53,344 nt of DNA from the IMG/VR virus record IMGVR_UViG_3300030329_003045, positions 1-53,344 of that record. The stretch is one strand, 5' to 3'. This DNA is from a virus. Its lineage: Duplodnaviria; Caudoviricetes. The position numbers were made by a program, and so were the translations under genes. The number at the start of each line of letters is the position of its first letter. Positions within the stretch are counted from its first letter, which is position 1. A model generated the notes under the pieces. The model was not told the origin of the DNA. It was given only the letters and a program-made list of their open reading frames with translations, and did not search any database. This document shows positions 1 to 53,344 of this stretch, in pieces.

Positions 1-328
1 GTGATATATATATACCCACTTATACCAAACAGTCCCATAAAGAATTGCTGTGTATGCTTAATATATGCAGGATAAATACTAGTAAGACCAAATAGATACG
101 TGTTATCATAATTAAGCTATGATAGATGCAATGGATGTGTTATATGTGTGAAATTTGCCGTAATGTTACACATATATAATATTAAGTTGTAGTTCACTGA
201 TTATGAGCGAATAACATTACTAGGTGTGACTGACACTTAAACTAAACAGTCAGGCTATGAAAGTCGTGGATGGTATTAGAGCTACCAACATCATGTAAGT
301 CCATATGTTATAATAGTATTGAGGTTCT
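1..328. repeat. Imperfect terminal repeat, copy A (allele A of an assembly bubble)
   Basis: 1-77 is identical to 52993-53069 and 252-328 is identical to 53268-53344 (both exactly 77 bp); the sequence between is homologous but divergent. Confidence 0.95.
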
Positions 329-398
329 ATGTCCTGTCACGGGATACTTGATATGATGTATAATAAGGTTTGTGCGTTCCTACCAAAAATGCACAAAT
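100..398 (+). ncRNA. Unnamed multi-stem, pseudoknotted ncRNA
   Basis: Stems 137-150/169-182, 160-167/213-220 and 227-232/247-252 are preserved by compensatory or G-U changes in the second allele; further hairpins run to ~398; no ORF; boundaries approximate. Confidence 0.75.
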
Positions 399-403
399 TA
401 TTC

Positions 404-600
404 TTCGAGGTAGTATAAATGTAAGGAAAGTGAAGTGTTATGTAAAACACTATGTCAGTAGTAAGGTTGACATCTTGCTGACACAGGATTAAATGGTCAA
501 CAGCATAATTAAAAGCAAGTACTTACTATGTCTTTAAGACTTTGAAATAATACTCAGAGCTGAAATGCCTGCAATGTAGGTTTGAATCCTGCTCTCGTCA
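404..600 (+). ncRNA. tRNA-like RNA (GAA-centred loop) with ~130-nt structured insert in the D-loop
   Basis: Acceptor CGAGG 406-410/TCTCG 593-597, TA linker, D-stem GTAT 413-416/ATAC 550-553, loop CTGAAAT 560-566, T-arm GTAGG-TTTGAAT-CCTGC 576-592. Confidence 0.55.
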
Positions 601-639
601 TAAATTATAACTTGTAACTCTAACCAATAAGGAGACACT

Positions 640-837
640 ATGTCTATAAATAATGTAATACCCAATGATATTGTCTGTGAAGACAGTCTAGATAACCAAA
701 TGCAGGCTTTCTTAGCTGCTATGAGGGATATACTAGATACTCAATGTAGAATGATGGTAGATAAGGATAGTTATGTGGAGCGGAGAAGAGTAAAGAAGAT
801 ACGTGGGGCAAGATTTAAGGTTATCTCTAAAACCTAA
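640..837 (+). CDS. Hypothetical protein (65 aa)
   Basis: ORF with AAGGAG RBS, located between RNA elements. Confidence 0.65.
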   Translation: MSINNVIPNDIVCEDSLDNQMQAFLAAMRDILDTQCRMMVDKDSYVERRRVKKIRGARFKVISKT

Positions 838-844
838 GAATATA

Positions 845-922
845 GGGCATGATATGGTATTCGACTGCTTAAGGCTTCAAGGAGCTGGTAGTAGAACGTG
901 AGTTCGATTCTCACCATGTCCA
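845..922 (+). ncRNA. Minimal tmRNA-like RNA (tRNA-like domain only, no tag reading frame)
   Basis: GGGCATG/CATGTCC acceptor with G3-U70 and discriminator A; tmRNA-type stemless D region ATATGGTATTCGAC; T-arm GTGAG-TTCGATT-CTCAC preceded by GAAC; P2 capped by a short hairpin. Confidence 0.8.
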
Positions 923-927
923 CTAAC

Positions 928-989
928 AGAGAAGTGTATCCAGGTAAGGTATAATGCGAATTATAACCCATGATCCCAAAAGCTTCTCT
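928..989 (+). ncRNA. Small stem-closed RNA module with GNRA hairpin
   Basis: AGAGAAGT/GCTTCTCT closing stem; inner ATAAT-GCGA-ATTAT. Confidence 0.45.
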
Positions 990-1049
990 AAATTTTCTAT
1001 TGACGAATAGGAGACTTTTAGTTGATTGAACGATAACAACTATTAGTAT

Positions 1050-1144
1050 CGCGGGGTGGAGCAGCCAGGAATAGGATAAGCTATCTTATATAGCTCACTG
1101 GAAGAAATATCCAGAGGTCAGGGGTTCAAATCCCCTCCCCGCTT
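1050..1144 (+). tRNA. Initiator-tRNA-like RNA with D-loop hairpin insert and non-canonical anticodon loop (AGAAATA)
   Basis: CGCGGGGTGGAGCAGCC..GG..TAGCTC matches the bacterial tRNA-fMet scaffold, including an unpaired C1; stem CTGGA/TCCAG; T-arm AGGGG-TTCAAAT-CCCCT; 21-nt insert at 1070-1090; no CAT anticodon; no CCA. Confidence 0.75.
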
Positions 1145-1151
1145 AAGAATT

Positions 1152-1886
1152 TATGAACAACGAATAATAGGCCGCTTCGGGTCTTTGAGGATAGTATATG
1201 GTAACATATATAAAGTTAATAGCGCCAGTAATGGTCCAACGGAAGCAAGCAAGTATTGCTGCTGATCTCAATGGGGTAATCCCTGAGAGAATGGTAGTCT
1301 TTGCGATGGTAAGCGAGTGAGTCTGGTGACAGGCAATAAATAAACTTGTAAGGTACTTAAGCTGAGCATGTAGGGTGTTAAGCTGGGTATTATGAAGATA
1401 TGCTAATCTTGTAGTGATATAAGATATGTGCGTATAGAGATTTGATGTATCCTAAATACATTGGAAGAGTCTAGTAGAGTATTCACTGTCGTAAGATAGT
1501 GAGCTTTATCCACGAGCACTGGACTTGGATTGCCTAAAACTAACTTAATCGTTAAATAATATATAAAATAGAATATAAAAACGACAAAGTTCTTGTGGCG
1601 TTACAGAGCATAGGGCTCTAATCCCTTACACTTTTGTGAATAAGGGGCTGGATAGTTGGTCAACAACTTGAAGGTTTTGTGATGAAAGCGTCAGTCTTGG
1701 GTCTGCAGCCTGGGATGTCATTGTGACTTAATTGAGGTGAGTAGTTGCTGAAACAACTGTAACGTTAAGAGTGATAGTCTATAACTATTGAGCTTGCTGA
1801 TGTACTTCTGTCAAAGGGAGTGGATAAGAGGAGAATAAATAATACCTCGAAAGTGTCAGCGTATCAAGTGTAATCTCAACTTGTAA
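1152..1886 (+). ncRNA. GOLLD-like giant ncRNA
   Basis: ~730 nt without an ORF, downstream of a tRNA-like gene; many short GTAA/GCAA/GTGA-type hairpins in the 5' half; 3' end TACTTCT..AAAGGGAGTGGATAAGAGG..AATAAT.CCTCGAAAG..GTGTAATCTCAAC resembles the GOLLD 3' domain as I recall it; boundaries approximate. Confidence 0.7.
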
Positions 1887-1927
1887 TAAATACTCCAATA
1901 ATGGTAATTAACCAACAAGGAGTAATT

Positions 1928-2095
1928 ATGCCAAATAAACAAGCAAAAGAACGTAAACGTATTAAAGCTGAACTTAATAAATCTCTAAAACTGAATGGTA
2001 GGACTGCTAATCAGGTAAAAAAGATTAAAGCTAGAAATATTGAGAGAAAGAAGAAGCTTGAGAAACGTTTAAAGGAACGTGGGTTGCTTAGGTAG
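1928..2095 (+). CDS. Small highly basic protein (MPNKQAKERKR...GRTANQ)
   Basis: AAGGAG RBS before ATG 1928 (the ORF track starts at 1901); Lys/Arg-rich. Confidence 0.75.
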   Translation: MPNKQAKERKRIKAELNKSLKLNGRTANQVKKIKARNIERKKKLEKRLKERGLLR

Positions 2096-2100
2096 CCCAC
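2079..2100 (+). terminator. GC-rich hairpin at the end of the basic protein gene (possible terminator or processing site)
   Basis: GTGGGTTGC-TTAG-GTAGCCCAC; no U-tract. Confidence 0.4.
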
Positions 2101-2118
2101 ATAAACTTAGGAGGTAAC

Positions 2119-2247
2119 ATGGATATTTGGATTTATGATTTATTTTGGTTAGTAGAAACAGCCATAACAATAGCTATTAAATATTATATATTAATTGCTG
2201 CCTATAGATTTGTAAGAGCACGAAGGTGGCCTAAATGGAACATATAG
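2119..2247 (+). CDS. Small membrane protein (42 aa; not in ORF track)
   Basis: AGGAGG RBS; MDIWIYDLFWLVETAITIAIKYYILIAAYRFVRARRWPKWNI. Confidence 0.65.
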   Translation: MDIWIYDLFWLVETAITIAIKYYILIAAYRFVRARRWPKWNI

Positions 2248-2255
2248 GTAGTATT

Positions 2256-2390
2256 ATGAAAAATATATTAAATAAATATCATCTATGTGAGATATGTAAT
2301 GAGTTTTATAATAAGAACAAAGAAATATGTGATGATTGTGAAACTGAAATTGATGAAATAATGGCTGAAGGTGAGAATTTTGAATATTAA
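2256..2390 (+). CDS. Small zinc-ribbon-like protein (44 aa; not in ORF track)
   Basis: CEIC...CDDC pair in MKNILNKYHLCEICNEFYNKNKEICDDCETE... Confidence 0.55.
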   Translation: MKNILNKYHLCEICNEFYNKNKEICDDCETEIDEIMAEGENFEY

Positions 2391-2424
2391 CTGCGATAGA
2401 GTATAATCTCACTGCAGTTAACCA

Positions 2425-2669
2425 GAGTTTGTTAAGGAGTCGCTTGGGGTCGATAAGAACCCTTGCGATTAAAGAGTATAGTTTATGAGACTGGACTAGA
2501 AGGGTTGAGATCCTTTTAGTTAGCCATGAGCCGCAACGTGTGGTTGTTTGAGTGCTTGTGGTAAGTAGCAGACGTGTGAAACTAACTATTAATAAACTCA
2601 CCAAATTGGTAGGAGAGACAAGAGGTCTATAGAAGTGTGACAACAACCACTTAATAGCTATAGATCTTT
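2425..2669 (+). ncRNA. Unnamed ~245-nt structured RNA with long-range loop pairing
   Basis: Closing stem 2425-2435/2589-2599; internal hairpins; stem 2621-2632/2658-2669 whose loop AACAACCAC (2642-2650) complements GTGGTTGTT (2540-2548). Confidence 0.65.
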
Positions 2670-2726
2670 AACACCCATCATCGATAGGAATACCTGAAGG
2701 CTTTAACAAGCTGTTGGTGGGTGTTA
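2669..2726 (+). ncRNA. Small three-way-junction-like RNA module
   Basis: TAACACCCATCA/TGGTGGGTGTTA stem enclosing AGG-AATA-CCT and GCTT-TAAC-AAGC. Confidence 0.45.
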
Positions 2727-2759
2727 TAAAATTGATAATAACAATAACATGGAGGTCAC

Positions 2760-2918
2760 ATGGACAACAAAAAAACAATGTTAATAGTAGTTGGTTTAAT
2801 AGTAATTGCTTTATTTGGATGGGCAGTATCGGGAAGCTCAGATGATATTACTGAACCTGAAACTGTTGATACTGAAGCTGTTGACACTGAGTCTAACTCA
2901 GAAGAAACTACTGAGTAA
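2760..2918 (+). CDS. Small membrane-anchored protein with acidic tail (52 aa; not in ORF track)
   Basis: GGAGG RBS; MDNKKTMLIVVGLIVIALFGWAVSG followed by a D/E/T-rich tail. Confidence 0.75.
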   Translation: MDNKKTMLIVVGLIVIALFGWAVSGSSDDITEPETVDTEAVDTESNSEETTE

Positions 2919-2925
2919 TTTAAAA

Positions 2926-3006
2926 TAGGGCTGTAGTGACAGGCGAGTGATGGAGCGGTAATGCTTAATAAATGATATCCACACTAACGAGGGTCAATCA
3001 GCCCTA
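2926..3006 (+). ncRNA. Stem-closed RNA module
   Basis: TAGGGCTG/CAGCCCTA, TGAC/GTCA and inner GTG..TGGA/TCCA.CAC pairings. Confidence 0.45.
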
Positions 3007-3016
3007 AAAAACTGAC

Positions 3017-3078
3017 TGGCATACTCAGGGTAGGGAACTTAGCGAACCTGATAGGGAGTACATCTACAATGTATGCCA
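3017..3078 (+). ncRNA. Stem-closed RNA module
   Basis: TGGCATAC/GTATGCCA with inner TCAGG/CCTGA. Confidence 0.45.
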
Positions 3079-3103
3079 AAAATTTAAAAGGAGGATTAAA
3101 CTT

Positions 3104-3292
3104 ATGAAAAAAGTATACATATTATTTACAGATGCAAGATCACTTGGTAGAGTACCTATGGAAGATGAATGGGATAAGGAAATAGTAGGAATATATACTA
3201 ATAGAGCAAATGCTGAGAAAGATCTTCCTAGTAACACAGAAAATAATGTTTACTATATAGAAGAACATCAAATAGAAGATATTAAGGAGTAA
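3104..3292 (+). CDS. Hypothetical protein (62 aa)
   Basis: AGGAGG RBS; typical small phage early protein (KVYIL...IVGIY...AE...YYIEE). Confidence 0.75.
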   Translation: MKKVYILFTDARSLGRVPMEDEWDKEIVGIYTNRANAEKDLPSNTENNVYYIEEHQIEDIKE

Positions 3293-3294
3293 TA

Positions 3295-3558
3295 ATGGAT
3301 AAGCATAAATACAGACATAAAAAATATGATACAACTATTATGCAGACAGTAACTGTTGGAAATATTGTAGAATCATTAATTCTTGGTATTAAACACAGGA
3401 ATTTAAAAGAAGTGGTAAACTTTTTAGCAGAACAAAGAACTAAAGCATTATTAAAATGTGATAGAAGAAAAGTAAGTAGTACTGATAGAAAGATTAAACA
3501 CTTGAAGGAATTAGGGTATAATATACCAAAGGAGGTAGAAGATGGCCTTAATGTTTGA
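3295..3558 (+). CDS. Hypothetical protein (87 aa)
   Basis: RBS AAGGAG, tightly coupled to neighbours. Confidence 0.7.
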   Translation: MDKHKYRHKKYDTTIMQTVTVGNIVESLILGIKHRNLKEVVNFLAEQRTKALLKCDRRKVSSTDRKIKHLKELGYNIPKEVEDGLNV

Positions 3559-3691
3559 ACCTGTTAGAACAGAAAATGACATAATAAAAGAACTTATTGA
3601 ACTTAAGAATAAACAGTCTGTCCTAAGAATTAAAGAAAATAAACTAATAGATGAATTAGTTCAAGTTAATAGGGAGGATAAAAATGAGTAG
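3542..3691 (+). CDS. Small coiled-coil hypothetical protein (49 aa; not in ORF track)
   Basis: AGGAGG RBS upstream of ATG 3542; fills the operon gap. Confidence 0.6.
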   Translation: MALMFEPVRTENDIIKELIELKNKQSVLRIKENKLIDELVQVNREDKNE

Positions 3692-3773
3692 TTTAATAAG
3701 TATACTATTAATATTTATAGCATGTCTAACATGGGCTGTTATTTGGTATTATATAGTAAAGAAGTTGTTTTGA
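3684..3773 (+). CDS. Small hydrophobic peptide (29 aa; not in ORF track)
   Basis: GGAGG RBS; MSSLISILLIFIACLTWAVIWYYIVKKLF. Confidence 0.55.
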   Translation: MSSLISILLIFIACLTWAVIWYYIVKKLF

Positions 3774-3774
3774 T

Positions 3775-3954
3775 ATGGATATAGGTATGTTAGAAGCAAA
3801 CACTGTGATATTGAGAAAGACCGTGAAATACTTAGATGGTGAGATGAAAATTGTTGTTGAGAAGAGAATTAAAGATAATTATAAACTAATTGATGGATTC
3901 TTTGATGAATTAGCACAAGAATATAAATCAATACAATCGTACGAACAAGAATAG
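3775..3954 (+). CDS. Hypothetical protein (59 aa; not in ORF track)
   Basis: Open frame coupled to the upstream stop, ending at the RBS of the Ubl gene. Confidence 0.55.
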   Translation: MDIGMLEANTVILRKTVKYLDGEMKIVVEKRIKDNYKLIDGFFDELAQEYKSIQSYEQE

Positions 3955-3962
3955 GAGGCCTT

Positions 3963-4181
3963 ATGGCAACTAAAACAATCAAATTTCTACAAGGTGGCGG
4001 CTTTGTGGAAAGACAAACTAACGCTGATACTGTTGAACAATTAAGAAATGAATTTCCAGATGACATAACTGCGAATTCATCTGTTGCTGTTAATGGAGTA
4101 TCTGTAACTAATACACACGAAGTAAATGAAGGTGATATTGTTGCAGCTGTTAATAACAATAAATCTGGTGGTGATCAGTAG
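3963..4181 (+). CDS. Ubiquitin-like beta-grasp protein (ThiS/MoaD-like) with C-terminal GG plus DQ extension
   Basis: 72 aa; TVEQL..., VAVNG..., EVNEGDIV..., NKSGG-DQ; AGGAGG RBS; upstream of E2, JAB and E1 genes. Confidence 0.85.
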   Translation: MATKTIKFLQGGGFVERQTNADTVEQLRNEFPDDITANSSVAVNGVSVTNTHEVNEGDIVAAVNNNKSGGDQ

Positions 4182-4200
4182 ATAAGTAAATGAATAACTT

Positions 4201-4285
4201 TAAAGGGAGAGTTACGGCTAAAACCACCATCCGTTAATATACTAGACCACATCGGAGTGCTAGTTAAGCGTGGTCTCTCTCTTTA
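4201..4285 (+). promoter_or_regulatory. Intergenic stem-closed RNA structure between Ubl and E2-like genes
   Basis: 11-bp stem TAAAGGGAGAG/CTCTCTCTTTA plus TTACG/CGTGG, just before the RBS at 4294. Confidence 0.5.
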
Positions 4286-4302
4286 TTAACCTTGGAGGGT
4301 AT

Positions 4303-5670
4303 ATGAATAATTATGAAGTAGTATATGTCGACGAACAAGACATTGGACAAGCTATAGATTTTATAGATTTAGATGCTATGGCTGAACACATTTATTTTGG
4401 CCCACAAGCTGAAATAATGGAGAAATTAAATCTATTTAACCAAAGAAATGACTGTAATTTAAGTGTTACTAAAACATTTAGATGGTCACCTGGTACTTAT
4501 GATAAAGTAGCTGAAATGATGATGAGAAGAGTTGGGTTGAGAAGAAGAGCATCTGGTATGTATAGTTATTTATCTAGAGAAGAGTATTATTGGGGTCCAG
4601 GAAGACAGAACATACAAGAAGATCTAAGAGATATGGATAGAATAATTACTAATTTAAGATATCAAGGAGTACAATGGTTAGAAGATCCATCTATATTAAT
4701 TGAAAGAAAAGAGACATTTAAGAATTATATATGTGAAAAATTCGAAGGTCTTCTTGAATTAATAGGAAAAATGGATAAAATAACCGTATTAGGTGTATTA
4801 TTAGAGCAAGATGGTAGTGCTACAACTAGAAGTTCTAGATTAGTTATAAATTTATGCTTACATCCAGGTGAAGTACAAATATATAATGCTAATAATGGAG
4901 GCACTCCAACACATGTGCAGAATCTACCAGCAGAGATGGATTTATTAGTAAGGATAGAAATGTATCCATTACAAGAAATGATAAATGAAAGACTAACTAG
5001 ATTTAATGTTCATACTTATGGAAGAACAGAATCTTATGATGATAGAGGTGCATTATATTTTCCTTATATAGCTAGAACTGATAGACGAAATAGTTGGAAC
5101 TCGCCTGAAGGGTATGGAACTATTTGTTATGGTGATGACTCTACTGATATTAATCGAGCATTAAACAATTTTGAATTACCAGCATATGCTATGTTATTAG
5201 TTAATTGGATGGGTAGATATACTCAAAATACTAATCCATATAATAATATTAAGACATTATATCATGGTGAGCCTAAATGGTTAAATGATGATTATAGAGC
5301 TATATTTGGTACAAATAACTGGGATGCATGTAGATATAGACCATCTGGGCATGATGATTACTGTGATACTAATGAGTGTGCATTAAGACATACTTGTGAA
5401 ATATACAAAACAGCATATCCAGAACCAGTAACGCCAGAGCAAGCCGAACAAATGACCTTGCAATGGGCTACTAGAATGGGTGGAGTTGGATCTAATGCTA
5501 GTCAACCGACAGCTGATCAGACTTGGGTTAATCCAGAAGCTGTTAGAGAAGAGCGTATTAATGCTGAAATGGATGCTGAAGAAGCAGAATTAGAAGCATA
5601 TCAAAGAGCTATGGAAGCTAGTATCGAATCAGAACAAGCTGCTGATAACATTATAGAAGAGGAGGAATAA
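4303..5670 (+). CDS. Putative prokaryotic E2-like (UBC-fold) conjugating enzyme with C-terminal Cys cluster
   Basis: FPYI...GYGTICYG resembles the E2 (H)PxI...GxICLG catalytic segment, followed by helices and NPY; Cys4 cluster near the C-terminus; operon context; start moved to ATG 4303 with GGAGG. Confidence 0.6.
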   Translation: MNNYEVVYVDEQDIGQAIDFIDLDAMAEHIYFGPQAEIMEKLNLFNQRNDCNLSVTKTFRWSPGTYDKVAEMMMRRVGLRRRASGMYSYLSREEYYWGPGRQNIQEDLRDMDRIITNLRYQGVQWLEDPSILIERKETFKNYICEKFEGLLELIGKMDKITVLGVLLEQDGSATTRSSRLVINLCLHPGEVQIYNANNGGTPTHVQNLPAEMDLLVRIEMYPLQEMINERLTRFNVHTYGRTESYDDRGALYFPYIARTDRRNSWNSPEGYGTICYGDDSTDINRALNNFELPAYAMLLVNWMGRYTQNTNPYNNIKTLYHGEPKWLNDDYRAIFGTNNWDACRYRPSGHDDYCDTNECALRHTCEIYKTAYPEPVTPEQAEQMTLQWATRMGGVGSNASQPTADQTWVNPEAVREERINAEMDAEEAELEAYQRAMEASIESEQAADNIIEEEE

Positions 5671-5972
5671 TGAGTTTTGTAACAGAAAATAGTATGAAAG
5701 CACATTACAAGAGATTATCTTGTAGAACTATTAAAATAAATGGCGTTAGACTTGATCTTGAGGTTTATAAAACGCCTGATGGTATGACATTTGAGGTAGT
5801 AGAACATGTTCCTGATACAGTATTTGATGATAATTATGTATCAAGACATGAAACACATATCTCTTGGGATAAAATAGTAGACGCTCCAGAAGAGCCTTTA
5901 CCAGAAGAAGATAATGAACCTTTAACAGAAGAAGACGATAGTCTAGGAAGAATGTACGGAGGAGTAAAATAA
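5670..5972 (+). CDS. Hypothetical acidic-tailed protein within the Ubl operon
   Basis: TAATG-coupled on both sides, between the E2-like and JAB genes. Confidence 0.7.
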   Translation: MSFVTENSMKAHYKRLSCRTIKINGVRLDLEVYKTPDGMTFEVVEHVPDTVFDDNYVSRHETHISWDKIVDAPEEPLPEEDNEPLTEEDDSLGRMYGGVK

Positions 5973-6919
5973 TGGAAGTTTATATAGATAAAGAATGTTG
6001 GGATAAGATAATAAATTATGCCAAAGCTGCTTATCATACTGAAAAGTGTGAAATAGGCGGTATGTCAGTAGTAACACAAGATAAAGATGGTGATTGGCTT
6101 ATTCAAGAGCCTGTAATACTAAAACAGGAGATAGGGAGCACTACTTGTGACCTAGATAAAGAGGAATTAGCTAAATATTACACTAAAATGGCTGTAAAAT
6201 ACAATGAAACCAACTTTAGATTCTGTTGGTGGCATAGTCATCACACAATGGGAGCATTTTGGAGTGGTACAGACATATCAAGTATAGATGAATATGGTGA
6301 AGGAGAGTCAGATTTAAGCTTTGCTCTTGTAGTAAACCTTAAAGAAGAGTATAAATGCAGAGTTTCTGTATGGAAACCAGTAGAAATTCATCAAGATGTT
6401 GAACTAAAGATACTTAGTGATAAGCCTGATGTAGAAATACCACTTGATATAGTTACTGAAGTTAAAGAAAAGTGTGAAACTAGATCAATAGTTAATACTG
6501 GATACTCTAAAACTCAAAATGGCAACACAACTTTGCCTTTATGGGACAATACTCGTAATAATTGGGCTAGTTATAAGATGCTAGAAGATGATTTAACCAA
6601 TGTATATGTCCCTAGTCAGCAAGAAATAGCTAATTTTGAGGCTAAATATGAGTATGCATGTATGAAAGCTCAAGAATTTCTACATCAAGTAACAGTTGGT
6701 GGCTGGTCTATGCATAAATTCAAGAAAGCAATCAGAGAAACTAACAAACAAATAGCAAAATATGGTGTTCAAATAGAAGAATTGAACAAAAGAGAGCTAA
6801 AAGAGTTCGTAGAAATGGAGTCAGCTCCATATGAACTTGTAGCTTCTGATGCTAAATTCGCTGATATTGCTGATGCAATGATGGAAATGCACAGTTATAA
6901 TGGAGGATACATGATATGA
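5972..6919 (+). CDS. JAB/MPN+ (JAMM) metalloprotease (Ubl-processing/deconjugating)
   Basis: E(IGG)...WWHSHHTMGAFWSGTD fits HxH-x7-S-x2-D. Confidence 0.9.
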   Translation: MEVYIDKECWDKIINYAKAAYHTEKCEIGGMSVVTQDKDGDWLIQEPVILKQEIGSTTCDLDKEELAKYYTKMAVKYNETNFRFCWWHSHHTMGAFWSGTDISSIDEYGEGESDLSFALVVNLKEEYKCRVSVWKPVEIHQDVELKILSDKPDVEIPLDIVTEVKEKCETRSIVNTGYSKTQNGNTTLPLWDNTRNNWASYKMLEDDLTNVYVPSQQEIANFEAKYEYACMKAQEFLHQVTVGGWSMHKFKKAIRETNKQIAKYGVQIEELNKRELKEFVEMESAPYELVASDAKFADIADAMMEMHSYNGGYMI

Positions 6920-7569
6920 TTAACTTAAGAAGTCAAGACATTGCAAATTTAGATAATGTTGAATTCCATATTGTAGGTTGCGGGGCTATTGGAAGCTCCG
7001 TGGCCATGCAATTAGTAAGATTGGGAGCAAATAACTTCTATTTGTATGATTTTGATAAAGTAGAAATACAAAATGTAGGTGTAAGCCAATACAATGAACA
7101 AGATGTAGGGCTGCCTAAAGTAGGTGCTTTAATAAATCATATGAAAAGAATAAATGTGTTGATAAAAGTTCAAGGATATATGTCTAAATTTACAAATTAT
7201 AGAGGTAGTAAAGAAGGTATATTGATTCTAGGTTTAGATAGTATGAAAGCTAGAAAAGATATAGTTGAATTGCTAGTAAATTGCCCTGATAAGCCTAAAA
7301 TAGTAATTGATGGCAGGATGGGAGCTGAACATTATCAGCAATACATATATGATAACATAACTATGGCTAAATATGAGAAAAATTGGTATTCTGATGAGGA
7401 ATCTGATCAAGAACCATGTACTCGTAAAGCTACAAGTTACTGTTCAAATATGAGTGGTAGTTTTATAGCAAACGCTGCAAAGAATATCGTTATGAAACAG
7501 CCATATTTTAAAGAAATTAGTTTCAACTTTTCAACATTAATACTTGATAAAAAGAAATTAGTTTCGTAA
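6916..7569 (+). CDS. E1-like ThiF/MoeB-family adenylating enzyme
   Basis: VGCGAIG, DFDKVEIQNV, GLDSMKAR, IDGRMG and putative catalytic Cys in EPCT. Confidence 0.92.
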   Translation: MINLRSQDIANLDNVEFHIVGCGAIGSSVAMQLVRLGANNFYLYDFDKVEIQNVGVSQYNEQDVGLPKVGALINHMKRINVLIKVQGYMSKFTNYRGSKEGILILGLDSMKARKDIVELLVNCPDKPKIVIDGRMGAEHYQQYIYDNITMAKYEKNWYSDEESDQEPCTRKATSYCSNMSGSFIANAAKNIVMKQPYFKEISFNFSTLILDKKKLVS

Positions 7570-7572
7570 GTT
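7544..7572 (+). promoter_or_regulatory. Putative sigma70-like promoter for the replication module
   Basis: TTGATA-N17-TAAGTT at the end of the E1 gene; overlaps the second copy of a 15-bp direct repeat. Confidence 0.4.
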
Positions 7573-7659
7573 CTAAGCCCTTCAATCGAGGGGTTCATTC
7601 GCACACAGAAAGAGGTGGAAATTCCCCTCTGCCTCTTTCATTAATATAGGAGAAAATCA

Positions 7660-8163
7660 ATGGATAATATTGATATTTCAAAACAAAATGGTATTGCTAA
7701 GTCTGTATTAGAAGATAAAGCAAAACGTGAAGAAAAAGAGAAATCTTTTGATCAAGCACAAGATAGAAGATCTGATGAATGGAAATCACCTGAAATAGAC
7801 AAATTAGCCGAAGCATTAGCTAAAGCTCAATCTGAAATGGAAGGTGCTAAAAAAGAGAGTGTTAATCCATTCTTTAAGTCTAATTACGCAGATTTACATG
7901 CAGTAATCACATCAGCATTCCCACATTTAAGTAAACACGGACTATCTGTTAGTCAAGGTAACGAAATGATTATGGGTGCTGTGTGTGTAACAACAACATT
8001 AATGCATTCTTCTGGACAATGGTTACGTTCTAAAGTGAAACTTCCATTATCTAAGAAAGATGCTCAAGGCGTAGGAGCTGCTATTACATATGGCAGAAGA
8101 TACGGTTTATCCGCAATTGTAGGCATTGCTCAATATGATGATGATGCTCAATCAATTAGTTAA
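7660..8163 (+). CDS. erf: ERF-family single-strand annealing protein
   Basis: LAKAQ...NPFFKSNYADL...HSSGQW...QGVGAAITYGRRYGLSAIVGIAQ.DDDA. Confidence 0.92.
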   Translation: MDNIDISKQNGIAKSVLEDKAKREEKEKSFDQAQDRRSDEWKSPEIDKLAEALAKAQSEMEGAKKESVNPFFKSNYADLHAVITSAFPHLSKHGLSVSQGNEMIMGAVCVTTTLMHSSGQWLRSKVKLPLSKKDAQGVGAAITYGRRYGLSAIVGIAQYDDDAQSIS

Positions 8164-8180
8164 CTAAAAGGAGAACACAA

Positions 8181-8717
8181 ATGGTTAGAACATTAACTGT
8201 TAAAACAGGTGGTGGATCTAGTTTTTCAACTGGATGGCACACCAAGCTTATATCAAAAGCTGAATATGGTGACTTCAATGGTACTAAATATCTAGACGTA
8301 TGGTTTGATGACTTTCCTGAGTCGTTAAATATGCGAGTATATGAGAAAAAGAATGCTAATGGCGAAGAATTTGCTATTGGTAATCTATTTAGATATGCTA
8401 ATGCAGGTATTACTAGTGCTTTAGAAGGTGCAAATAACACTAAAGTTATTAAACTGGATGATAGTCCCGAAGCATTAATAGGTAAAAATGTTAATGTGTA
8501 TGTACACAAAGATGGTAAATATTCAAGAGTATTAAATCAATGTGCTCCAACTGAATTTGAAAACGTAGTAGAGAAATTCTCTGCTGATGATGTTCAGTAT
8601 TGGAAGGACAGAGCTGAGAAATACTTTAAAGAATATGTACAGCCTAAATTAGAAAAGAAATTAGATGATGTCGTTGACACTTCTGATTCCTCCGAGAGTG
8701 ACGATATACCATTCTAG
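8181..8717 (+). CDS. Single-stranded DNA-binding protein-like
   Basis: Acidic C-terminal tail ending DDIPF; follows ERF. Confidence 0.7.
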   Translation: MVRTLTVKTGGGSSFSTGWHTKLISKAEYGDFNGTKYLDVWFDDFPESLNMRVYEKKNANGEEFAIGNLFRYANAGITSALEGANNTKVIKLDDSPEALIGKNVNVYVHKDGKYSRVLNQCAPTEFENVVEKFSADDVQYWKDRAEKYFKEYVQPKLEKKLDDVVDTSDSSESDDIPF

Positions 8718-8737
8718 TGAGTAGGTAATCGTTAAAT

Positions 8738-8835
8738 TATAGGGAGGCAACAACTGGTCCTATAAGTCCTAGTGGATACAGGTGGTGTTCACCGAACACA
8801 GAAACTAGGCAAAGGAATATGTGAGTCTCCCTATA
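8738..8835 (+). ncRNA. Stem-closed multibranch RNA element before the primase operon
   Basis: TATAGGGAGGC/GTCTCCCTATA; inner CCTAGT/ACTAGG and GTGTTC-ACC-GAACAC. Confidence 0.5.
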
Positions 8836-8852
8836 TAATCAAAGGAGGATAT

Positions 8853-9068
8853 ATGAGAGCAACAGAATTTATGCATTTTATTAATATAAGTCCTAAAGAG
8901 CTAAAATTAGGACAAAACTTGAGAGGAGATGATTATACCCATATGACTATAAGAATGAGAGTAAAAAGAGCAAGGTATGAGCATCAAACTGATCTTAGAA
9001 AACGAGAAAAAGAAGCTGAAAAAGCTGCTGAAGAAATTAGAAAGTATTTTAGGAGGAAAAAGAAATGA
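8853..9068 (+). CDS. Small basic hypothetical protein
   Basis: AGGAGG RBS before ATG 8853 (the upstream extension in the ORF track lies in an RNA stem). Confidence 0.65.
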   Translation: MRATEFMHFINISPKELKLGQNLRGDDYTHMTIRMRVKRARYEHQTDLRKREKEAEKAAEEIRKYFRRKKK

Positions 9069-10822
9069 CAGAGCTATATAAAGAGTTCGCATTAGGAGTA
9101 AATAATAGACATAACTTCCAAGCAGTAAATAAAGTTTCTGACTGGATGGGTACAGATAGCGATACCTTTATGTCTTTATATGATTATGATGAGTATGTAG
9201 TAGAATTTTATGCTAAGAATAAGTCTTTATCAGGATATGATGGATTAATATATATGCCTGATGAGTTTATATTAGATGTAGATGGTGAAAGTGTATGGGA
9301 GGCATCTCAAAAGACTGCAGCATTACTTATACGTTTAGATGAACTATTTGTTCCATACTATGTATACTTTAGTGGTAGAGGATTCCATATACATATATCA
9401 GAAACAGCATTTAAATGGAGACCTAGTAAGAACTTACACATAAGAGTGAAAGAAGAACTTACTAAACATGGTATATTTGAATATGCTGATCCATCTGTTA
9501 CTGATAAATCTAGATTAATAAGGATACCTAATACTTTAAATACTAAATCTGGACTATGGAAGGTACCATTTCCTCAAAAAGCATTATATGAGAATAGTGT
9601 GTTAGAGAGAACTATTAACAAATGGTGTACAAAGCCTAGAGAACTAGAATTAGAACATGCATTAGAATGTAATGAAGTATTTGATGTATTTGATAAAGAA
9701 GAAGTTAAGGAACAAACGCCAGTTAAGATTAAAAGCACTAGAGACCCTGTAAATACTACATGTATACAGAAAATGATGGATGGTGCACCTCATGGTAAGC
9801 GTCATATGGTAGCTCTTAGAATAGCATCTTACTTAAGATGGAACTTTCCAGAGAATATTGTACGTTTAATCATGGAAGATTGGCGTATAAAGGTCAGTAA
9901 TGAAGCACAAAGTGAGTTTAAAGCTGAAGAAATGGAAGGTATAATAGAAGGTTGTTATACTGGACATGATGGACAAGGCTACAGATATGGTGCTGATGAC
10001 CCTGTTATAAAGTTTTATTGCAATTCTAGATGTACATTACATAGAGGGGCTAAAGCTGAAAATATGATGGATTCTAGTAGTATGGAGAACGAACTTATCA
10101 ATTTCTATGCTCAAGATCTTAAACCTATCAACTTAGGTGAAGCTTATGGGCAAGATTTCCCTGTATATCCAGGTGAAACAGTTATAATCCAGGCTCCACC
10201 AGCTAGTATGAAGACTATGTTACTACAAAATTGGGCTAATTACTTCAAGAAACAGACATATTTTGTTGAAATGGAGATGTCACCAAGACAAATATGGTCT
10301 AGATTTGTACAAATTGAGATGGGTTGGGATGAAAAACAACTAGCAGAACACTATAAGCAAATGAAAAATGGTATGGACAAGCGTTTTGAGTGGTTAACTG
10401 TTGATTATTCAGCGCCATATGCGCAGGAATTAGAGACAAGAATCACTAGCCTACCCATTAAGCCAGAAATAGTAATTGTTGACCATTTGGGGCTATTTAA
10501 GAGCAAACAGAAGGATAACAATATGAAAGTTGAGGAAGCATCCCAAGCCATTATGGAACTAGCAGTAAGACAAAACGTGATCGTCTTTGCTGTTAGTGAG
10601 GTAAGTAAATCAGCCTTTAAAGAAGGTATGGATATATCTTCGTCTAGAGGTTCATTCAGAATAGCTTATAATGCTAATAAAGTGATTTCAATTAACCCGT
10701 TCAAGAATAAAGAAACAGGTTTAGTAGAGATGTTAGATATTAAATCTGATAAGAATAGAGAGAAAGAACACTTATATGCAAGATTAAGCGTAAATAATGT
10801 TAGGATAGAAAAATGCGAATAA
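9065..10822 (+). CDS. AEP-type primase fused to a DnaB/RecA-like helicase domain
   Basis: LDVD and FSGRGFHIH AEP motifs, RLIRIPNTLN, primase C-terminal-like region (G.RH), Walker A-like APPASMKT, Walker B IVIVDH, KNR. Confidence 0.85.
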   Translation: MTELYKEFALGVNNRHNFQAVNKVSDWMGTDSDTFMSLYDYDEYVVEFYAKNKSLSGYDGLIYMPDEFILDVDGESVWEASQKTAALLIRLDELFVPYYVYFSGRGFHIHISETAFKWRPSKNLHIRVKEELTKHGIFEYADPSVTDKSRLIRIPNTLNTKSGLWKVPFPQKALYENSVLERTINKWCTKPRELELEHALECNEVFDVFDKEEVKEQTPVKIKSTRDPVNTTCIQKMMDGAPHGKRHMVALRIASYLRWNFPENIVRLIMEDWRIKVSNEAQSEFKAEEMEGIIEGCYTGHDGQGYRYGADDPVIKFYCNSRCTLHRGAKAENMMDSSSMENELINFYAQDLKPINLGEAYGQDFPVYPGETVIIQAPPASMKTMLLQNWANYFKKQTYFVEMEMSPRQIWSRFVQIEMGWDEKQLAEHYKQMKNGMDKRFEWLTVDYSAPYAQELETRITSLPIKPEIVIVDHLGLFKSKQKDNNMKVEEASQAIMELAVRQNVIVFAVSEVSKSAFKEGMDISSSRGSFRIAYNANKVISINPFKNKETGLVEMLDIKSDKNREKEHLYARLSVNNVRIEKCE

Positions 10823-11142
10823 ACATGCAAAATAGAGTAAAAGAAGTACTTGAAGATAGTATTCATTGTAGAGATAGTGATGTGTATTTAGTTTATGAGA
10901 TATGGAGTCAGGAAATAATAGATAATCCTAGAACACCATACCTGGATCAGGTCCTTGTAAATGAAATAGACATGATAGATATGTTTAAAATGTGGAAAGA
11001 TAAATTGGTTTCACATCCATCTGCTATAATGAGAGCTAGGAGAAAAGTACAGGAAGAACACCCTCATACTAGAGGTAAAGTATGGGAAGAAAGACATAAT
11101 CAACAACAACAAGTACAAGAAGATTTAGGGTACAATAGTTAG
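10813..11142 (+). CDS. Conserved phage hypothetical protein (RDSD...AIMRARRKVQE..P..RG)
   Basis: Motif pattern commonly seen in environmental phage proteins; coupled ORF. Confidence 0.7.
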   Translation: MRINMQNRVKEVLEDSIHCRDSDVYLVYEIWSQEIIDNPRTPYLDQVLVNEIDMIDMFKMWKDKLVSHPSAIMRARRKVQEEHPHTRGKVWEERHNQQQQVQEDLGYNS

Positions 11143-11213
11143 TCGAGGAAGGTATAGTAATAAGCAACTAAACTGAAATTGGCTACGTACCCTATTAATT
11201 TAAGGAGGCTATA

Positions 11214-11435
11214 ATGGCTAAGAAAACTGAAGTAAAAGAAGGTAAAACTTATATTTCTGAAAAAGAATTTAAAGCAATTAAATCAGAACCAAAAGTTGAC
11301 CCATTTGATGAGAGATTAAAAGATATTGAAAGTGATTTAAAGATGGCAGGTAAAACTGTTGATGAATTAAATCAAAGTATCAATGCTATAAGTGATTTAC
11401 TTAATAGAGTCGCAGATAGAATGGGGATGAAATAA
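11214..11435 (+). CDS. Hypothetical coiled-coil protein
   Basis: AGGAGG RBS. Confidence 0.7.
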   Translation: MAKKTEVKEGKTYISEKEFKAIKSEPKVDPFDERLKDIESDLKMAGKTVDELNQSINAISDLLNRVADRMGMK

Positions 11436-11638
11436 TGAATGCTCCTAATAAAAAACCAACTATGATGCAAGTGAAAAATGCAATCTCAAATCTAATATCT
11501 GAAATGGCTTATTTGAAAGAACATGTTTCAAAAATAGACAATATATTTTCTGATTATATAATGTATAGAAAACAAGGTGATAATTTTAAAGCATATTTAG
11601 AAAAGAAATACACACCTAAGGAAGAAGATAAAAAATGA
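11435..11638 (+). CDS. Hypothetical protein
   Basis: TAATG-coupled ORF. Confidence 0.7.
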   Translation: MNAPNKKPTMMQVKNAISNLISEMAYLKEHVSKIDNIFSDYIMYRKQGDNFKAYLEKKYTPKEEDKK

Positions 11639-11808
11639 ACATGTATAAAGAAGCAACAGAACATCTTGAAAAATGTGATGGTTGTGAATACTGCGTTGCA
11701 TATGAGGAGAGTGCATATAACATCTCTAAATACTATAAACCAGTAGAAAAAGAACACCCATTATTAAAAGATATTATAGAGAAATTCGATGGTATCGAAA
11801 TTAGTTAA
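11635..11808 (+). CDS. Small protein with CxxCxxC and C-terminal HPLLKDIIEKFDG motif (57 aa; not in ORF track)
   Basis: ATGA-coupled open frame. Confidence 0.6.
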   Translation: MNMYKEATEHLEKCDGCEYCVAYEESAYNISKYYKPVEKEHPLLKDIIEKFDGIEIS

Positions 11809-11956
11809 TTGTAACAAATGTAATTTAGATTGCGCTCCTGTATATTCTACAAGTTTATCTCCAAATATAACTAAATATATATGCAGGAGTTGCGCTCTAA
11901 AAACAATGGAGAAGGATAATGATAGAAGATCTAATGAAATTAAAAAGTCAGATTGA
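11789..11956 (+). CDS. Small zinc-finger-like protein (55 aa; not in ORF track)
   Basis: CNKC...CRSC. Confidence 0.5.
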   Translation: MVSKLVNCNKCNLDCAPVYSTSLSPNITKYICRSCALKTMEKDNDRRSNEIKKSD

Positions 11957-12191
11957 TACTATGATAGAAACATATAAAGATCTGCATCCTGATACATATT
12001 TTGAATATGAACCTCATATACAGAATGAAATTATTATGGATAAAGAAGACCATGAAGAGTATGAAAAACAAGAAGCTTTAAAAAAAATAAGAGAGGGGAC
12101 TTATGAAAGCACGTTCCGCAAAAAACAAAGGCAGGAAACTACAGAACTTGGTGAGGGATCGATTACGCTCTGTGTTTATGGAGACACTTGA
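11919..12191 (+). CDS. Hypothetical protein
   Basis: ORF with GGAG/AAGGA RBS; 3' part overlaps the next gene. Confidence 0.55.
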   Translation: MIEDLMKLKSQIDTMIETYKDLHPDTYFEYEPHIQNEIIMDKEDHEEYEKQEALKKIREGTYESTFRKKQRQETTELGEGSITLCVYGDT

Positions 12192-12456
12192 GAAGAATGA
12201 TATAGAGTCCCAGGTCATGGGAATGAGCGGTGAAGATATAGTATTATCACCAGCAGCTAAAAGGGTTATTAGATACAGTTTTGAATGTAAAAATCAAGAA
12301 AGATTAAACCTCTGGAGTTCTTTAGAGCAAGCTGAATCTAACTGTGAAGATAGAAATCCTGTTCTGGTATTTAAACGTAACAGATCAAAAATCTATGTAG
12401 CCATGGAATTTGATCATTTTATAGAATTAATTGATGAAAAGTTAAAGGAGATTTAA
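12103..12456 (+). CDS. PD-(D/E)xK nuclease, Holliday junction resolvase-like
   Basis: SAKNKGRKLQ...MGMSGEDI...SFECKNQE...PVLVFKRNR. Confidence 0.8.
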   Translation: MKARSAKNKGRKLQNLVRDRLRSVFMETLEKNDIESQVMGMSGEDIVLSPAAKRVIRYSFECKNQERLNLWSSLEQAESNCEDRNPVLVFKRNRSKIYVAMEFDHFIELIDEKLKEI

Positions 12457-12674
12457 TGAAAAGAGGGTTTACTCTAAGTAAAGATTATATGTGTGCATTC
12501 CTGTACCCATTTGGAATAGAAATTTTAATAGAAGATGGTATTACAATAGCGATACTATTTTATAAATTTGAATTTAGTATGTATATAGGTAAAAATTTCA
12601 CTATATTTGGTGACATTATAGAAAAGGCTTTAAAAGCAAGAGCCAAAATAAAATCAAACGAAATTAAAAATTAA
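12456..12674 (+). CDS. Hypothetical protein (last gene of the + arm)
   Basis: TAATG-coupled; converges on the - arm. Confidence 0.6.
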   Translation: MKRGFTLSKDYMCAFLYPFGIEILIEDGITIAILFYKFEFSMYIGKNFTIFGDIIEKALKARAKIKSNEIKN

Positions 12675-15400
12675 CGCTTTTGGGATAAGCCTTGTAGTAA
12701 ATTAAGTGAAGCTTCAAGGCTTGTATCCATGTATTTACCACCAGTTTTCTTCTTTTTCTTACTTTCAGGTTTTCCAAATATCATCTCATGATAATGTTTA
12801 GTAGTTTTAGTTGGGTAGAATTTAAACCAATGAGTTAATAGATCTCTACCTCTACCATCTCTTATTGCTGGATATAATTTATTTGACCATTGTCCCCAAA
12901 ATGTAGAATATTGATAAGCACTATACATTTCTGTATGCCTATCATCTTCATCTGCAAAGTTTACATTACCAAATAAGACTTTATTTAAATCATTATTTTC
13001 TATATCAATAACTCCACCTGCTACCATAAGATGCTTTAAAGTACCAAGGTTAGTACCACTTATCTGAGATAACAACCCAAATGTACCTTTATCTGGATTA
13101 TCATATTCAGTTAAATCATCTATAGTTCTTTGTACCCTTTCTACTGTATCATGTTCAAATATATTGAATAGATCTGTGTTAGTTAAGATACTCACTAAAG
13201 AAACTATACCAGCTATACCAGCATATCTTGTAAGATGCATTATTTCTTGAGACTCGAAACCTTCACCTGCTAAAAAGGCTTTATGAGCACCTTTTAACGT
13301 GGAATAAGTAGATTCAGCAAGAGACATAGGGTAATGCATTAAGTGCATCATCATTTCAGATGTTGCTCCTGCTGCCGATGTTCTTCTGTAATTAATTGAA
13401 CCTTGGTCCATCTCATCTATTGTACGCCATTCTCCTCTAACTGCTTTCGCCTTTCCATGAGCAGCATACTCATAAGCCCAAGAGTTAACTGTTTGTAGTG
13501 CAAATCTTTTAGCAAATTCACCAGCTTTATCTTGAGAGTAACCTCTATTTACAAGATATTTATACTTCTGATGTAAAGCAACACGATACATCCACTTACG
13601 TTGGTTGTTTTCAGTTAATCTATGAAAAAATAAAAGCTTATCTAGTGTGAACTGTCCTTTATCAATCAACCATTGTTTTAGTTTACCATTACCTTTCATA
13701 AACTCACCAGTTTCAGGATTATACCTTACTTCACCACTTTCAAGTTCAGTTCTACCAATTAATCCTTCAGAATATAATTCTCTAGCAGCATCAGTAAATA
13801 AGAAACCAGCTTCTTTTTCTGTCCTTCTAACTAAATCCTTAAATTCTACATCATGAGCAAAATCATGTAAAGTATTTTTTAATGCACCTAATCCTACCCT
13901 ACTATAAAAGTGTAGAGCACTAGCAGCATTTTTTACTGCACCAGTTATATTTAAACCCATAGTTCTTGCTGTTTGCAATGCGTTCATAGTCATAACTACA
14001 TTATTAGCCCAATCTCCTCTTGCACCAGTACCTCTAGTAAATACTGCAAACTCTTCATCAATAAATCTTCTTAATCCTTTTTGAAATTCCATAGTAGAAT
14101 TTGGTAAATGTTTTAAAGCCTCTAAGTAATTCTTCTGAGTGTGAACCATTTTATTAAAGTTAGTAGCTTGATGCCCATATTCTGATATAACTAAGAATGG
14201 ATCCTTTTCCCATATACGACCAAGTTCTATACCTCTCTTTTTCACAGAATCTGGAAGTTTACTAGGAGATATTTCAGAAAGAATATTATCTACTAAATCA
14301 CCAACAGCAAGATCTTTGTTTCCAGAAAAAGAGTTTGCTGCTTCATTTAATTTACCTTTAATTGTGGCTATAGTAGCAAAAGAAAGATGAGGAAAGTATC
14401 CACCTTCTTTCATTCCCATTTTGATATCTTTAATTGTATCATCTAAAGTTTTAATAAACTTACCAGCCTCACTACTTAGTCTTGATGCAACTTTTGGATC
14501 TGACGTACCAGCATACTTCAGTCCAACAATATCCTTTAATGTTGTTATACCTTGAACATATACTTGCCCCATATCATCTAATATAATTCTAGCTTTTTTA
14601 ACAGCTTCTACTACATTACTATTATAAGTTACTTTCTGATTATAGTTAGGATTTTCTGTTGTACCATCTACAAGAAATTTATTAGGGTCTCTAAAGTCTT
14701 TATCGTATATTTTACCGAAAGTCTTTTTATCCATATGAATTAAATCTATAAATTGCTTTATTGTTATACCTTCTGCATCTCTTTCAATAAATTTCTCCAT
14801 TGCTGAAATAAAATCACTCGTAGCTAATTCATTCTCAGGATTCTCTAACATTTGTTTTCTTAAATCTTTTATATGTCTTATTGCTTTATTTCCAGCTCTT
14901 CTGTCTCCATAAGTTCCAGCTGTGTTTTCACTTATGTAAGCTTCTAACATGTGATTTGCAATTTCAGCATTTCTGGTTGATATATTATTTACATTAACAC
15001 GCTCAACATTAAGTATATCATTTAATCTTGTATAAAATTTTCTAGCAATAGGGTCTTGTTTCGAGATTCCCTCAGGCACAACCCATGCTAAATTAGAAAA
15101 CTTACCACTTAGTGCCTTATCAAAAGCATCAATTTCAACCTTTATTCTGTTAATGTTCTTTTTAGTGAAAACATTATAAGCATCCTGATTATAAGGAAGT
15201 TCTAATCTTTGTTCTATAAACCATCTTAAATTCTGTTTAGCAGATTCAGCATCAAAACCATTATACTTATCAGAAAATCTCTCTACTATACCTACTCTTT
15301 CTTGACCATGCTTATTAAATAGCCAGTAGTTCCAGATATCATCTTGAGTTCTCATCCATTCATCTTTGGTTCTGCCTACAGTATTACATAAAACAGCCAT
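12671..15400 (-). CDS. Large putative internal virion (ejection) protein
   Basis: 909 aa, helical; last gene of the structural operon after the giant protein. Confidence 0.6.
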   Translation of the reverse strand: MAVLCNTVGRTKDEWMRTQDDIWNYWLFNKHGQERVGIVERFSDKYNGFDAESAKQNLRWFIEQRLELPYNQDAYNVFTKKNINRIKVEIDAFDKALSGKFSNLAWVVPEGISKQDPIARKFYTRLNDILNVERVNVNNISTRNAEIANHMLEAYISENTAGTYGDRRAGNKAIRHIKDLRKQMLENPENELATSDFISAMEKFIERDAEGITIKQFIDLIHMDKKTFGKIYDKDFRDPNKFLVDGTTENPNYNQKVTYNSNVVEAVKKARIILDDMGQVYVQGITTLKDIVGLKYAGTSDPKVASRLSSEAGKFIKTLDDTIKDIKMGMKEGGYFPHLSFATIATIKGKLNEAANSFSGNKDLAVGDLVDNILSEISPSKLPDSVKKRGIELGRIWEKDPFLVISEYGHQATNFNKMVHTQKNYLEALKHLPNSTMEFQKGLRRFIDEEFAVFTRGTGARGDWANNVVMTMNALQTARTMGLNITGAVKNAASALHFYSRVGLGALKNTLHDFAHDVEFKDLVRRTEKEAGFLFTDAARELYSEGLIGRTELESGEVRYNPETGEFMKGNGKLKQWLIDKGQFTLDKLLFFHRLTENNQRKWMYRVALHQKYKYLVNRGYSQDKAGEFAKRFALQTVNSWAYEYAAHGKAKAVRGEWRTIDEMDQGSINYRRTSAAGATSEMMMHLMHYPMSLAESTYSTLKGAHKAFLAGEGFESQEIMHLTRYAGIAGIVSLVSILTNTDLFNIFEHDTVERVQRTIDDLTEYDNPDKGTFGLLSQISGTNLGTLKHLMVAGGVIDIENNDLNKVLFGNVNFADEDDRHTEMYSAYQYSTFWGQWSNKLYPAIRDGRGRDLLTHWFKFYPTKTTKHYHEMIFGKPESKKKKKTGGKYMDTSLEASLNLLQGLSQKR

Positions 15401-15409
15401 ATAATTCTC

Positions 15410-18400
15410 CTAACAAATTTTTCCTCCTGATTCAATATCATGATACCTATCTCTTAAATCAGCAGGTTTTGTATGTCTATTAATAACCCTACCTTTGACC
15501 GTTGGAACGGACGTATTATCTGGGCCTTTCTCTAAAACAACTCTATTTCTAGTAGTATTTGTCCTTTTATCTAATTGCATATCCAATAAAGTAGATGAAT
15601 AGAATATATCTAAATATCTAGATAAGGATTTTACTGGATTAGCAAGTTCTCCTAAATTTTTATAATCAATACCAATAGTTTGTGAACTTTCCCATTCAGG
15701 AACATTAGGTTTCTTCTTGCCAGTAAAGGCAAGTTGAACTTGTTTCATCAATCTTTTAGCAAACCCAGCATCACCTCCATAATCAGTCTCAATAATTCTT
15801 TCATTATTTAAAGTCCAATTCAAAATAGTCTTCTGCAAATGTAAATCAGTTTTAAATGTAGGAATATATTGATTGTCTTTACCTATAGCATAACTCTCTA
15901 CTAATTGAGGTTGTAGTAAATATCTTAAAATCAAATCAACAGGATCAATATTTGTGTGTACTTGTGGGACCCATTTATCTAAGAAGTTCTTAATATCTAT
16001 ACCTTCTCTTAAAGCCTGCATCTCATAAATATCTTTACTTAAAACCCTATTAGTTAGAGACTCTTTTATTGCGCCTCTATACCCTGTACTTATTTTGAAT
16101 CTTAAGGCTCTTGCATCAGCTGTAAATTGTACCCAATTATCCATATGAGCGCTCGGAGACATAACCTCATCTCTGGTTACTTCAAATAAAGCTCTACTCC
16201 ATCTCATTTCATTTTCACTAAGATTAACCATTTTTTTAGGTCTAGTATCTATAATATAAGTCATCCCTTTATGTGTACGAATATTATCCCTTATATTACT
16301 CTTAGTATAATAACCTAAGAACTTAAGTTGATTATGCGATATATAATTCTCATCAGTTTTTCCGTGATTTAGATTACCTTCTTTACCTTCTTTATTAAGT
16401 TTGTTTATCTCAGTAACATCTACATCGCCTTTTATTGCATATATTGCAACCCTATCTCTCTTTGCTGCCTTTAAAACATTTTTAATTTTAATCTGACCAT
16501 TCTTCTTTCCAACAATAATTTGATTTTTAGGGTCTCTGATAACCATATCTCTAGCTAGCTGAACATCCATTATATCCATAGCTTGTTTTAAATTGGCTAA
16601 TCTATGTTGAAGTTTTTGTATCTTATTAGGATTTGCAAATGGTTCATTCATAAAATAATCAAATGAATTAATAACGTCATCGTGCTGTTTTTCGAGCAAG
16701 TTTCTTAATATACCATTATTCATTTGTTTCCTATACCTTTTTGGATCTGTCTGGCCAAAAGATTTTAAATTCAAAGCAAATTCATATTCTCCAGTAGCTG
16801 TTCTTCCTGTTAATATTTCAACAGGATCTTGTCCAAAGGCTCTAATAACTTCTACAAAATTCTCAATTCTATCAACAAAAATTCCAGCCTTTTGAAAATT
16901 CTTACCATTATCTAAACTTCTTAATCCTTCAAAATTAGTAGTAAACCAAGCTTTATTTTGATTTAAATCATAAATAGTTCTACCGCCTATAGACATAAAG
17001 AAAGGATTATTATCTGTTTTATCAGATAAAGCATCAATAGTAGGGACATTTTCAAATCTAAATCTTATTTTACCTAAAGTAACTGGTTCTCCAGTATATA
17101 TTTTTCTATATATCTGCTTTCTTGTAGCCTCATTTTTTACAAAATCCATATAATCTTTACCATAAAACATATCAACATACTCACTAAGCATCAAATCAGC
17201 TTCAGCTTTCTTACCTATGGTTCTATAGTAACTAATTCTATTCATCATTCTTTTACTTAAATATCTTGTAGGATTTAAAAAGAACTCAGACATCCTTCCA
17301 TATATATCTTTTATCTCTCTAGCTTCAGGATTTCTACTACCTGCTTCATCATATACGTCATTTTGGACCATATTTGCCTTTTTTAGCAACCTTACTACCT
17401 CAAAGAACATCTCCTTCTCTAATGTATTATTCTTTCCAAAATTAGGGTGATCTTTACCAAAAACGTTTACATCATCTACCGCATATTTATTAAATATATC
17501 GTCAGTTTCTCCTCTTTTCTTTAATTGCTGAGCTTTGTCTTTGTAATTTTTAGGGGTTCCAAAGAATAAAAAGTCCATTAAATCTGCCTGAGCTCTCATT
17601 ATTCTATGAATACCGCCATGAATATCTACAGAATTCTGCATAGTATCATAAAATTTACTTAACCATTTCCATTCAGGACTATCCAAGGACAATTTATCCT
17701 CATTAGAAAATTTCTTTAAAAGGTCCTTACCATCTAATTGCATTCCTAACTTATCAAGCCAAGATAATGCGTTCCTTATACCAACAACTTGACCTATAGC
17801 CATTTTTGCTTGAGATAATTTACTAGCATAACTGTGAAAACCAACATCAGTAGCTATTTCACCAGCTTTTCCACCATCTCCTATACCAAATATATTTATA
17901 TAATTTTCTTGACCAATAACATCTTGAACATCAAACATTCTGAAATCATCTTTCTTTCCATTCTGTCTAGCAAAAGCTTTTAATATTCCTTCTGGAAGTT
18001 TTTGATGCATATAAAAATGGTCACCATCATTATCACGTTGTAAAACAGTACGTAAATCATGCACATTTATTTCAGCTAAACCATTCATTTGTTTTAATAC
18101 TTTTCCTACTCTTAATATAACCTTATCATGTCCTAGAGCTGGTATAGCATGTCCTAACATACCAAAAGCTAACTTTAATTCTTGAGCATCTGTTATAGCC
18201 CTTTTTGTTAATTTTACTACTTTACCATTTTTTGTTATTGTATTTCCATCCATCAATCGAATAACATCAGAGTAATTTAATCCGTGTTTTTGTACCTTTT
18301 TATTAATCTCATTTAAAGTAACCTCAATACGTTTCTGCCTAGACTTGAAAGATTTAGAATCCATATTATAACCTTTTTTAAATAAATCACCCTCATATTT

Positions 18401-21400
18401 CTTACTACCAGTTGCACCATCCCAAGTCTCTATATCATGCCCTTTGTGCATTTTTATATGGTCATAAAATGGACTTTCATAAATAAACTTATTACCGTTC
18501 CATCTAACGATAACATCAATTCCATTATGGTCTCTAAATATAAAGGTCTCATCAACAATATTAGATACTCCATCATGTTTACCTAAAAGTCTTCTACTTT
18601 GATTTCTATTTATAGATGTCTCTCCATACTGTATAGTAGTTCTATTTTTATTAAATCTATCAATATGCCCTGCACGCATTTCTGTAAACTTAGCAAAAAT
18701 TGGAACAGCAAGATCAGAATTTACATTAGGAACTATAAAATTATCCTCTCCACCACGAACATGAGCTTGTTTTAAATCCTTATAATTCTGACTTCTCATT
18801 AATCTCTTTATTGCAGGCATTATTATAGGACTAGAAGGGCTAACACCGTACTCAAATACAAGCCTAGCTAAACCTTGATCTCCTAAGTTAAGTGGATTTC
18901 CTTCTGCTTCATTTATCCCATACAACCACTTAGTATAACCTCCAGGATCTTGTTCTATACCGCCCCATTCATTAGCTATTTGAAGAAACTTGTCTTGAAA
19001 TTTCATCCATTGCATTGCTTCTTTCATAACTGTTGGACTTTGAAAATCAAATATAGAAGGAGATATTACTCCTCCTTTAGCATTTTTAGATACAAATGAT
19101 ATGCCTATAGATTTAATAGGTATAATCATTCTATTTTGATCTTGAGCCATATGTAGTCTATCAAGACCTTTAGAAACATCGGTAGGTTTTAAATCTCTAT
19201 TAGTTATAGGTGTTTTACCAGTAAATGATTTAGCAGATTCAGAACCAATAATAATATCAGCTCCTTTAGGCATATATTGCGCTATATCTGGATGGTATAT
19301 TAGAAAACCTTTACCTAACATTTGATTATCTCCAGTAGCAAATATAATAGTTTTTGCACCATTAGGTTTATTTAAGAAATTATCAATATTTTCACCCTTA
19401 TGAGCCATAACAAGCCTCATAAAGTCTAAAGAAGCAAATTTAGCGCCATCAAATAATGAATTATCTAAGCTTTTTAAATTCTGTAAGTTTTCTTGATTTT
19501 GTAATAAAACACCTTGTAATATTTTATTCTGAACTTTATTTACATTTTTTGCAATCTGCGCATTTACATCGCTAATTTTTGACTCAATTTGTCTTTGAGT
19601 TATACCTTGAATATTTAATGGATGATTAATATCTCCCTTAACAGTTGACTCATCAAACACAACAGTGTCATGACCATCTTGTTTTAAAGCCTTTAAAGCA
19701 GCATCTCTAACCTTTTTATTGGGATGGCCCATAACACGTGCAAGTTTAGTTCCTGGAATATTTTCTGTAGATACTATCCAATTTAGAACTCTTTTACTCA
19801 TAGGTTGAGTAGTACCACCATCTGTTAGGTTTCCTCTTTTAAATATATTCATCTGTATTTTCTGAAGATTAGCTTTATCTCCAGCAGTCCAATCGCCTAG
19901 AAATTGATCAAACCCTTGTCTACCACCTTGAATATCAATATAAGGTAACATTAATTTTAGTTCAACTAAATGTCTAGCCCCAACATCTTCTGGTTTAGTC
20001 TTATCTCTTAATTGTCCAAATATATTCCTAAAGTTATCAAGCTCTTTATTTTTATTAGCATCTTTCAATCTTTTCTCAGTAGCTACAAACCAACTCTCAA
20101 AATCATTATTTAAATTCTCAATATTTTCTTTGGTTCTCGCAAATAAAACTCTATTTTTAGGTGATACTCTAACATAATAAAAGAAATCTTTAATATTTTC
20201 TTGCTTCAATAAAGAGGCAACTTCACTTTCAGATAACTCATAAGTCTCTGCTAATTTTCTTAATACCTCTTTATTAGCAGCAGATTCTCTTATAGAATTA
20301 TTTATAATCTTTTGAACTTCAACAGGATTTGATATTAACTGATCAAGACTTCCTGATCTTAATTTGCCTGCTATCTCAACATTAATACCATCGTCTAAAT
20401 AAATTACTTTTAATTTCTTATCACCAAAATAAGTTCTACCTGGATAAGTCACTGATGGAGTATCGTTATTAAATAAAGTTATAGCTCTTTTACCTTCACC
20501 ATAACCTATTATTTTAACTGTAGGTACAGATTGTTGATTCTCTATATAACTTAATATTTCTATTGCATGTCTCTCTTTGAACTGTCTATATAGTGCTACT
20601 CTTTCACTAGATGAAAGTGGTTGACCATTGCTATCGGTTCTCTGATTAATATGGTTAAGTATATAATCATTAAATGCTTTTACATCATCAGCTAATAAGG
20701 CTGCTTTGAACCCTTCATCTATTTTATTCTTTTTATCAACTAATCCGTACTCTCTTAAAACCTCAATAGGAGTCTTATGTCTTTCATGCATAGCCCTACC
20801 TTCATCTTGAGATTTTCTAATTAAAGACATTTCCTCATTTAATACATGGTCAGGATTATTTAATATAACTCTTTTATTAATTTCTTTATTTATTTCCTTA
20901 AATAATTCAACTGCCTCTCCAAATAATCCTCTTTCATTAACTTGTTCTATAACCTCAGATAACGATCTTTTTTGCTTATTAACGTCCTTAGTAAATAAAA
21001 CATTCCAATTATTTACAAGTTTATCCATAACAGCCTGAAAATCATTCTCTCCTAACCCATAACCTGCTTTACCCTCTAAAGCTAGATTTTCTATTTTTAC
21101 AATCAAATTATTTAGATGATTTAATCCTTGATATTCTCTTTTAAATATATCTGCAACTCTATTTTGTAGTGGCTCTAATATAGCTTCACGAACTCCCCAT
21201 CTATCTCCTTCTTGATCAAATTTATCCCTTTGTTCTTGAGTTAGGAGCTTCTTAATAGGATAAGTCCATTTAGATGTTTGTTTGCTAATATTACTCTTTA
21301 ATTCATTTAAAGTAATAATCATTTCATCAACATCTTTTTCAGTAGCGGTTCTATCTTTACCTTCAGCATTTGGTCTTTTAGCAGCTTTAGAAAAAGCATC

Positions 21401-24400
21401 TAATTCAGCAATTATAGATTCTATCTCCTTTATAGGATCTTTAACAGTTACCTCTTTTTCAGGATCTAATGAGTCTATAATATTGGTTATTTTAGCTTGA
21501 ATTGAGTTTAACTTAGCAGGAGCACCTCCATCAAGATTATATGCCTTTTCTAGTGCCGTTTTAGCCTTTCCCATAAGGTCCATAAGAGCATCATTACCTA
21601 AAAATTTATATACTCTCGCATAATCTTGTATATCAATACCTTCTGTAAGTAATGTTCCATCATCATGAACAGGTATTATATCAGTCTCTTTAACAGTATC
21701 TCCAAGAACATCTTTTAAAGATTTTCTACCTTTTAACATAAGTTGTATTTCTCCTTGAGAAAATCCTTCATCTAAAAGATATTGCTTTAAAGCTTCTTCT
21801 GATGGAATCTGAAACTTTCCATCTCTAAGAACACCTAATCTTTTACTTTGCGCATAATGAGCAGCTTTAAGGGCTCTTGAATCTAACCCTATATTATGAT
21901 ATATTCTATCTAAGTAAGCTTCACCTACTTTACCTTTAAAGTCAGCTTGAAATTCACGTGGCAATGCTTTAAATAAAGATATAAAAGAATCATTAGCAAC
22001 CTGAAGATCTGCTCTTTCAATCTTTCTATTAGGAGATTTTGTAGTTTGTCCTCCTAAATGTACTTTTCTTAAGTCAAATAGAGGCTTTAAAGTATGCAAT
22101 ATTAAGTCAGCTTCTTCTTTTACTTTACTTTCAGGAGTACCTTCTTTTGCGTCTCTAACATATTCTTCGATAACTCTTTTATATTCATTTATATCAGCAT
22201 GATACTTACCATCTATCATAAATATTTTATCAAGAAGTGTAGTTAAATCTTTATCTTTTACATTCTTTGATTTACCAGTAATAATATCAAACAATCTTTC
22301 ATTAGTAGCTACAGCCTTAGCTCCAGTATAAAACTTCATAAATTGATTACTATCAGGCATAATAAACTTACCTTTATTAGCAAAAGTTAATGAAAGTTCG
22401 CTCATATTTTTCTCTATAACTTCAGACACTCTAGCTTTTAACTGCTCAACATCCATATTATTTGCCTTAGCAATCCATTCCATAGTTCTTTCTGCCTTTA
22501 CTCCTGGCTGTATACGTGAAGCATCACCGTTGTTACGAAAAATATCTAAAACTCTATTTATATTATGTATCATGCCAAGATCAACACCATCTTCACCAAC
22601 AGATCTTGTTTCTGCATAAGTAATTTTACCATCTGAAGATACACTAATGTCAAATCCTAATTCATTTAATTCTGCAAACATCCTTTTATAAAGATTCATA
22701 GCTTTATTTAAAGGTTCTCCAGTCATTCTAATCATAGCATGAAACCATGCATCTGTACCTTTTTGACCTAAGGTCTGAATTTCCCCTGTACCCTTATCAA
22801 CACCTATAGATATTTCTCTAATATTGTTAGCAATTTTATTTATAGTTCCCTCAGATAGGAATAAAATACGGTCACTTAAAGATTTCGCATCTGGATTCTT
22901 TGTGATATTCATAATATCATACATATCAGCAAATTGTTGAACTAGTTTTAAATCAGGATTGTCAGCGCTATGCTTTCCAGTTGGATTTTTCTCTCCACCC
23001 TCTAAACCCTTATCAAAAGCGGTTAGTATTTTTTGACCTGTTTCAGAACCTGCTAGATGTTCACCTGTAGCAAATCCCTCTCCGTCCTTCCATTGCTTGA
23101 ATCTGAACAACATTTTTGCTCCATCGGCATCTACCCCTAGAATACGCATTGCCTCTGTATATGGCTTAAAATCAGCGAAATACTGCCTTTTATTCTTATG
23201 CCCCCATGCACCTCTACCTTTAACCATCATAAATGACATCATCATATGTGCACCAAGTTCTGAACTATCCATGTCACTCCAGGCATTTTTATCTAATACC
23301 CAAGGATTCATTACAAGAGTACCTGCAGCCATTCTTGGAAGAGACTTTCCTAAATCTGCTAAGTACTTTGGACCCCATTTACCAAGCATTTCACTAGAAA
23401 CTTGCTTATTTATCTTATTTAAAAGAACTTTAGTATGTTCAACATTCATTGTTCCGTTCTTTATTCTAGCTAATATATCATCAGCACCTTTATAAATTTC
23501 TTTTGTTTTACCTTTTCCTACAGTCCACCATGCTGTTCCTAGTTTATTTGAATTCCATACTGATCTTTTGCCTGAAGGAGATACCATTAATCTTAATAGG
23601 TTATTAACAACATCATCTCCATGTTCTGCTTGAATCTTACCATAATCTATATTTTTATATCTACCAAAATAAGCTTTAAATCCTGTAGTTAGATTATCAT
23701 TACCACCTCCAGGAAGAAGTCTAATTAAAGGAAAAGCTAAAGCCATTTTACCTGAATGGCTTAATGTCTCCATAGGGTCAAAATGTTCTCCATAAGCGTG
23801 AGATTTTACAGCACCAGAAATCAATCCATGAGCAGTCATCATAGCCATATCTTGAGTAGCCATACCTAGATATTTTGTTACACCACTTCTAACTCTACCA
23901 GGAGCAGCGCCACCTAACGCTCTTGCAGTCCACTCAGCAATATCATCTACATAATGTCCTGCAGCTAAATCATCAACCCATCTTCCAGCTAAATTAGTAG
24001 CATCTAGTTTAGTTAATTCAATTCCATGCTCTTTGAAAGCTCTAGAGATTGCACTTCCACCAGTACCTACTAAATTTTCTTTAGCCTCATCTAAAGCTCT
24101 ACCTTGGCTACGTAAATTCTTAATCCAACCAACGGTTAAATCATTTTTTGAAGTTTTTTGTATAGCAGCATAAACATCATCTCCAAACCCTTTAATTGCA
24201 TCATCTACAGATATACCTTTTGCTTTAGCAATTTCTTCTGCTTTTTCGATAATTCTATTAGCGGTTGGAGCGTCAAAGTTTTTAGTTATAGATTTTCTAG
24301 TTATATTATCAGCAACATCTTTAGCAGCTTTACCAACAAATTTATTCGCACCTAATCTAGTAACAGCTCTTCCAGCTCTAGCCATTTGACCAAATGCACC

Positions 24401-24703
24401 AAAGGGTAGAAATAACCCTAAACCTTCACCCATGATCATTCCAGCTCTCTCAGCGCCAGACTTCTCTTCCCAAGGAGTATCAGCATAAGGATTAATAAAA
24501 TCAGAAACTCCCCAAGTAACAGCAGAAGCTGCGCCCCAAAGAGTTGAACCTAGAAAGTCTAGTAAAGACCCAGAATCTCTCTCAATAGTATCAAAACTAA
24601 AAGCCCCTTCAGGAACATAACTGCCTGCATAGGGGTTAGTGTATAAATTAGGTCTTGTACTATTTGGAGAGGCTATATTATAGAAATCTCTTGATATTGC
24701 CAT
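15410..24703 (-). CDS. Giant virion protein, putative double-psi-beta-barrel RNA polymerase
   Basis: 3097 aa; LQRDNDGDHFY (DxDGD, nt 18020-18034) preceded by a HAIP..IL.V...GLAEI segment; upstream FDGA and GAKT...GKG motifs; located in the ejection-protein module. Confidence 0.65.
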   Translation of the reverse strand: MAISRDFYNIASPNSTRPNLYTNPYAGSYVPEGAFSFDTIERDSGSLLDFLGSTLWGAASAVTWGVSDFINPYADTPWEEKSGAERAGMIMGEGLGLFLPFGAFGQMARAGRAVTRLGANKFVGKAAKDVADNITRKSITKNFDAPTANRIIEKAEEIAKAKGISVDDAIKGFGDDVYAAIQKTSKNDLTVGWIKNLRSQGRALDEAKENLVGTGGSAISRAFKEHGIELTKLDATNLAGRWVDDLAAGHYVDDIAEWTARALGGAAPGRVRSGVTKYLGMATQDMAMMTAHGLISGAVKSHAYGEHFDPMETLSHSGKMALAFPLIRLLPGGGNDNLTTGFKAYFGRYKNIDYGKIQAEHGDDVVNNLLRLMVSPSGKRSVWNSNKLGTAWWTVGKGKTKEIYKGADDILARIKNGTMNVEHTKVLLNKINKQVSSEMLGKWGPKYLADLGKSLPRMAAGTLVMNPWVLDKNAWSDMDSSELGAHMMMSFMMVKGRGAWGHKNKRQYFADFKPYTEAMRILGVDADGAKMLFRFKQWKDGEGFATGEHLAGSETGQKILTAFDKGLEGGEKNPTGKHSADNPDLKLVQQFADMYDIMNITKNPDAKSLSDRILFLSEGTINKIANNIREISIGVDKGTGEIQTLGQKGTDAWFHAMIRMTGEPLNKAMNLYKRMFAELNELGFDISVSSDGKITYAETRSVGEDGVDLGMIHNINRVLDIFRNNGDASRIQPGVKAERTMEWIAKANNMDVEQLKARVSEVIEKNMSELSLTFANKGKFIMPDSNQFMKFYTGAKAVATNERLFDIITGKSKNVKDKDLTTLLDKIFMIDGKYHADINEYKRVIEEYVRDAKEGTPESKVKEEADLILHTLKPLFDLRKVHLGGQTTKSPNRKIERADLQVANDSFISLFKALPREFQADFKGKVGEAYLDRIYHNIGLDSRALKAAHYAQSKRLGVLRDGKFQIPSEEALKQYLLDEGFSQGEIQLMLKGRKSLKDVLGDTVKETDIIPVHDDGTLLTEGIDIQDYARVYKFLGNDALMDLMGKAKTALEKAYNLDGGAPAKLNSIQAKITNIIDSLDPEKEVTVKDPIKEIESIIAELDAFSKAAKRPNAEGKDRTATEKDVDEMIITLNELKSNISKQTSKWTYPIKKLLTQEQRDKFDQEGDRWGVREAILEPLQNRVADIFKREYQGLNHLNNLIVKIENLALEGKAGYGLGENDFQAVMDKLVNNWNVLFTKDVNKQKRSLSEVIEQVNERGLFGEAVELFKEINKEINKRVILNNPDHVLNEEMSLIRKSQDEGRAMHERHKTPIEVLREYGLVDKKNKIDEGFKAALLADDVKAFNDYILNHINQRTDSNGQPLSSSERVALYRQFKERHAIEILSYIENQQSVPTVKIIGYGEGKRAITLFNNDTPSVTYPGRTYFGDKKLKVIYLDDGINVEIAGKLRSGSLDQLISNPVEVQKIINNSIRESAANKEVLRKLAETYELSESEVASLLKQENIKDFFYYVRVSPKNRVLFARTKENIENLNNDFESWFVATEKRLKDANKNKELDNFRNIFGQLRDKTKPEDVGARHLVELKLMLPYIDIQGGRQGFDQFLGDWTAGDKANLQKIQMNIFKRGNLTDGGTTQPMSKRVLNWIVSTENIPGTKLARVMGHPNKKVRDAALKALKQDGHDTVVFDESTVKGDINHPLNIQGITQRQIESKISDVNAQIAKNVNKVQNKILQGVLLQNQENLQNLKSLDNSLFDGAKFASLDFMRLVMAHKGENIDNFLNKPNGAKTIIFATGDNQMLGKGFLIYHPDIAQYMPKGADIIIGSESAKSFTGKTPITNRDLKPTDVSKGLDRLHMAQDQNRMIIPIKSIGISFVSKNAKGGVISPSIFDFQSPTVMKEAMQWMKFQDKFLQIANEWGGIEQDPGGYTKWLYGINEAEGNPLNLGDQGLARLVFEYGVSPSSPIIMPAIKRLMRSQNYKDLKQAHVRGGEDNFIVPNVNSDLAVPIFAKFTEMRAGHIDRFNKNRTTIQYGETSINRNQSRRLLGKHDGVSNIVDETFIFRDHNGIDVIVRWNGNKFIYESPFYDHIKMHKGHDIETWDGATGSKKYEGDLFKKGYNMDSKSFKSRQKRIEVTLNEINKKVQKHGLNYSDVIRLMDGNTITKNGKVVKLTKRAITDAQELKLAFGMLGHAIPALGHDKVILRVGKVLKQMNGLAEINVHDLRTVLQRDNDGDHFYMHQKLPEGILKAFARQNGKKDDFRMFDVQDVIGQENYINIFGIGDGGKAGEIATDVGFHSYASKLSQAKMAIGQVVGIRNALSWLDKLGMQLDGKDLLKKFSNEDKLSLDSPEWKWLSKFYDTMQNSVDIHGGIHRIMRAQADLMDFLFFGTPKNYKDKAQQLKKRGETDDIFNKYAVDDVNVFGKDHPNFGKNNTLEKEMFFEVVRLLKKANMVQNDVYDEAGSRNPEAREIKDIYGRMSEFFLNPTRYLSKRMMNRISYYRTIGKKAEADLMLSEYVDMFYGKDYMDFVKNEATRKQIYRKIYTGEPVTLGKIRFRFENVPTIDALSDKTDNNPFFMSIGGRTIYDLNQNKAWFTTNFEGLRSLDNGKNFQKAGIFVDRIENFVEVIRAFGQDPVEILTGRTATGEYEFALNLKSFGQTDPKRYRKQMNNGILRNLLEKQHDDVINSFDYFMNEPFANPNKIQKLQHRLANLKQAMDIMDVQLARDMVIRDPKNQIIVGKKNGQIKIKNVLKAAKRDRVAIYAIKGDVDVTEINKLNKEGKEGNLNHGKTDENYISHNQLKFLGYYTKSNIRDNIRTHKGMTYIIDTRPKKMVNLSENEMRWSRALFEVTRDEVMSPSAHMDNWVQFTADARALRFKISTGYRGAIKESLTNRVLSKDIYEMQALREGIDIKNFLDKWVPQVHTNIDPVDLILRYLLQPQLVESYAIGKDNQYIPTFKTDLHLQKTILNWTLNNERIIETDYGGDAGFAKRLMKQVQLAFTGKKKPNVPEWESSQTIGIDYKNLGELANPVKSLSRYLDIFYSSTLLDMQLDKRTNTTRNRVVLEKGPDNTSVPTVKGRVINRHTKPADLRDRYHDIESGGKIC

Positions 24704-24721
24704 TTATATTTACCTATTTAA

Positions 24722-27097
24722 TTATTTTGTAAACCCATGAATAAAGGGTGGTTCATCACCTTCAAAACTTTGAATATGTAAAGTAGCATTAGGGTCATGA
24801 AAGCCACTAACACTGTTTCTCCCTATCCCTCTATAAACATTTAATTCATTAGTACCTTGATTTGCGTTTGGAATAAAATCAGTCCCATGCTCTATATTAG
24901 CATTTTCAATTATATCTAACGAATTTAATAATGCTCTAAACTTATGTGGATTATCATCACTATTTTCAATAATCTCTTTCATGTATTCAATTTGAGCAGC
25001 TTTTGCTTTACCATCAGCTATTCTATGAGCGTTTTCATAATAACCAGGAGCATCATATTTTACTTCATACCATTGTAACAATCCACCAACTCTTTGTTCA
25101 TCAATATTTTGAGAACCCTTTCCTGCTTTTATTGCATGGTTTGCATCTAATAATGCATCCATTTGAAGTTCCATCTCTTCATTATAAACGTCCCAATATT
25201 CGCTTTCGCCCGTTTTATTATAATAGCTAACACCATATGCATTTGCAGCGCTCCATCCAGGTATTTTACTATGGTCATAATGGATACCTTCAACAAGCCC
25301 CATCCAATGACTTGCATTAAAGGCTGATTCTAACTCCCTTTGGTATCGCGCAGGATCTGTATCCTTTAAGTATGAATATTGAAGAACCCAATCTCGCATA
25401 ACCGTGTCATCACTATTCAACATATAATCCTCTAAGGTTTCATAACCTCCTGGAGGAGTATTACCCCATCCTTTAACACCATAGATACCTTTATGATTCA
25501 TACTAGGAGTATCATTAAAATACATAAAATTCCCTGTATCATATATATCAGTAGCTATTTGGTAATATGGGTCATCGCCAAATTCATTTATCTGATCAGT
25601 CATTACTTCATGAGCGTCATCCCATTGCCAATAAATAGATTCTTGAGGAACAACAAAATCATCGCCATGTATTTTAATCTGATCTAAACTTTCATAAATT
25701 TTATTTACATCAATATAAACTGTTTCTCCATCATCTGTTTTATAAGATGCTACTACATCTATAGAATCTGCACCTGGAAATTTTACATTATCAGAAATAC
25801 TATCTGATGTATAAAGAGCAAAAGGACCGTCATATGGATTTATAGAACTCGCAAGAATTTTTTCAACCTTATTACTACCAGTAACTCCAAGATTAGCAAC
25901 ACCTGAATAAATATCCTGTGCTTCTTCAATAGTAATATTGTATTGATTAGCAATAAATTCCATCATTTCGTCAGCTTGAGTATAGCCTATACCTTGGTCA
26001 AATTTAGTTTTCATAACATACATAGCATCTTCTATAGTTTTATCTGAACTATTAGCATAATCTCTTATTGTATCTTTAAATGCTGCAGATTCATCAGTTA
26101 AGGAAAGTCCTTCAGCTTCAGCTTTTAGTTTAAATATCTTATCATAATTAATTTCCATAGTATTAAACAAATTATATGTAAACTGATTCTCTCTAAGCAT
26201 TTTTAATAACTGTTCACCTTGATCACCAGGAAGGCTATAAAGTTTTTTTAATGCACTCTCAGGGTCATTAACTAAGAATAAGGTTGACATTTGACTAAAT
26301 ACATTTTCTGGAATTCCATAAGCTTCTGATTTCTCTGATAAGCTTTGACCATCTGTGTCTTCATCAGTTGTAAACATTGTTTTTAATGTAGTAAAATCTG
26401 CTTTAAAGTTTACATCAAGTCTAGCTACCTGTTTATCAATAGCAGACATCTCAAGAGTTCTAAGCTCAACATCTGAACCTTCCTCTCTATAAGCTGCCTC
26501 AATACCTGCAGTTCCAATGCCAGGATATTTTTCATCCCAACCTAATCCTTCTACTTCTGCAGTCTTAGGGTCATCAGCTGTCATAGCATATTCTTTTAAT
26601 CTTTCAAATTCATCAGGATTTAAATATTGGCTTAAACCAAAGAAAGGTTGGCCTGTTATAGGGTCAATCATTGTTTTCATTTTATTTAATTGAATTTCTT
26701 GACCTTGAAGATCTCTATATAATTTATCAGCAGCCTTTCGTCTATCATCGTACACCTGTGTGCTTTGATTTATTTTATCTATATCAAATTTTTTACCTTC
26801 ATATAAGTCTGTAACGAGTGCTTGACCTGTACTAGTTAACTCTTCTGCGTTTATACCCTTATATCTTGAACTCACTTTTTCTAAACTTGTTTGATACTCT
26901 TGTTTTGCCTCTCTATTTAAAGCCCATAATATCTCTGCATGCTTCTGTGCTTCTGCAGATGCAATTCTTGCATCATCTTGTTTTGCTTGTAATTCTGCTA
27001 TTCTGAATTGAACATCTGTAGCATGTGCTTGGGAAAGCCCTTCTGATATAATTGATAATGCACCTAATGCTATTTGAACATCGTCTGATTTAGCCAC
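24722..27097 (-). CDS. Putative internal virion protein
   Basis: 791 aa, N-terminal coiled coil, ejection module position. Confidence 0.55.
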   Translation of the reverse strand: MAKSDDVQIALGALSIISEGLSQAHATDVQFRIAELQAKQDDARIASAEAQKHAEILWALNREAKQEYQTSLEKVSSRYKGINAEELTSTGQALVTDLYEGKKFDIDKINQSTQVYDDRRKAADKLYRDLQGQEIQLNKMKTMIDPITGQPFFGLSQYLNPDEFERLKEYAMTADDPKTAEVEGLGWDEKYPGIGTAGIEAAYREEGSDVELRTLEMSAIDKQVARLDVNFKADFTTLKTMFTTDEDTDGQSLSEKSEAYGIPENVFSQMSTLFLVNDPESALKKLYSLPGDQGEQLLKMLRENQFTYNLFNTMEINYDKIFKLKAEAEGLSLTDESAAFKDTIRDYANSSDKTIEDAMYVMKTKFDQGIGYTQADEMMEFIANQYNITIEEAQDIYSGVANLGVTGSNKVEKILASSINPYDGPFALYTSDSISDNVKFPGADSIDVVASYKTDDGETVYIDVNKIYESLDQIKIHGDDFVVPQESIYWQWDDAHEVMTDQINEFGDDPYYQIATDIYDTGNFMYFNDTPSMNHKGIYGVKGWGNTPPGGYETLEDYMLNSDDTVMRDWVLQYSYLKDTDPARYQRELESAFNASHWMGLVEGIHYDHSKIPGWSAANAYGVSYYNKTGESEYWDVYNEEMELQMDALLDANHAIKAGKGSQNIDEQRVGGLLQWYEVKYDAPGYYENAHRIADGKAKAAQIEYMKEIIENSDDNPHKFRALLNSLDIIENANIEHGTDFIPNANQGTNELNVYRGIGRNSVSGFHDPNATLHIQSFEGDEPPFIHGFTK

Positions 27098-27890
27098 CTG
27101 TTCCTCCTATAGAAAGATCTAACTCATTGTATAATTCTTGTGGACGTTCATAAGGTTCGCCTGCTGCTGTCCCATATGTAGAAAGAAGATCATTTACTTG
27201 GTTTCTTAAACTCATTGCAAGGTCTGCTTTATCCTTATTTAATTGAGTTGTTTTAGCCATAGCATCTTGTATTAATTGATTCTGTTGTAAAGATTGAACT
27301 CTTCCAGATGCGCCAGAAGTGGCCATACCCACCTGTTTTTGTAAATTCTGTGAAGTTTGCTGAAAGTTCATTTGAGAGCCTAAAGTTTGATTTATATTTA
27401 AATCTCTTGTTTTATCAAAATATCCGCCTGGAGAAAAAGCTGCTTGAGCAGTTTCTGTAATTCCTTCCATACCTAATTCTAAAGCCTCTGAAGCACGATT
27501 TATATTAGCATACTCTGTTCCTTTACCAAATAGAGATCCAACAATTCCATGTTTACCAAAATGGGTATCCCAAAATCTCGCAGGATCTATTTCTGGGCCT
27601 CCAGCCCATTCCGAAATATCCGATAATATATCTATAGGCCCAGGTGCATTACCTGCAAGAGTATCTTCTAACCATGATGAAAATAAACTATATTCTCTCA
27701 TTCCTGTATTAGGATTAATTGTTCCTGAACCAATGTTTTGAACAACATTTTCACCTTTTGTACCATAGTTATCTATTAAATATGCTTCAAAAACATTAAC
27801 ATGAGAAGGTTCGCCTTTAACTGTCCTAACAGCAGTATCTTCGTATCTACCTTTACTACTTATATTCTCTGTATTATAAAAATTATTCAT
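27090..27890 (-). CDS. Putative internal virion/ejection protein
   Basis: GRYEDT...HVN..EA...GSGTINPNTGMREY motif of podovirus-like internal proteins; Gln-rich C-terminus. Confidence 0.65.
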   Translation of the reverse strand: MNNFYNTENISSKGRYEDTAVRTVKGEPSHVNVFEAYLIDNYGTKGENVVQNIGSGTINPNTGMREYSLFSSWLEDTLAGNAPGPIDILSDISEWAGGPEIDPARFWDTHFGKHGIVGSLFGKGTEYANINRASEALELGMEGITETAQAAFSPGGYFDKTRDLNINQTLGSQMNFQQTSQNLQKQVGMATSGASGRVQSLQQNQLIQDAMAKTTQLNKDKADLAMSLRNQVNDLLSTYGTAAGEPYERPQELYNELDLSIGGTGG

Positions 27891-28561
27891 TATCTAAAAA
27901 GATTCTTCCCTAAACCAATCCCAGCTGACCATAAAGCCCAGGCTGGATTTAAAAGTGAACCAATACCTAAAGCTGTTTGAGCCATAGTAGCTGCTTTATA
28001 TGCATCTGATTTTTTAGCGAAGCTTTTTTTATCTCCCAACATTTCGTAGCCTCCTGAAATACCTGAAAGTGCTCCTGATAATGGAGAACTTAAACCTTCT
28101 TTTACTCCACCCAATAAATCTTTCATTTTTGCACCCATTCCAACAGCTGGGTCTGGAGTTGTATATGATTTATATTTTGTTAATAATTCCATTTCAGGCT
28201 GAGTAATCGTTCCAGCTTTCTGTAATTCTTCTAATCTCGTTACTTCACTAAGCATCCCTTGAGTAGGTTCAACCATATCTCTACTTTTAGCAAAAAATTT
28301 CCCAGGATCATGCCAAGGTTTATCTATATGCTCAGCACTAGTTTGAAAAACCTTCTCACCATCAGCACCAAATTCTAAGTCTTTTAATTCTTTAGCACCT
28401 ATTTGCTGTTCAGATTTATAACTTTTTATACCTGTAGGAACAAGCTGAGCTGCATATCCTATAGTTTCAGATCTTTGTTGAGCTCTTTCTTGTCTTTCCC
28501 TTGCTATCTCTTCCATTATACGCTTGGCATCTGAATAGCCGTACATTTTATCAATATCCAT
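27890..28561 (-). CDS. Putative ejection protein with Gly/Ala-rich hydrophobic C-terminus
   Basis: ALGIGSLLNPAWALWSAGIGLG; first gene after the putative promoter. Confidence 0.55.
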   Translation of the reverse strand: MDIDKMYGYSDAKRIMEEIARERQERAQQRSETIGYAAQLVPTGIKSYKSEQQIGAKELKDLEFGADGEKVFQTSAEHIDKPWHDPGKFFAKSRDMVEPTQGMLSEVTRLEELQKAGTITQPEMELLTKYKSYTTPDPAVGMGAKMKDLLGGVKEGLSSPLSGALSGISGGYEMLGDKKSFAKKSDAYKAATMAQTALGIGSLLNPAWALWSAGIGLGKNLFR

Positions 28562-28589
28562 ACCTAAAAACCCCTATAATTTGCCAATT

Positions 28590-28620
28590 TAATATAACTC
28601 ATTTTACTCCATTATTCCAA
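28590..28620 (-). promoter_or_regulatory. Putative promoter for the ejection-protein module
   Basis: Minus strand TTGGAA-N17-TTATATTA in a 65-bp intergenic gap; same layout as 52411-52441. Confidence 0.5.
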
Positions 28621-28626
28621 TACTTT

Positions 28627-29703
28627 TTATCTCGTTATAAATTTTAATGTTAAACTTCCTGTAAATGTCCTTGTCGCAGTAGCATCATTATGAAAAATAG
28701 TTGGCATAACAATATCTCCAGCAGCTAAATCAACACTAAAATCTTCTTTACTAAATTTATATGGGACTCTCGAAGTTGAAACACTCACAGTTACTGCTCC
28801 AGCGTCTGCAAGAGTAGTGTCTCCTGTTCCTTCAGTTATTGAACCGTGCCATATTTTTACAGTCGGATTATTTGTCCCATTTTGATTTGCTATTACTCCA
28901 TGCATAGCAACTAATTTACAATCTTCAGGAACTACAAAATTTCCTGTAACACTTCTATAATTAAGTCCTGCAGGGGTTGCATCAGAGCTATCCCATTTCC
29001 TAGCTGAATCTGTATATCCATCATTATCAAGATAATAATACAGTCCATTTGTACCTGATAAGATATGAAAAGGGAAATATTGCCAAACAACTGCTCCTGA
29101 CGTTATTTCTGAACAACTTAATGTACTAGCTGCAACTAATGCGCCTGTATCATCAACAGTAAATTTAGAAGTTGTATCAGCAGAAACTCCAGAATCATCA
29201 TCAGTATGAGCATATATAAAGTAACTACCACCATTCCAAGAAGCATCATCAACTTGCTTTAATTGTAATTCATTTAATACAAAATACTTGTTTTCTACTG
29301 GATCTGTATAAGCAGAATCTTGTTGAGCAGTAAGTCTTAATACGCTAACATTTTCAGCCTTATCTGAGTATTCTTTTGGACTTATCCAAATAGTATCCTT
29401 TCCTCGAGCTGGCTGTAATGTAACATTTTTTCCTAAAGGATCGGCTACAAGAGCATCGCCAATTGAAGGGCCACCTAGAGTAGAGCCTTCTTCAGATTCT
29501 GAATTAGCAGATTCTCCTGAGGAAACCGCATATAACTTATTATTATGTAGTATATATTGAATTACCTTGCCTAGAACTTTTCTAAAAACAGGAACACCTT
29601 CTCTAAGATCAGAAATTAAAGGAACACCTTCTTTTACTGAAAATCTCTCTTGTTTTGTATGACCTAAAACTCTTACTTTTCTATCTACTCTAGTATTCGC
29701 CAT
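28627..29703 (-). CDS. Putative tail fibre/spike protein
   Basis: N-terminal GVP...DLREGVP anchor-like segment and beta-rich C-terminal domain; follows the nozzle gene. Confidence 0.55.
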   Translation of the reverse strand: MANTRVDRKVRVLGHTKQERFSVKEGVPLISDLREGVPVFRKVLGKVIQYILHNNKLYAVSSGESANSESEEGSTLGGPSIGDALVADPLGKNVTLQPARGKDTIWISPKEYSDKAENVSVLRLTAQQDSAYTDPVENKYFVLNELQLKQVDDASWNGGSYFIYAHTDDDSGVSADTTSKFTVDDTGALVAASTLSCSEITSGAVVWQYFPFHILSGTNGLYYYLDNDGYTDSARKWDSSDATPAGLNYRSVTGNFVVPEDCKLVAMHGVIANQNGTNNPTVKIWHGSITEGTGDTTLADAGAVTVSVSTSRVPYKFSKEDFSVDLAAGDIVMPTIFHNDATATRTFTGSLTLKFITR

Positions 29704-32462
29704 TATTTTATACTCTTCGCTCTAAATACTACATTTATATCGTATAATTCAAAATTATAATCAGTAGCTAATCCATCTATCTGAAACCAAATTCTCTTTA
29801 CCTTTTTTGCTGTATTATTATAAACTTTAAAACCTTCAGTATTGTCAGTAGTTAAAGAATCAGATAAAGGAGTAGCATCTACATTACCAGAAGAATCAGC
29901 AAATCTATGTAATTCTCCAGAATCTCCTGATATATCGCTATACATAACAATTGAAACTAAACTACCCTGTCCTTTATAATGAAAATAAACTTTATGAATC
30001 TTTTTATCAACTCCAGGCATACCAAAATCATAAGCTTTTGTAGTTATAGAGAAATTTCTATCAACTATTGTTTGATTATTTTTATCTTTAAAAAGTACAA
30101 GTTCTCCTTGTCCTACACCATATTGATGCGTTTTAGAAAGAGCTACAAGTAAATCTCCATTTTTATCATTAATAAAATTACTTAAATAACGACCAGCAGT
30201 ATTAAACTCATCAGCAATACTTGGTGTTATTTGTAAACCAGTTTGCCCTTGATCACTTTTAGCCCAAGACTGAGTTAAAAGATTACACATATAAAAAACT
30301 TTAGTATCCTCTTTTGTTAAACAATCAGCATTAGCTATAATTAATCTTCTATCTTTTGGAATATATCCAATAACAGGAGAAACATCTATATCTGAATTAT
30401 CATAACTATCACTATCACCATCCTTACCAAATCTAATAAAATCTTTCCATTCTTTTGCATCTATTAATCTAACATTTTGTCTTTCTAATAAATTTGTAAT
30501 TTGTGTTCCATCAAACAAATAACACCCATCCTCATTAACCCAAGCAACACCATAATCTGTTTTACATACTGCTCCTGGCCCTCTTATACCTTTATAAGGA
30601 AAAGATTCTTCTAAAATATCCAATTCTCCAGATATATTTATAATATCTAATCTATCACTTTTAAATTGAAGTAATCTATCAGCATATTCTTCAAGTCTAA
30701 CTATTTCTGAACCATCTAATCTTGTTGTTTCAAGTCTATTAGAAAAAGGAAAAGTATCAAATTGATTTGTATTTGACTGTAAAATTAAATCCTCATAATT
30801 AACACCATCATAAGTAATATTACCAATATATACTCTTCTATTTGCTATAACTGAAGTTTGGAATCTAACATCAGTAATTATATCTGATCTAAAGTGTCCT
30901 GTTTCAGCTTCCCAAGAAGAAATTAAAGGAGGGTCTTTGAATTCAAACATTTTAGATTTTAATCCACGTCTTTCAGGACTCAAATAATTAACGCGTACTA
31001 ACCTATCAAAAGTCGTATCATTAGCAGATTGAAATCCCTTCTCTAAATTAAATTCACATAAAAACATATAATTTTTAGAAGAAGCTCCTGACCATGAAGC
31101 TGTACCAGCTTTTTGCCAATATAACTTAATACCAACTATTCTTCTGTCACTTAAAAAATCTGAATCATTTACAGCAATTTCAATTACCATATTAGCATTT
31201 TCATGTTCTCCATATACAGACCCTAATGAAGATAAGGCACTTTCACCACCACCTAGATATACATAAGAAACATAATAATTATATTTCCATTCCTCTTGAT
31301 TGCTCGGAATTTGTGACCATGTTCCTGTTCCGTCAAAACCAAAAGTATCAATACCATAAGAAATAGCAACTACAAATTCACCTTTTTGAGCAGGGAGATA
31401 CACCGATGCTCCTTGTGAAGCAAATAAGACAGCGCTAAGGCTGACTTTATATTGATTACTATCATTTAATGGTATACCTATTTCTGGTGGTGATAAAAAA
31501 GCATCGCCTTGCCACCATCCGTTAACCTCCAAAGCATGAGCTCTATAATCTGAAGTCTCTCCATCATCATTTATATTATCCTCATGAACTATACTAGTTT
31601 TTAAATAACCTAAAAATTGATTACTTTTTTCATCATTCGCTGAAAAATTAGCAGATTCTCCATCAGACCATCTTAATGCACCATCAACATAATAGAAAGA
31701 AGTTTTTGGTCTAGTGTTTAATCTTGTTCCTAATGGATAACCATACTCTAAAGGCCCCCAAATTTTCCCACCTTCTTTTTGATGGCTATACAATTGAACA
31801 CCTGATCTGATAAATGGATGAAAAGAACTCTTTGCAAAATACTCAACTTCTTCATTTTTAGCTGAAAAAGAAACACGATTTCCTGTCCAAAGTACATTCA
31901 CTTCTCCATTACCACCTACACTTCCGTCTAATGAAACTTCATAATCTTCAGATGTAATCTCCATGTTTATAAGTGTCCCTAAAGATTGTGAGCTAGAAAG
32001 TATTTTACTTCCAAATATACGCCCTTCATTAAATTGTCCTGTTAAATAAGGATGGTCTCTCACAAAAATTTCACAATCTTTAAAAGCATTTGCTGGTATT
32101 ATTATATCTTGAGGGTTTTCAAAACGTACAGTTACCATTGCTATCGGGTTTGTATCCGATACTGGAATAATAGCCTCAACCTCCCCATGCTGAAATTCAT
32201 AGTGAATATGTCCATTTACTTTATCTGATTTAAACTGAAAAAGTCCAGTACCAGGATAACAATCAAAATCCTTTATTCCCTCACCAGAAATAGGATTTTC
32301 ATAAGTTTGCTCTTCAAACTGACCAATAAGATTTATTCGCCCCTTATCAAATGTTTCAACACCATCAGATAATGCGAGTTCTACATCTTCAATTGCTTGC
32401 TTATCAGTAGCAGTATTAAGACCACCTACAAAAGAATCTATTTTAAATATTTGTTTTGGCAT
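29703..32462 (-). CDS. Tail nozzle / tubular protein B-like
   Basis: MPKQ..I.SF.GGLN N-terminus, propeller-like repeats, TKAYDFG.PG..KKIHKVY. Confidence 0.75.
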   Translation of the reverse strand: MPKQIFKIDSFVGGLNTATDKQAIEDVELALSDGVETFDKGRINLIGQFEEQTYENPISGEGIKDFDCYPGTGLFQFKSDKVNGHIHYEFQHGEVEAIIPVSDTNPIAMVTVRFENPQDIIIPANAFKDCEIFVRDHPYLTGQFNEGRIFGSKILSSSQSLGTLINMEITSEDYEVSLDGSVGGNGEVNVLWTGNRVSFSAKNEEVEYFAKSSFHPFIRSGVQLYSHQKEGGKIWGPLEYGYPLGTRLNTRPKTSFYYVDGALRWSDGESANFSANDEKSNQFLGYLKTSIVHEDNINDDGETSDYRAHALEVNGWWQGDAFLSPPEIGIPLNDSNQYKVSLSAVLFASQGASVYLPAQKGEFVVAISYGIDTFGFDGTGTWSQIPSNQEEWKYNYYVSYVYLGGGESALSSLGSVYGEHENANMVIEIAVNDSDFLSDRRIVGIKLYWQKAGTASWSGASSKNYMFLCEFNLEKGFQSANDTTFDRLVRVNYLSPERRGLKSKMFEFKDPPLISSWEAETGHFRSDIITDVRFQTSVIANRRVYIGNITYDGVNYEDLILQSNTNQFDTFPFSNRLETTRLDGSEIVRLEEYADRLLQFKSDRLDIINISGELDILEESFPYKGIRGPGAVCKTDYGVAWVNEDGCYLFDGTQITNLLERQNVRLIDAKEWKDFIRFGKDGDSDSYDNSDIDVSPVIGYIPKDRRLIIANADCLTKEDTKVFYMCNLLTQSWAKSDQGQTGLQITPSIADEFNTAGRYLSNFINDKNGDLLVALSKTHQYGVGQGELVLFKDKNNQTIVDRNFSITTKAYDFGMPGVDKKIHKVYFHYKGQGSLVSIVMYSDISGDSGELHRFADSSGNVDATPLSDSLTTDNTEGFKVYNNTAKKVKRIWFQIDGLATDYNFELYDINVVFRAKSIK

Positions 32463-32467
32463 AGCAA

Positions 32468-32537
32468 TTTAGTTGAGAGAGGATCGTCATGATAAACCAG
32501 TATAACAACGCAAGAGGAATACACCTCCCTCAACTAA
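32468..32537 (-). promoter_or_regulatory. Intergenic stem-loop upstream of the nozzle gene
   Basis: TTAGTTGAG.../...CTCAACTAA inverted repeat enclosing ~45 nt. Confidence 0.45.
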
Positions 32538-32541
32538 TCTC

Positions 32542-32727
32542 CTAGTCTTTTATTAAAGCTTCTTTAACTACATCTTCAACACTATCCCAAATAGCATCTA
32601 AGATTTTAGCTTCAGTTTTTTCAGAAATAAATGGAATATCTACATTCTCATTCATTCTTTTTATCATTTTCTCTTTCATTTCGTCATTGAATATATATCC
32701 AGCGACTATTTTACCAAATCCAGACAT
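32542..32727 (-). CDS. Small conserved hypothetical protein (NENVDIPFISEKTEAKIL)
   Basis: ORF with RBS, coupled to the upstream micro-ORF. Confidence 0.75.
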   Translation of the reverse strand: MSGFGKIVAGYIFNDEMKEKMIKRMNENVDIPFISEKTEAKILDAIWDSVEDVVKEALIKD

Positions 32728-32798
32728 TAGTATTTTCTCCTTTTTTTAGGTTTTGTTTTTTTAGGTTTACTCGGTTTTCTTGGATTTTTATAAGCCAT
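32727..32798 (-). CDS. 23-aa Lys/Arg/Pro-rich peptide (not in ORF track)
   Basis: AGGAGG RBS; MAYKNPRKPSKPKKTKPKKRRKY; TAATG overlap with the next gene. Confidence 0.65.
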   Translation of the reverse strand: MAYKNPRKPSKPKKTKPKKRRKY

Positions 32799-32811
32799 TT
32801 AACCTCCTTTA

Positions 32812-33258
32812 TTATGCACTTGCTATAAACAGTTCTACAGAAACAGCATTGCCAGCAGGATTAACCTGTAGCGTTACTATATCAGCCATAGTTCCAAAAC
32901 TTGGACTTGTATCAGCTTGAGCTAACATTAAATCGTCAGCACTTCCAAGTACATGACTATGACCAGCAGCTAACGTAACTTGATACAATGTTGCTGCACC
33001 TACCACAGCTAACTCAACAGGATTAGTGCTATCAAGATTTGTTACCCTAATATATTTGCTAAGTTGTGCATCTACAGCTCCTGCAGCACCAGTTACTGCA
33101 TCATTAAAAGTTAAAACTGTTGTAGTTGCACTAGCTGGGCAAGAAACAATTCTTTTATAGACATCATTTATTCCAGTAATACTTAATGTATTTGAGCTAC
33201 CTTGATTTGAACCATTTAAAACAACACTTTCAGTAACTGTTGTTGTCAAAGTTGCCAT
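32812..33258 (-). CDS. Putative virion structural protein (beta-rich)
   Basis: MATLT..VTE.V.LNG...KYIRVTNLD pattern; Thr/Ala/Ser-rich. Confidence 0.65.
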   Translation of the reverse strand: MATLTTTVTESVVLNGSNQGSSNTLSITGINDVYKRIVSCPASATTTVLTFNDAVTGAAGAVDAQLSKYIRVTNLDSTNPVELAVVGAATLYQVTLAAGHSHVLGSADDLMLAQADTSPSFGTMADIVTLQVNPAGNAVSVELFIASA

Positions 33259-33461
33259 TATTTTTCTCCTTTTTTATAATTACACTTAAATTCTTTAGGT
33301 GGATGAGACACTTTTTCTAATAAATTAAGGCGCTCCTCCAAATTCTTTACTTTTTCATCTAACTCATTATCATCAAAAACATAACTCATAATCTTATCTA
33401 ACTTAAAGTGTTTAGTTAGAGAGTTAGCAACTTGATTTATTAACATTTTAGGAATTATCAT
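33258..33461 (-). CDS. Hypothetical protein
   Basis: Coupled ORF. Confidence 0.65.
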   Translation of the reverse strand: MIIPKMLINQVANSLTKHFKLDKIMSYVFDDNELDEKVKNLEERLNLLEKVSHPPKEFKCNYKKGEK

Positions 33462-34840
33462 TCTTCATCCAAAATATATGTATCATATCGATTAATCATA
33501 TCTGTACCATAAGTAGTACTCTCTCTAAGATTCTCAATTATCTGTTTATACTCATTAAAATCAAGCGCACCACTTTGATAGTCTCTTTTAAAAGTTAGAA
33601 ACATAGATTCCATAAGGTCATCTATAATTGGCTGCTGAATACCATATCCATGAAAATCACTATATCCTATATCCCCTCTTTCTGCCCAATATTCAGGATG
33701 TTTTAATGTGGTGTCTGTATAAAATTTAGAATGACCATGAAAAGGGCCTTCTTCACCCAAAACATCTAATGCACCTTTTAAACCAGTATATCCCTGTATT
33801 TGACTCATAGAGCCTGAAGGTAATTCATCACCAATAGCCTCTCCTCCCCCATATCCTTTAGTAGCATAATACTGATACCCTTGATCAAGAAATTCATCAA
33901 GATCAAATTCTTTACCTTGTAATTGAGCTACATGAGCTAATTCAACACCAAGAATTCGTAATGTTTGTCCTAATGATTCATCCTTCCCAGTTCTTATAAG
34001 TACCGTCCTCTGCAGAGCTGGAATAAGATCATAAAGGACTTCATTTGCTCCAGTTTCAAGTATTGCATCAGTAGTTAATCCATGAAGTAATGAAAGACCT
34101 CCAGCCCAATCTTCTGATCTCTCCTCCCATACTTCTTCCGCATTTCCCATTGGACCATAGACTACAGGCTCTCCATATTTGTCTCCAAAAAGAATACTTA
34201 AAGGATTTTGAACAAGCCAATCAGCAAGCACGTTATCAAAAGTATAAGCTGCAGCCCCTGTCACTTCTTGAAGTGATTCTGGTATAGTCTTTCTTAAAGC
34301 AGCTCTGCTTCCTGTATGAGTTGGATCAAATTCCCAACCAAACCGATACGCATCATTTTTCAATGAATCTAACACATTATATATTGGAGTAAGCTTCCAA
34401 GCTTCATCACTAATACCTTTAAAATCATCGCCTAAAACTTTCATAAGTTCTTGTTCATATTGCCACTTAAAAGTGTGTTGAAGAGATTCGCTTTCAGGAG
34501 ATTCACCAATATATTTATAACGTTCATCTTCATTTTCAAAGGTATCTAAGAAACCTTGTTGTGCTTCTTTTAATTTTTTTAACTCTTCTTCTGATGGTAA
34601 GTCAACTATTTTATTTCCATATTGATCATAGGGAATATATGAAGTTGCACCACCATACCTAGTAGATATATTTTTATTAATATTAGAACTTGTATCTTCT
34701 TTATAAGTTACATCACCAGCAGGTGGCAAATCATTATATTGACCAGATATATGCTTAACACTACCAATAGTATTTTCATCTATTATCTCAACTTCATATA
34801 GATGACCATCTCTTTCCATTAATTCTTTTCTAATAGCCAT
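33458..34840 (-). CDS. Hypothetical acidic protein with degenerate zincin-like motif (VELAH)
   Basis: 460 aa; ILGVELAHVAQ. Confidence 0.6.
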   Translation of the reverse strand: MAIRKELMERDGHLYEVEIIDENTIGSVKHISGQYNDLPPAGDVTYKEDTSSNINKNISTRYGGATSYIPYDQYGNKIVDLPSEEELKKLKEAQQGFLDTFENEDERYKYIGESPESESLQHTFKWQYEQELMKVLGDDFKGISDEAWKLTPIYNVLDSLKNDAYRFGWEFDPTHTGSRAALRKTIPESLQEVTGAAAYTFDNVLADWLVQNPLSILFGDKYGEPVVYGPMGNAEEVWEERSEDWAGGLSLLHGLTTDAILETGANEVLYDLIPALQRTVLIRTGKDESLGQTLRILGVELAHVAQLQGKEFDLDEFLDQGYQYYATKGYGGGEAIGDELPSGSMSQIQGYTGLKGALDVLGEEGPFHGHSKFYTDTTLKHPEYWAERGDIGYSDFHGYGIQQPIIDDLMESMFLTFKRDYQSGALDFNEYKQIIENLRESTTYGTDMINRYDTYILDEE

Positions 34841-34844
34841 TTTA

Positions 34845-35093
34845 TTACTCTATATCCATTATTAATTCTTCTAATCTATTAAATCTATCATCTAATTTAG
34901 TTTCAATCTTTGCTTGCCCTATTTTTAAATTAACTATAGCACTAGAATTATTATCTACTCTTTTAACAACTTTAGTTTGTTCTTTTTCAACACTATCTAT
35001 TTTTGTAGTTGTTGAGCCTTGAGTAAATATAAAGGTACCTATTATAGTAGCTCCTGTTAATATTGTTCCTAGTGAAATCTTCTTATCAATCAT
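34845..35093 (-). CDS. Small membrane-anchored coiled-coil protein (holin/spanin-like candidate)
   Basis: KISLGTIL..TM segment then coiled coil. Confidence 0.55.
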   Translation of the reverse strand: MIDKKISLGTILTGATIIGTFIFTQGSTTTKIDSVEKEQTKVVKRVDNNSSAIVNLKIGQAKIETKLDDRFNRLEELIMDIE

Positions 35094-35101
35094 TATAACT
35101 C

Positions 35102-36457
35102 CTATTCAAACCAACTTCTTATTAATTTCATTGTTTTATTTTCTTCGGCCTTATCTTCTTCTTTAAATCCGAATTTACGGCCTCTTAATTCAAGTTCAAT
35201 TAGCCTTTTATCTCTAATTTCTTTTAATCTTCGACTTTCTTCTTCATACTCTTCAGTACCTTTATCATACGGAATATTATCCAAATTATGCCAATATTCT
35301 TGAGCTGCACCTAATTGTTCTCCTCTTAAAAAATCAACTTCATCTTTTATAAACTCAGCTTCAGTATGTGTCGTATCACGTGGTAAATACCAATCAAATC
35401 CTCTCGTACCACCTTCTGTCCATTCATTCATCATATTTTCTAAATATCTATATCCTTTAGGATTTTGTTTATATAACTGTTGGATTGCGTAATCTACTTC
35501 TCTATCATAATCCATTGAATGTTCCTGGCCAGAGAAATGAGATACTCCTGCTGGAGAATGAAGTAATTCATGTATAAATACATCTAATGTTTCTCTTGTA
35601 TCTGGAAATAAAGGAAGATTTAAAGTATCTTTTGTATCTTCCACACGCTCATAAAATCCTCCTATAGCTCCAGTATCCCCAAAAAGAGTCCTTTGTCTAA
35701 AAGGGTCTATTCCTTGAAAATGTATACCCTCATCTAATAACTTATTTCTAATTTCTTTGCTATATAAGCTATCAGTAGGAAGGCCAAACATAGGTCCGTG
35801 TTTTTTTTCAAGGTGAGTATGACCATGACTAGCGTCATCATTCTGATCCTTTAAACTTAATTCTGCCAATAAAGAATCTAAAGTAGGCGCTATAGAATCT
35901 AATATATTTACAAGCTCTTCAGAATCTGGCTGTTCTAAATCATAATAAGTGCCCGCTTTAGTGCCATGTTTTGTAGAAGCAAAAGGTATTTGAGCGAATT
36001 TATCTTTATATTCTTCATACTCTTCCAATAAACGCTTTCTCTCACGTCTATCATCTTTAGTTACAGTTCCGCTTACATACTTCTTAGCAAAATCTTGCAT
36101 AAAATCAGGATAAAATTCACTAAACCATTCCAATTGAGGATCTTTTCCTCTAATCATCTCAGGAGCTTTCATAAATCCTTTTATAGGTGTAGCTTCAGCA
36201 CTAACATAAGGCCCATCAGTAGGGCTATATAAAACATCATATCTAGGGACATTAAAATCTAAACCTTCGTTCCAATTAGCAAAACGACCTTGTACTTTTG
36301 ACGGAAACAATCTATGAGTATCTTTTCTCATTATATTACCTGATTCAGAAGGTCTAATAGAACTGACTTCAGGAGTATCTTTAGCTAATTCTTCTTCAAG
36401 AATGCTAGTATCAACATCTTTAAAATAATCCCATACATATTTACTAGCTTCACTCAT
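35102..36457 (-). CDS. Putative zincin metallopeptidase
   Basis: GGFY...LNLP...LDVFIHELLHSPAGVSH (HExxH plus downstream His). Confidence 0.6.
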   Translation of the reverse strand: MSEASKYVWDYFKDVDTSILEEELAKDTPEVSSIRPSESGNIMRKDTHRLFPSKVQGRFANWNEGLDFNVPRYDVLYSPTDGPYVSAEATPIKGFMKAPEMIRGKDPQLEWFSEFYPDFMQDFAKKYVSGTVTKDDRRERKRLLEEYEEYKDKFAQIPFASTKHGTKAGTYYDLEQPDSEELVNILDSIAPTLDSLLAELSLKDQNDDASHGHTHLEKKHGPMFGLPTDSLYSKEIRNKLLDEGIHFQGIDPFRQRTLFGDTGAIGGFYERVEDTKDTLNLPLFPDTRETLDVFIHELLHSPAGVSHFSGQEHSMDYDREVDYAIQQLYKQNPKGYRYLENMMNEWTEGGTRGFDWYLPRDTTHTEAEFIKDEVDFLRGEQLGAAQEYWHNLDNIPYDKGTEEYEEESRRLKEIRDKRLIELELRGRKFGFKEEDKAEENKTMKLIRSWFE

Positions 36458-36749
36458 TATTCTTTTCCATTATCCTTAAAAATTTATCCTTCAACCCATT
36501 TCCACTTAATCTAGCCATTATTTCTACCTGTGCTTTAAATATACCATTTAACTTCTTTTGTTCCATTTGTACCATTTTTTGCTGATCTATCAACTTAATA
36601 ATAATACCTTCCAACCTCTTGAAGTCTTGGTCTAGCTCTGTCATAAGAGTAGATTGGATGAACTTGTTTTGTCTCCAAATAAAAAACCCGAACGCCATCG
36701 CTACCGCTACTGGTATTCCAAATTGTTCCAATATTGTAAGTATGTCCAT
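36450..36749 (-). CDS. Holin-like membrane protein
   Basis: ILEQFGIPVAVAMAFGFFIWRQ N-terminal TM followed by coiled coil. Confidence 0.55.
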   Translation of the reverse strand: MDILTILEQFGIPVAVAMAFGFFIWRQNKFIQSTLMTELDQDFKRLEGIIIKLIDQQKMVQMEQKKLNGIFKAQVEIMARLSGNGLKDKFLRIMEKNNE

Positions 36750-36752
36750 CCA

Positions 36753-37523
36753 TCACCCTTCTATCAATTCTCCCCATAATGAGGTTTTTCCGTTAATAAT
36801 TTGGATAATATGTACCGTAAACAACCCTCTAGCGTAAAAATCAACGATGGCAAAAGCATGAGCCCAGTTAATTCTTCTATTAGCAAGCCACTCATTTGAT
36901 TTTGGTCCCATATCCTTTAAGCAACCTATACTCCATGCACTTTTTGGTCCATCCATATGAGTTGCGCTCATTTGCTGTAAATCGTGCCAATGTCCGTACA
37001 TTACGTTGCATCCTAACTTCCTAATGTGGTTAGCAGTATGGTATTGACCACCATATTGATGCCCATGATAGAAGTAAAGTTTTCCCATTTTAAGATGCTT
37101 CCCGAATTGATAGTATTTGTAGCCGCGATCACTAAGATTAACAGCATTAGCAAATCTATAATGAGGTATATAGGGGTACTTTTCAACTGCCATATTAAGC
37201 CAATTATCATGATTACCCTCAGTAATATACTTCTCTTTACAACCCGCTTTATCCAGGGACTCATCAATTTGGTCCATTCCATCGTTAACATCCTTTATGT
37301 CCTTATCAAAATCTTTTATTAAATATTCTAGTGGTGGTGCTTTCCTCCTTTTAAATTTCCAAGCTGAAAAACCTTCCCACTCTCCAACATCTCCCAAATC
37401 TATATAAGCATCTGGTTTAACTATTTCTATAGTTTTCTTCAGGCAATTAATAGCCTTCTGATCATGTAATGGAAAGTGTTTGTCTGGAGTAACAATTACT
37501 CTCTTAACAACACCTTTATCCAT
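36753..37523 (-). CDS. Calcineurin-like metallophosphoesterase
   Basis: DKH, LGD, GNHD, HGH and GHWH motifs. Confidence 0.88.
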   Translation of the reverse strand: MDKGVVKRVIVTPDKHFPLHDQKAINCLKKTIEIVKPDAYIDLGDVGEWEGFSAWKFKRRKAPPLEYLIKDFDKDIKDVNDGMDQIDESLDKAGCKEKYITEGNHDNWLNMAVEKYPYIPHYRFANAVNLSDRGYKYYQFGKHLKMGKLYFYHGHQYGGQYHTANHIRKLGCNVMYGHWHDLQQMSATHMDGPKSAWSIGCLKDMGPKSNEWLANRRINWAHAFAIVDFYARGLFTVHIIQIINGKTSLWGELIEG

Positions 37524-37541
37524 AGTATATTCCTCTCTTTA

Positions 37542-38063
37542 TTATATATCATCAATTATTGCATATACTTGTGCCTGTATATCTCCTTGAGGAGAACTAG
37601 CTCCCCTATCTTTTTGGTCAGAAATAGCATGTATTCCAGCAATAGGAGCATTCAATTTTGCAAACCAACATTCTCCAGGCCCTATTTCTATAGTGTCTGA
37701 TAAATTATAAGCTGCTGTATCAGCATCTAGACACAAATATATACTATCAGCAGTATTTGCTGTTCCGTCACCTTGAACACTCATATGTCTAATAAATAAA
37801 AATTTTACATTATCACTAGCAGGGGCTACGCTATCAATGCTACTACCAACATCTACACCACCTTGAGTAGCAGAGCTACCTTTTTGAATAAAAGATTTAG
37901 CTGCTATTAAATCAGTAGAAGTCGTTGTAATATCAGTTAATTGATAATACCAACCTTCAGTAGCGTTCGCTGGTGTATATGAAACACTTAAATTACTAAA
38001 TGTCTTAGCTATTTCATCAGGTAATAAAGTTATAGATAATTTTATACTTGCGCTATTCGCCAT
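37542..38063 (-). CDS. Putative virion structural protein
   Basis: Beta-rich, VKFLFIR; structural operon. Confidence 0.6.
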   Translation of the reverse strand: MANSASIKLSITLLPDEIAKTFSNLSVSYTPANATEGWYYQLTDITTTSTDLIAAKSFIQKGSSATQGGVDVGSSIDSVAPASDNVKFLFIRHMSVQGDGTANTADSIYLCLDADTAAYNLSDTIEIGPGECWFAKLNAPIAGIHAISDQKDRGASSPQGDIQAQVYAIIDDI

Positions 38064-38071
38064 TTAATCTC

Positions 38072-39142
38072 CTAGTAGTTTCTCATTCCAGAATACCCTT
38101 GAACCATATAAGGGCCTCTCTTTCTAGAACTTGAAGCCTTTTCAATTTGTTTTCTAAATAATCTCATAAAGTATTCTCTGCCCTCAACATCTCTTAAATC
38201 TTCAGCTATTTTAGCTTTTACATAATAAACTACAGCTTGCGCTTGATAATCTGATAAATCAAGTTTAAATGATTCATCTTCTAATACTTCAACACTCTCA
38301 TAAACAGATATATTCTCTTGAAAAACATTATATATACTTACAGTATCATTCCCACTATCTGCACAAGCAGCGGCAGTTTCAGTATAATCTCCATCACTAT
38401 CTATACTAAATTTTTTATTTAAAGTTATCTTACCTGAGGTTTCATTAGTTGTTAAAGAAAATAACCCATGATTATTACCATTAGCTGCAAGATCTATAAA
38501 TATGTAAGGTGAAACTCTATTTGAATTTATAACATCTTTAAATGTTTCTATATCAACTATAGCTGCTGCATTATCTCCTATAAAAGTTTCATCGTCTGCT
38601 TCAAATGTTCCAACCACACTTATATGTGAAGGTTTTAAATTGCATCTAGTTTTTAATGTTAATACTCCAGAAGCGCTTCCAGTAGATTTTACTTGATGAA
38701 GTCCAGACCATCTTCCAGAACCTTCTATATATATCCAATCATCAGCAGCAAATAAAGACGATAAGTCAACTACAGATGAAGCTCCTGAAAATGTAAACAA
38801 TAATAAATTAGTTCCATCTGAACCCCAACCTAAAAACCTATGAAAATCACTTCCTTCTGTTCCTGTAGACTGAATATTAAAAGTTGGAGCATATGAATAC
38901 TCTATTTCTATACCATCTGCTACAGATTCTTTAGGACTTATATATTTTTCCCAAATTCCAGAGCTACTAGCACTAGAACTAGGAATCCATTGCCCTCCAG
39001 CTGCTTCACAAGTATCCTTTGTACTATATCCACTTAAAGTACAATGAGCAACAGCAAGATTACCACTACCACCACTCATCTCAGACTCAACTATTGAAAA
39101 CTTATTACCTTTATTATAATATGCATATTTTTTAAACGCCAT
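38072..39142 (-). CDS. Putative tail/adaptor-associated virion protein
   Basis: Likely start MAFKKY at 39142; C-terminal AVVYYVKAK..ED...YF helix like head-tail adaptors. Confidence 0.55.
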   Translation of the reverse strand: MAFKKYAYYNKGNKFSIVESEMSGGSGNLAVAHCTLSGYSTKDTCEAAGGQWIPSSSASSSGIWEKYISPKESVADGIEIEYSYAPTFNIQSTGTEGSDFHRFLGWGSDGTNLLLFTFSGASSVVDLSSLFAADDWIYIEGSGRWSGLHQVKSTGSASGVLTLKTRCNLKPSHISVVGTFEADDETFIGDNAAAIVDIETFKDVINSNRVSPYIFIDLAANGNNHGLFSLTTNETSGKITLNKKFSIDSDGDYTETAAACADSGNDTVSIYNVFQENISVYESVEVLEDESFKLDLSDYQAQAVVYYVKAKIAEDLRDVEGREYFMRLFRKQIEKASSSRKRGPYMVQGYSGMRNY

Positions 39143-39413
39143 CAGAATCCTTTGTATATGGTTCAGAAATAGATCTTGGTATACTTCTATATTCTCCACT
39201 TCCATTTTCGTGATTTTTACATCGTATATCTAATATTTTAGCTGCATTGTTAGGAAACTCATAAAATCTTTGTCCAGAAACTATATCAATACGATCAATT
39301 TTTGTGTGTGTTTCATGCTCTGTTGCAATCTCCTGTAAAGCCTCTTTTATATATACTATAGCTCTACCAGTTTGATTTATACCTGCTCTTTCCATTATTT
39401 CTTGTACTGTCAT
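39132..39413 (-). CDS. Small adaptor-like virion protein (N-terminal half of adaptor fold)
   Basis: MTVQEIMER...YIKEAL.EI...GQRFY.FP...ILDIR. Confidence 0.55.
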   Translation of the reverse strand: MTVQEIMERAGINQTGRAIVYIKEALQEIATEHETHTKIDRIDIVSGQRFYEFPNNAAKILDIRCKNHENGSGEYRSIPRSISEPYTKDSDGV

Positions 39414-40729
39414 TATCTGCCTCCTGCTGGCTGCTGTTTTGGAGCTTCAATCATAAAAGCTTCAGCATATTGTTGTCTAAAATTTTGTATTAATTGGCTT
39501 TGTTGTTGAAATTGAGCAGCTAATTCTTGTCTTCTAGCTTGCGCTTCTGCAGTATAAGTTTGAGCTGATTGTAAATAAGATTGCGCTGTACTAACATATG
39601 CTTGAACAGCTTGAGTTTTAGCAGATGTAAATCCAGCTCTAGCTTGAACTTCTGCGCTCCATCCAGCTATCTCAGAAGATAAGGTTTGTGCTACAGCGTT
39701 CCATTCAGCTAAATGAGCTTGAGCTCTTTGAATCTCTGTTTGAGCAGTTTGTAAAGTAGCCGCTACCATTTCAGTATCTTCATCATTCAACCAAAATCCA
39801 ACACTTTTAGGTTTAGCATCATCACCAGATCCAGAATCTTCATCTGTTTCAAAACCAGTATCAATAGCATCTCTAGCTAATTCTAATGCATCTTGTACAT
39901 GAGCCAACCCTATACCTGATTTATATTGAGTTTCATCACCAAATAAAGCAGGACCATCTGCACTTTCATTTGCTCTAAAGTTATTTATAGCATTTCTCAT
40001 TCCAGTAAATGCTGCAGGAAAATCACTACTACCACTAGCAGAATCAACCTGTGCTGCAATTTCTGCTGCTTCATACTTCGCTAACAAAACTTCAGCAACA
40101 GCAAGATCAATATTAGTCTTAATTGCACCTAAAGCTGCAGTTATATCACTATTAGCGCCACTTGTATTAGCAATTGCAGCTTCTAATGATCTTATTGAAG
40201 CAAATAATACTACTAAATATACTTTATCTTTAGGGAAATAATTAAGATCATTATGATTATATGCTAAAGTAGAATCGCTACTATTAACAGGAGTTTCATT
40301 TACATAATAAATCTTATAAGAATCTGCTCCGCCTGATGAAGGTTCTGGATAAACTGAAACAGCCCCATCACCAGCTCTTAAAAAGGCTGGATTAAATTTA
40401 GACGCATAATGTATACTACTTGCATCTTCAACTCTTGACTGAACATCTAAAGTTATTTCTCTACAACCCCTCCAATCATCATTAGTTCCAGACTCTCTTA
40501 CAACAGAAATTAACTTACCTATATTAGCTCCTAATCCACCCTGACTATCAGAAGGATCTGTTAATCTAGCAAATAATGATGCATCTTGAGGTTTCATAGC
40601 GAGATGTTTTTGTGTAACATCAATAACTCCGTCAGTTAACATCTGTGTTAATTGAGTTTCAGTCGGAACAGTACCAGAACTACTAATAGTTATTCCAGTT
40701 AACATCCTTACTTGATCATCAAAATTCAT
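39413..40729 (-). CDS. Head-tail adaptor-like protein with long coiled-coil extension
   Basis: LTDG..DV, YASKFNP, VYPEP, YFP...YLVVL.AS; Ala/Gln coiled coil. Confidence 0.6.
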   Translation of the reverse strand: MNFDDQVRMLTGITISSSGTVPTETQLTQMLTDGVIDVTQKHLAMKPQDASLFARLTDPSDSQGGLGANIGKLISVVRESGTNDDWRGCREITLDVQSRVEDASSIHYASKFNPAFLRAGDGAVSVYPEPSSGGADSYKIYYVNETPVNSSDSTLAYNHNDLNYFPKDKVYLVVLFASIRSLEAAIANTSGANSDITAALGAIKTNIDLAVAEVLLAKYEAAEIAAQVDSASGSSDFPAAFTGMRNAINNFRANESADGPALFGDETQYKSGIGLAHVQDALELARDAIDTGFETDEDSGSGDDAKPKSVGFWLNDEDTEMVAATLQTAQTEIQRAQAHLAEWNAVAQTLSSEIAGWSAEVQARAGFTSAKTQAVQAYVSTAQSYLQSAQTYTAEAQARRQELAAQFQQQSQLIQNFRQQYAEAFMIEAPKQQPAGGR

Positions 40730-40746
40730 TTATTTCCTTTAGTTTA

Positions 40747-40787
40747 ACCCACCCCCCTGAGAGAACACACTATCAGGAGGGCGAGTC
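40747..40787 (-). terminator. Hairpin after the capsid/decoration genes (possible terminator)
   Basis: Minus strand CCCTCCTGA...TCAGGGGGTGGG stem in the intergenic gap; weak U-tract. Confidence 0.4.
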
Positions 40788-40802
40788 ATTATTTATTTAT
40801 TG

Positions 40803-41219
40803 TTATGTCAGTGACATATGGTTCGCATCATGTTCCTGTCCAGAAACGTAGAAGTTACTCCCATCGCAGATTAGCTCAGCCCATTCTCCTGGCTCACAAG
40901 CCGCTAAGAATTTAAGCTCATCTACTCCACTTTCAGCAGATTCTGCAGCAGCACCATCGGCTGACACAATCATACCTATTAAAGTATCTTCACTAGAATC
41001 TGGAGCAATAGTAACATCTGAACTACCACCAGTAGTTACAATAAACTTACAATTCCAACCAACACCAGCATCTGCTGCTTTAGGCAGAGATATAGTGTAA
41101 GCTGAAGCAGCATTTATTGTAAATACTTTTCCAGAATCAGAAGGATCCAATGTCTTTGCAGCTGTAATTTCTTCAACTACAGTACCGCCATAACTAGCTC
41201 TTGAACCTAGTTTAGCCAT
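40803..41219 (-). CDS. Capsid decoration/cement-like protein
   Basis: TLDPSDSGKVF...TISLP...G...F...CDGSNFYV; directly after the capsid gene. Confidence 0.65.
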   Translation of the reverse strand: MAKLGSRASYGGTVVEEITAAKTLDPSDSGKVFTINAASAYTISLPKAADAGVGWNCKFIVTTGGSSDVTIAPDSSEDTLIGMIVSADGAAAESAESGVDELKFLAACEPGEWAELICDGSNFYVSGQEHDANHMSLT

Positions 41220-41230
41220 TAGTTACCTCC

Positions 41231-41704
41231 TTACGATTGATCAGCATAAACTACTGCTGTTGCTGTTGCAGAACATATTTGACCATATGTATACCAAAGA
41301 TTGTTATAACATACAAGTCTAAACCATGTTCCATTATCAACCGTTTTTAATGCTACAACAGAGTTACTATTCCCATCAGGTAAGATAGGAACTAACGCTT
41401 CTGCTCCATCTGTAGTTGCATCAGTATCTAAGATACTTAATCCACCTACAAAATATCTATCATCAGATTGAGTATCTATAGTAATATCATGAGCTTCAGC
41501 AGCACCAGCTATGTAAGCGAAATCAAACGTCATACCGTTTTTTACATCACTAGGAAGTTTAATGGTTTTTGCAGCGCCATCACCCATAATGATTGTACCA
41601 CCAGCATCAGATGATTTTAATGTAACGCTTGAGTTTACAAAAACACAAGACCCTACATCTATAGCATCATCAGCTTTATTTTGTCCATATAAAGGATTTG
41701 CCAT
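41231..41704 (-). CDS. Capsid decoration/cement-like protein (paralogue)
   Basis: MANPLYGQNKAD, TLKSSDAG...TIKLP...G..F.F. Confidence 0.65.
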   Translation of the reverse strand: MANPLYGQNKADDAIDVGSCVFVNSSVTLKSSDAGGTIIMGDGAAKTIKLPSDVKNGMTFDFAYIAGAAEAHDITIDTQSDDRYFVGGLSILDTDATTDGAEALVPILPDGNSNSVVALKTVDNGTWFRLVCYNNLWYTYGQICSATATAVVYADQS

Positions 41705-41718
41705 TATTCATATCCTCC

Positions 41719-43278
41719 TTATGTCCACAGAGCGTGAGTCTCAGGACAACACCACTCCATGCCAGCTTCAGTTAAGATTTGATCTACTCTACGATCGACT
41801 CCTGAGTTCTCTAATGTCTGAACTCCTACGTAGACTGAAGTATCTCTGTTAATACCATTACCAACTAATGGTCTGTATGCACAGTATTTCATGTTAATAC
41901 CAATCATTTTAACATTAGTACCATCTAAGTGCACATTTCGTGCTACATTCATATCACCATATACAGTTGATATAGTTGTTATATCTATGCCAAACACTTT
42001 TTTCTTACCTGATATTGAGAAATCTGCTCTGTAGTTAGGCGAAATTTCAATATTGTTAGCAAAGTAACCAGATAATTTATGTAGCCAATTGTATGTTGCT
42101 GTATCACAGAAAAATACAGTTGAACCAGCATTATTATATCTAGGATCTAGCATTGCTGACAAGTCATCTAAGAAAGAGTCTTGTGTTTTAGTAGCATGTG
42201 TTAAGCTAAACTTATTACCATATGTTGAAATAAAGTTAACCGCACCTTCTGTTGTTCCATAAGTAGAACTATATGAACCAAACAATAATGCGTTTTCAAT
42301 ATCCCATTTATGTTCAATTAGTTTTTCTTTCCAGATTCGAGCCCATTCGTTACCTTCATATTTTAAAACTGTAGCTCTATCAGTATTATTCATAACTGCT
42401 GAAGTTTTGAAAATCTGAGTTTGACCATAGTTTGTAGAATATGGTTGGTCTGCCCAAGTTTCTGGATAACCAGTACCTGCGCCAAAAGCTGAACCTACAA
42501 CATAGCATTTAAAGTTTTCCATAAACTCTGTAGACTTTGTTGTTGTTGTATATGTAGAAGAATCATATGCTAATCCAGCACCAGATTCATCTGTTACATC
42601 AGTGCCAGCAGTTGCGTCTGTAAAGAATACAGCTGATCCAGAACCTTTAACACAAGTTGCATTAACGATCGCTTTATTAACTGTTGCACTAGGTGTTCCG
42701 CTTTCACCTTGAGTATCAAGATCTACACTATTAACTTTCCATAATGTATATCCTGAAACTGTACCAGCATCTGCATTAGCTTCACTAGAAGCATGAGGTA
42801 TTTTGATTATTTGACCAGGTATAAAGAACTTTGGTTGAGTTCCATCAATACCTTCCGCATAATCAACTACTTGACCATATACATTCTGCATGTTACCGTC
42901 ATTATTATAATCGGTAAAAAATCCAAAACTATATACATTTCCAGCTGCAGGAGTTCCAGTTGTTGCTGGATCTGTTGCAGGCTCTGTTATAGCTGCAGTA
43001 CTAAAATCAGCCATATATGCATATCGTTTTGTATAAGATGATCGCTTTTCAGTAAATTTGAATGCAGGATCATCTGTTGGTTTTTTGGAAACCATACTTA
43101 AAAATCTAAAGAATGGATCTTGTGATAAAGCTAACTCTGATACATAATCACCAAAGTTATACTTTCTACGTAACGCACCAGTATCTAACGTGGCGTTACC
43201 ACTCGCAGAACCATCTAAAGTATTAAGACCGCCTCCACTATATAGGCTATTACCGCCTATAGTATTGCTATCTGCCAT
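41719..43278 (-). CDS. Major capsid protein
   Basis: After scaffold; DPFFRFLS, FKFTEKR, GQTQIFKT, KLIEHKWDIENALLFG, QILTEAGME. Confidence 0.88.
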   Translation of the reverse strand: MADSNTIGGNSLYSGGGLNTLDGSASGNATLDTGALRRKYNFGDYVSELALSQDPFFRFLSMVSKKPTDDPAFKFTEKRSSYTKRYAYMADFSTAAITEPATDPATTGTPAAGNVYSFGFFTDYNNDGNMQNVYGQVVDYAEGIDGTQPKFFIPGQIIKIPHASSEANADAGTVSGYTLWKVNSVDLDTQGESGTPSATVNKAIVNATCVKGSGSAVFFTDATAGTDVTDESGAGLAYDSSTYTTTTKSTEFMENFKCYVVGSAFGAGTGYPETWADQPYSTNYGQTQIFKTSAVMNNTDRATVLKYEGNEWARIWKEKLIEHKWDIENALLFGSYSSTYGTTEGAVNFISTYGNKFSLTHATKTQDSFLDDLSAMLDPRYNNAGSTVFFCDTATYNWLHKLSGYFANNIEISPNYRADFSISGKKKVFGIDITTISTVYGDMNVARNVHLDGTNVKMIGINMKYCAYRPLVGNGINRDTSVYVGVQTLENSGVDRRVDQILTEAGMEWCCPETHALWT

Positions 43279-43329
43279 CTTATCTCCTTAAAAGATTAAA
43301 AATTAAGCTTGGACAGATTAAAAATTTAT

Positions 43330-44238
43330 CTACCCAAACAAGTTATCTACGCTATTATCATTGCCGAGAATTGAATCAAAGACACCTCTGTCTTCACTCG
43401 TTATTCCGCCTTGACTATTAGCTCCACTAGCAGATGTAGGCATATTTCGTACATTTTTCATTTGAGAAAGCATCTCTTGCTTCGTATTTGTAGCAACATT
43501 TTGAGCTGTTTGATTCTTATTTAACAAATAATGAACATCATCTAAAGTCATAGTATGCTTTGAAGCTTGCTCTTTAAAAGCAGCATATTGCTCATCAGTC
43601 ATTCCATGTTTAGCTTTAAAATCTATTTCATCTTTTTGCAATTTCTGAGCTTGATACATTTGCATGGATCTTTGTCGCTCAGATTGAGCAATTTGCCCGA
43701 CTCTTTGACTAACTAATGTATCTACATGAGCATTCATTAATTTAGCACTATCAGATTCAGGGTCTGTCATTGCTTCTTGTTGATCAAACACAAAATCTTC
43801 ATCAAGCCCTAATTTCTCTTGAAGAGATTTTGCTGGTGCTCCACCTTCTTTGAAATAATTACGAACATGTTCTACAAGTCCGCTATCTTTTTTCATAGCA
43901 TTGAGAACAGGTACAAATTGTTCAACTTGTTTGTACTGATCTCTCCACTTAACGGCCTCTCGACTACTATCTGTATATCGTTTTTGCCAGTCCGTGCCGT
44001 CATTGGACTGTTCAGCCACTCTATTGGAGCCATTGTCATAATTAGCGTGGGTTACCTGTTCGGGGCCACTTGATTGACTTTGGGTTGCCTCAGCGTCTAC
44101 TATACCACCATTTACTTGGTTTTCAAGATCATTAAAAAAAGCACTGGAGCCTGAATCGGTTGCTTCTTGGACTGACCCAGCTTCTTCAAGCGAGTCACCT
44201 TGCATACCAATTTCAGGGTTACCTTTAGTTTCTTCCAT
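43330..44238 (-). CDS. Capsid scaffolding protein
   Basis: Acidic N-terminus, WQKRYTDSSREA coiled coil, between portal and capsid genes. Confidence 0.8.
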   Translation of the reverse strand: MEETKGNPEIGMQGDSLEEAGSVQEATDSGSSAFFNDLENQVNGGIVDAEATQSQSSGPEQVTHANYDNGSNRVAEQSNDGTDWQKRYTDSSREAVKWRDQYKQVEQFVPVLNAMKKDSGLVEHVRNYFKEGGAPAKSLQEKLGLDEDFVFDQQEAMTDPESDSAKLMNAHVDTLVSQRVGQIAQSERQRSMQMYQAQKLQKDEIDFKAKHGMTDEQYAAFKEQASKHTMTLDDVHYLLNKNQTAQNVATNTKQEMLSQMKNVRNMPTSASGANSQGGITSEDRGVFDSILGNDNSVDNLFG

Positions 44239-44268
44239 GATTTCTCCTTTTTTACTAGTTATAGTTTA

Positions 44269-46569
44269 TTAATTTTCAGTTGTATTTTCCAAATCTTTTT
44301 TAAAGTTTTGAACTACATCGCCCATTCTAGCCTTTTGAAGGTTCGCATTACCACCCATAAGACCTCTTAATAACTTTTGTTCACCTTCTGTTTGAATCAA
44401 CTCTTCTTTCATCCCAGTTTTTATCTGTTCTTTTTGTTTATTGATTTCAACATCAGCTTGCATAACTTTTTGTTTTATACCTGCCTGAACAAGTTGTCTT
44501 TCAAGAGTTTCAATGGTTCCTTCTTTATCTTTTAATACTTCAGATAACTGTTGAACTTGGCCTTGCAATTGAGCATAAAGAGATTTACGTTGAACAATCT
44601 TATCTTTGTTCCTGATATCTGTTTCAGCAAGAACTGCTACATCATCAACAACTCCCATTTGCATTAACTGTTTTAATTCTTCTAAATACGCCCATCTATT
44701 TATTGGTAAAGTAGAACCAGATATAATTCTGATGTCATACTTTTGAGCAGCTATATCCATAGACTTACCAATAGCTTCTCCTAAATCATTATAAACAGGA
44801 ATATTAATTTCTTGATCTTTACCTTCTTGGATGGCGCTAGGTTGAATTATTCTAAATCTTTTATTTGCTGTATAAGTTGCTTGAGCAAACTGAATAACAA
44901 TTTGACCTAACTGCTTCAAAGCTGGTTCTATTGAAGTATTCATCCATTGTTTAATTCTTCGTGTTCCATATTCATCTAATGCTAACATACCTCTATATGT
45001 TTCAGCAGCACCAGATTGATCACCCATCATAGAACTATATATTCCAGCTAAGTACTCCATATCACTTTTGCCTTGTTGTACTATCTGGAAGAATGCACTT
45101 GATAATGGAGCAGGTTGAACAGGTGTGGGAGGAGTTACTCCTGGTCTAATAGGAAGTAACGCTCCAGGAGCACTTGAGTATTTTTCCCAAGTCTCTGCAT
45201 CTATAGAACCTTCTTCATACATCCATCTTAAAGACGAACCTAATGAAGCATTATGCACCATAATTTGATGAGCTTTATTTATTTCTTGCTGTTTGCCTAT
45301 AAGAGGTGAAACAGCACTTATTGGAAATGGAGTTCCAGTCCATTTAAAATGGAAAGGTATTACTGGATATTCTACTACAGATTCTGGTAATACATATTCA
45401 TATAAAACTTTATCTCCTACTACACAAGTTTGTTTTATTCTTGTGCTATAAAATTGTACTGCATCAACCACATTTTTAGCAAACTCTTTATCTTGAGATA
45501 TTGCTTTAAATTCTTTTTCAGAAATAACAGTATTTTCAATTTTAGATGCTTCAGCTTGTAATTGACTCATACATTCTTGATAAAAAGTCTGTAATTGTTG
45601 CTCCATCATTTCTGTAGCTTTTTTCATTTCAAGTTCAAACCTTTGTGGTAACATCTCGCCCTTTTGAACAGCTTCTTGCATTTGGTTTTGCTGTTCTAAT
45701 AATTGAACTTCCATTTCAGCTTGTTGCTCTTGTAGCATAACATCACATTGTTCTTTAATAGCTTTTAATTTTTCCTCATCTGGTGGTATTCTATAGAAAA
45801 CATTAACATAAGATATTTTGACTTTTTCATAAAGTTCAAAGTATTCTGCTAACTGATCATTTTCCCCAGAAGCTGTTATTCCTACACCAGATTGTTCAGT
45901 AGCATCATTATAAGAAAATAACTTCTGGTCATCATCTCCCATAAATCTTCCACTATAAGACCTTTGCTGCTGTTCATTACTACTAGAAGCATTTATCTTT
46001 CTTTTTTGACCTGGAAATAATTTGATTAAATGGTTTTTAGGAAGTACTTTTCTTATCATTATAAATGCAGCATCTTTAAACAACATATCTCTAGATTTAG
46101 GATCTACATAAATATCAAACGGTTCAGGTTGTTGAATTACAACTTCACCCATTCCATTATCAGCATCCTTATCTACAGTAACAAGTAAATATCCTACACC
46201 CTTTGTAACAGAGTCATTAATAGCATTTGTATATAAAGTAGAACCATTAGAACCATTCCATATATAGTCTGATAAGTCTGATATTGCTGCTGCAACATCT
46301 GTATCGCTACCTTCTGTTCCAACTGCTTGCCATCTAGGACTATTTGCAGTAGCATAAAAATTAAGCATTTCAACAACAGGAAGAATTCTATTTATTGTAA
46401 AAGTAGGCATCCCTTGTTCTTCAAGAGAATTTTTTTCAATACTAGTCAATTGTTCATCATGAGCAAAATCATACCCTTTCTGATTAACATTTTCCCATTG
46501 TTTTCTACTCCAGTTATTTGCTAAATCATATAACTGTCTAATTTCATGTGCTTTATTTTTTTTAGCCAT
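44269..46569 (-). CDS. Portal protein (P22-like)
   Basis: PTFTINRI.P.V, FDIYVDP.SRD..F.DA, YPVIP, Q.EINK, YDIRI..G, C-terminal coiled coil. Confidence 0.9.
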   Translation of the reverse strand: MAKKNKAHEIRQLYDLANNWSRKQWENVNQKGYDFAHDEQLTSIEKNSLEEQGMPTFTINRILPVVEMLNFYATANSPRWQAVGTEGSDTDVAAAISDLSDYIWNGSNGSTLYTNAINDSVTKGVGYLLVTVDKDADNGMGEVVIQQPEPFDIYVDPKSRDMLFKDAAFIMIRKVLPKNHLIKLFPGQKRKINASSSNEQQQRSYSGRFMGDDDQKLFSYNDATEQSGVGITASGENDQLAEYFELYEKVKISYVNVFYRIPPDEEKLKAIKEQCDVMLQEQQAEMEVQLLEQQNQMQEAVQKGEMLPQRFELEMKKATEMMEQQLQTFYQECMSQLQAEASKIENTVISEKEFKAISQDKEFAKNVVDAVQFYSTRIKQTCVVGDKVLYEYVLPESVVEYPVIPFHFKWTGTPFPISAVSPLIGKQQEINKAHQIMVHNASLGSSLRWMYEEGSIDAETWEKYSSAPGALLPIRPGVTPPTPVQPAPLSSAFFQIVQQGKSDMEYLAGIYSSMMGDQSGAAETYRGMLALDEYGTRRIKQWMNTSIEPALKQLGQIVIQFAQATYTANKRFRIIQPSAIQEGKDQEINIPVYNDLGEAIGKSMDIAAQKYDIRIISGSTLPINRWAYLEELKQLMQMGVVDDVAVLAETDIRNKDKIVQRKSLYAQLQGQVQQLSEVLKDKEGTIETLERQLVQAGIKQKVMQADVEINKQKEQIKTGMKEELIQTEGEQKLLRGLMGGNANLQKARMGDVVQNFKKDLENTTEN

Positions 46570-46571
46570 TA

Positions 46572-46964
46572 TTACTCCTTAATTTCAAAATGAGGAAAGT
46601 CATCAAAATTATTATCATCTACTTCAAAGTTTTGATTCCAATCCCCTCCCCAACGAAGGTTTATACCCATTGATCTAGCTGTTCCTAAAACAAAACCAGC
46701 GAAGAGGTGGAAACGTTCTCTATCAGACCAATCAATAGGATAAGGAACCACATCGACAGCCCTGCTAGGATTATGATTATGACGACCATTGGGGAACATA
46801 ACTTTTGTTTTACCTTCTGCATAAAGTTTATTTTGTCTTGCTTCATTTCTATTGCCCTCTATTACTGAACAGTCAACATGTTTTATTACTTCATTAAAAA
46901 CTTTTCTTAACCTTTCATCACAGGTTGCTAAATTAGTTCTACTTCTTTTTCCAAAATAAGGCAT
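46572..46964 (-). CDS. Endolysin, peptidase M15 (L-Ala-D-Glu peptidase-like)
   Basis: EG.R...RQ, HN..PSRAVD, RWGGDW, D.PHFE. Confidence 0.9.
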   Translation of the reverse strand: MPYFGKRSRTNLATCDERLRKVFNEVIKHVDCSVIEGNRNEARQNKLYAEGKTKVMFPNGRHNHNPSRAVDVVPYPIDWSDRERFHLFAGFVLGTARSMGINLRWGGDWNQNFEVDDNNFDDFPHFEIKE

Positions 46965-46972
46965 TTGTTCTC

Positions 46973-48526
46973 CTACGCTGTTACCCAGCTTTTAGCTTGA
47001 GGTTTATTTTTATGCCACCCATCTTTATTCTCTTTCATACCTTGGGGTGGATAGGCATATTTACAAGCATATGCTAATGCATCAATAGTATCATCATGAG
47101 CCATTCTAGGACCAAAAGTTGATATCTCTCTATGCAAATCATAATGCTCTTTCTTTATATGTATCTGCCCAACAGAAAATCTTTGAGCAAGTATTTCTTG
47201 TATTCTATCTCTTTTAGACATACGAGTACCTGGTTTCTCTTCTTTGAAAGGAACATTAAATTGATTCCTTCTTCTCATTTCAGCACGAATAGCTTGAAAC
47301 ACTGGTCTACTCATAGTCGTATCCTCGATAGTAAATAATACTGGTTTGTAAAAGTTAGCATAATCAAATATATAATCAACTATACCTTTTTTATCCATAC
47401 CTGGAATTCCTAGTACTGGTAAAGATCTATTTCTTACATAATCCAGTATATATATATTGTTATCTGGCGTTACCGCAAGAGCCAATATAACGCTGAAATC
47501 AGAATCCCTGCGAGCAGAATCTGTAGCGGGATCGACACCCACATAGATTGAACACGGTTTCGGATCATCTCCATCGGGTATAACAAAAGTGAGACCAGTT
47601 TCTTGATCAGTCGTAAACTGCCCGTCCCAAAATTTGATATGATCCCTAGTAAATATTGCATCTTCTTCACTTTGTACCTCCATCATATATTCTTGATAAA
47701 ATTTCTGTGGCGTTCCACTATCTTGGTAGAACTTTTTCTTTCTTGCCATTTCTTTATGACCAAACCACGAAGGCCATAAAGGTGTTCCATCATCTTGTAA
47801 GGCTTTGTATGTTATCACTTTCCAGCTATAATCCTCTTCTTGTTTCTTAGCCTGTTCATGCCCAACAAGAATCTTTTGTATAAATGCATCATAATGCACT
47901 GGTGTTCCATTAATTCTTAATCTTCCTGTCTTCGGTTCGAGTGCAGGAAAGACGACAGCAGTAACGAGGTTGGATATTTTGCTCCTGCTTTCTGGTGTAA
48001 TTGTATTATTCTCATCCTCAAAATCATCGAGAACAATAAGATCATAACGTTTATGAAGCTTAGCCCCACCACGAATACCAGATAGATTGGACTTAGAAAT
48101 AAGTTTACAATTGTTTTTAAGTTCAATGTCATCTTCTGTCCATTTCCTTCCTTTTAAATCTCCGAAATAATACTTAATTTTTTCATTAAATTCCAAATGA
48201 TATTTTATATAATCTAAATTAGGTACTGATATTTTGCTTGAAGCGGCCACCCAACCATAGAATAAAGGTTCATCTGTAAAACAAAAATCATGCAATATAT
48301 TACATTTAGTCAATACTGTCTTACCATGACCTCTAGGTAATATAACAGCTAATTGTCTAACTGATAAATCAGATAAAGAATCTGCTACCTCATAATGAAA
48401 AAAAGGAGTTTCACTTCTCATAAAATCCTCATGTAAAAACAACTTACCAAACGCAATTAAGTCCTTATGAGCTAATTGCAGTTCCTCTTCTGCTTTACTT
48501 ACATTTCGTGAATTTATGTTAGCCAT
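46973..48526 (-). CDS. terL: Terminase large subunit
   Basis: PRGHGKT Walker A, IVLDDFE Walker B, GTP, FYQEY, GVDPA, HDDTIDALAYA. Confidence 0.95.
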   Translation of the reverse strand: MANINSRNVSKAEEELQLAHKDLIAFGKLFLHEDFMRSETPFFHYEVADSLSDLSVRQLAVILPRGHGKTVLTKCNILHDFCFTDEPLFYGWVAASSKISVPNLDYIKYHLEFNEKIKYYFGDLKGRKWTEDDIELKNNCKLISKSNLSGIRGGAKLHKRYDLIVLDDFEDENNTITPESRSKISNLVTAVVFPALEPKTGRLRINGTPVHYDAFIQKILVGHEQAKKQEEDYSWKVITYKALQDDGTPLWPSWFGHKEMARKKKFYQDSGTPQKFYQEYMMEVQSEEDAIFTRDHIKFWDGQFTTDQETGLTFVIPDGDDPKPCSIYVGVDPATDSARRDSDFSVILALAVTPDNNIYILDYVRNRSLPVLGIPGMDKKGIVDYIFDYANFYKPVLFTIEDTTMSRPVFQAIRAEMRRRNQFNVPFKEEKPGTRMSKRDRIQEILAQRFSVGQIHIKKEHYDLHREISTFGPRMAHDDTIDALAYACKYAYPPQGMKENKDGWHKNKPQAKSWVTA

Positions 48527-48538
48527 CTTCTCCCAACT

Positions 48539-49249
48539 TTAACTTGGCACGTCCCCTTCATAATCTGTAGCATCCATATTAGTCATGGTTCCATCTAACG
48601 AACCCACTAAATCATAAACTGTTGTACCAGCTCCATTTTCTGTCCCATCACCCATTCTCCACCAGTGGATTAAATTTCCAGAAGCTGACCCTGATTTATG
48701 GTCAAAAGGTTCTCTACTATTGTATAATTCTTTTACTTGAATCTCAGTTAATGCAGTATTATATATAGCTACATCAGAAATATTTCCATTAAATGTATTT
48801 CCAGAACTTCCACCTATAGTATCAAACTTTATGTCTCTATTCATAGTAAGGTCATCAGAAACAGGATCTAATTCAACCCCATCTTGATACATTAAATGAC
48901 TATTATCTCCATTTGAAACAACTACAAAATGATACCATGTATTTGCAACTGTTGAACAAGCTGCTGTAGCTGTATTGCCATCCTGAAGCCCTTCAAGCAT
49001 AAGCCTATCCCCATCAGTATCAAAAATAATAAAATCATAATTAGCATGAGCATCATTACCAAAAATTATATCAAAATTAGAAATTGCATCTCTTTTACAC
49101 CAAAACGAAAAAGAATAAGCTGTATCATGTACACTAAAAAGTGTTTCAGTAAATGATATAAAATCTCCATTATCATCATCAAAATGTATAGAGTATTCAT
49201 CTCTAAATTTATCACCACCTAATGTTGTTACTAATCTACTCGTAAGCAT
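48539..49249 (-). CDS. LamG/concanavalin A-like domain protein
   Basis: SFSFW.K, WYHFVV, YQDG, FNGNISDVAIYNTALT, WWRMGDG. Confidence 0.8.
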   Translation of the reverse strand: MLTSRLVTTLGGDKFRDEYSIHFDDDNGDFISFTETLFSVHDTAYSFSFWCKRDAISNFDIIFGNDAHANYDFIIFDTDGDRLMLEGLQDGNTATAACSTVANTWYHFVVVSNGDNSHLMYQDGVELDPVSDDLTMNRDIKFDTIGGSSGNTFNGNISDVAIYNTALTEIQVKELYNSREPFDHKSGSASGNLIHWWRMGDGTENGAGTTVYDLVGSLDGTMTNMDATDYEGDVPS

Positions 49250-49779
49250 TAATCTTTAACTATACCAAGTCTTAAAGTAATAGTAGCACTATTATAATCA
49301 TTAGTTGAATTAGTAATTCCATAAGCATATAAACTTTTAGAACCTGAAACCGCTTTAATAATAGCCCCTACATTTTCTTTACTAAATACACCAAAATATC
49401 CGTGGTCAGTTACTGAAGTCATATTTACAATACAACAAATACCATCTAATACTGCTCTTGTAGATGTATCTGCTCCTACAGCATCACTAACAGTACCTAT
49501 ACTTGTAGAGTCTGATGTAATAACTAACTTCCATGCACCTGTAATATTTGCACCATCTCCTGATGCATCTGTTGCATTATCTGTAACAATCGCAACAACT
49601 GATTGTAGAATTCCTGAACCACCATTAACTGCTACTGCATTTTCAATCTCAGTTGTATCAAACATTAAATCGCCTGATGTTCCATCACCTGAGAGTGTCG
49701 CTGATATATCAATAATATCAACATCCATTTTATTAAGTTTTTCTTGTACACTATAATTGTGTAATTTTGTCTCTGCCAT
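49249..49779 (-). CDS. Putative virion structural protein
   Basis: Beta-rich, Asp/Thr/Ser-rich; GGAGG RBS. Confidence 0.6.
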   Translation of the reverse strand: MAETKLHNYSVQEKLNKMDVDIIDISATLSGDGTSGDLMFDTTEIENAVAVNGGSGILQSVVAIVTDNATDASGDGANITGAWKLVITSDSTSIGTVSDAVGADTSTRAVLDGICCIVNMTSVTDHGYFGVFSKENVGAIIKAVSGSKSLYAYGITNSTNDYNSATITLRLGIVKD

Positions 49780-49834
49780 GTTTACCTCCTGCCCTAAGCA
49801 CTGGCTGTGCGTGAATGGGCTTGTTTATTTGTTA

Positions 49835-50320
49835 TTAAAATTCTTTTTCTGATTCTCTAAAACTTCTTATAAGATCCCCCAGAGAAAATCTTTTACCTTG
49901 TTGCATAGGAACCATTTCTCCTTCTTCACCTGGTTTTACAGGGGGTAAAGGAGCATAATTTCCCCCTTCACCTGGCCTTGAAATAGGTATAGGAACCATA
50001 TTTCTCTGTTGTGGTGGAGGGCCTCCTAATTCACTACCTATTTCTGTTCGTCTCCAAAATTCTTGAAACATTCTACGTTTCTCATCTGGACTATAATATT
50101 GATCCATCTGTTCTTCTTCACTTTGTACTTTAGGTCTATTTGGGAAATGTGTTCCAAGAGGATACTGCCATGGATTAAAATTTTCATCAAACTTATTTTC
50201 TATCGAATCTAACACAGTAGATGTTCTAGTATTCTTCCAACTGCCTGGCCCCATCAATGCATCCATTAAGGTTTTCCTAATTTCTGCTCCCATTATTTGT
50301 TCTTCTTCTGTCATCGCCAT
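49835..50320 (-). CDS. Hypothetical Pro/Met-rich protein
   Basis: ORF in coupled series between terS and terL. Confidence 0.65.
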   Translation of the reverse strand: MAMTEEEQIMGAEIRKTLMDALMGPGSWKNTRTSTVLDSIENKFDENFNPWQYPLGTHFPNRPKVQSEEEQMDQYYSPDEKRRMFQEFWRRTEIGSELGGPPPQQRNMVPIPISRPGEGGNYAPLPPVKPGEEGEMVPMQQGKRFSLGDLIRSFRESEKEF

Positions 50321-50321
50321 T

Positions 50322-50756
50322 TTAGGCCTCCCTTACATTTTCTATATTATTCTGATATCTAGCTCTTTCATCCGCTGTCATAAAATACATATCAGAGTCT
50401 ACAATTAATTTTCCTTCTGGACTCATAGGTGGTCTAAAATCAGGATCTGAATCAGGAAAATAATTACCTTCTTCATTTACCTTGTACCACTCATCTTCAT
50501 TAATTGGAAGATTGTTCTCTCTCATCCAATTCATAGCATCTATCTCTGAGCCTCCATATTGACTCATCCAAGAATTCATAACTTGACTAGGTGGCAGACC
50601 TGTAGGAACAACAGTATTACCTGTATCTGCAGCTTCCATCATATTCATAATCTTCCTTATACCTGACTCTCTAGTTCTTGGATCTCTTACCATACCTGCT
50701 ATTTTTAAAGGTTCACTTACTACCGCATTAAAATCTTCTGCTTTATCTCTTTTCAT
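50322..50756 (-). CDS. Hypothetical protein
   Basis: TAATG-coupled ORF. Confidence 0.65.
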   Translation of the reverse strand: MKRDKAEDFNAVVSEPLKIAGMVRDPRTRESGIRKIMNMMEAADTGNTVVPTGLPPSQVMNSWMSQYGGSEIDAMNWMRENNLPINEDEWYKVNEEGNYFPDSDPDFRPPMSPEGKLIVDSDMYFMTADERARYQNNIENVREA

Positions 50757-51232
50757 TATTTACCTCTTCTTGGCGGTCTAATCATTTTTTTTCTACCTTG
50801 ACCTCTACCAAAATTATTATAATGCCACATCATATACTCCTCTTCACTCATACCCATTATCATTCTAGTAACAGGTCCAGTAACATATTCTTCTAAGGTT
50901 GCAGCAGTCCATGGAATTATCTTCTCTTCATTCAAATCTAATCCTCCCAAATACTCATCTAAAGTAAAAGGCACACCTGTACTTTCCTCCACTTTTTTAA
51001 GCGACCTATATCGCTCAGGTGAACTTCTTTTTAATCCTCCCAATACTGCCTGTGCTAGAGCTGATGTATCGTTGTTCTTTAAAAACTCTCCTAATGATTC
51101 ACTATATAAATCCATTTCTTCTTCTTCTTCTTTTAAATAATTCATAACATTAGCCATTGCGGCATCTCTTTTTGTAGTAGAATCCTCCCCTGGCTTTGGA
51201 GTATGTCCATATTTTATATCTATATCATCCAT
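50756..51232 (-). CDS. Hypothetical protein
   Basis: Coupled ORF with RBS. Confidence 0.65.
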   Translation of the reverse strand: MDDIDIKYGHTPKPGEDSTTKRDAAMANVMNYLKEEEEEMDLYSESLGEFLKNNDTSALAQAVLGGLKRSSPERYRSLKKVEESTGVPFTLDEYLGGLDLNEEKIIPWTAATLEEYVTGPVTRMIMGMSEEEYMMWHYNNFGRGQGRKKMIRPPRRGK

Positions 51233-51956
51233 TAGTAATTTCCTTTGGTCTTTCAGCTTCTGCTAACTTCTTATCTGAAAATCCTTGAAAAACTGCTCCA
51301 GTAAGCTGTGTAACCTGTGTTTTGTTCTTATCTTCCATATCCATAATATCAGCTAGCTTAAATAAGGCTTTTAGTTTAGTATCATCCTTTTGAGCAGAAT
51401 CAACTACACTTTTTATATTTTTTAAAATATAGGTCTCATCTATGCCTAGTTCTTCCATATAAGGTTTTAATTCTTCTTTCATAGCTGTCTTTATCCTTGT
51501 TGTTTTAACTAATTGTCCAGCACGCAATCCAGCATAGTGCGGGTCATCCGTAGGGAACGCCTTTAGATACGCCTTGCGTGGATCCATTCCTGAAACCAAA
51601 TACTGGACAAAAGTATGCTCTCTACTAGATAAATTGTCCTTATTTTCAACTCTTTCGTTTCTCTCCCTACCACCAAGACTATAGATATCCTCCCTTTTAG
51701 AGGTATCCATCTTAGTGCTATCTGAAACTACAAAAGTACCTGTACATGTGCCTATATAGGATTTATCCCTATTAACCCCTTTAGGCCTTTTCATTTTACC
51801 TTCTCGTATAATCTGGATAATACACCCATCATCAGCTATAACCCAGTCACCTAGATGACCATGCCTCCAGTTATACAGATAGTCTATATCTCCAGGTACT
51901 TCATCAGCATCATCAAAAACTACGTGCTCTATCTTATTTACTATATAGTGTCTCAT
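51225..51956 (-). CDS. terS: Putative terminase small subunit
   Basis: FVQYLVSG.D..KAY..A HTH-like segment, EELGID..YIL..I, KLKAL..L; near the start of the packaging operon. Confidence 0.65.
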   Translation of the reverse strand: MRHYIVNKIEHVVFDDADEVPGDIDYLYNWRHGHLGDWVIADDGCIIQIIREGKMKRPKGVNRDKSYIGTCTGTFVVSDSTKMDTSKREDIYSLGGRERNERVENKDNLSSREHTFVQYLVSGMDPRKAYLKAFPTDDPHYAGLRAGQLVKTTRIKTAMKEELKPYMEELGIDETYILKNIKSVVDSAQKDDTKLKALFKLADIMDMEDKNKTQVTQLTGAVFQGFSDKKLAEAERPKEITNG

Positions 51957-51984
51957 TATATCCCTAAACCCGCCAGGGTTTAGA

Positions 51985-52173
51985 TTAGCTTATCCCTAAA
52001 TCTATACCATCTACATATTTCATCATATATTCTCCCATCTCATTTGTTATGGGTACATCATAACCATCAACCTCAATAACAAAATTAATATTCTCATCAA
52101 AAGCTTCTGATAAATGCTCTATCTCATCAGTCTTTGGATCATAAACTATTTTAAGTACATATTCTTTTTTCAT
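51985..52173 (-). CDS. Hypothetical acidic protein (first gene of the - arm)
   Basis: AGGAG RBS. Confidence 0.7.
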   Translation of the reverse strand: MKKEYVLKIVYDPKTDEIEHLSEAFDENINFVIEVDGYDVPITNEMGEYMMKYVDGIDLGIS

Positions 52174-52244
52174 ATTAGATACTCCTAACCCTGATAGTTT
52201 GAAAATTTTAAAAAAATTTTATTTTAACTTTAAATTTCGCTTTT

Positions 52245-52408
52245 GAGCCAGTTATATTCTCCCATACTCAAACTTATATTAAAGCACTTTATATCAGTTA
52301 TCGGGGACAATCTAGACTTCTATATGAACTAGCAACCCAACGTCTGACCCTCTACTTGTTTGTTAGACCTTCAAGGGTGATAATTGAAATCAATCAATTA
52401 CTGATGGG
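52245..52408 (-). ncRNA. Structured 5' leader or ncRNA at the head of the late operon
   Basis: Begins right after the putative promoter; minus-strand pairings ATCAGT/ACTGAT, TAATTGA/TCAATTA, ACCCTT/GAGGGT, GTCT/AGAC, GGG-CTAG-TTC/GAA-CTAG-CCC, CCCAT/ATGGG. Confidence 0.5.
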
Positions 52409-52410
52409 TA

Positions 52411-52441
52411 TAATATAATATATAAAATATTAATAATGCAA
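52411..52441 (-). promoter_or_regulatory. Putative promoter of the structural operon
   Basis: Minus strand TTGCAT-N17-TTATATTA in the AT-rich divergent intergenic region. Confidence 0.55.
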
Positions 52442-52588
52442 AGGTTTTAAAAATTGTGGCATTTTGGTGCTTGGCCTTTTATATATACCCGTACCCCATA
52501 AATGGGTTTTTTACATTCGTAATTACGTTATTTTTGATTTTATATTATTTGTTGATTTTTAGTTATAATAATTATGGAGGTATAACTA

Positions 52589-52849
52589 ATGTTCTTTGAT
52601 CTAGATGAGATCACTACAGAGCAGGTAGCATTGACTGTTGCGGATGAGCTTGTTAAAGAAGCCATTCAATCAGCGGGAGCTACTAGGCGTAAGCGTGCTA
52701 AGATTAGAAGCTGTCAAGCTAAGCTTAAGATGTTTATGTCTTGGTGTCGTACTCAAAGATGGAAAGCCCCTATACTTAAGGTAAAGAAATCCTTTATCTT
52801 ACTAGAGGAAGCCATTGGAGAAGACGATGTACAACTCTGGGGTATCTAA
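52589..52849 (+). CDS. Hypothetical protein (first gene of the + arm)
   Basis: GGAGG RBS; TATAAT upstream; followed by a GAGAGGC/GCCTCTC hairpin. Confidence 0.75.
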   Translation: MFFDLDEITTEQVALTVADELVKEAIQSAGATRRKRAKIRSCQAKLKMFMSWCRTQRWKAPILKVKKSFILLEEAIGEDDVQLWGI

Positions 52850-52992
52850 GGATTAAATTCCGCGGGAGAGGCTTGAACACATTCGGAGATCGGCCTCTCT
52901 CACTAACTTTATCATGTATTAGAGTGTTGTAGTGTGTAAAGATAGATGATAAGATGAGGACATAAGATGAGATGATATACGTGAGCGTGTGT

Positions 52993-53344
52993 GTGATATA
53001 TATATACCCACTTATACCAAACAGTCCCATAAAGAATTGCTGTGTATGCTTAATATATGCAGGATAAATGACTATGCTATTTATATAGCACAGAGTAATA
53101 ACCTAAGAACGATAGGCGTTATCATAATTAAGCTATGATAGATACAATGGACGTATTGTGTATGTGTTACAAAGTGTAATGCCGCATGTATATGATGCTA
53201 GATTGTAGTAAGCCGAATTAGCGATAGAGGCATTACTAGGTGTAACTGACACTGAAGATAAACAGTTAGGCTATGAAAGTCGTGGATGGTATTAGAGCTA
53301 CCAACATCATGTAAGTCCATATGTTATAATAGTATTGAGGTTCT
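52993..53344. repeat. Imperfect terminal repeat, copy B (allele B of the locus at 1-328)
   Basis: 77-bp exact flanks; inner region diverged, with an extra TGCTAT-TTAT-ATAGCA hairpin. Confidence 0.95.

Follow-up and report, generated by a model that had tools for sequence, protein, structure and literature searches.

A two-domain structured RNA heads an RNA-gene cluster with GOLLD in an uncultured marine phage

Positions 100-398 of the window, the 53,344-base stretch of phage DNA analysed here, encode a structured non-coding RNA on the + strand. The RNA is composed of two domains, a conserved 3′ domain (221-398) and a variable, swappable 5′ domain. The initial annotation, made from the DNA letters, had described an unnamed pseudoknotted RNA from compensatory differences between two alleles at the contig ends. 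This main reading is supported by the present analysis, and all sequence strings quoted for it were found in place. The same annotation could not assign the RNA to a known family, and a cmscan search of 100-398 against the 4227 families of Rfam 15 with E values up to 10 also gave no match. Judged by these comparisons, the RNA appears to represent a previously uncatalogued structured RNA family.

The record is a whole phage genome with a completeness estimate of 99%. Its positions 1-328 are repeated at 52993-53344 with 81% identity, forming an imperfect end overlap. The two copies, designated A (start) and B (end), are identical over 1-77, after which B has a 24-base insertion, and over 95-328 allele B is offset from A by +53016 without indels. 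Near-identity at 100-135 and 216-328 flanks a segment of heavy divergence (~40%) in 136-215. Allele B of the RNA (53111..53344, + strand) ends with the contig at the equivalent of position 328 and was scored by a covariance model at 119 bits with a 3′-cut flag. An independent 5-kb contig from another source (L005), with a 99% identical small terminase protein, contains the B-type version in full, with the same ORF downstream of it. Thus, allele B is a genuine strain variant. The record is a closed genome whose assembly continued into a second strain, and its ends are two strain alleles of one locus. According to PHROGs, terS, terL, portal and head genes occupy the − strand from ~12.6 to 52 kb, and a primase-helicase and an Erf-type recombinase are encoded on the + strand at 4-12 kb; no PHROGs family was found for ORF65, a 466-aa ORF and a 3097-aa ORF. 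Assemblies often break near the RNA.

Comparison of alleles A and B provided 54 scorable base pairs from helices P1, P2a, P2b and P3-P6 and the loop-to-downstream pairing described below. Fourteen of these pairs changed, and all 14 remained paired with none broken. Substitutions at paired sites were exclusively transitions (17 of 17), compared to 11 of 28 at unpaired sites. In 133-220, substitutions were found at 14 of 50 paired and 23 of 38 unpaired sites (Fisher p = 0.004), and when the 14 paired-site substitutions were replaced at random at the same sites, every pair survived in 2 of 200,000 trials with any base allowed and in 1,591 of 200,000 trials with transitions only. Many of the kept pairs are G-U, which would become C-A on the opposite strand, and therefore the + strand is the RNA, as was originally proposed; all neighbouring genes are also on the + strand. 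The region is non-coding, with no ORF of at least 30 aa on either strand in 96-336. The predicted fold of 95-400 had a z score of -2.62 relative to shuffled sequences, 1 of 100 shuffles being as stable. Across both domains, 97-100% of cells are paired, versus 20-54% in controls with slid partners, and the covariation seen between the two alleles persists in a larger alignment of eight sequences. The locus combines compensated structure beyond controls with the absence of a conserved ORF, two general properties of structured ncRNAs.

The same substitutions bear on the suggestion that the conserved element acts as DNA, for example as an origin of replication, as a site for packaging next to terS, or as a divergent promoter region. 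Its location would suit such a role, since it sits between the divergent packaging and replication arms ~1.5 kb from terS, as would the invariant P4 block, which resembles a protein-binding DNA site, and the frequent assembly breaks nearby. However, this explanation is very improbable given the nature of the changes: with 17 of 17 paired-site substitutions being transitions, the G-U pairs kept on the + strand would be mismatches in a DNA cruciform, and eight pairs of P2b changed on one side through wobble. Moreover, the sequences of P5a and P5b diverge freely with their pairing kept, and a contig over the RNA is present in an RNA library.

Other members of the family were sought among 75 related loci gathered via the small terminase. 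Comparison of these loci using blastn revealed the RNA in L005 and L016 and fragments in L012 and L017, and scans with invariant-block patterns added L081, L083, L087 and L088/L089. With the redundant loci merged (L082 and L084 equal L005, L086 equals L016), the family contains eight distinct sequences, namely window A, window B, L005, L016, L081, L083, L087 and L088. Their 3′ domains fall into about four lineages; L081 and L087 are without 5′ ends, and window B is without its 3′ end. A covariance model (R1) was built from four near-identical sequences and the proposed structure, and the eight sequences were aligned with it. R1 searches over the window and 49 of 105 loci (637,613 bases) returned only the eight known copies, with one extra match (E = 0.38) left out of the counts, and found nothing on L106 and L107.

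Database searches added no further members. Positions 1-2000 gave no blastn match in 50,697 GenBank phage records, and an exact 30-mer of the window had zero matches in viral contigs. A 17-mer of the invariant block was found at 16 loci in viral contigs, the 12 new ones all representing one unrelated coding region. A 19-mer matched three genome contigs, all from unrelated Acidobacteriota, and seven loci in metagenome contigs, of which L085 and L090 are unrelated. An approximate search for the invariant block (up to 4 errors) in 827 kb of loci detected no further copy. As sampled by these searches, the family appears to be small and confined to one clade of uncultured marine phages.

In the model-fitted alignment of the 3′ domain, 96.7% of 361 cells are in standard pairs, compared to a mean of 87.9% after shuffling and 30-44% when partners were slid by 1-3 columns. 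Two-sided changes were found in 15 of its 50 pairs, whereas shuffling gave 7.9 on average, and none of 500 shuffles was as good. Unguided RNAalifold predicted the same helices (52 pairs, 15 compensated), and alignment-free folds of five single versions produced the same architecture. The support comes from eight sequences and about four independent lineages, and the variants of P5c and P6 count once each, because they are common to L016, L083 and L088 as a shared event. Most of the covariation is located in P3, P5a, P5b, P5c and P6, and P4 is essentially invariant.

The domain begins with P3 (223..256, + strand), a hairpin of 6-9 bp with an A-rich 14-nt loop. Its core (227-232/247-252) has three of six pairs changed on both sides, and a 3-bp extension (223-225/254-256), added by RNAalifold, is kept in six of eight sequences. 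The change from TGACTG/CAGTCA to TAACTG/CAGTTA, which had been noted between the two alleles, is confirmed here and joined by a third form in L083, ATGCTG/CAGCAT. A tertiary pair between UAGG (221-224) and CCUA (379-382) was considered and rejected, as by reading it is lost in L088 and L083.

P4 (259..301, + strand) is an irregular hairpin of 12 pairs (259-260/300-301, 265-269/291-295 and 271-275/283-287) with the 7-nt loop NUAGANC. It is fully paired in all eight sequences, and 11 of the 12 pairs never vary, the sole change being G-U to A-U at 269/291; the segment 283-304 is identical in every version. Since P4 shows no covariation, its conservation may operate at the DNA level or the protein level. 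Two pairings that the initial annotation had placed in this part of the RNA did not hold. GTGGA/TCCAT is contradicted by position 269, which is A in five of eight sequences with TCCAT constant, and is replaced by CGTGR (265-269) with TCATG (291-295), where the same change fits as G-U to A-U opposite U291. The possible second pseudoknot ACATCAT/ATGATGT has an invariant 5′ strand overlapping P4b, and its bases are already used by P4b and P5b; by reading, the ATGATGT partner is down to five and four pairs in L083 and L088. A third pairing, TGGTA/TACCA, is consistent but invariant, and it therefore carries no covariation information.

P5 (306..365, + strand) is a three-tier hairpin consisting of P5a (306-312/359-365), P5b (316-323/347-354) and P5c (330-336/340-346). 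Ten of its 22 pairs changed on both sides, and single-sequence folds of five versions gave the same shape. The complementary strings GTATTGAG/CTTGATAT, listed earlier as a downstream pairing, correspond to helix P5b with four pairs changed on both sides. The domain ends with P6 (369..405, + strand), a 10-bp hairpin (369-378/388-397) with a 9-nt loop and a U-rich tract at 398-405. Two of its pairs changed on both sides and one on a single side, and the U-rich tail follows P6 in all versions. P6 may serve as an intrinsic terminator of low strength or stabilise the 3′ end.

The 5′ domain contains two hairpins, both on the + strand. P1 (103..125; 103-110/118-125, loop AUUAAGC) is paired in four of four sequences with one C-G to U-G change in L088. 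P2 (127..191) is a long hairpin formed by P2a (127-132/186-191), P2b (137-150/169-182) and an 18-nt loop (151-168), with 100% of cells paired in four sequences and two pairs of P2a changed on one side via G-U. P2b is the 14-bp stem previously reported to stay paired through G-U, and it is indeed fully paired in all four sequences, with eight pairs changed on one side via G-U and one on both sides. Among the four sequences of the A/B architecture, every one of the 146 cells in P1, P2a, P2b and the pseudoknot forms a pair, compared to 20-54% in slid controls. Column shuffling left 98% of the cells of this domain paired and has little power here, as all variation in the stem consists of transitions compatible with wobble pairing.

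The loop of P2 (160-167) is complementary to a downstream site (213-220), and this pairing on the + strand, pseudoknotted or intermolecular, occurs in three compensated forms. As the initial annotation stated, GTAATGTT/AACATTAC changes to GTAATGCC/GGCATTAC between the alleles, converting two U-A pairs to C-G. The GTAATGTT/AACATTAC form is found in A, L088 and L081 (3′ strand only in L081), and the GTAATGCC/GGCATTAC form in B and L005. In L016, the 5′ domain has a quite different sequence folding into an equivalent long composite hairpin, and a third form is created by GTGATGTT in its 14-nt hairpin loop and AACATCAC, the eight bases directly before the 3′ domain. The 5′ domain of L083 is different again, and no equivalent of the pseudoknot was found in it by reading. 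Within the entire 53-kb window, the P2 loop has its longest + strand complement at 212-220. When the phage genome was searched for sites that the loops and the invariant segment could target in trans, nothing above chance was returned except this partner. A kissing pair between the loops of P0, a hairpin upstream of P1, and of P1 itself (GCUUAAU/AUUAAGC) was rejected, as the two complementary strands never vary and the genome contains better complements. The minimum-energy fold contains a competing helix, 79-85/217-223, which overlaps the 3′ strand of the pseudoknot; by reading, it has 7 bp in A and 6, 6 and 4 bp (with a shifted register) in B, L088 and L005.

The initial annotation interpreted the loop pairing as a pseudoknot, and as a pattern of base changes the covariation at 160-167/213-220 would fit an intramolecular pseudoknot and an intermolecular pairing equally. 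Two phage RNAs offer precedents for the second arrangement. The c4 antisense RNA of P1 and P7 (~77 nt) targets the ribosome-binding region of icd/ant, with compensating differences setting specificity. As in c4, the loop of the RNA described here finds its complement further downstream in the same transcript. Unlike in c4, the target 213-220 lies within a folded RNA and coincides with neither an RBS nor the start of an ORF; it is separated by 420 nt from the first RBS-preceded ORF (640). The pRNA of phi29, encoded at the genome end, has a covarying loop-loop pseudoknot that is intermolecular and builds a ring, and it acts at the packaging motor of phi29-like phages. The RNA resembles pRNA as a phage RNA with a covarying loop pairing, but it has no Rfam match, and the phage studied here has a terminase-type packaging system. 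A further precedent is provided by GOLLD, in which, according to the available part of a recent study, a kissing loop initially predicted from covariation turned out to form between molecules (10.1101/2024.12.08.627333).

By analogy, the 8-bp pairing may set specificity between molecules, either in a head-to-tail oligomer, comparable to the loop pairings of phi29 pRNA, GOLLD and ROOL, or through a processed hairpin acting on the downstream site as a c4-like antisense RNA, comparable to the heteroimmunity of P1 and P7. Loop and target change together in three forms between almost identical flanks, and strains exchange the 5′ domain as a unit, as would be expected for a specificity element. Nevertheless, we regard intermolecular pairing as doubtful: an intramolecular H-type pseudoknot is estimated to be sterically plausible, the target coincides with no RBS or ORF start, Rfam gave no c4 or pRNA match, and the pairing is absent in L083.

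The modular behaviour of the 5′ domain can be seen from its combinations with different 3′ domains. Two 3′ types (window and L088) are found with the A-type 5′ domain, and the 3′ type I of the window occurs with both A-type and B-type 5′ domains (window and L005). These junctions indicate that the 5′ domain is exchanged between strains as a module. It is conceivable, as something of a long shot, that this domain is a strain-specific recognition module with the 8-bp pairing formed between molecules, the RNA either self-assembling into a defined multimer, as a small companion of the GOLLD nanocage encoded downstream, or acting as a strain lock-and-key. If so, it would explain why co-occurring and otherwise near-identical strains differ by ~40% in 136-215; the lock-and-key would be an immunity or exclusion device distinguishing co-infecting strains, and the pairing would represent a natural and compact case of phage RNA-RNA recognition that is programmable. 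The natural domain-swap variants already mark the exchangeable and the fixed parts of the RNA, and at ~300 nt it is small enough for probing, cryo-EM and synthesis.

The RNA continues past the 3′ end assigned initially (398) to ~405, with the similarity between versions ending directly after P6 and its U-rich tail, and its start may be near position 44. A 34-nt block (44-77, + strand) contains hairpin P0 (48..70; 48-56/62-70, loop CUUAA) with 9 bp and a single one-sided change. No difference in the block was seen between window A, window B, L017, L012 and L088, and L005 has G52A, which converts G-U to A-U. In L005 and L017, it is preceded by a terminator-like hairpin of an inserted unit, which hints that the RNA may start at or just before P0. 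Further upstream is a conserved anchor site (1..30, + strand) with a second copy at 52993-53022. Its 17-mer core (10-26) is present with at most three mismatches in 39 of 77 related loci, as a single copy in each except L027, and in the window it occurs only in the two end copies. The anchor may be a promoter or another unique site. A promoter and terminator scan of 1-2000 detected nine promoter-like sites, all on the − strand, no sigma-70-like site on the + strand, and no terminators, the loop of P6 exceeding the limit of the scan. A sigma-70 promoter within 44-77 was also considered and rejected, as inspection by eye found no acceptable hexamers.

Comparisons with individual RNA models agreed with the overall Rfam result. 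Positions 100-398 gave no match to models of ROOL, OLE, raiA, 6S, tmRNA, RNase P, T-box, riboswitches, C4 and pRNA, and the divergent versions of L083 and L016 showed chance-level matches to snoRNAs and miRNAs far below gathering scores. The GOLLD model, with a criterion of at least 150 bits, matched neither 100-398 nor the L083 or L016 version. No description of this RNA was found in the accessible portions of the literature on GOLLD, phage tRNA-linked RNAs or covariation-mined phage RNAs. ROOL (RF03087) and other phage RNAs from tRNA islands are large folded RNAs encoded near tRNAs, as far as the available text describes them (PMC5737381). Based on that text, the RNA is similar to ROOL in being a folded phage RNA near tRNAs; unlike ROOL, it is much smaller, belongs to one marine phage clade, and has no model match. 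A 2023 survey mined 8,495 unnamed csRNA candidates of 29-151 nt from IMG/VR by covariation, and in the part of its text available none is as long as 300 nt (PMC10690425). A hairpin of this RNA may be among these candidates.

In the genome, the RNA is the first element of the + strand (replication/early) arm after the conserved 30-nt site and heads an RNA-gene cluster including a tRNA or tRNA remnant, ORF65, a mini tmRNA-like RNA, a UAA-suppressor tRNA and GOLLD, all encoded on the + strand. ORF65 (65 aa, 640-837) has a good Shine-Dalgarno sequence, and its small basic protein is conserved in L016, L009, L006 and other loci. The 81-nt mini tmRNA-like RNA (845-925) resembles the tRNA-like domain of tmRNA with a score of 45.4 bits against a gathering score of 47, and its homologues score 59.1 and 53.2 bits. 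It is followed by a tRNA with anticodon UUA (1050-1144) and by GOLLD (RF02032, 1467-1882, 168.4 bits), 770 nt downstream of the RNA. GOLLD accompanies the RNA in five of five checkable loci (168.4 bits in the window, 167.3 in L083, 164.1 in L087 and 149.7 in L081, with L016 cut by the contig), L005 and L088 being outside this count. GOLLD of the same subtype is present without the RNA in L009/L107 and L106, indicating that the RNA is dispensable for the cluster. Six other related phages have neither GOLLD (at the gathering threshold) nor the RNA. GOLLD and ROOL are among the largest RNAs of still-open function, and the present locus adds a second, independent structured RNA family to a cassette with GOLLD, a mini tmRNA-like RNA and a suppressor tRNA.

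GOLLD itself, as far as it is described in the available part of the recent study, combines a 5′ region of lower conservation with a conserved 3′ region, the two being joined by a variable linker in which tRNAs can be located (10.1101/2024.12.08.627333). With respect to this description, the two RNAs are similar: both are phage-encoded multi-hairpin RNAs beside tRNA genes, with conserved 3′ and variable 5′ parts, and they share the same cluster. They differ in length (~300 nt compared to roughly 720 nt for GOLLD here) and have no sequence or structure match. This architecture and the co-occurrence in five of five checkable loci would also be expected if the RNA were a detached 5′ domain of GOLLD, with the intervening 0.6-1.1 kb as its variable linker. 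However, ~300 nt directly before the GOLLD match (1165-1466) are highly conserved and covarying in five loci and represent the natural 5′ region of GOLLD. As that place is already filled, the RNA at 100-398 is not the GOLLD 5′ domain, and we assign this reading only a minimal probability. The conserved ORF with its Shine-Dalgarno sequence and the tRNA genes in between, as well as the GOLLD subtype without the RNA in L009/L107 and L106, also argue against it.

The sequence following P6 differs between the versions. In L081, L083 and L087, the RBS of ORF65 follows directly; in L016 and L088, a tRNA-Met and a tRNA-like sequence, respectively, are found within ~12 nt; and in the window and L005, ~200 nt of other sequence follow. 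The slot after the conserved upstream site is occupied by 12 unrelated sequence clusters among 33 loci. In three versions the tRNA lies within a dozen bases and no promoter fits in between, so the RNA and the RNA genes behind it are probably transcribed together.

We propose, with somewhat better than even confidence, that the segment from ~44 or 95 to ~405 on the + strand is a discrete two-domain ncRNA of ~300-350 nt, which is co-transcribed with its neighbours, released as a stable RNA, and active in trans. Transcription would proceed jointly with the downstream tRNA and other RNA genes, and the RNA would be released by the P6 hairpin or terminator, together with tRNA 5′ processing where a tRNA lies within ~12 nt. 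It would then act in trans as a folded RNA. A partner, either protein or RNA, would bind to the nearly invariant 43-nt hairpin P4 as the putative contact surface, and the variable domain with the pseudoknot would be a strain-specific module. P4 is an obvious bait for a partner search. If none of these readings holds, the RNA is one more unnamed phage RNA with a narrow distribution.

The arrangement downstream of P6 also bears on a less probable, though still credible, explanation, in which the RNA is a cis-acting leader of the early unit that senses a ligand, protein or tRNA, or works as a put-type antiterminator. P6 and its U-tract would then be a switchable terminator controlling whether transcription proceeds to ORF65, the tRNAs, GOLLD and the replication genes. 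As expected of a leader, the RNA comes first after the conserved upstream site and shares its strand with every gene downstream, and in L081, L083 and L087 the hairpin with its U-rich tail stands directly before an RBS. The competing helix 79-85/217-223 overlapping the pseudoknot strand would suit a switch. In contrast, a tRNA begins within ~12 nt of P6 in L016, L088 and the contig from an RNA library, where a strong regulated terminator would silence it. Related phages have the ORF65-GOLLD unit without the RNA, no riboswitch, T-box or leader family matched it, and no alternative antiterminator pairing for P6 was seen.

Parts of positions 1-2000 are present in 18 marine or seawater sequencing runs, nine of which are recorded as RNA. 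Four RNA runs from four studies were compared at the contig level, and contigs of GOLLD (1179-1828) are present in all four. Runs X1, X2 and X5 have contigs on 1179-1828 only and none on 1-1178, a pattern that is not informative on expression. The fourth run (X6, rRNA-depleted) contains the RNA in a 543-nt contig, which covers 226-402 with 11 differences at a word depth of 85.5; it is taken as presence in an RNA library and no more, since contigs reveal neither ends nor strand nor level, and DNA can be present in an RNA library. The GOLLD contigs of X6 have depths of 3.9 and 4.5. Upstream of the covered region, the 543-nt contig carries a B-like pseudoknot strand, and downstream it runs into a tRNA-Met-like sequence.

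The stretch at window 1165-1882 (+) is a GOLLD RNA, matching the Rfam model at 1467-1882 with 168.4 bits and preceded by a conserved upstream stretch. These approximately 300 nt (1165-1466) are highly conserved across five loci and probably represent the 5' region of GOLLD. Contigs covering GOLLD were present in all four marine RNA libraries compared, a type of library that can also contain DNA.

GOLLD starts about 20 nt after a suppressor tRNA of 95 nt (window 1050-1144, + strand; 648-737, - strand, in the related locus L016), whose UUA anticodon reads the stop codon UAA. Despite the presence of this tRNA in the same genome, the long genes of the phage can be read as open frames with the standard bacterial code. 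The structural arm includes an ORF of 3097 aa (window 15410-24703, - strand), and PHROG searches with this ORF and with the adjoining ORFs of 909 aa and 791 aa produced no match.

An 81-nt mini tmRNA-like RNA (window 845-925, + strand) was found by its match to the tmRNA model, as were its counterparts in the related loci L009 (5170-5251, - strand) and L083 (967-1047, + strand). It covers just the two ends of the model, corresponding to the tRNA-like domain, with the mRNA-like part absent. The window copy scored 45.4 bits, below the gathering score of 47, and the relatives scored 59.1 and 53.2 bits; ARAGORN called the 81-nt RNA neither as a tRNA nor as a tmRNA. A 65-aa ORF (window 640-837, + strand), which has a strong Shine-Dalgarno site and encodes a basic C-terminus, is conserved beside this RNA and GOLLD, including in loci without the 300-nt RNA that heads the cluster. 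Its C-terminal RGARFKVIS is also present in L016, and a PHROG search with the ORF returned no family.

At window 560-600 (+), the T-arm-like sequence GTAGGTTTGAATCCTGC is followed by an acceptor-like 3' strand, with no call from ARAGORN or Rfam for this stretch. It may be what is left of the tRNA located after the 300-nt RNA in L016 and L088.

A unique site of approximately 30 nt, composed of a TA-repeat and then ACCNACNTATACC, occurs at window 1-30 and 52993-53022, in the two alleles of the locus. It is conserved, with one copy per genome, in 39 of the 77 related loci and lies invariably at the head of the + strand arm, where it could act as a promoter, mark a terminus or be some other kind of site. 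The largest group among the related phages (L037, 5164-5863, - strand, plus 14 similar loci) has no + strand ORF of at least 35 aa in the approximately 960 nt after this site, and a scan of L037 alone gave no Rfam match at the gathering threshold. This stretch may be another unnamed RNA occupying the slot after the conserved site.

Three loci (L016, at about 1270-1360, - strand; L009; L106) share a conserved element of approximately 65 nt, CTATGAGATGGGC...GGTCTGTCTCAT, located 3' of tRNA-Met. In L009, L106 and L017, the element is followed by a Cys-rich ORF of 43 aa and a terminator-like hairpin.

Follow-up and report, generated by a model that had tools for sequence, protein, structure and literature searches.

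What fills the left end of a phage genome that elsewhere is almost entirely open reading frame? The window, the whole stretch of 53,344 nucleotides analysed here, is the complete record of a marine tailed phage (about 99% complete). Open reading frames of at least 60 amino acids, counted in any frame, cover 25% of positions 1-3103 versus 97% of positions 3104-52000; when reading frames with a ribosome-binding site were considered, 2283 of the first 3103 bases (1-639, 838-1927, 2391-2759 and 2919-3103) were non-coding. An earlier note on this DNA had described the first 3 kb as gene-poor and free of functional tRNA, and both statements were confirmed, as no canonical tRNA was found across the 53 kb (ARAGORN reported one odd gene, and Rfam at gathering scores reported GOLLD only). 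The RNA elements all share one strand and belong to the early/replication arm, in agreement with the early cassette proposed in that note. We conclude that the left end is an accessory-RNA stretch of this arm; the locus is real and mostly of a known kind, and what is new is a tmRNA consisting only of its tRNA-like domain (TLD) in the tRNA slot of a GOLLD RNA. The features are as follows.

1-328, + strand, imperfect end repeat, left copy (its counterpart on the right at 52993-53344)
7-30, + strand, conserved promoter-like motif within the left end repeat
About 103-125, 136-180 and 255-310, + strand, leader hairpins in the left end repeat
397-606, + strand, insertion 1, absent from contig L174 with flanks 96-98% identical
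640-837, + strand, small protein gene, 65 aa, AAGGAG ribosome-binding site
845-925, + strand, TLD-only tmRNA-like RNA (Rfam tmRNA 45.4 bits, cut-off 47, E 6e-16)
926-1049, + strand, hairpin-rich spacer, first part of insertion 2 (folding z = -3.02)
1050-1144, + strand, pseudo-tRNA, tRNA-Met/fMet-like, with a cloverleaf as minimum-free-energy fold
1163-1466, + strand, variable 5' domain of GOLLD (77-96% identity in L135, L131 and L172-L178)
1467-1882, + strand, conserved 3' domain of GOLLD (RF02032, full model 1-416)
1928-2095, + strand, small protein gene, 55 aa, very basic (ribosome-binding site; homologues by tblastn)
2119-2247, + strand, small protein gene, 42 aa, membrane-like (ribosome-binding site; homologues by tblastn)
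2235-2390, + strand, small protein gene, 51 aa, CxxC...CxxC (ribosome-binding site; supported by reading frame and 96% DNA identity to L174)
2376-2603, + strand, insertion 3, about 225 nt, non-coding, strongly folded (z = -4.51), absent from L174
2605-2727, + strand, motif B, two nested hairpins and a long closing hairpin
2760-2918, + strand, small protein gene, 52 aa, membrane-like (ribosome-binding site; 85% amino-acid identity in L174)
2923-3012, + strand, motif A, 8-bp closing stem, 4-bp second stem, AGG/AGG internal loop and variable hairpin
3017-3078, + strand, predicted hairpin (GGCAUAC...GUAUGCC) that separates motif A from the ribosome-binding site behind it

The largest part of the island is a single RNA. 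Some 720 nt at about 1163-1882 form not several small RNAs but one RNA of a known family, GOLLD (Rfam RF02032), which the earlier note had missed, and the note's count of about ten RNA effectors did not survive. Counted separately, eight or nine structured elements lie in 100-3078, four of which (TLD, GOLLD, motif B and motif A) have comparative support. The RF02032 match on the 3' domain scored 168.4 bits (cut-off 150, E 1e-45), and 22 of 91 predicted pairs of the 5' domain were preserved by two-sided changes in an alignment of eight sequences. Among the relatives of the phage, GOLLD was present in 7 of 43 records. RNA-library contigs (three runs, two studies) contain the GOLLD stretch 1179-1828; being assembled contigs, they carry no start, end or strand.

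The cryo-EM structure of env-38 GOLLD is described as a 14-mer cage (bioRxiv 10.1101/2024.12.08.627333). The present RNA shares with env-38 a full-length 3' domain above the curated cut-off and a structured variable 5' domain, and like the known family it is phage-encoded and contained in RNA-library contigs; by analogy, it would assemble into such a cage. The 5' domain, however, measures 420 nt in env-38 and about 300 nt here. The same source places GOLLD often near tRNAs, env-38 downstream of a Met-tRNA, with a linker that sometimes holds tRNAs. A tRNA-shaped gene thus lies directly upstream in both cases, but in the present phage the slot holds a TLD-only tmRNA mimic and a pseudo-tRNA rather than a working tRNA, the locus has no downstream tRNA, and the 53 kb genome has no tRNA array.

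How common is such a slot? Here, we surveyed 48 CM-validated GOLLD loci from IMG/VR, 43 of them with sufficient upstream sequence. A canonical tRNA ended 560-1150 nt ahead of the 3'-domain pattern in 21 of the 43 (tRNA-Met in 10), and one lay just downstream of GOLLD in 19 of 46 loci. The 5' neighbour in the seven GOLLD-bearing relatives was tRNA-Met in three and a TLD-only element in two, with none detected in two; in relatives without GOLLD, protein genes occupy the same space. The tRNA-shaped gene directly 5' of GOLLD is a feature of many GOLLD loci, and the slot is filled by a TLD-only tmRNA in the present lineage and by a true tRNA-Met(CAT) in its cousins. Elements that could serve as the tRNA-like punctuation of the earlier note occur on GOLLD's 5' side only. 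GOLLD and tmRNA-type RNAs travel together more widely, since a tmRNA lies within 3.4 kb of GOLLD in 16 of 49 GOLLD-bearing IMG/VR records, in 8 of these only 113-155 nt away. Those phage tmRNA genes accompany GOLLD as at the present locus; however, they are complete (378-420 nt) and in 15 of 16 cases are encoded on the other strand, with the two 3' ends facing each other, whereas the present TLD-only element is on the same strand, head-to-tail, at the 5' end of GOLLD.

The tmRNA-like element suspected in the earlier note was found at 845-925; of a tmRNA, it has only the tRNA-like domain. Its score falls 1.6 bits under the Rfam tmRNA cut-off; its homologues score 53-69 bits with the same model, and a custom model (R1) gave 95 bits in the window and 61-112 bits in nine other contigs. 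The element has a 7-bp acceptor stem with G3-U70, a D-loop analogue GGUAUUCGAC, a T arm, and a short central helix replacing the mRNA domain and pseudoknots. Its 3' end is a discriminator A followed by CUA, not CCA, so that charging would require 3' trimming and CCA addition. The ten contigs hold six distinct sequences, all with G1G2G3 and U70, the UCGAC D-loop block, the central helix and the T arm. Pair 4:69 shows a compensatory change (C-G to G-C) with G3-U70 unaffected, and the central helix varies in sequence among versions while its pairing is maintained. The TLD abuts GOLLD in two IMG/VR relatives and six metagenome contigs. The metagenome contigs were found by a pattern in which the T arm and the UCGACUG block were held constant, and the uniformity of these two parts in the metagenome copies is partly due to this selection; in six of the seven contigs GOLLD follows 300-320 nt downstream, and in the seventh the TLD is part of a tRNA array that follows a ROOL RNA. 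In GOLLD-bearing relatives the 65-aa gene immediately precedes the TLD; tblastn detected this gene, at 40-97% amino-acid identity, in relatives that represent at least ten distinct sequence types.

Mycobacteriophage DS6A is described as encoding a tmRNA that is "TLD only"; strong inhibition of tmRNA, perhaps via SmpB titration, is reported for a similar molecule (PMC4131195, PMC11915505). The present TLD resembles, by description, the DS6A element and the CDS-less tmRNAs of some plastids covered in the same sources; unlike these, it is physically coupled, in marine phages, to GOLLD (nine contigs) or, in one contig, to a tRNA array on the ROOL side. For the TLD-only element, the link to host translation quality control drawn in the earlier note thus has a precedent (PMC4131195).

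The element of tRNA-fMet type named in the note was also recovered, at 1050-1144, by its fold and by alignment with tRNA-Met(CAT) genes from four relatives (L165, L167, L169 and L157). It has a C1xU72 mismatch, a normal T arm, a D loop with a 23-nt insertion, and an anticodon loop AGAAAUA with G33 and no CAU; the Rfam tRNA model gave no match to it at E up to 10, and no homologue was found in the other loci, so that it is known from the present strain only. It is a decayed tRNA-Met-like gene, brought by a 237-nt insertion between the TLD and GOLLD. A pseudo-tRNA that is likewise tRNA-shaped, adjoins GOLLD and appears unable to decode is described in Mycobacterium (PMC6582537); there, however, it lies within the GOLLD gene and inside a 32-tRNA cluster, whereas the present one is a recent upstream insertion in a genome without tRNAs. 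The tRNA-Phe-like RNA of the earlier note was not found, as neither relaxed ARAGORN nor the Rfam tRNA model (no further tRNA at E up to 10) gave anything above noise; the extra relaxed ARAGORN calls (254-344 and 2429-2526) were matched by equally weak ones inside coding sequence (3551-3636 and 3715-3809).

Three pieces of the island (397-606, 926-1162 and 2376-2603) are missing from the 96-98% identical contig L174, and these unrelated insertions have short direct repeats at their junctions. Insertion 1 has no structure above chance (z = -0.77) and no homologue in any compared locus. The piece 926-1162 is missing from L173, L174 and L177, in which an identical TLD directly abuts GOLLD, and in a DNA contig of run X3 the TLD 3' end stands immediately ahead of 1163. 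Insertion 3 is a movable folded insertion: its site differs between phages, being after motif B in L176 (93% identity) and between two motif A copies in L172 (80% identity). All three copies retain the flanks and the closing helix, whereas L172 has a different middle part; a minus-strand ORF of 130 aa overlapping it is broken in L176 and L172, and it has no Rfam match.

The note had called the non-coding sequence highly paired. Against dinucleotide shuffles, this was true of 845-1144, 2376-2759 and 2919-3103, where z ranged from -2.21 to -4.51 (845-922, -2.46; 1050-1144, -2.21; 2391-2759, -4.21; 2919-3103, -2.50), but not of 100-640, where pairing was no greater than chance (z = -1.28); two coding controls gave -0.98 and +0.17.

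The two motifs at the right of the island look like leaders of downstream genes, not free decoys. Motif B, of which 9 of 44 relative loci have a complete copy and which in most relatives is followed by a ribosome-binding site, has three invariant single-strand blocks (UUGGUAGGAGA, UGACAAG and AAAACAGC). Two-sided changes affect 11 of its 25 pairs versus 4.7 +/- 1.6 in shuffles (0 of 500 reach 11), and 93.7% of cells are paired versus 37-43% with the partners slid. Motif A, which blastn detected in 16 of 44 relative loci and a pattern search in 21 viral contigs, stands 18-30 nt ahead of a start codon, that of a homologue of a 466-aa protein in 13 of 25 contexts and of the 3295-3558 gene in 5 of 25. 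Its 23 distinct sequences, with inserts of 30-121 nt, share a nearly unaltered 41-nt core; a single compensatory change among them turns G-C into A-U. Covariation is seen in only 2 of 18 pairs, and the core could be recognised as DNA. Neither motif matched any Rfam family at E up to 10. Both motifs would act in cis, in regulation, stability or processing of the following genes. In form only, they resemble cis-acting leader RNAs, among them riboswitches and the antitermination RNAs of phages such as HK022 (put): their folds are conserved, the internal loops are invariant while the hairpins vary, and they stand just ahead of ribosome-binding sites. Motifs A and B differ from these in having no Rfam match. 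Sequence similar to the tentatively predicted 3017-3078 hairpin follows motif A in L182 and L191.

We thus favour, with a probability of roughly 0.6, a GOLLD core with a 5' slot holding the TLD-only RNA and the pseudo-tRNA, tRNA-type processing, competition for SmpB, and motifs A and B as leaders. The TLD, pseudo-tRNA and GOLLD would share one precursor transcript, from which the host's tRNA maturation enzymes, with RNase P cutting at the 5' end and a tRNA endonuclease at the 3' end, would excise the first two and thereby set GOLLD's 5' end. Because the released TLD-only RNA would retain features recognised by alanyl-tRNA synthetase and SmpB, it would compete with host tmRNA for SmpB, damping ribosome rescue and tagging in infection.

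Could the tRNA-like elements instead be functionless, decaying remnants of a tRNA array beside GOLLD, in a recombination hot spot that collects insertions? The strain-specific pseudo-tRNA with its disrupted D loop and no usable anticodon, the three insertions bounded by direct repeats, and the protein genes filling this space in GOLLD-less relatives would fit, and for the pseudo-tRNA alone this is quite likely. For the island it is unlikely, since the six TLD versions, with G3-U70 preserved beside a compensatory change, a central helix paired despite sequence change and a constant position relative to GOLLD, do not form a pseudogene pattern. More doubtful still is the co-transcribed early cassette of about ten effectors or decoys, with tRNA-like cut points and aimed at translation quality control or RNA-sensing defences, which the earlier note had proposed. 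The single strand with a conserved promoter-like motif ahead, the inhibitory precedent for a TLD-only RNA, and the conservation of several elements speak for it; indeed, comparison with related phages found TLD, GOLLD, motif B and motif A all kept, so the objection that the structures are not conserved falls away for those four. However, some 720 nt are one GOLLD RNA, 100-640 is no more structured than chance, the region is broken up by small protein genes that are conserved, three of its pieces were inserted in a strain-specific manner, the tRNA-like elements stand on GOLLD's 5' side only, and motifs A and B sit like leaders right before ribosome-binding sites. Both the observation (gene poverty, tmRNA- and fMet-like elements, pairing in part, but no Phe-like RNA) and the interpretation (strand, arm, conservation, presence of GOLLD in RNA-library contigs and the TLD precedent, but neither ten effectors nor a structured 100-640) thus hold in part.

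Two further readings concern single elements. The tmRNA-like piece might be a host ssrA remnant marking the attachment site of a temperate phage; integration at ssrA is described as common and ssrA fragments are reported in prophages (PMC9004378). This is highly improbable, as attachment sites hold the 3' end only, whereas the TLD has 5' and 3' halves in normal order, joined to a central helix that is short and looks engineered; in nine contigs the element is tied to GOLLD, and no integrase was found among 37 scanned protein queries (a subset of the window ORFs). It is just as hard to credit 1050-1144 as a working ochre-suppressor tRNA with anticodon UUA and a long variable arm, although ARAGORN at default settings labels it "tRNA-Stop(tta)" and the hairpin AGCUA-UCUUAUA-UAGCU has a perfect 5-bp stem and a 7-nt loop. 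That label depends on a different fold, in which the D arm is poor (one Watson-Crick position, one G-U wobble and two not pairing normally), with C at position 33 and U at 37; the minimum-free-energy fold and the alignment to the relatives' tRNA-Met place the anticodon arm elsewhere, and the Rfam tRNA model has no match. Since long ORFs fill 97% of the remaining genome under code 11, stop-codon reassignment is not needed.

As to expression signals, sigma-70-like promoter matches were not enriched (23 found versus 20.4 expected), and a search for an intrinsic terminator found none. The two end-repeat copies are identical over 1-77 and 255-328 (86% identity overall), and hairpin 136-180 is kept in both, mainly via G-U wobble changes in a set of only three sequences. 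The promoter-like motif at 7-30 occurs at two sites in the window, one in each repeat copy, versus 0 expected, and as a single copy in each of L128, L134, L139, L141, L143 and L144.

Judged from its sequence, the centrepiece of the RNA island at the left end of the phage genome is a GOLLD RNA. The GOLLD family, first described in 2009, is among the largest and most ornate RNAs of bacteria and phages. The features needed here are as follows (TLD, tRNA-like domain of tmRNA).

1-328 and 52993-53344, two copies of an end repeat
397-606, insertion 1
640-837, small gene
845-925, TLD-only tmRNA-like element
926-1162, insertion 2, with a tRNA-Met/fMet-like pseudo-tRNA at 1050-1144
1163-1466, plus strand, variable 5' domain of GOLLD
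1467-1882, plus strand, conserved 3' domain of GOLLD
2119-2247, small gene
2376-2603, insertion 3
2605-2727, motif B
2923-3012, motif A
3963-7569, ubiquitin-like conjugation gene set

The Rfam GOLLD model RF02032, which spans only the conserved 3' half of the RNA, matches 1467-1882 with 168.4 bits (cut-off 150) over model positions 1-416 of 416. The preceding ~300 nt represent the variable 5' domain and are 77-96% identical in ten related contigs; in an eight-sequence alignment of this domain (the window and seven homologues), 22 of 91 predicted pairs stay paired despite changes on both sides. GOLLD lies directly 3' of the TLD and the pseudo-tRNA, and a canonical tRNA is absent from the window according to ARAGORN and Rfam. 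Contigs from RNA libraries (three runs, two studies) hold window positions 1179-1828, one of them as a 96% variant; being assemblies, they show presence in RNA libraries and not ends, strand or level. None of them lies on 1-1178 and only low-depth pieces fall on 2597-2752, 2956-3162, 3138-3289 and 3633-3861, but such gaps, seen in contigs and not in reads, are no measure of the absence or level of transcription. According to a cryo-EM study (bioRxiv 10.1101/2024.12.08.627333), the env-38 GOLLD has a length of 833 nt, follows a Met-tRNA and assembles into a 14-mer cage; the GOLLD linker can also contain tRNAs. The closed, hollow homo-14-mer cage is known for env-38 only.

The record is an entire IMG/VR virus of 53,344 bases with a completeness rating of 99%, and the public runs holding this phage are marine metagenomes. 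Genes for the small and large terminase subunits, portal and major head protein lie on the minus strand and give GOLLD its phage context, while an Erf-type annealing protein, a primase-helicase and a ThiF/JAB pair are encoded on the plus strand. The island forms the start of the plus-strand arm, beside the divergent region between this arm and the packaging genes. An AT-rich, ORF-free gap of 415 nt (52172-52590), which separates the last gene of the minus strand from the first ORF of the plus strand, is probably a divergent control region. In the structural arm, a 3097-aa ORF (15410-24703, minus strand) has no Pfam match, and several large neighbours (909, 791 and 919 aa) are also devoid of a family match.

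As the earlier note had maintained, the first ~3 kb is poor in genes: ORFs of at least 60 aa in any frame cover 25% of positions 1-3103 versus 97% of 3104-52000. When only ORFs with a ribosome-binding site are considered, the non-coding stretches are 1-639, 838-1927, 2391-2759 and 2919-3103, and five to six small genes lie in the intervals. Of these genes, at least 640-837 and 2119-2247 are conserved in relatives at the protein level. The accompanying statement that this DNA is highly paired holds for some pieces only. Calculated against dinucleotide shuffles, folding z-scores were -4.5 for 2376-2603, -4.2 for 2391-2759, -3.0 for 926-1049, and between -2.2 and -2.5 for the two tRNA-like elements and 2919-3103, but -1.3 for 100-640 and -0.8 for 397-606, with -1.0 and +0.2 for two coding controls. 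Matches to promoter consensus sequences were not above those in shuffles, and terminators numbered zero. Comparison of 1-4300 with the phage GenBank collection by blastn gave no match. Since the closest complete relative (G001/L002) is devoid of GOLLD, tRNA and TLD alike, the island is not a fixed feature of the lineage.

The element at 845-925 resembles tmRNA, and we assessed whether it is a complete one. The Rfam tmRNA model (RF00023) aligns to it over both model ends (45.4 bits, cut-off 47, E 6e-16), with only 18 nt where the model has 312 internal positions. The predicted fold has an acceptor stem of 7 bp that includes G3-U70, followed by an unpaired GGUAUUCGAC block, a T arm, a discriminator A and, at its centre, a 6-bp helix capped by a small hairpin. 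The hallmarks of the tRNA-like domain, i.e., the acceptor stem with G3-U70, the T arm and the D-loop analogue with a UUCGAC block, are present across six distinct sequences. Features of a full tmRNA (resume codon, tag reading frame, pseudoknots) are absent from 845-925, and ARAGORN under default settings reports no tmRNA. Because the mRNA-like domain is missing, the element is not a full tmRNA and we class it as TLD-only; its 81 nt hold all TLD parts and nothing else. The 3' end reads UCCA-CUA and CCA is not encoded, CCACCA being found only in the copy of contig L175.

Homologues score higher with the tmRNA model, at 53.2 bits (related loci L131/L168), 59.1 bits (L135/L170), 61.2, 66.4 and 69 bits, all above 47. 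A pattern scan of JGI/TARA metagenomes gave seven further contigs, all of which match R1, the model built here for the TLD, with 61-104 bits. In six of the seven, GOLLD (148.8-168.9 bits) begins 300-320 nt downstream. The seventh (L175:1-1028) carries the TLD-only gene (69 bits, encoded CCA) in a tRNA array, after the 3' part of a ROOL RNA and three tRNAs and before another tRNA, and this gene order places a TLD-only mini-tmRNA also beside ROOL, the other cage-forming phage RNA. Among the six distinct TLD sequences, G3-U70 is constant while the adjoining pair switches from C-G to G-C, and the central helix varies in sequence with its pairing kept; the constancy of the T arm and UCGACUG, both fixed by the metagenome search pattern, is no evidence. 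When R1 was run on 117 other GOLLD loci and 46 other sources, no copy beyond the three known was found, only three weak matches of 33 bits and 76 nt, thus the TLD-only element appears confined to this marine group.

TLD-only tmRNAs are already known as a kind: the tmRNA of mycobacteriophage DS6A is listed as "TLD only" (PMC4131195; also PMC11915505). A molecule similar to it strongly inhibits tmRNA, perhaps via titration of SmpB (PMC4131195). The inhibition is reported there for the similar molecule only, and the likeness of our element to the DS6A type would lie in the shared TLD-only make-up. What is new is a TLD-only tmRNA occupying the tRNA slot of GOLLD in a marine phage lineage, although such TLD-GOLLD pairs might already stand in the GOLLD alignments or locus tables of the cryo-EM paper or in tmRNA database entries.

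The place 5' of GOLLD was examined in relatives found through the JAB protein, where GOLLD occurs in 7 of 43 records. Immediately 5' of its 5' domain these seven carry a tRNA-Met(CAT) (3), a TLD-only element (2) or nothing detectable (2). A sequence-only nhmmer profile of the lineage's GOLLD recognised 15 of 117 loci found by a GOLLD pattern and was too narrow, so the Rfam model was used instead on the 49 records searched behind such loci; all 49 gave a match and 48 exceed the cut-off. In this validated subset a canonical tRNA fills the upstream slot at 21 of 43 evaluable loci (10 Met, 7 Gln) and lies just downstream at 19 of 46; for all 117 pattern loci the counts are 33/100 upstream and 41/109 downstream. 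These counts indicate that the TLD-only RNA holds the usual tRNA place of GOLLD loci. The tRNA-Sec model gave weak matches (35-39 bits) in two related loci, at L170:499-572 and at L172:3576-3649 (minus strand). Both lie 5' of the gene homologous to 640-837, resemble tRNA-Met (CUCAUAA loop, encoded CCA, unusual D arm) and are missed by ARAGORN.

In the window a second tRNA-shaped element, the pseudo-tRNA, stands between the TLD and GOLLD. The fold behind the ARAGORN label, "tRNA-Stop(tta)", has C33, U37 and a poor D arm. Minimum-free-energy folding gives a cloverleaf whose D loop carries a 23-nt hairpin insertion and whose anticodon loop reads AGAAAUA (G33), and in cloverleaf register the element aligns with tRNA-Met genes of relatives. 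The Rfam tRNA model gave no match to it at E up to 10. The element cannot plausibly decode. The earlier claim that the island has no functional tRNA is borne out by the absence of a canonical tRNA from the whole 53 kb. That claim had also named three imitators of translation RNAs; the tmRNA-like (845-925) and tRNA-Met-like (1050-1144) ones stand, while the third tRNA-like RNA was rejected as noise.

The pseudo-tRNA is a strain-specific addition. Contig L174, whose identity to the window is 96-98% at either side of every gap, lacks 397-606, 926-1162 and 2376-2603, thus all three, including the spacer with the pseudo-tRNA, are insertions in the window strain. In L173, L174 and L177 an identical TLD directly abuts GOLLD, and in a DNA contig of X3, a public sequencing run, the TLD 3' end lies just before 1163. 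Other X3 joints, skipping 2395-2544, 2950-2980, 1629-1762 and 3659-3962, have short sides and 90% likeness and were not relied on. The insertion junctions carry short direct repeats (AAATTAT, TAA, AATT). We considered whether the three form one mobile family, but pairwise blastn gave nothing above chance. Insertion 3 recurs at 93% and 80% identity at different positions in two contigs, with one copy sitting between two copies of motif A. It was rejected as a group I intron, as no possible junction ends in G and no Rfam intron matches. A minus-strand ORF of 130 aa (2254-2646), which overlaps insertion 3, was likewise rejected as a gene, since it is broken in two related loci (L176, L172).

Taken together, the RNA island is real, but a known RNA family and the tRNAs that usually accompany it account for most of it; the element identities, in sum, hold with a probability of about 0.9. 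As for function, one precursor would carry the TLD-only RNA (here with the pseudo-tRNA) and GOLLD. Host RNase P and the 3' tRNA-processing nuclease may free the tRNA-shaped parts and so define the GOLLD 5' end. GOLLD would assemble its cage. The TLD-only RNA would retain the pair that confers alanine identity and the block that contacts SmpB, and might compete with host tmRNA, and motifs A and B could be cis-acting elements of the genes that follow them. The processing and SmpB steps are a tentative proposition, which we place somewhat below even odds. The earlier idea of RNA decoys survives, as a proposal, only for the TLD-only RNA, and was dropped for the other elements. As a natural test case for GOLLD, this marine phage is compact (53 kb) and its record nearly complete; the RNA stands head-to-tail with an 81-nt tmRNA mimic, and close relatives carry tRNA-Met in the slot or no GOLLD. 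Two questions are open to simple constructs: whether a tRNA-shaped module sets the GOLLD 5' end, and whether the TLD-only RNA disturbs trans-translation.

A broader association of GOLLD with tmRNA was also considered. A complete tmRNA gene (52-114 bits) is present in 16 of 49 GOLLD-bearing IMG/VR records (L004-L053, G044-G092), always within 3.4 kb of GOLLD and in eight cases at a distance of just 113-155 nt; in 15 of the 16 the two genes lie on opposite strands with their 3' ends facing each other. A survey quoted in PMC9004378 gives tmRNA in 2.3% of phage genomes. All 16 records belong to the GOLLD group with high scores and may come from a single clade of large phages that carry tRNA islands, thus the co-location is a lead and not a statistic. 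In the accessible text of the literature on GOLLD with tRNA, phage or tmRNA, supplements lying outside the search, no description of it was found. We consider it unlikely, though worth stating, that GOLLD cages act together with the ribosome-rescue system. This is suggested by the TLD-only mimic in the 5' slot, interchangeable with the tRNA-Met of cousins, by the TLD-only gene in the tRNA array beside ROOL, and by complete tmRNA in a third of the sampled GOLLD phages, often within ~150 nt of the GOLLD 3' end. If the association went beyond a common home in tRNA islands, the role of GOLLD during infection would be to display, deliver or sequester tmRNA- or initiator-like RNAs, or SmpB and ribosomes, which would be the first functional handle on the family.

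The record's two ends are also alike. Positions 1-328 recur at 52993-53344 with identical flanks, a diverged middle and an overall identity of 86%. A 24-nt motif opens each copy, occurs nowhere else in the window, is found once each in six relatives inside a conserved block of ~45 nt, and is probably a promoter or terminus signal. The copies may represent a terminal repeat or a tandem duplication, or else two strain variants that the assembler put at opposite ends of the record; one X3 DNA contig extends 149 nt beyond position 1, and an IMG/VR pattern search for unique sequence, repeat and left-copy variant found nothing.

Downstream of GOLLD lie three uncatalogued folded elements, all new: motif B, motif A and the movable element at 2376-2603. 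A cmscan of 1-4500 against Rfam 15 (E up to 10) gave no family match to them, only chance-level ones (MIR2629, 16.5 bits; TeloSII_ncR30, 18.5 bits). Motif B is complete in 9 of 44 relative loci; 11 of its 25 pairs change on both sides versus 4.7 +/- 1.6 in shuffles (0/500 reach 11), and 93.7% of cells are paired versus about 40% with the partners slid. Motif A is present in 16 of the 44 loci and in 21 viral contigs found by pattern, in 23 distinct versions. In these a 41-nt core, nearly invariant and with one compensatory change (G-C to A-U), encloses a hairpin insert whose length varies from 30 to 121 nt. Only 2 of the 18 pairs of motif A covary, so that its structure is probable and falls short of proof. 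L131 and L135 share the order GOLLD, B, A with the window. Motif A ends 18-30 nt upstream of a start codon, which belongs to a 466-aa protein homologue in 13 of 25 contexts and to a 3295-3558 gene homologue in 5. It marks the leader of a phage ubiquitin-like conjugation gene set. Motifs A and B add two more conserved phage RNA elements outside Rfam.

The conjugation gene set itself (3963-7569) is conserved in 44 viral loci. It encodes a 72-aa ThiS-like protein ending in SGGDQ (ThiS, 19.9 bits, below cut-off), the 466-aa protein, which matches no family, a protein with a JAB domain (23.8 bits, slightly under the cut-off) and one that is ThiF/E1-like (68 bits). Directly 5' of the 466-aa gene, at 4185-4269, lies a hairpin, AAAGGGAGAG...CUCUCUCUUU, whose inner block GAGAGAGUUACGGCUAAAACCACCAUCCGUUAAUA is 94-97% identical in three more distant relatives (L147, L150, L155).

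Follow-up and report, generated by a model that had tools for sequence, protein, structure and literature searches.

A tmRNA tRNA-like domain without a tag-encoding part in a marine podovirus-like phage, and its short relatives in other viruses

The window analysed here is the whole of an IMG/VR virus record from marine samples (IMGVR_UViG_3300030329_003045; 53,344 nt), 99% complete as judged by CheckV. It represents a podovirus-like phage in which a P22-type portal, an SU10-type capsid protein and the terminase subunits are all encoded on the minus strand, while the plus strand carries an ERF protein, a DnaB-like helicase and a RusA-like resolvase. The record encodes neither SmpB nor a full-length tmRNA, and a search for integrases in it gave no match to PF00589 (tyrosine recombinases) or PF00239 (serine recombinases). 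The subject of this work, a 78-nt element, heads a cluster of same-strand RNA genes and starts 7 nt past the stop codon of a 65-aa ORF. Behind it lie an aberrant tRNA-like gene, in which the Rfam tRNA model matches the T arm alone (14.7 bits), and a GOLLD RNA (Table 1). PHROGs and Pfam searches with 20 further ORFs returned no function near the RNA cluster, and a promoter and terminator scan of positions 1-2600 yielded 13 promoter-like sites, against 10.3 expected, and no terminators; none of the sites stands out near the element. Within positions 600-2000, RNA-library contigs from four metatranscriptome runs cover approximately 1179-1828, that is, GOLLD plus about 290 nt upstream of the Rfam match. 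That no contig covers the element or the tRNA-like gene says little, because contigs rarely capture such short RNAs.

The nearest IMG/VR relative of the phage (L125) shares 75% identity in a 466-aa protein and is collinear with the window from about position 2139 onward. Neither it nor a second record, L126, contains a mini-tmRNA, a tRNA or any Rfam family, GOLLD included, above the gathering cut-off. Since the nearest relative lacks the whole RNA module, the RNA cluster is accessory and dispensable and not part of the core genome. A preliminary description of this DNA had also credited the phage with its own protein-tagging system. Part of that claim stands: a ThiF/E1-like protein is encoded at 6916-7569 (68 bits), and 5972-6919 gives a weak Prok-JAB match, which at 23.8 bits misses its cut-off of 25. 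Searches of the neighbouring ORFs, however, recognised neither a ubiquitin-like protein nor an E2. We found no link between the ThiF/Prok-JAB module and the element described here.

Table 1. Features of the element and of the RNA cluster that it heads, in window coordinates
Feature	Position	Strand	Sequence, pairing or basis
Complete tmRNA tRNA-like domain (TLD)	845-922	+	78 nt to the discriminator; sequence read directly
Acceptor stem, 5' strand	845-851	+	GGGCAUG; 7/7 pairs with 915-921; G847 = G3
Stemless D region (D-loop analogue)	852-864	+	ends UUCGA, then C865; aligned to tmRNA consensus
P2 helix, 5' strand	865-869	+	CUGCU; pairs with 890-894
Apical module closing P2	870-889	+	internal loop UAA / GGU and 5-bp hairpin 873-877/882-886 with CAAG loop; fold
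P2 helix, 3' strand	890-894	+	AGUAG; Rfam alignment and family alignment
GAAC junction before T arm	894-897	+	variant of tmRNA GGAC; sequence
T arm	898-914	+	5-bp stem GUGAG/CUCAC, 7-nt loop UUCGAUU; sequence and fold
Acceptor stem, 3' strand	915-921	+	CAUGUCC; U919 = U70
Discriminator A73	922	+	A922; sequence
Aberrant tRNA-like gene	1050-1144	+	127 nt downstream of the element; ARAGORN 'tRNA-Stop (tta)'
GOLLD RNA	1467-1882	+	RF02032; 168.4 bits against a cut-off of 150

The hallmarks of a tmRNA head that the preliminary description had listed, namely G3·U70, A73, a stemless D region ending in UUCGAC, the GAAC junction and a perfect T arm, are all present. G847·U919, the third pair of the acceptor stem, is the equivalent of the G3·U70 wobble, and the D region corresponds to the part of tmRNA that SmpB contacts. 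A922 is followed by CUA, and thus CCA is not encoded in this copy. The minimum-free-energy fold of the single sequence consists of the acceptor stem, the T arm and a P2 hairpin (z = -2.46). A short P2 helix had been proposed and is confirmed, although its register is not: the pairing first drawn, ACUGCU with GGUAGU, which is also the register of the single-sequence fold, is shifted by 2 relative to the CUGCU/AGUAG pairing that the family supports. In the family register P2 encloses 20 nt, which form a small internal loop and a 5-bp hairpin rather than a plain loop. Those 20 nt inside P2 contain no mRNA-like domain, which would have a resume codon and a stop-terminated tag frame, and the element has no sequence from which the pseudoknot ring PK1-PK4 could form.

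Covariance models lead to the same assignment. In a search of 421 bases, the Rfam tmRNA model RF00023 aligned to the element end to end (model positions 1-374; 45.4 bits, E = 5.7e-17), and a second Rfam search returned the element again (E = 1.7e-18). In the Rfam alignment some 312 consensus positions of the model are replaced by 18 nt, which agrees with the earlier reading that both the pseudoknots and the tag ORF are absent. The element scores 67.1 bits with R1, a covariance model of the mini-tmRNA family introduced below. The RF00023 gathering cut-off is 47 bits, and the element is absent from a default Rfam gathering scan of the window because its score falls slightly short. ARAGORN, run on the window, calls neither a tmRNA nor a tRNA at this place; of the two programs put forward in the preliminary description for checking the element, Infernal thus recovers it, below the cut-off, and ARAGORN misses it. 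An ordinary tRNA-Ala was considered for the same positions and set aside, there being no ARAGORN tRNA call, and Rfam clan competition keeps the tmRNA model and lists no tRNA match. Together with the family covariation and the match to a published phage RNA described below, these results support the identity first proposed, and we regard 845-922 as almost certainly a TLD-only, tag-less mini-tmRNA gene.

A search of viromes for TLD-only homologues, also suggested at the outset, shows that the element is far from solitary. We scanned IMG/VR with a pattern in which 15-45 nt separate the UUCGAC word from words for GRAC plus T arm, found at least 119 matching loci and examined 120, these 119 and the window. 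Loci were retained if a 5' strand beginning with GG, 11-18 nt upstream, paired 7/7 with the 3' strand. Mini-tmRNAs with the full in-register 7-bp acceptor stem occur at 95 of the 120 (94 of the 119 IMG/VR loci listed, and the window), so that IMG/VR holds at least 94; the other 25 were dropped as ordinary tRNAs, 3' ends of other RNAs or unclear cases. The 95 loci reduce to 73 unique sequences of 64-91 nt, from which R1 was built; realignment together with a copy from Microbacterium phage Eden gave an alignment of 74 rows. G+C content in the R1 alignment ranges from 43% to 77%, a spread that points to phages of many host kinds. The P2 sequence of the window's element recurs at only two of the loci searched (L011 and L028). 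A blastn search with an 81-nt version of the element found partial matches only, to the T arm or to the 5' half, and a blastn search of positions 600-2000 against cultured phages found no match.

The Rfam tmRNA model places 48 of 49 viral mini-tmRNA copies above its cut-off (51-81 bits, lengths 67-94 nt); the window's element lies below it, unlike those 48. Rfam detected no full-length tmRNA in any of the 49 viral records that carry a mini-tmRNA, and none of these 49 other records, 15 of which are at least 90% complete, encodes SmpB. ARAGORN, run on 60 related loci, never called the mini-tmRNA correctly, so that annotation pipelines relying on it will miss such genes. Three calls that do overlap mini-tmRNAs look spurious, namely a 343-nt "tmRNA" in L003, where Rfam prefers an 85-nt form (69.9 bits) to the longer one, and odd tRNAs in L034 and L057. 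A similar pattern scan of bacterial species genomes gave 7 mini-tmRNAs among the 120 matches listed, the rest being 3' ends of normal tmRNAs, which makes the short form chiefly a trait of phages. Among cultured phages, unannotated mini-tmRNAs lie in the tRNA arrays of Eden (36.5 bits with R1, with a divergent D region) and of the Streptomyces phages BRock (66.8 bits) and LuckySocke (64.3 bits). Three candidates were not counted: Gordonia phage Woes, in which the T arm alone matches (16.8 bits), Xanthomonas phage Xoo-sp13, whose acceptor stem is broken (33.9 bits), and KVP40, which has no R1 match.

Strong covariation is seen in the family alignment, both for P2 and for the T stem. Standard pairs fill 98.9% of pair cells in the 74 rows, against 71.5% in shuffled alignments, and none of 500 shuffles reached as high a value; 343 cells are changed on both sides of a pair, against 94 expected, and sliding the partners by 1-3 columns lowers pairing to 45-57%. 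The UUCGAC, GRAC and T-loop words were required by the search pattern and acceptor pairing served as the inclusion filter, so the invariance of the former and the pairing of the latter carry no independent weight. No such filter on pairing applied to P2 or to the inner pairs of the T stem. In P2, 96.2% of cells are paired and four of five pairs show changes on both sides, with the C865-G894 pair invariant (74/74); in the T stem all cells are paired, and three of five pairs show changes on both sides. At the junction before the T arm, 69 of the 73 unique sequences have GGAC and 4 have GAAC, the type found at 845-922 being one of these. The layout of the apical module is the same in most family members, and also in BRock, LuckySocke and Mycobacterium phage DS6A.

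These observations bear directly on the idea that the element has no RNA function at all, whether as the decaying remains of a full tmRNA, the outcome that the preliminary description named as fatal to its proposal, or as an attP remnant from integration into a host ssrA gene. tmRNA genes are indeed common integration sites, as noted in PMC11915505, and the closest relative phage does without the element. Against such a relic, every helix is intact, covariation links the 5' half with the 3' half throughout the family, and a full-length tmRNA occupies this place in none of the 49 related records. In addition, the phage shows no tyrosine or serine recombinase, and an attP would need the 3' part alone, whereas 845-922 has both halves of the TLD. 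We therefore hold the relic explanation, in either form, to be extremely unlikely.

The pattern of conservation within the acceptor stem is more informative still. G1-C72, G2-C71 and G3·U70 are invariant in all 74 rows while pairs 4-7 covary freely, A73 is likewise present in 74/74, and CCA directly follows A73 in 35 of the 73 unique sequences, against about 1 in 64 by chance, an enrichment of about 30-fold. A helix that merely had to exist would not keep the wobble, and a decoy that only binds SmpB needs neither the alanine identity set nor CCA. From this we infer tRNA-like maturation and alanylation for the RNAs of the family; a purely uncharged decoy fits poorly with the invariant G3·U70 and A73 and with the enriched CCA.

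The surroundings of mini-tmRNAs in other viruses offer a different kind of clue. At 8 of 60 loci scanned with ARAGORN, the strand of the mini-tmRNA carries a tRNA no more than 130 nt away, and some mini-tmRNAs sit inside tRNA arrays of up to 26 tRNAs; at 46 of the 60 there is no separate tRNA in the DNA that ARAGORN scanned. A giant RNA lies directly beside the mini-tmRNA at 2 of 28 IMG/VR loci scanned with Rfam, GOLLD in L099 and ROOL in L048, as GOLLD does in the window, and neither family was found at the other 26. An nhmmer search of the collected loci with GOLLD and ROOL queries, which is of low sensitivity, returned the query loci themselves alone. The GOLLD literature, in the portions available to us and including those of PMC6582537, mentions no mini-tmRNA beside GOLLD.

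One might suppose from such neighbourhoods that the tRNA-like shape is a processing signal, at which RNase P or RNase Z would cut so as to shape the neighbouring RNAs. The same-strand cluster with a tRNA-like gene and GOLLD would suit that role, as would the mini-tmRNAs abutting GOLLD in L099 and ROOL in L048. Yet the 26 of 28 loci free of GOLLD and ROOL, and the 46 of 60 free of a separate tRNA, would leave such a signal with nothing of this sort to process, and the tmRNA-specific D region and alanine identity would go unexplained, because any tRNA shape would serve. We thus consider a processing signal very unlikely. A bolder possibility, to which we give little credence, is that the mini-tmRNA forms part of a phage RNA module acting on host translation, together with an aberrant initiator-like tRNA and a giant RNA (GOLLD or ROOL), its apical module docking an unknown partner. 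That module, a purine-rich internal loop with a small C-C/G-G hairpin, is common to marine phages, DS6A and the Streptomyces phages. Were this reading true, the mini-tmRNA would do more than compete for SmpB, for example through repeated delivery of alanine or by passing stalled ribosomes to a phage-specific pathway.

A phage RNA of the same kind is already in the literature, so that the novelty of the element had been overrated when only the mitochondria of protists were cited as precedent. "Mycobacterium phage DS6A (TLD only)" is listed among tmRNAs by Hudson, Lau and Williams in the part of PMC4131195 that deals with it, and both that article and the 2025 tmRNA database paper (PMC11915505), in the passages concerned, trace the RNA to Mao et al. 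2009. We located it at positions 28478-28557 of JN698994, where it is unannotated in the record, and it scores 62.6 bits with R1. Since the published DS6A RNA fits the same family model, 845-922 is, judged from sequence, a further TLD-only tmRNA of the DS6A type, a kind already known. Under the names "TLD-only", "mini-tmRNA" and "tagless tmRNA", we met no report of a phage mini-tmRNA in the literature searched.

Nor is the idea of an SmpB decoy new, as the passages on DS6A in PMC4131195 and PMC11915505 already contain it. According to the former, a DS6A-like molecule strongly inhibits tmRNA whether it can be charged or not, perhaps by titrating SmpB, and the latter reports inhibition of the endogenous E. 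coli tmRNA by the DS6A form. In its pure form this idea would have the RNA simply draw host SmpB away from tmRNA, with charging and ribosome entry irrelevant, and the indifference of inhibition to alanine charging, like the lack of an SmpB gene in the phage, speaks in its favour. Such a sponge, however, would not need the alanine identity set, and a wobble as easily "repaired" as G3·U70 has stayed invariant, along with A73, in every sequence of the family while acceptor pairs 4-7 covary; the enrichment of encoded CCA is equally hard to reconcile with it. On this evidence we regard a pure sponge as unlikely.

Overall, we favour a mechanism in which the alanylated RNA, with host SmpB, would enter stalled ribosomes, compete there with host tmRNA and add alanine but no degradation tag, and we give it a probability of roughly one half. 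In an infected cell, the RNA would be cut out like a tRNA and receive its CCA from host enzymes, and the host alanyl-tRNA synthetase would charge it by way of G3·U70 and A73. Host SmpB would then bind at the elbow formed by the D-loop and T-loop; the partner SmpB must be the host's, because none is encoded in the phage or in the 49 viral records that carry mini-tmRNAs. With EF-Tu, the complex would move to ribosomes that have stalled on broken mRNAs, occupy their empty A site and accept the nascent chain, and since the RNA has no message part, a single alanine would be added and no tag. On balance the RNA would compete with host tmRNA both for SmpB and for stalled ribosomes, and the products of broken mRNAs, those of the phage included, would escape ssrA tagging, the ribosome finally being freed by other host factors. 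For the copy at 845-922 we infer all of these steps from sequence. Peptidyl transfer to a TLD-only tmRNA with SmpB does occur in vitro (PMC3895274, in a passage citing Shimizu and Ueda 2006), and a truncated tmRNA-SmpB-EF-Tu complex has been solved on the ribosome, in the A site, as described in PMC8363625. Counted against the mechanism are the sub-cut-off Rfam score, the minority GAAC junction and the unencoded CCA of this copy, the scan in which no promoter-like or terminator-like site near the gene stood out, the inhibition by a DS6A-like molecule that did not depend on charging, and the absence of the module from the closest relative.

The same molecular steps could also have been selected for a different consequence, and in that alone would a second reading differ: the benefit would be tag-free ribosome rescue for the phage, as has been proposed for the tag-less tmRNAs of mitochondria, and not inhibition of the host. 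In the account of PMC11915505, the mitochondrial RNAs show joint conservation with SmpB and probably still assist when mRNAs are incomplete, and mini-tmRNAs often keep company with phage tRNA genes (the 8 of 60 loci, Eden, BRock and LuckySocke), which are genes of translation support. Without a stop codon, however, the ribosome would not be freed by normal termination, and the sole experiment cited in the passages of PMC4131195 and PMC11915505 shows inhibition of tmRNA and not rescue. We judge this selected benefit rather unlikely, and the competitive mechanism remains our preferred reading.

Regardless of which consequence was selected, 845-922 taken alone is one more example of a published oddity, and the breadth of the family is less ordinary. 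At least 94 IMG/VR loci carry a mini-tmRNA, where the tmRNA database paper (PMC11915505) counts only 9 sequences of the "standard, no CDS" class and a total of 79 tmRNAs from phages. It looks as though phages have time and again retained only the alanine-accepting head of tmRNA, which suggests that the control of stalled ribosomes matters during infection. The points of note are how widely the family is spread in phages, that its apical module is conserved and that GOLLD or ROOL occasionally accompanies it. Particular to the element in the window are a sub-threshold Rfam score, GAAC, the lack of an encoded CCA and GOLLD as a neighbour. Safe, cultured phage-host pairs exist for tests.

In this context, it is useful to place the element among the known forms of tmRNA. 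Canonical tmRNA, as modelled by RF00023, shares with it the alanine identity elements, the UUCGAC word of the D-loop, the GRAC junction, the T arm and the base of P2, and differs in having the pseudoknots, resume codon and tag frame that take up the roughly 312 positions for which 18 nt stand here. Full-length tmRNAs are also known from phages, in the Bxz1 group of mycobacteriophages and, in two pieces, in the marine phage Melnitz (the passages concerned in PMC4131195 and PMC9004378); these too often lie near tRNA genes, but unlike 845-922 they keep the tag frame. The mitochondrial tmRNAs of jakobids and oomycetes and the plastid forms of about 65 bp, compared here by their description in PMC11915505, have no tag frame and are conserved together with SmpB. 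These organellar RNAs are organelle-encoded, are usually permuted into two pieces and have a dedicated imported SmpB, whereas 845-922 is a one-piece phage gene that would need the SmpB of its host. Closest of all is the RNA of DS6A, which like 845-922 is phage-borne and has no tag frame. Both pair G3 with U70 in an acceptor stem of 7 bp and have A73, their D regions form no stem, and besides a T arm each has a short P2 that an internal loop and a small hairpin close off. The two are too divergent for blastn, in which a DS6A query matched DS6A records only. DS6A has 70% G+C and an actinobacterial host, while the copy described here has 47% G+C, belongs to a marine podovirus-like phage and is set apart by GAAC in place of the usual GGAC, by a CCA that is not encoded and by its GOLLD neighbour.

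Downstream of the mini-tmRNA, on the same strand, lie a tRNA-like gene and a GOLLD RNA. Metatranscriptome contigs from four runs in three studies cover window positions ~1179-1828, the sole part of 600-2000 that they cover, and two of these contigs start at 1179. On this evidence the GOLLD RNA is probably expressed and probably begins ~290 nt upstream of its Rfam match.

The intervening tRNA-like gene is aberrant, matching the Rfam tRNA model over its T arm only (14.7 bits), and its acceptor and T arms resemble those of an initiator tRNA. In folds, its middle adopts two alternative hairpins, each of 5 bp with a 7-nt loop, so that the gene would possibly carry a long variable arm or else a D-loop insert of ~21 nt. 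The long ORFs obtained with code 11 speak against a wholesale recoding of UAA.

Features of the window and of cultured phages carrying a mini-tmRNA
Feature	Record	Position	Strand	Basis or setting
Aberrant tRNA-like gene	window	1050-1144	+	ARAGORN: tRNA-Stop, anticodon UUA
GOLLD RNA	window	1467-1882, probably from about 1179	+	Rfam, 168.4 bits
Weak Prok-JAB match	window	5972-6919	+	23.8 bits vs cut-off 25
ThiF/E1-like protein	window	6916-7569	+	family match, 68 bits
Single 3097-aa ORF	window	15410-24703	-	within structural gene block
Eden mini-tmRNA	NC_048017	about 40182-40270		unannotated, inside tRNA array
BRock mini-tmRNA	NC_048650	about 97143-97220	complement	unannotated, inside tRNA array
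LuckySocke mini-tmRNA	OR725497	17977-18054		unannotated, inside tRNA array

Giant structured RNAs adjoin the mini-tmRNA on the same strand in two other loci. At L099 (2512-3013, minus strand) it begins 13 nt after a GOLLD RNA (2604-3013), and at L048 (1831-2635, minus strand) the order is tRNA-Met, mini-tmRNA and ROOL (1831-2432). In the other 26 IMG/VR loci scanned, no giant structured RNA lies directly beside the mini-tmRNA. Separately, Pistol ribozymes occur 2-3 kb from the mini-tmRNA at loci L063 (5916-6012) and L073 (6292-6379), both on the minus strand.

Elsewhere in the window, positions 4270-7569 (plus strand) hold ORFs of 466 and 100 aa, neither with a match in family searches, followed by the weak Prok-JAB match and the ThiF/E1-like gene. 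The region is a possible ubiquitin-like conjugation module, but neither a Ubl nor an E2 could be identified in it. DNA similarity to the nearest relative phage in IMG/VR, L125, skips positions 5608-5968, which contain the 100-aa ORF and in whose place the relative has only ~40 nt.

The mini-tmRNA also extends to cultured phages and bacterial genomes. In addition to the three tabulated genes, the Streptomyces phages pSt2308 and GiJojo give further matches, on blastn alone, and the GiJojo site carries a hypothetical-protein annotation. At least seven bacterial species-representative genomes or MAGs (L163, L177, L198, L218, L223, L230 and L236), Saccharibacteria, Gemmatimonadota and Achromobacter among them, contain mini-tmRNAs whose acceptor stems are complete.

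Across the family, folds judged by eye reveal a common apical module (columns 34-57 of the family alignment, A2) in ~45 of the 73 unique mini-tmRNAs among the matches listed; examples of the module are seen in L079, L019, L127 (679-758) and L248 (1191-1268). A purine-rich internal loop (U-A-R-R) forms its 5' side and R-M-C its 3' side, and between them stands a small hairpin that mostly opens with the pairs C-G and C-G. About 10 members have a plain hairpin of 7-8 bp instead. The module is near-identical across many IMG/VR copies, Streptomyces phages and DS6A, the mycobacteriophage with a published TLD-only tmRNA.

Follow-up and report, generated by a model that had tools for sequence, protein, structure and literature searches.

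A conserved gene module of marine tailed phages encoding a ubiquitin-like protein, a JAB peptidase, an E1 and a putative, very divergent E2

In the sulfur-carrier systems QbsC/D/E, CysO-Mec-MoeZ, ThiS-ThiF and MoaD-MoeB, a ThiS-like protein with a C-terminal Gly-Gly is accompanied by a small ThiF-type E1, and extra residues are removed by a JAMM peptidase. The QbsE/QbsD arrangement, in particular, combines Gly-Gly and a short tail with a JAMM peptidase. Clusters of ThiS/MoaD, JAB and E1 genes are assigned to sulfur assimilation in the accessible part of Iyer et al. (2006), and two virome papers, in the portions available, count thiF, moeB and mec among the auxiliary genes of sulfur relay (PMC10134843, PMC8276007).

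Other operons of this kind include E2-like proteins. The accessible text of Iyer, Burroughs and Aravind (2006) describes operon classes 6a-6e, with Ubl, JAB, E1-like and E2-like components, from bacteria, plasmids and ICE-like elements; the only phage case given there is TAPI, a Ubl of tail assembly, which is paired with the JAB-NlpC protein TAPK and has no E1 or E2. For Bil, the available part of the Bub paper states that the E2 is thought to select the target and that the BilD E1 has tandem domains and a Cys domain; for Bub itself, it describes Ser and Tyr oxyesters and the BubE protease. We found no published description of a phage module like the one reported here, in which a Ubl, the 455-aa protein p455, a JAB peptidase and an E1 are encoded together. 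We lean, with some confidence, towards reading it as a phage-encoded cascade of Ubl activation and conjugation whose E2 belongs to a new and highly divergent family.

A conserved four-gene module in a marine phage clade

The window (the whole stretch of 53,344 nucleotides that was analysed) is a near-complete genome of an uncultured marine tailed phage. Matches to terminase, a P22-like portal, an SU10-like capsid, primase-helicase and Erf confirm the phage origin assumed in the original prediction. The same prediction called the phage lytic; the sole support for this label is the lack of an integrase among the window ORFs of at least 100 aa, and we treat it as putative. The five co-directional ORFs that it placed at 3963-7569 are all found there, on the + strand (Table 1). 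The last four of them, from p455 to E1, overlap by 1, 1, and 4 nt, and the gap between the Ubl and p455 genes is 121 nt. Ribosome-binding sites precede the Ubl gene (AGGAGG) and the ATG of p455 (GGAGGG); an alternative GTG start at 4270 would yield a p455 of 466 aa.

Table 1. Features of the module and its neighbours in the window.
Feature	Position	Strand	Basis
59-aa protein directly 5' of the Ubl gene	3775-3954	+	Conserved neighbour
Ubl, 72 aa	3963-4181	+	Pfam ThiS match; conserved K67, G69, G70
p455, 455 aa, E2-like	4303-5670	+	AF2 model and fold searches
UBC-like core of p455, residues 124-345	4672-5337	+	Domain model, fold matches and conserved motifs
Cys4 cluster of p455	5329-5397	+	Conserved C343, C354, C359, C365
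100-aa protein, optional insert	5670-5972	+	No family match
JAB/JAMM metallopeptidase, 315 aa	5972-6919	+	Pfam Prok-JAB, PADLOC JAB, JAMM motif
E1, 217 aa, ThiF-type	6916-7569	+	Pfam ThiF
Erf-type annealing protein	7660-8163	+	Pfam ERF (E 2.6e-24); PHROG Erf (E 9.6e-40)
178-aa protein ending in D-D-I-P-F	8181-8717	+	Conserved neighbour

Linkage was counted only on related viral contigs that are long enough on either side of p455. All 29 loci that extend 3.5 kb or more beyond p455 on its 3' side contain JAB and E1, and all 32 that extend 1.5 kb or more on its 5' side contain the Ubl (31 found by phmmer, the last by HMM with E 5e-20), so that the synteny search proposed with the original prediction returned the four-gene set in every related viral locus of sufficient length. 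One locus has the order p455-Ubl-JAB-E1, which means that the linkage survives rearrangement. The motif residues of the module are invariant or nearly so in relatives down to ∼20% identity. By contrast, the 100-aa gene, counted by the original prediction as part of a complete operon, has a homologue in only 5 of 40 related loci, and its product has no match in Pfam, PHROG, PADLOC or NCBIfam. p455 and JAB are immediate neighbours in 18 of 31 loci, overlapping or at most 23 nt apart. The 100-aa gene is thus an optional insert, and the unit conserved in this phage clade has four genes, not five.

The Erf-type gene and the gene of the 178-aa protein, whose D-D-I-P-F tail may be SSB-like, are conserved neighbours 3' of E1 in related loci and place the module in the early replication/recombination arm. 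On the other side, the 59-aa protein has a homologue directly upstream of the Ubl in closer relatives (E 1e-12 to 3e-32) and no family match in Pfam or PHROG.

The identities of Ubl, JAB and E1 agree with family matches and conserved motifs, those of Ubl and JAB with Pfam scores under the cut-offs. The Ubl is a ThiS/MoaD-like beta-grasp protein (Pfam ThiS, E 1.1e-3, 19.9 bits, under the curated cut-off of 22.5), and 19 of 22 family members match ThiS at E ≤ 0.01. It ends in K67-S-G69-G70-D-Q, that is, with a two-residue tail past the Gly-Gly. K67, G69 and G70 are invariant across the 22 sequences, as is K-[S/T]-G-G in the family, and the tail varies from 0 to ∼30 residues; in two relatives, L037 and L032, the protein stops exactly at GG. 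Ubiquitin-type precursors that undergo processing show the same pattern.

The JAB domain covers approximately residues 1-150 and is followed by a variable C-terminal part of 165 aa. Its match to Pfam Prok-JAB (E 4.3e-5, 23.8 bits) is slightly under the cut-off of 25, and PADLOC JAB matches with E 3.2e-8. The motif is complete, with E27 (6050-6052) and H88-S-H90-x7-S98-x2-D101 (6233-6274); all 28 unique sequences share E27, H88, S89, H90, S98 and D101, and the motif aligns with that of the archaeal Rpn11-like protein 6fjv (E 0.18). L032 and L037 retain JAB, and since their Ubl needs no trimming, JAB probably does more than processing.

The E1 has the sequence of a true ThiF/E1 adenylation domain (Pfam ThiF, E 8e-19, 68.2 bits against a cut-off of 28.1). 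PADLOC E1-E2 models match it down to E 8.8e-16, and the closest solved relatives are UBA5 (6.4e-8), UBA6, MoeB and Cap2. It consists of a single adenylation domain, without a separate catalytic-Cys domain, a rhodanese domain or a known E2-binding domain. Among 24 sequences, 66 columns are invariant, including the nucleotide loop G-C-G-A-I-G (G21-G26, 6976-6993), D108, R113, C168 (7417-7419, in E-P-C168-T) and C176 (7441-7443). All motifs named in the original prediction (GG-DQ of the Ubl, FPYI and GTICYG of p455, JAMM, and EPCT of the E1) are present, and Cys176 adds a second invariant cysteine of the E1.

The E2-like protein p455

p455 has no match in Pfam, PHROG, PADLOC or NCBIfam (in Pfam, none at E ≤ 1), and its profile retrieved nothing relevant from the PDB sequences. 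An E2 family is likewise absent from the 25 families listed for 97 p455 relatives at E ≤ 1; 66 further families are matched by few members. In total, 337 cluster representatives match p455, and no relative was found in one genome each of 185,579 prokaryote species.

The protein comprises an N-terminal domain (residues 1-123), a UBC-like core (124-345), a Cys4 cluster, a helix, a variable linker and an acidic C-terminal helix. The AF2 model of the full-length protein has pLDDT 74.7, and that of the core alone has pLDDT 81.1 and pTM 0.81. VIA-align matched the modelled core to E2, UEV and RWD chains with Z up to 6.7, a middling value, as by the program's own guidance Z < 8 can reflect merely a common arrangement. 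When 48,161 chains were compared with the core, only 33 reached Z ≥ 5, and 38 of the best 50 were named as E2, UEV or RWD proteins. The best matches were FTS (Z 6.7, rmsd 3.2, 134 aligned) and UBE2F (Z 6.6, rmsd 3.8, 138 aligned); bacterial Cap2 scored 4.9. Foldseek against PDB gave no match at E ≤ 0.001 for either p455 model; a second comparison with Foldseek's top 996 chains listed almost solely E2 entries, aligned over nearly the whole E2 core of ∼150 residues. In the ESM Atlas, 28 of the best 30 named matches were Prok-E2_D clusters (score 0.91), which we treat as a lead only.

Conserved motifs point in the same direction. E2 enzymes carry, in this order, Y-P, H-P-N and the Cys. The p455 family has the parallel order Y-P, [H/F]-P-[Y/F]-[I/V], Cys, represented here by Y221-P222 (4963-4968), F253-P254-Y255-I256 (5059-5070) and C275 (5125-5127) in G-T-I-C275-Y-G-D. 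Among 153 aligned domains from 147 cluster representatives, the position of Cys275 is Cys in 145, and seven of the remaining eight are gaps; the proline of the second motif is present in 143, preceded by His or Phe in 140 and by His in 106. This makes Cys275 a candidate catalytic cysteine and F-P-Y-I a candidate HPN-like motif. Judging by the AF2 model of residues 124-345 and the fold searches, the 455-aa protein would indeed be E2-like, as originally predicted, with these residues as its UBC core, and p455 appears to represent a new, very divergent E2-like family missing from Pfam.

All 31 close homologues retain the cysteines C343, C354, C359 and C365; across 148 sequences, conservation of C343 and C359 is at least 90%, and the C-x4-C-x5-C portion persists in relatives at ∼24% identity. 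They possibly form a zinc knuckle. The p455 model is poor at residues 350-365 (pLDDT < 50), and for this reason we only infer zinc binding.

Proposed mechanism and alternatives

Since the Ubl adjoins likely activating, conjugating and trimming enzymes in every relative that could be checked, phages with this module probably mark proteins with the Ubl, in a manner comparable to ubiquitin tagging in eukaryotes. From gene identities, motif conservation and strict linkage we infer the following steps. The JAB peptidase would trim the short tail past the Gly-Gly of the Ubl (D-Q in this phage). The minimal, probably homodimeric ThiF-type E1 would adenylate Gly70 using ATP and may carry the Ubl as a thioester on C168 or C176. 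The Ubl would then be handed to Cys275 in the UBC-like core of p455, which has an extra N-terminal domain and the putative Cys4 knuckle and would choose the target itself, attaching the Ubl to a lysine residue on a protein of the host or the phage. JAB may also take it off again. The purpose would most likely be host takeover, counter-defence, or control of replication/recombination proteins.

Sulfur-carrier pathways are likewise defined by a Ubl with Gly-Gly and a tail, a JAB and an E1, and the module could be one of these, although we consider this unlikely. JAB would trim and the E1 adenylate the Ubl, and a host persulfide donor would convert it to a thiocarboxylate, as in QbsC/D/E, CysO-Mec-MoeZ and ThiS-ThiF; the sulfur would go to a small molecule, tRNA or DNA base, with p455 as the enzyme that accepts or inserts the sulfur. 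In favour, the Ubl resembles ThiS, and its GG with a short tail beside a JAMM peptidase corresponds to QbsE/QbsD. The best NCBIfam match of the E1 is ThiS adenylyltransferase ThiF (E 2.3e-21), but all its ThiF and MoeB matches are far under the cut-offs (76 bits vs 159), and it has no rhodanese domain. The clusters of Iyer et al. (2006) and the auxiliary genes of the virome papers (PMC10134843, PMC8276007), within the parts available, also speak for sulfur transfer. However, as originally predicted, none of the 38 ORFs scanned in the 53-kb genome belongs to thiamine, molybdopterin, rhodanese, sulfurtransferase or cysteine-synthase families, so that a sulfurtransferase, a thiazole or MPT synthase and a CysM-type enzyme are all missing from this set. 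A radical-SAM (SPL-like) gene, which would suit such a pathway, sits between p455 and JAB in only 5 of 31 loci, and sulfur-carrier pathways have no counterpart of the strictly linked UBC-like p455 with its near-invariant Cys.

Conjugation could also proceed from the E1 without an E2, as in archaeal SAMP/UbaA and Urm1/Uba4, with p455 as a UEV/RWD-type adaptor or as the main substrate, the latter paralleling CD-NTase for Cap2. Non-catalytic UEV, RWD and FTS proteins match p455 at the same Z as true E2s, and the 217-aa E1 has no recognisable E2-docking domain. However, the HPN-like motif in front of the p455 Cys is usually missing from non-catalytic UEV and RWD domains, and the Cys itself is nearly invariant. 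The conserved helix of p455 ends in W-A-T-R-M-G-G (388-394), and R-M-G-G with a variable tail, invariant in the close clade, resembles a second processing or activation site, but it is absent from distant relatives; on balance, we find conjugation by the E1 alone improbable. We give similarly little credence to a different purpose for the same chemistry, namely a Bil-like anti-phage cassette that excludes competing phages instead of serving host takeover. Bacterial Ubl-E1-E2-JAB systems do serve anti-phage defence, according to the accessible parts of the Bil (10.1101/2023.09.04.556158) and Bub papers, and PADLOC JAB and E1-E2 models match the phage JAB and E1. Yet PADLOC has no model matching p455, which is also without a relative in the prokaryote species searched; the E1 architecture is unlike that of BilD; and the module is fixed in the replication arm of all testable relatives, unlike a variable accessory island.

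The cascade of activation and conjugation is the reading we retain. What stands of the original prediction is the phage genome, the Ubl, JAB and E1, and an E2-like p455; the five-gene unit does not, and the lytic lifestyle, conjugation, its target and its purpose are carried forward as proposals.

Comparison with known systems

Similar to the Caldiarchaeum-type operon (Ub, E1, E2, small RING and Rpn11-like JAB), the phage module has compact separate components in one operon, and the Rpn11-like protein of that operon, 6fjv, is the best solved match of the phage JAB. In both, the E2 or E2-like protein is accompanied by a Cys-rich element, metal-binding there and putatively so in the phage; the phage Cys4 cluster is fused into p455 and need not be a RING. 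Sequence links are weak throughout, and the phage Ubl is ThiS-like, not ubiquitin-like, in sequence. With sulfur-carrier systems the module shares the ThiS-like Gly-Gly protein, the JAMM peptidase and the small ThiF-type E1; unlike them, it has no rhodanese, sulfurtransferase or downstream biosynthetic enzyme, and it has a linked, predicted UBC-fold protein with a conserved Cys.

Phage records with a related E1 (31-33% identity) number 76, and all belong to Bacteroidota phages or uncultured crAss-like phages. In two crAss-like/Flavobacterium FpV4-like loci, a JAMM gene lies directly 5' of the E1 homologue among replication genes (BLASTP 5e-7 and 1e-6), and profile searches of the 5 kb flanking this JAB-ThiF pair on each side found no homologue of p455 or the Ubl. 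Searched against BFVD, the fold of the p455 core retrieved proteins from crAss-like viruses, 373-435 aa long (E 6.4e-5 and 4e-4). In the crAss-like/FpV4-like records, the annotation of the E1 reads 'thiamine biosynthesis protein', and that of the JAB is either hypothetical or 'metalloprotease domain'.

In the accessible text of Iyer, Burroughs and Aravind (2006), operon classes 6a-6e follow the same predicted logic, with an E1-like protein feeding an E2-like one and a JAB peptidase alongside. Prok-E2_D, to which the ESM Atlas lead for p455 points, is one of their E2 families. Their carriers in that text are bacteria, plasmids and ICE-like elements, whereas the carrier here is a phage; TAPI/TAPK, the phage case, lacks E1 and E2.

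Type II CBASS Cap2/Cap3 and Bub have related E1 and JAB proteins, as seen from the PADLOC E1-E2 matches and from Cap2 among the structure matches. Cap2, however, is an E2-E1 fusion that conjugates CD-NTase, while the phage E1 and p455 are on separate genes and PADLOC detected no CD-NTase among the five module proteins. Bub, as far as its paper is accessible, uses Ser/Tyr oxyester chemistry and BubE; p455 has a conserved Cys, and no family matches p455 or the 100-aa protein. Bil (BilABCD) is alike in having four functions on separate genes, namely Ubl, E2 with Cys, JAB peptidase and E1, and no E3. Its genes are cellular and defensive, whereas the phage module is fixed in the replication arm and its E1 differs in architecture from BilD. 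Membership in Bil, Cap2 or Bub was considered and rejected on E1 architecture for Bil, on the fusion for Cap2, and on chemistry and the BubE gene for Bub. The phage module is thus a member of none of these three systems, while resembling all of them in function.

Linkage and setting of the module

Forty related viral loci retrieved by scanning IMG/VR were used to define the module. Both JAB and E1 are present in all 29 loci that extend at least 3.5 kb downstream of the gene for the 455-aa E2-like protein (p455), while the ubiquitin-like protein (Ubl) is encoded upstream in 31 of the 32 loci with at least 1.5 kb of upstream sequence according to phmmer, and in the last one, L032, according to an HMM search (E = 5e-20). 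All four genes were shown in 24 loci. The viral synteny search that the original prediction had proposed thus revealed four-gene linkage, in 29/29 loci downstream and 32/32 upstream. The usual gene order is Ubl, E2-like protein, JAB, E1; in a single locus, L031, it is E2-like protein, Ubl, JAB, E1. In the window itself, the five ORFs, their overlaps and their motifs are all present as originally described. Still, the five-gene operon then proposed is larger than the conserved set: homologues of the 100-aa gene occur in 5 of the 40 loci, and in 18 of 31 loci the genes for p455 and JAB abut or overlap. Hence the conserved unit consists of Ubl, the E2-like protein, JAB and E1. The 100-aa protein had no match in Pfam, PHROGs, PADLOC or NCBIfam.

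In locus L004, the gene between the E2-like protein and JAB encodes a radical-SAM protein similar to spore-photoproduct lyase (Pfam SPL, E = 3.1e-21). ORFs of 287–289 aa lie between the same two genes in five loci (L004, L007, L011, L018, and L025); those of the latter four may be of the same radical-SAM type, an assignment by size and position.

The window is one entire viral record of 53,344 bp with an estimated completeness of 99% (CheckV) and a GC content of ∼33%. The structural and packaging genes include those for a large terminase (PHROG, E = 3e-74), a P22-like portal (Pfam, E = 1e-54), and an SU10-like major capsid protein (E = 1.5e-22). No ORF of at least 100 aa matched an integrase family, so lysogeny is not indicated; the lytic lifestyle assumed originally is equally not proven. 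The identity of the large terminase to those of known phages does not exceed 25%, and among 50,697 phage records, cultured or from GenBank, nothing matched the module DNA or p455 (by tblastn). On this comparison, the phage has no cultured close relative. More than half of the sampled words of the module occur in each of five public runs, which come from two or more studies and are all labelled marine metagenome; none of the 20 public runs listed was an RNA run with the module.

Positions of the module and of other features in the window and in related loci
Feature	Record	Position	Strand	Content
Early arm	window	1 to ∼12.5 kb	+	small early genes, Ubl module, Erf annealing protein, primase-DnaB-type helicase, RusA/PDDEXK resolvase
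tRNA-like gene	window	1050–1144	+	95 nt
GOLLD RNA	window	1467–1882	+	full length
Ubl	window	3963–4181	+	72 aa, ThiS-like
p455	window	4303–5670	+	455 aa, E2-like
W-A-T-R-M-G-G of p455	window	5464–5484	+	residues 388–394
100-aa gene	window	5670–5972	+	
JAB	window	5972–6919	+	JAMM protease
E1	window	6916–7569	+	217 aa
178-aa protein	window	8181–8717	+	adjoins Erf
Structural and packaging genes	window	∼12.7 to 52 kb	-	large terminase, portal, capsid, small terminase (Pfam/PHROG)
3097-aa ORF	window	15410–24703	-	single ORF
Radical-SAM protein	L004	2708–3577		between E2-like gene and JAB
Rearranged module	L031	5986–9851		E2-like, Ubl, JAB, E1
JAB-E1 region	L042, Flavobacterium phage FpV4	2536–5606		JAMM gene directly upstream of ThiF-like E1, among replication genes
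JAB-E1 region	L043, crAss-like cr85_1	2658–5642		JAMM gene directly upstream of ThiF-like E1, among replication genes

A scan of window positions 1–13000 for promoters and terminators gave sites no more numerous than in shuffled sequences. An attenuator considered for the 121-nt spacer between Ubl and p455 was dropped, as the spacer folds no better than its shuffles (z = -0.99).

Several further elements were noted outside the module. The GOLLD RNA (Rfam RF02032) in the early region covers model positions 1–416 and, at 168.4 bits, exceeds the gathering score of 150 (E = 1.4e-45). About 320 nt upstream of it, ARAGORN reported the tRNA-like gene as tRNA-Stop with the anticodon tta; Rfam called no tRNA at this position at the gathering threshold. 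The 5' end of the gene resembles the acceptor and D arm of an initiator-Met-type tRNA into which a stretch has been inserted; the gene may encode a suppressor or an interrupted tRNA, or may be an artefact. The 178-aa protein is kept in related loci and has no family match in Pfam or PHROGs; its acidic C-terminus ends in D-D-I-P-F, presumably resembling the partner-binding tail of bacterial SSB, which, if real, argues for a bacterial host. The 3097-aa ORF, in turn, had no Pfam or PHROG match. Given weak matches of the terminase to "N4 gp68-like" proteins of Roseovarius podoviruses, a giant N4-type virion protein is one idea for this ORF.

The E2-like protein

Profile libraries did not recognize p455: there was no match in Pfam (no family at E ≤ 1), PHROGs, PADLOC or NCBIfam. 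The Pfam E2 families (UQ_con and Prok-E2_A to E) were absent from 40 relatives of p455 at E ≤ 0.01 and, in 97 relatives at E ≤ 1, from the first 25 of 91 weakly matched families. The family itself is large. A word search found 53 homologues, and a profile of the core, run against 1.84 billion representatives, matched 337 clusters (50% identity), of which 215 had E ≤ 1e-10. In the collections searched, its members come exclusively from viral contigs and metagenome proteins; in one genome each of 185,579 prokaryote species, 59 pattern matches were found, none of them a relative.

Structure prediction with AlphaFold2 yielded a pLDDT of 74.7 for the whole protein and of 81.1, with pTM 0.81, for residues 124–345 alone, both models comprising a long helix, a beta-meander, and then two to three helices. 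With Foldseek, neither model had a PDB match at E ≤ 0.001; the domain came closest to the UEV domain of Vps23 (E = 0.051). Likewise, a search of PDB sequences with the p455 profile returned nothing relevant. We also compared the core with 48,161 representative chains using an aligner independent of Foldseek. Only 33 chains reached Z ≥ 5, and among the best 50 the titles of 38 name an E2, UEV or RWD protein, with 117–154 residues aligned and Z up to 6.7, middling values, given that for this aligner Z under 8 can reflect a common arrangement. The other entries among the best 50, judged by title, are mostly large complexes. In particular, the core aligned with FTS (Z 6.7, rmsd 3.2, 134 residues), UBE2F (Z 6.6, rmsd 3.8, 138 residues), and the E2 domain of bacterial Cap2 (Z 4.9), and re-examination of the top 996 chains from Foldseek gave nearly all E2 entries, aligned across almost the entire E2 core. 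We consider the E2 fold persuasive because the list of matches is almost entirely one superfamily. The predicted model thus bears out the original suggestion that this protein is E2-like, at middling Z. Features of the core in the ESM Atlas pointed to viral clusters containing Prok-E2_D for 28 of the 30 best named matches (score 0.91), an affinity that we regard as a lead only.

The family keeps, in the order seen in E2 proteins, Y221-P222, [H/F]-P-[Y/F]-[I/V] at residues 253–256, and Cys275. Among 153 domains from 147 representatives, Cys is found in 145, Pro in 143, His in 106, and Phe in 34; the conserved Cys follows [H/F]-P-[Y/F]-[I/V] by ∼20 residues. The classical E2 motif is H-P-N, ahead of the catalytic Cys. 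From the position of Cys275 in this series, we infer that it is probably the spatial equivalent of the E2 active-site Cys. The first position of the motif is His in more distant relatives and Phe in the window phage; the His-bearing relatives are nearer to the classical H-P-N than p455 of the window is.

Outside the core, p455 has a conserved N-terminal domain with G-P-Q and T-K-T-F-x-W motifs, as well as a Cys4 cluster, C-x(n)-C-x4-C-x5-C, that persists at identities as low as ∼24%. Residues W-A-T-R-M-G-G end a helix, are invariant in the 31 close homologues, and are followed by a highly variable linker; distant relatives keep the Q-W-A helix and lack the Gly-Gly. The motif resembles a ubiquitin-type processing site, a putative one inside an E2-like protein.

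Ubl, JAB and E1, and their relatives in other phages

The Ubl of the window scores slightly below the curated cut-off of Pfam ThiS, and 19 of 22 members of its family match ThiS at E ≤ 0.01. In PDB sequences, the Ubl profile gave only weak matches, to MoaD and ISG15 (E 0.19–0.96). The K-[S/T]-G-G motif is invariant in the family, and the tail beyond Gly-Gly, D-Q in the window, comprises 0 (in loci L032 and L037), 1–3, 8–9 or ∼30 residues. JAB is retained even in the loci whose Ubl needs no trimming.

JAB has the full JAMM/MPN+ metal-binding motif, Glu ... H-x-H-x7-S-x2-D, alignable with that of an archaeal Rpn11-like protein, and its residues E27, H88, H90, S98, and D101 are invariant in 28 unique homologues. 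Its score with Pfam Prok-JAB, 23.8, is slightly below the cut-off of 25, and the PADLOC JAB model matches at E = 3.2e-8. E1 belongs to the ThiF/E1 family (Pfam PF00899, E = 8e-19, 68.2 bits against a curated cut-off of 28.1), with a single ThiF match covering residues 8–135 of 217. Its closest solved relatives are UBA5, UBA6, MoeB, and Cap2. Residues G21-x-G-x-x-G26, D108, and R113 do not vary across 24 sequences, and neither do C168 and C176, either of which may be the crossover-loop Cys. The JAB and E1-E2 models were the only ones in PADLOC that the five module proteins matched.

Homologues of E1 with 31–33% identity were found in 76 phage records, all of Flavobacterium, Bacteroides crAss-like or uncultured crAss-like phages, and this confinement hints at a Bacteroidota host for the window phage, with marine Flavobacteriia as a first guess. 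In the loci of Flavobacterium phage FpV4 and crAss-like cr85_1, the gene upstream of the JAMM gene encodes a protein of 371 or 420 aa. These proteins are homologues (E = 1e-9) and have in common a Y-M-H-S-H ... C-x-G motif. HMM searches of these loci with Ubl and p455 found nothing, and hhalign comparison of the p455 family with the two upstream genes gave a probability of at most 0.3. In a BFVD fold search, the p455 core matched crAss-like virus proteins of 373–435 aa (E = 6.4e-5 and 4e-4). Such predicted folds suggest that the gene upstream of JAB in crAss-like phages and FpV4 may be a related E2-like gene.

Possible function and comparison with known systems

A ubiquitin-type relay is the simplest interpretation in which each conserved component has a role. 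JAB would expose Gly70 of Ubl, E1 would adenylate it, and a thioester on C168 or C176 may form; Ubl would then be moved to Cys275 of the E2-like protein, whose extra domains would choose the target lysine, and JAB may later undo the modification. In the close clade, the E2-like protein may itself be a second substrate of JAB and E1, marked by its invariant R-M-G-G. An early function is suggested by the position of the module among recombination and replication genes here, and of its JAB-E1 relatives likewise in other phages.

The main rival is a sulfur-carrier pathway. A Ubl with Gly-Gly plus a tail, a JAMM peptidase, and a small E1 together form exactly the pattern of QbsCDE or CysO-Mec. In virome papers, thiF, moeB, and mec are counted as sulfur-relay genes (PMC10134843, PMC8276007). 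On the other hand, among 38 ORFs of the window (9 early and 29 larger ones), Pfam identified neither a rhodanese nor a sulfurtransferase nor any enzyme that uses sulfur, in line with the original remark that sulfur-transfer genes are missing nearby, and sulfur-carrier pathways offer no role for the UBC-fold protein that is strictly linked here and bears a conserved Cys. As host enzymes could supply the missing sulfur functions, we retain this pathway as an unlikely explanation. It is quite improbable, in our estimate, that conjugation proceeds by E1 only, with p455 as an adaptor or a substrate, and there is a similarly slim chance that the module is a phage-borne exclusion system using the same chemistry.

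Returning to the ubiquitin-type relay, we tentatively propose, as a possible reading somewhat short of an even chance, that tailed phages of marine Bacteroidota encode a Ubl conjugation machine of their own, centred on an E2 family not recognised before. It would be one of their core early functions and would tag proteins within minutes of infection; crAss-like gut phages and Flavobacterium phages would have it in a reduced or more divergent form. The E2, with its fused target-recognition domain and zinc knuckle, would then be an E2/E3 hybrid; the tagged proteins would be host defence, replication or recombination proteins, or the phage's own; and the module would be to viruses what the Bil defence is to bacteria.

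So far, Ubl conjugation in prokaryotes has been shown on the side of the cell, in anti-phage defence (Bil, CBASS Cap2, and probably Bub). If our reading is true, a complete cascade is fixed in the replication arm of a phage clade, and bacterial viruses use the same chemistry offensively or for self-regulation, a parallel with eukaryotic viruses exploiting ubiquitin. The p455 family would then be a new, very divergent E2 family with hundreds of clusters and no entry in Pfam. The crAss-like phage genes annotated as "thiamine biosynthesis protein ThiF" and "metalloprotease" would acquire a testable meaning; in marine viromes, such genes are counted as sulfur-relay auxiliary metabolic genes. The four conserved proteins total ∼1,060 residues, and this small size should make reconstitution in E. 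coli easy.

We found no description of a phage-encoded Ubl-E2-JAB-E1 cascade in the literature searched, which took in few subscription journals. In the available part of Iyer et al. (2006), phages are mentioned only for a tail-assembly Ubl/JAB pair, without E1 or E2. Like Bil, the phage module has Ubl, E2, JAB, and E1 on separate genes and no E3; unlike BilD, the E1 of Bil, which combines tandem domains with a Cys domain, that of the phage is short, with its one ThiF match. In type II CBASS, Cap2 is an E2-E1 fusion beside its CD-NTase substrate, whereas the phage E1 and E2-like protein are encoded by separate genes, and PADLOC returned no CD-NTase for the five module proteins. Bub uses a catalytic Ser or Tyr, where the phage E2-like protein and E1 have a conserved Cys; the BubE (DUF6527) protease is also absent, no Pfam family being found on the remaining module proteins. 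From the sulfur-carrier pathways (ThiS-ThiF, MoaD-MoeB, QbsCDE, and CysO-Mec), the phage differs in that the 38 ORFs scanned include no rhodanese, sulfurtransferase or downstream sulfur-using enzyme. Since it has neither the E1 architecture of Bil, nor the Cap2 fusion, nor the oxyester residues and BubE of Bub, and since its E2-like protein is outside the curated E2 families, the module lies outside every named family, though we class it with the prokaryotic Ubl-E1-E2-JAB conjugation systems.

Follow-up and report, generated by a model that had tools for sequence, protein, structure and literature searches.

A giant protein gene in the late operon of a small marine phage probably encodes a single-chain two-barrel virion RNA polymerase

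The window analyzed here is the whole of a 53,344-base viral record (IMG/VR IMGVR_UViG_3300030329_003045; Duplodnaviria; Caudoviricetes), estimated to be 99% complete and originating from an uncultured marine phage. Its giant gene (Table 1) belongs to a tight operon on the minus strand that also contains the terminase, portal, capsid and tail genes, the portal being P22-type and the capsid protein SU10-type, and the TerL of the phage is ~25% identical to N4 gp68-like terminases. The strong use of Shine-Dalgarno sites noticed in an earlier, sequence-only reading of the window is borne out by SD-like motifs before 27 of the 36 ORFs of at least 100 aa. No other RNA polymerase (RNAP) or DNA polymerase was recognized among these 36 ORFs, and a search by k-mers revealed no repeated early-promoter motif above the AT-rich background.

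Table 1. Coordinates of the giant gene, its parts and its conserved neighbor in the window
Feature	Position	Strand	Basis or remark
Giant ORF P0001, 3097 aa	15410..24703	minus	ATG start; stop TAG 15410-15412
N-terminal region, aa 1-1619	19847..24703	minus	almost wholly alpha-helical, without a recognized fold
Predicted two-barrel RNA polymerase core, aa 1620-2594	16922..19846	minus	model residues 1-975, aligned to QDE-1, RDR2 and gp66
First barrel (beta-like, DPBB-B/DPBB1), aa 1745-1830	19214..19471	minus	D1752, K1784, K1798, K1825
Second barrel core (beta'-like, DPBB-A/DPBB2), aa 2179-2247	17963..18169	minus	modelled secondary structure
Predicted Mg-binding loop D2224-N-D2226-G-D2228	18020..18034	minus	sequence and family conservation
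31-residue helix, aa 2289-2319, candidate bridge helix	17747..17839	minus	AF2 model and family conservation
C-terminal region, aa 2721-3097	15413..16543	minus	sequence end ...GGKIC
C3097 codon, only cysteine and last residue of the giant protein	15413..15415	minus	sequence
C5 codon in the 909-aa gene (MAVLCN), the gene's only cysteine	15386-15388	minus	sequence
Conserved downstream gene, 909 aa, no known family	12671..15400	minus	adjoins the giant gene in 34/35 related viral loci

Full-length homologues of the giant protein measure 2849-3132 aa. Its N-terminal region contains one hydrophobic, Gly-rich stretch (aa 87-105, by hydrophobicity), and an AF2 model of aa 1-1200 reached pLDDT 71.6 and pTM 0.46. 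Matches to this region in BFVD were first segments of its own family only, and a PDB scan gave only four-helix-bundle-level matches (Z ≤11.4, at aa 1025-1148). The non-catalytic helical part of the protein amounts to ~2100 of 3097 residues, and the most conserved blocks of the whole protein are aa 2201-2300 and 1901-2000.

Relatives of ~3000 aa are metagenomic, with 86 found in a search of 1.84 billion representatives (E ≤1e-3), and 35 related viral loci hold the giant gene. The carriers are small (50-62 kb) marine podovirus-like phages; the family has no sequence match in cultured phages, and none of its members is named in any source. Sequence searches did not recover a polymerase. The giant protein had no match in Pfam or PHROGs, with no Pfam polymerase family at E ≤1, and searches of PDB sequences by phmmer and with the family profile gave no RNAP match, RPC1 appearing only at E 2.3. 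Comparisons with the crAss-like virion RNAP family, taken as gp66 of Cellulophaga phage phi14:2 and 661 relatives, had the same outcome: hhalign was not significant (probability 1.8% to gp66 and 0.4% to the gp66 family), phmmer of gp66 against the giant-protein family returned nothing, and tblastn between the giant protein and gp66 found no match in either direction.

The RDNDGD motif that the sequence-only reading had placed near residue 2224 occupies residues 2223-2228, and nothing else in the protein matches D.D.D or D.DGD. The HAIP sequence seen upstream of it lies at 2186-2189, with 36 residues from P2188 to D2224; the corresponding spacing is 33 residues in E. coli beta' (P427, D460) and ~37 in gp66. 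In the AF2 model, the second barrel runs in the order strand, HAIPALG loop, two strands, short helix, DNDGD loop, strand and helix, and this local anatomy agrees element for element with E. coli beta' 417-475. The best local hhalign alignment to the gp66 family, at its probability of 0.4%, sets HAIPALG on YRIPNQG and DNDGD on DFDID in register. The Asp triad is invariant in all 68 members that cover the site, and D2224, D2226, D2228, Q2222 and P2188 are each kept in 62 of 62 covering rows of a 63-row alignment (A3).

Loop variants among the 68 members are DNDGD (40), DYDGD (7), DHDGD (6), DFDVD (4), DFDGD (3) and others, a range that includes cellular DFDGD, QDE-1-type DYDGD and crAss-like DFD[IV]D. 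Motif position 4 is Gly in 55 of 62 rows, which brings the loop closer to the cellular form than is the DFDxD of crAss-like phages. The earlier description of the motif as non-standard needs qualifying: within the family position 2 is variable, DFDGD and DYDGD included. Asn at this position is unusual among characterized enzymes. Since the Asp, Gln, Pro and Lys residues are invariant in alignment A3, the DNDGD site with its surrounding features is well beyond chance.

An FDG sequence, which had been put at about 450 aa upstream of the Asp loop, is found at 1751-1753, 473 aa upstream, and the Lys-bearing strands said to accompany it follow, with K1784 in NGAKT, K1798 in LGKG and K1825 in SAK. 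First-barrel strands fall at residues 163-170, 175-183, 198-201 and 206-209 of the AF2 model. K1784 and K1798 are each kept in 51 of 51 rows of alignment A3 and K1825 in 52 of 52, and at residue 1752 the 54 rows divide into 47 with D and 7 with N. Reference residues are K979/K987 in Rpb2 and D709, K743 and K767 in QDE-1 (PMC9508822); the first barrel has conserved basic residues and an acidic residue of the kind expected of the two-barrel superfamily. The Lys strands (aa 1782-1828) precede the Asp loop (2224-2228) in the chain, as in single-chain two-barrel RNAPs, and the Asp triad, Q2222, P2188 and the three barrel lysines stay invariant down to ~20% identity. The candidate bridge helix carries a Y-x-x-K-L ... 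V-G-I pattern that, by sequence pattern, is in register with the bridge helix of gp66 (limits 1529-1559, from bioRxiv 10.1101/2020.03.07.982082).

Modelled by AF2 without templates, and with the family's own alignment as the only input, aa 1620-2720 reached pLDDT 81.0 and pTM 0.82. Foldseek against the PDB gave five matches at E ≤1e-3, all of them two-barrel RNAPs, with phi14:2 gp66 at the top (6vr4_A, E 6.4e-6) and RDR2 and QDE-1 after it. By VIA-align, QDE-1 (444 aa, rmsd 6.4) and maize RDR2 both scored Z 15.1, followed by gp66 at Z 11.6 with the longest structural alignment (570 aa, rmsd 5.2), P23-45 gp96 at Z 11.1, gp64-type chains at Z 10.9 and beta'/Rpb1-type chains at ~8.5. When 48,161 chains were scanned independently of Foldseek, the top six were all single-chain two-barrel RNAPs, with unrelated helical hairpins beginning at Z 8.9. 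Apart from segments of its own family, the core model matched crAss-like phage polymerase proteins in BFVD. The global fit is poor (TM-score 0.30/0.17 to gp66, rmsd 5-6 Å). With a double-psi barrel fold predicted and the Asp triad conserved, the proposal of the sequence-only reading that the protein is a divergent polymerase is supported.

Cysteine makes up 1 of the 3097 residues of the giant protein, versus 0.58% of residues in other late genes (P ~3e-7). Exactly one cysteine, at the last, second-last or third-last residue, is present in 42 of 42 full-length relatives. Homologues of the 909-aa neighbor likewise have exactly one, near the N-terminus, in 34 of 34 cases (for the 26 distinct full-length sequences with an assignable start Met, at residues 3-8). 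The gp66 family has exactly two cysteines, one per chain end, in 101 of 120 proteins, and crAss-like polymerase gene blocks show the same terminal pattern as the giant gene and its neighbor. No mention of this pattern was found in the literature searched, and the pattern itself is a new and firm observation. Suppression of cysteine is a published trait of ejected proteins, N4-type vRNAPs included (PMC11445570). The evidence bearing on packaging consists of gene position and cysteine depletion, from which we infer that the giant protein would be a virion protein delivered in the particle. The term virion protein in the sequence-only reading came from gene position.

The giant protein is probably a single-chain two-barrel DNA-dependent RNAP that is packed in the virion, injected, and transcribes the first phage genes. 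The polymerase would occupy aa ~1620-2600, the middle of the 3097-residue chain, where the beta-like barrel (K1784, K1798, K1825, D1752) would face the beta'-like barrel, the D2224-x-D2226-G-D2228 loop would hold the catalytic Mg ions, and helix 2289-2319 may act as the bridge helix. Produced late with the structural genes and packed into a podovirus-like particle, it would enter the host before the DNA or together with it and transcribe the first genes; because no other polymerase was recognized among the 36 ORFs, later phage transcription would fall to the host enzyme. The fold prediction, the exclusive match to two-barrel RNAPs and the invariant catalytic residues are computed results; catalysis, a DNA template, packaging and ejection are inferred. 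Against this reading stand the lack of a sequence-level link to known RNAPs, the low global TM-scores, the negative search for an early-promoter motif and the unusual Asn at motif position 2.

An active two-barrel polymerase might instead have another job, as a late intracellular, RNA-dependent or primer-making enzyme or as a PolD-like DNA polymerase. The nearest structures by Z, QDE-1 and RDR2, copy RNA as well as DNA (PMC9508822), and the phage has no recognized DNA polymerase among its 36 ORFs. We nevertheless consider this unlikely, as the position at the end of a late structural operon, the freedom from cysteine save for the last residue and ~2000 helical non-enzymatic residues fit the ejected vRNAPs of crAss-like and N4-like phages, and an RNA-dependent polymerase has no evident use in a dsDNA phage. 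A weak argument, against the PolD-like version, is that no PolD chain stands among the 50 matches listed in the VIA-align comparison and the 48,161-chain scan. Quite improbable is a polymerase descendant that has lost polymerization and, as an ejected or internal protein of the virion, uses its barrels as a scaffold or DNA clamp in genome delivery. The large non-catalytic helical part would suit such a role, but the Asp, Gln, Pro and Lys residues that persist at ~20% identity are the signature of a working active site, and conservation across the protein peaks in the blocks at 2201-2300 and 1901-2000. A 3000-residue protein will often contain a short acidic motif, and no profile method saw a polymerase, yet a chance DxDGD in a large structural protein is next to impossible and already contradicted, the site being single in the protein, invariant in the family and accompanied by two-barrel RNAPs alone at the top of the fold search.

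Virion-carried two-barrel RNAPs are experimentally established in crAss-like phages of Bacteroidota (bioRxiv 10.1101/2020.03.07.982082) and in Thermus phage P23-45 (PMC10770324). Like the giant protein, phi14:2 gp66 (PDB 6VR4) is a single chain with the Lys barrel first and the Asp barrel second, is encoded by a giant gene among virion genes beside other large proteins, and has cysteines only at chain ends (two in gp66, one at the C-end here). It differs in having no detectable sequence similarity, a DFDID loop where the giant protein has DNDGD, whose Gly at position 4 is the cellular form, and 2180 aa with ~880 before the core, compared with 3097 and 1619 here; four distant members of the present family do carry the similar DFDVD. 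Crassvirus genomes are ~100 kb, whereas this one is 53 kb with the P22-type portal and SU10-type capsid protein and uses Shine-Dalgarno sites strongly, and the window's proteins had no match among phi14:2 ORFs within the first 75,000 of its 100,418 bases. Hosts, where given in 125 phage records with gp66 homologues, are only Bacteroides, Flavobacterium and Cellulophaga. The lack of sequence or profile similarity, the DNDGD loop and the non-crassvirus genome place the giant protein outside the crAss-like gp66 family.

QDE-1 of Neurospora and plant RDR2, both RNA-silencing polymerases (PDB 2J7N, 7Y7R, 7W82), give the top structural scores, Z 15.1 over 424-463 residues, and QDE-1 shares DxDGD with Gly at position 4 (DYDGD, D1007-D1011; PMC9508822), the form found in seven family members. 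They are, however, eukaryotic cellular enzymes of ~1000-1400 aa with no virion context and only 11-13% identity to the giant protein, and QDE-1 has one barrel lysine replaced by Gln/Arg (PMC9508822). P23-45 gp96 and gp64 (PDB 8H2N, 8F72) are phage single-chain two-barrel RNAPs, gp96 being fused to a large virion protein (PMC10770324). In the siphovirus P23-45, the N-end of a 5002-aa tape measure carries the polymerase, and there is a second, non-virion polymerase, gp64 (PMC10770324); the present phage is podovirus-like, has its polymerase core in mid-protein, and no second polymerase was found in it. N4 gp50 and DEV gp71 resemble the giant protein in its proposed strategy, size class (~3400-3500 aa), mid-chain polymerase, helical ends for ejection and packaging and suppressed cysteine, but N4 uses a right-hand polymerase of the T7-like kind, which is unrelated in fold and reportedly devoid of cysteine (PMC11445570), whereas the present family always keeps one C-terminal cysteine. 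The lack of a Pfam polymerase match at E ≤1 and the predicted two-barrel fold speak against an N4-type T7-like virion RNAP. The giant-protein family is very probably a separate, sequence-unrelated addition to the virion-carried two-barrel RNAPs.

From the placement of the cysteines, it is possible, if on balance doubtful, that the ejected polymerase-module proteins of two-barrel-vRNAP phages are disulfide-tied head to tail in one thread. Here, the bond would join C3097 of the giant protein and C5 of the 909-aa protein; for phi14:2, the thread would read gp078(C-end)-S-S-(C3)gp077/vRNAP(C2179)-S-S-(C3)gp076, and in crAss001, Gp47(C-end)-(C5)Gp50(C2404)-(C5)Gp49. The linked chain would be drawn through the tail channel as one string, after which the reducing cytoplasm of the host would cleave the disulfides and set the active polymerase free. 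The cysteine pattern is common to crassviruses despite undetectable sequence similarity, and it leads to a concrete hypothesis for the ordering, threading through a narrow tail, and release of several giant proteins.

The present family would extend the two-barrel vRNAP strategy to podovirus-like marine phages of small genome size (50-62 kb) with Shine-Dalgarno usage. Its range of loops, from DFDGD and DYDGD to DFD[IV]D, bears on the proposal that phage vRNAPs and the RNA-silencing polymerases of eukaryotes share an origin. Carrying their own cell-type polymerase looks like a widespread strategy of phages, concealed in giant genes labelled hypothetical.

We have found that the 3097-aa giant protein of this phage very probably contains a two-barrel polymerase core, a reading that rests on its active-site residues and its predicted fold. 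The sequence-only reading had proposed a divergent virion RNA polymerase (vRNAP) from a DxDGD motif, and that proposal is supported by an invariant Asp triad together with model matches to two-barrel RNA polymerases (RNAPs). RDNDGD occupies residues 2223-2228 as the protein's unique DxDxD/DxDGD site, and FDG (1751-1753) and the surrounding HAIP, strand, helix and loop are present as had been described. All three Asp, whose conservation was one of the proposed checks, are kept in 68/68 metagenomic homologues covering the site. The loop reads DNDGD in 40 of these, DYDGD in 7, DHDGD in 6, DFDVD in 4 and DFDGD in 3; rarer forms are DLDGD and DFDAD (2 each) and DWDGD, DGDGD, DMDGD and DYDAD (1 each). 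In a 63-row family alignment, Q2222, D2224, D2226, D2228, P2188 and D2193 each occur in 62/62 covering rows, loop position 4 is Gly in 55/62, the upstream lysines are invariant (K1784 51/51, K1798 51/51, K1825 52/52), and position 1752 is D in 47/54 rows and N in 7/54. In two-barrel polymerases, according to PMC9508822, the second barrel contributes three Asp and the first contributes one Asp and two lysines.

The order of elements around the loop is common to the AlphaFold2 model of the giant protein and the E. coli beta' sequence. In beta', a strand, an R-A-P-T-L-H loop, two strands, a short helix, N-A-D-F-D-G-D, a Q-M-A-V-H strand and a helix follow one another; in the giant protein these are a strand, an H-A-I-P-A-L-G-H loop, two strands, a short helix, Q-R-D-N-D-G-D, an H-F-Y-M-H strand and a helix. 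The Pro-to-Asp spacing is 36 residues in the giant protein, 33 in beta' and about 37 in gp66, the crAss-like vRNAP of phage phi14:2 (KC821624; PDB 6VR4). Against gp66 and beta' profiles, the best local hhalign alignment keeps both the xIP and the Asp loops in register, though it is statistically insignificant. A conserved 31-residue helix (2289-2319) carries a Y-x-x-K-L ... V-G-I pattern in the same register as the gp66 bridge helix, 1529-1559 by the limits given in the preprint (bioRxiv 10.1101/2020.03.07.982082).

An AlphaFold2 model of residues 1620-2720, with no templates and only a 38-row family alignment as input, reached a mean pLDDT of 81.0 and a pTM of 0.82. In a Foldseek comparison with the PDB, gp66 (6vr4_A) ranked first (E 6.4e-6), followed by maize RDR2 (9.5e-5) and QDE-1 (1.9e-4 to 6.3e-4), with the caveat that TM-scores are low (0.30/0.17) and identities are 10-13%. 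All 5/5 matches at E<=1e-3 were two-barrel polymerases, and weaker rows held P23-45-type gp64, the largest subunits of Pol I/II/III, and archaeal and poxvirus RNAPs. Among matches taken from Foldseek's list, VIA-align scored QDE-1 (Z 15.1, 444 aligned residues, rmsd 6.4 A) and RDR2 (Z 15.1, 424, 6.0 A) highest, followed by gp66 (Z 11.6, 570, 5.2 A; model 2-970 on gp66 878-1821), P23-45 gp96 (Z 11.1, 300, 4.0 A), gp64-type (Z 10.9, 393, 5.0 A) and beta'/Rpb1-type chains (Z about 8.5, 131-277, 3.3-6.6 A). A Foldseek-independent search of 48,161 representative chains placed single-chain two-barrel RNAPs in the top six positions (Z 14.9 to 9.3); below them came unrelated helical hairpins aligned on the last 65 model residues alone (Z <=8.9). 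In BFVD, two proteins of the family itself were matched (E 3.7e-22 and 2.6e-19), and the other named matches were crAss-like phage polymerase proteins. The model of residues 1-1200 is almost wholly helical (pLDDT 71.6, pTM 0.46) and gave no informative fold, its BFVD matches being first segments of its own family only and its similarity to PDB entries no higher than the four-helix-bundle level. A Gly-rich hydrophobic stretch lies at residues 87-105.

Sequence searches gave no functional name for any family member in any source. The giant protein had no Pfam match at E<=1, no PHROGs match and no match among PDB sequences (phmmer); its residues 1201-3097 had none by tblastn in 50,697 phage records, and an ESM Atlas search was uninformative (scores 0.75). 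Searching the PDB with the family profile returned designed helical bundles at residues ~1010-1100, RPC1 at E 2.3 and nothing else. In Pfam, the sole match among 19 distant members was RdRP_2 on one of them (P0104), at 15.6 bits and below the cut-off of 27. No hhalign comparison was significant, whether of the family with gp66, the gp66 family, and E. coli beta' and beta, or of residues 1-1619, residues 2720-3097 and the family of the adjoining 909-aa protein with phi14:2 gp076/gp077/gp078. A word-seeded search recovered 28 proteins (2957-3099 aa), counting that of the window, and exhaustive HMMER over 1.84 billion representatives gave 86 members at E<=1e-3, 63 at <=1e-10 and 30 at <=1e-30. 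In viral contigs, a single-sequence query found no close relative and an alignment-based query found relatives; the gene occurs in 35 viral loci on contigs of up to 50-62 kb, 5 of which are estimated to be 95-100% complete. Relatives were absent from 185,579 bacterial/archaeal species genomes, which therefore provide neither a prophage nor a host clue.

Coordinates of features in the window
Feature	Position	Strand	Remarks
Single long operon	51225-51956 (small terminase) down to 12671	-	
Giant gene	15410-24703	-	3097 aa; penultimate gene of the structural operon
909-aa gene	12671-15400	-	
Cys-free ORFs	24722-28561, 33458-36457, 43330-44238, 49835-51232	-	
Metallo-phosphoesterase	36753-37523	-	within the structural operon; PHROG 221, E 2.4e-20
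Plus-strand arm	about 4.2-12.7 kb	+	ERF, primase-helicase, RusA-like resolvase, JAB/ThiF pair
Four-gene run	4270-7569	+	466-aa gene, 100-aa gene, Prok-JAB (5972-6919), ThiF/E1-like (6916-7569)
GOLLD RNA	1467-1882	+	Rfam RF02032, model 1-416
Putative tRNA-Stop	1050-1144	+	95 nt, anticodon tta (ARAGORN)
Copies of one end unit	1-328 and 52993-53344		

The record is 99% complete by CheckV estimate, and IMG/VR classes its ends as linear. From the small terminase gene, the operon continues with large terminase, endolysin, P22-type portal and SU10-type capsid protein genes and then a series of unrecognised virion-size genes. Of 36 ORFs with >=100 aa, none was recognised by sequence as an RNA polymerase, a sigma factor or a DNA polymerase, the last despite genes for a primase-helicase, ERF and a RusA-like resolvase. 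A search for an early-promoter motif (repeats; 11-mers with <=2 mismatches) in 51957-53344 and 1-4270 returned AT-rich background only. The phi14:2 structural block likewise contains a metallophosphoesterase (gp086). In the four-gene run, the first two genes belong to no recognised family and the other two products match CBASS-type JAB and E1-E2 models (PADLOC); the run may represent a conjugation or deconjugation module carried by the phage, perhaps for counter-defence. The gene-poor left arm carries a full-length GOLLD RNA (168.4 bits, gathering score 150; E 1.4e-45), and the putative tRNA-Stop, which would read UAA, lies ~320 nt upstream of it; the giant ORF ends in TAG. The diverged end copies, of a ~330-350-nt unit, share 77 identical nt at the start and ~80% identity with a 24-nt insertion beyond. 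They may reflect either a genuine repeat or overlapping ends, from mixed strains, of a genome that is circular or terminally redundant.

By its position the giant gene belongs with the late, structural genes, and it encodes the sole polymerase recognised in the genome. Its product has one Cys in 3097 residues, the last (P about 3e-7), against a Cys content of 0.58% in other minus-strand genes and 1.42% in plus-strand genes. PMC11445570 documents Cys suppression in the proteins that N4-like phages eject, their 3400-3500-aa vRNAP among them. From these three features, we read the giant protein as a virion-packed, ejected polymerase, and we consider a two-barrel core combined with virion delivery likely as a whole. 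Nine other minus-strand ORFs lack Cys entirely (791, 266, 223, 460, 451, 302, 161, 144 and 158 aa), so Cys avoidance reaches much of the virion gene set. The giant protein would be packed in the virion, ejected and start phage transcription, a role analogous to that of gp66, for which the preprint (bioRxiv 10.1101/2020.03.07.982082) reports experimentally shown injection and early transcription; for the giant protein, packaging and ejection are inferred, as are template and promoters.

A single Cys is present in 42/42 full-length (over 2800 aa) members of the giant-protein family, as the last residue in 28, the second-last in 8 and the third-last in 6. Ten shorter members reaching the C-end also have a C-end Cys, and one (P0044) has a second, internal Cys. 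The 909-aa gene adjoins the giant gene in 34/35 loci, and its product has exactly one Cys in 34/34 homologues, located at residues 3-8 in the 26 distinct full-length sequences with a settable start Met (MGLCN, MALCN, MGCN and similar). Ligation at the terminal Cys by E1/JAB enzymes was rejected, as ThiF occurs in only 2/5 relatives that are >=95% complete. Read-through of the giant stop codon into the 909-aa ORF is in-frame in the window but in only 15/34 relatives, where the gap between the ORFs ranges from -53 to +244 nt, and it was rejected because of this inconsistent frame.

The terminal-Cys logic of this pair is common to the polymerase blocks of crAss-like phages, where Cys is essentially terminal in the complementary order C-end / N-end + C-end / N-end. 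In phi14:2, gp078 (1797 aa) has one Cys as its last residue, gp077 (gp66 in the vRNAP literature; 2180 aa) has C3 and C2179 only, and gp076 (1421 aa) has C3 only. In crAss001 (NC_049977), the C-terminal 1966 aa examined of Gp47 have one Cys, third from the end, Gp50 (2412 aa) has C5, C1334 and C2404, and Gp49 (1349 aa) has C5 only. Exactly two Cys, one <=8 residues from each end, occur in 101/120 gp66-family proteins, the 19 exceptions mostly having one extra internal Cys or being apparently truncated. The ejected proteins may form a head-to-tail disulfide chain that the cytoplasm would reduce. PMC10172136 reports disulfides linking tail proteins of crAss001, so oxidation in such virions is real; the passages covered give disulfides for the tail and portal vertex only, with no mention of terminal cysteines. 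Terminal cysteines are unmentioned in the gp66 preprint text (bioRxiv 10.1101/2020.03.07.982082) and in the text of Yutin 2021 (PMC7886860), and literature searches found no description of the pattern.

By sequence, the giant protein falls outside the gp66 family. Nor is the phage a crassvirus, given its 53-kb record, P22-type portal, SU10-type capsid protein, divergent TerL (only about 25% identical to that of any cultured phage) and lack of matches to phi14:2 ORFs within positions 1-75,000 of the phi14:2 record. Homologues of gp66 occur in 125 phage records, whose named hosts are all Bacteroides, Flavobacterium or Cellulophaga. Shine-Dalgarno-like sites precede 27/36 window ORFs and Bacteroidota make weak use of such sites, which points to a host in another phylum.

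On the modelled fold, the giant protein is predicted to work and fold like a single-chain two-barrel RNAP. It combines a DxDGD loop of the cell type with a fused architecture of 3097 aa, and it represents a new, unnamed sequence family of this polymerase type, in a phage group not previously known to have one.
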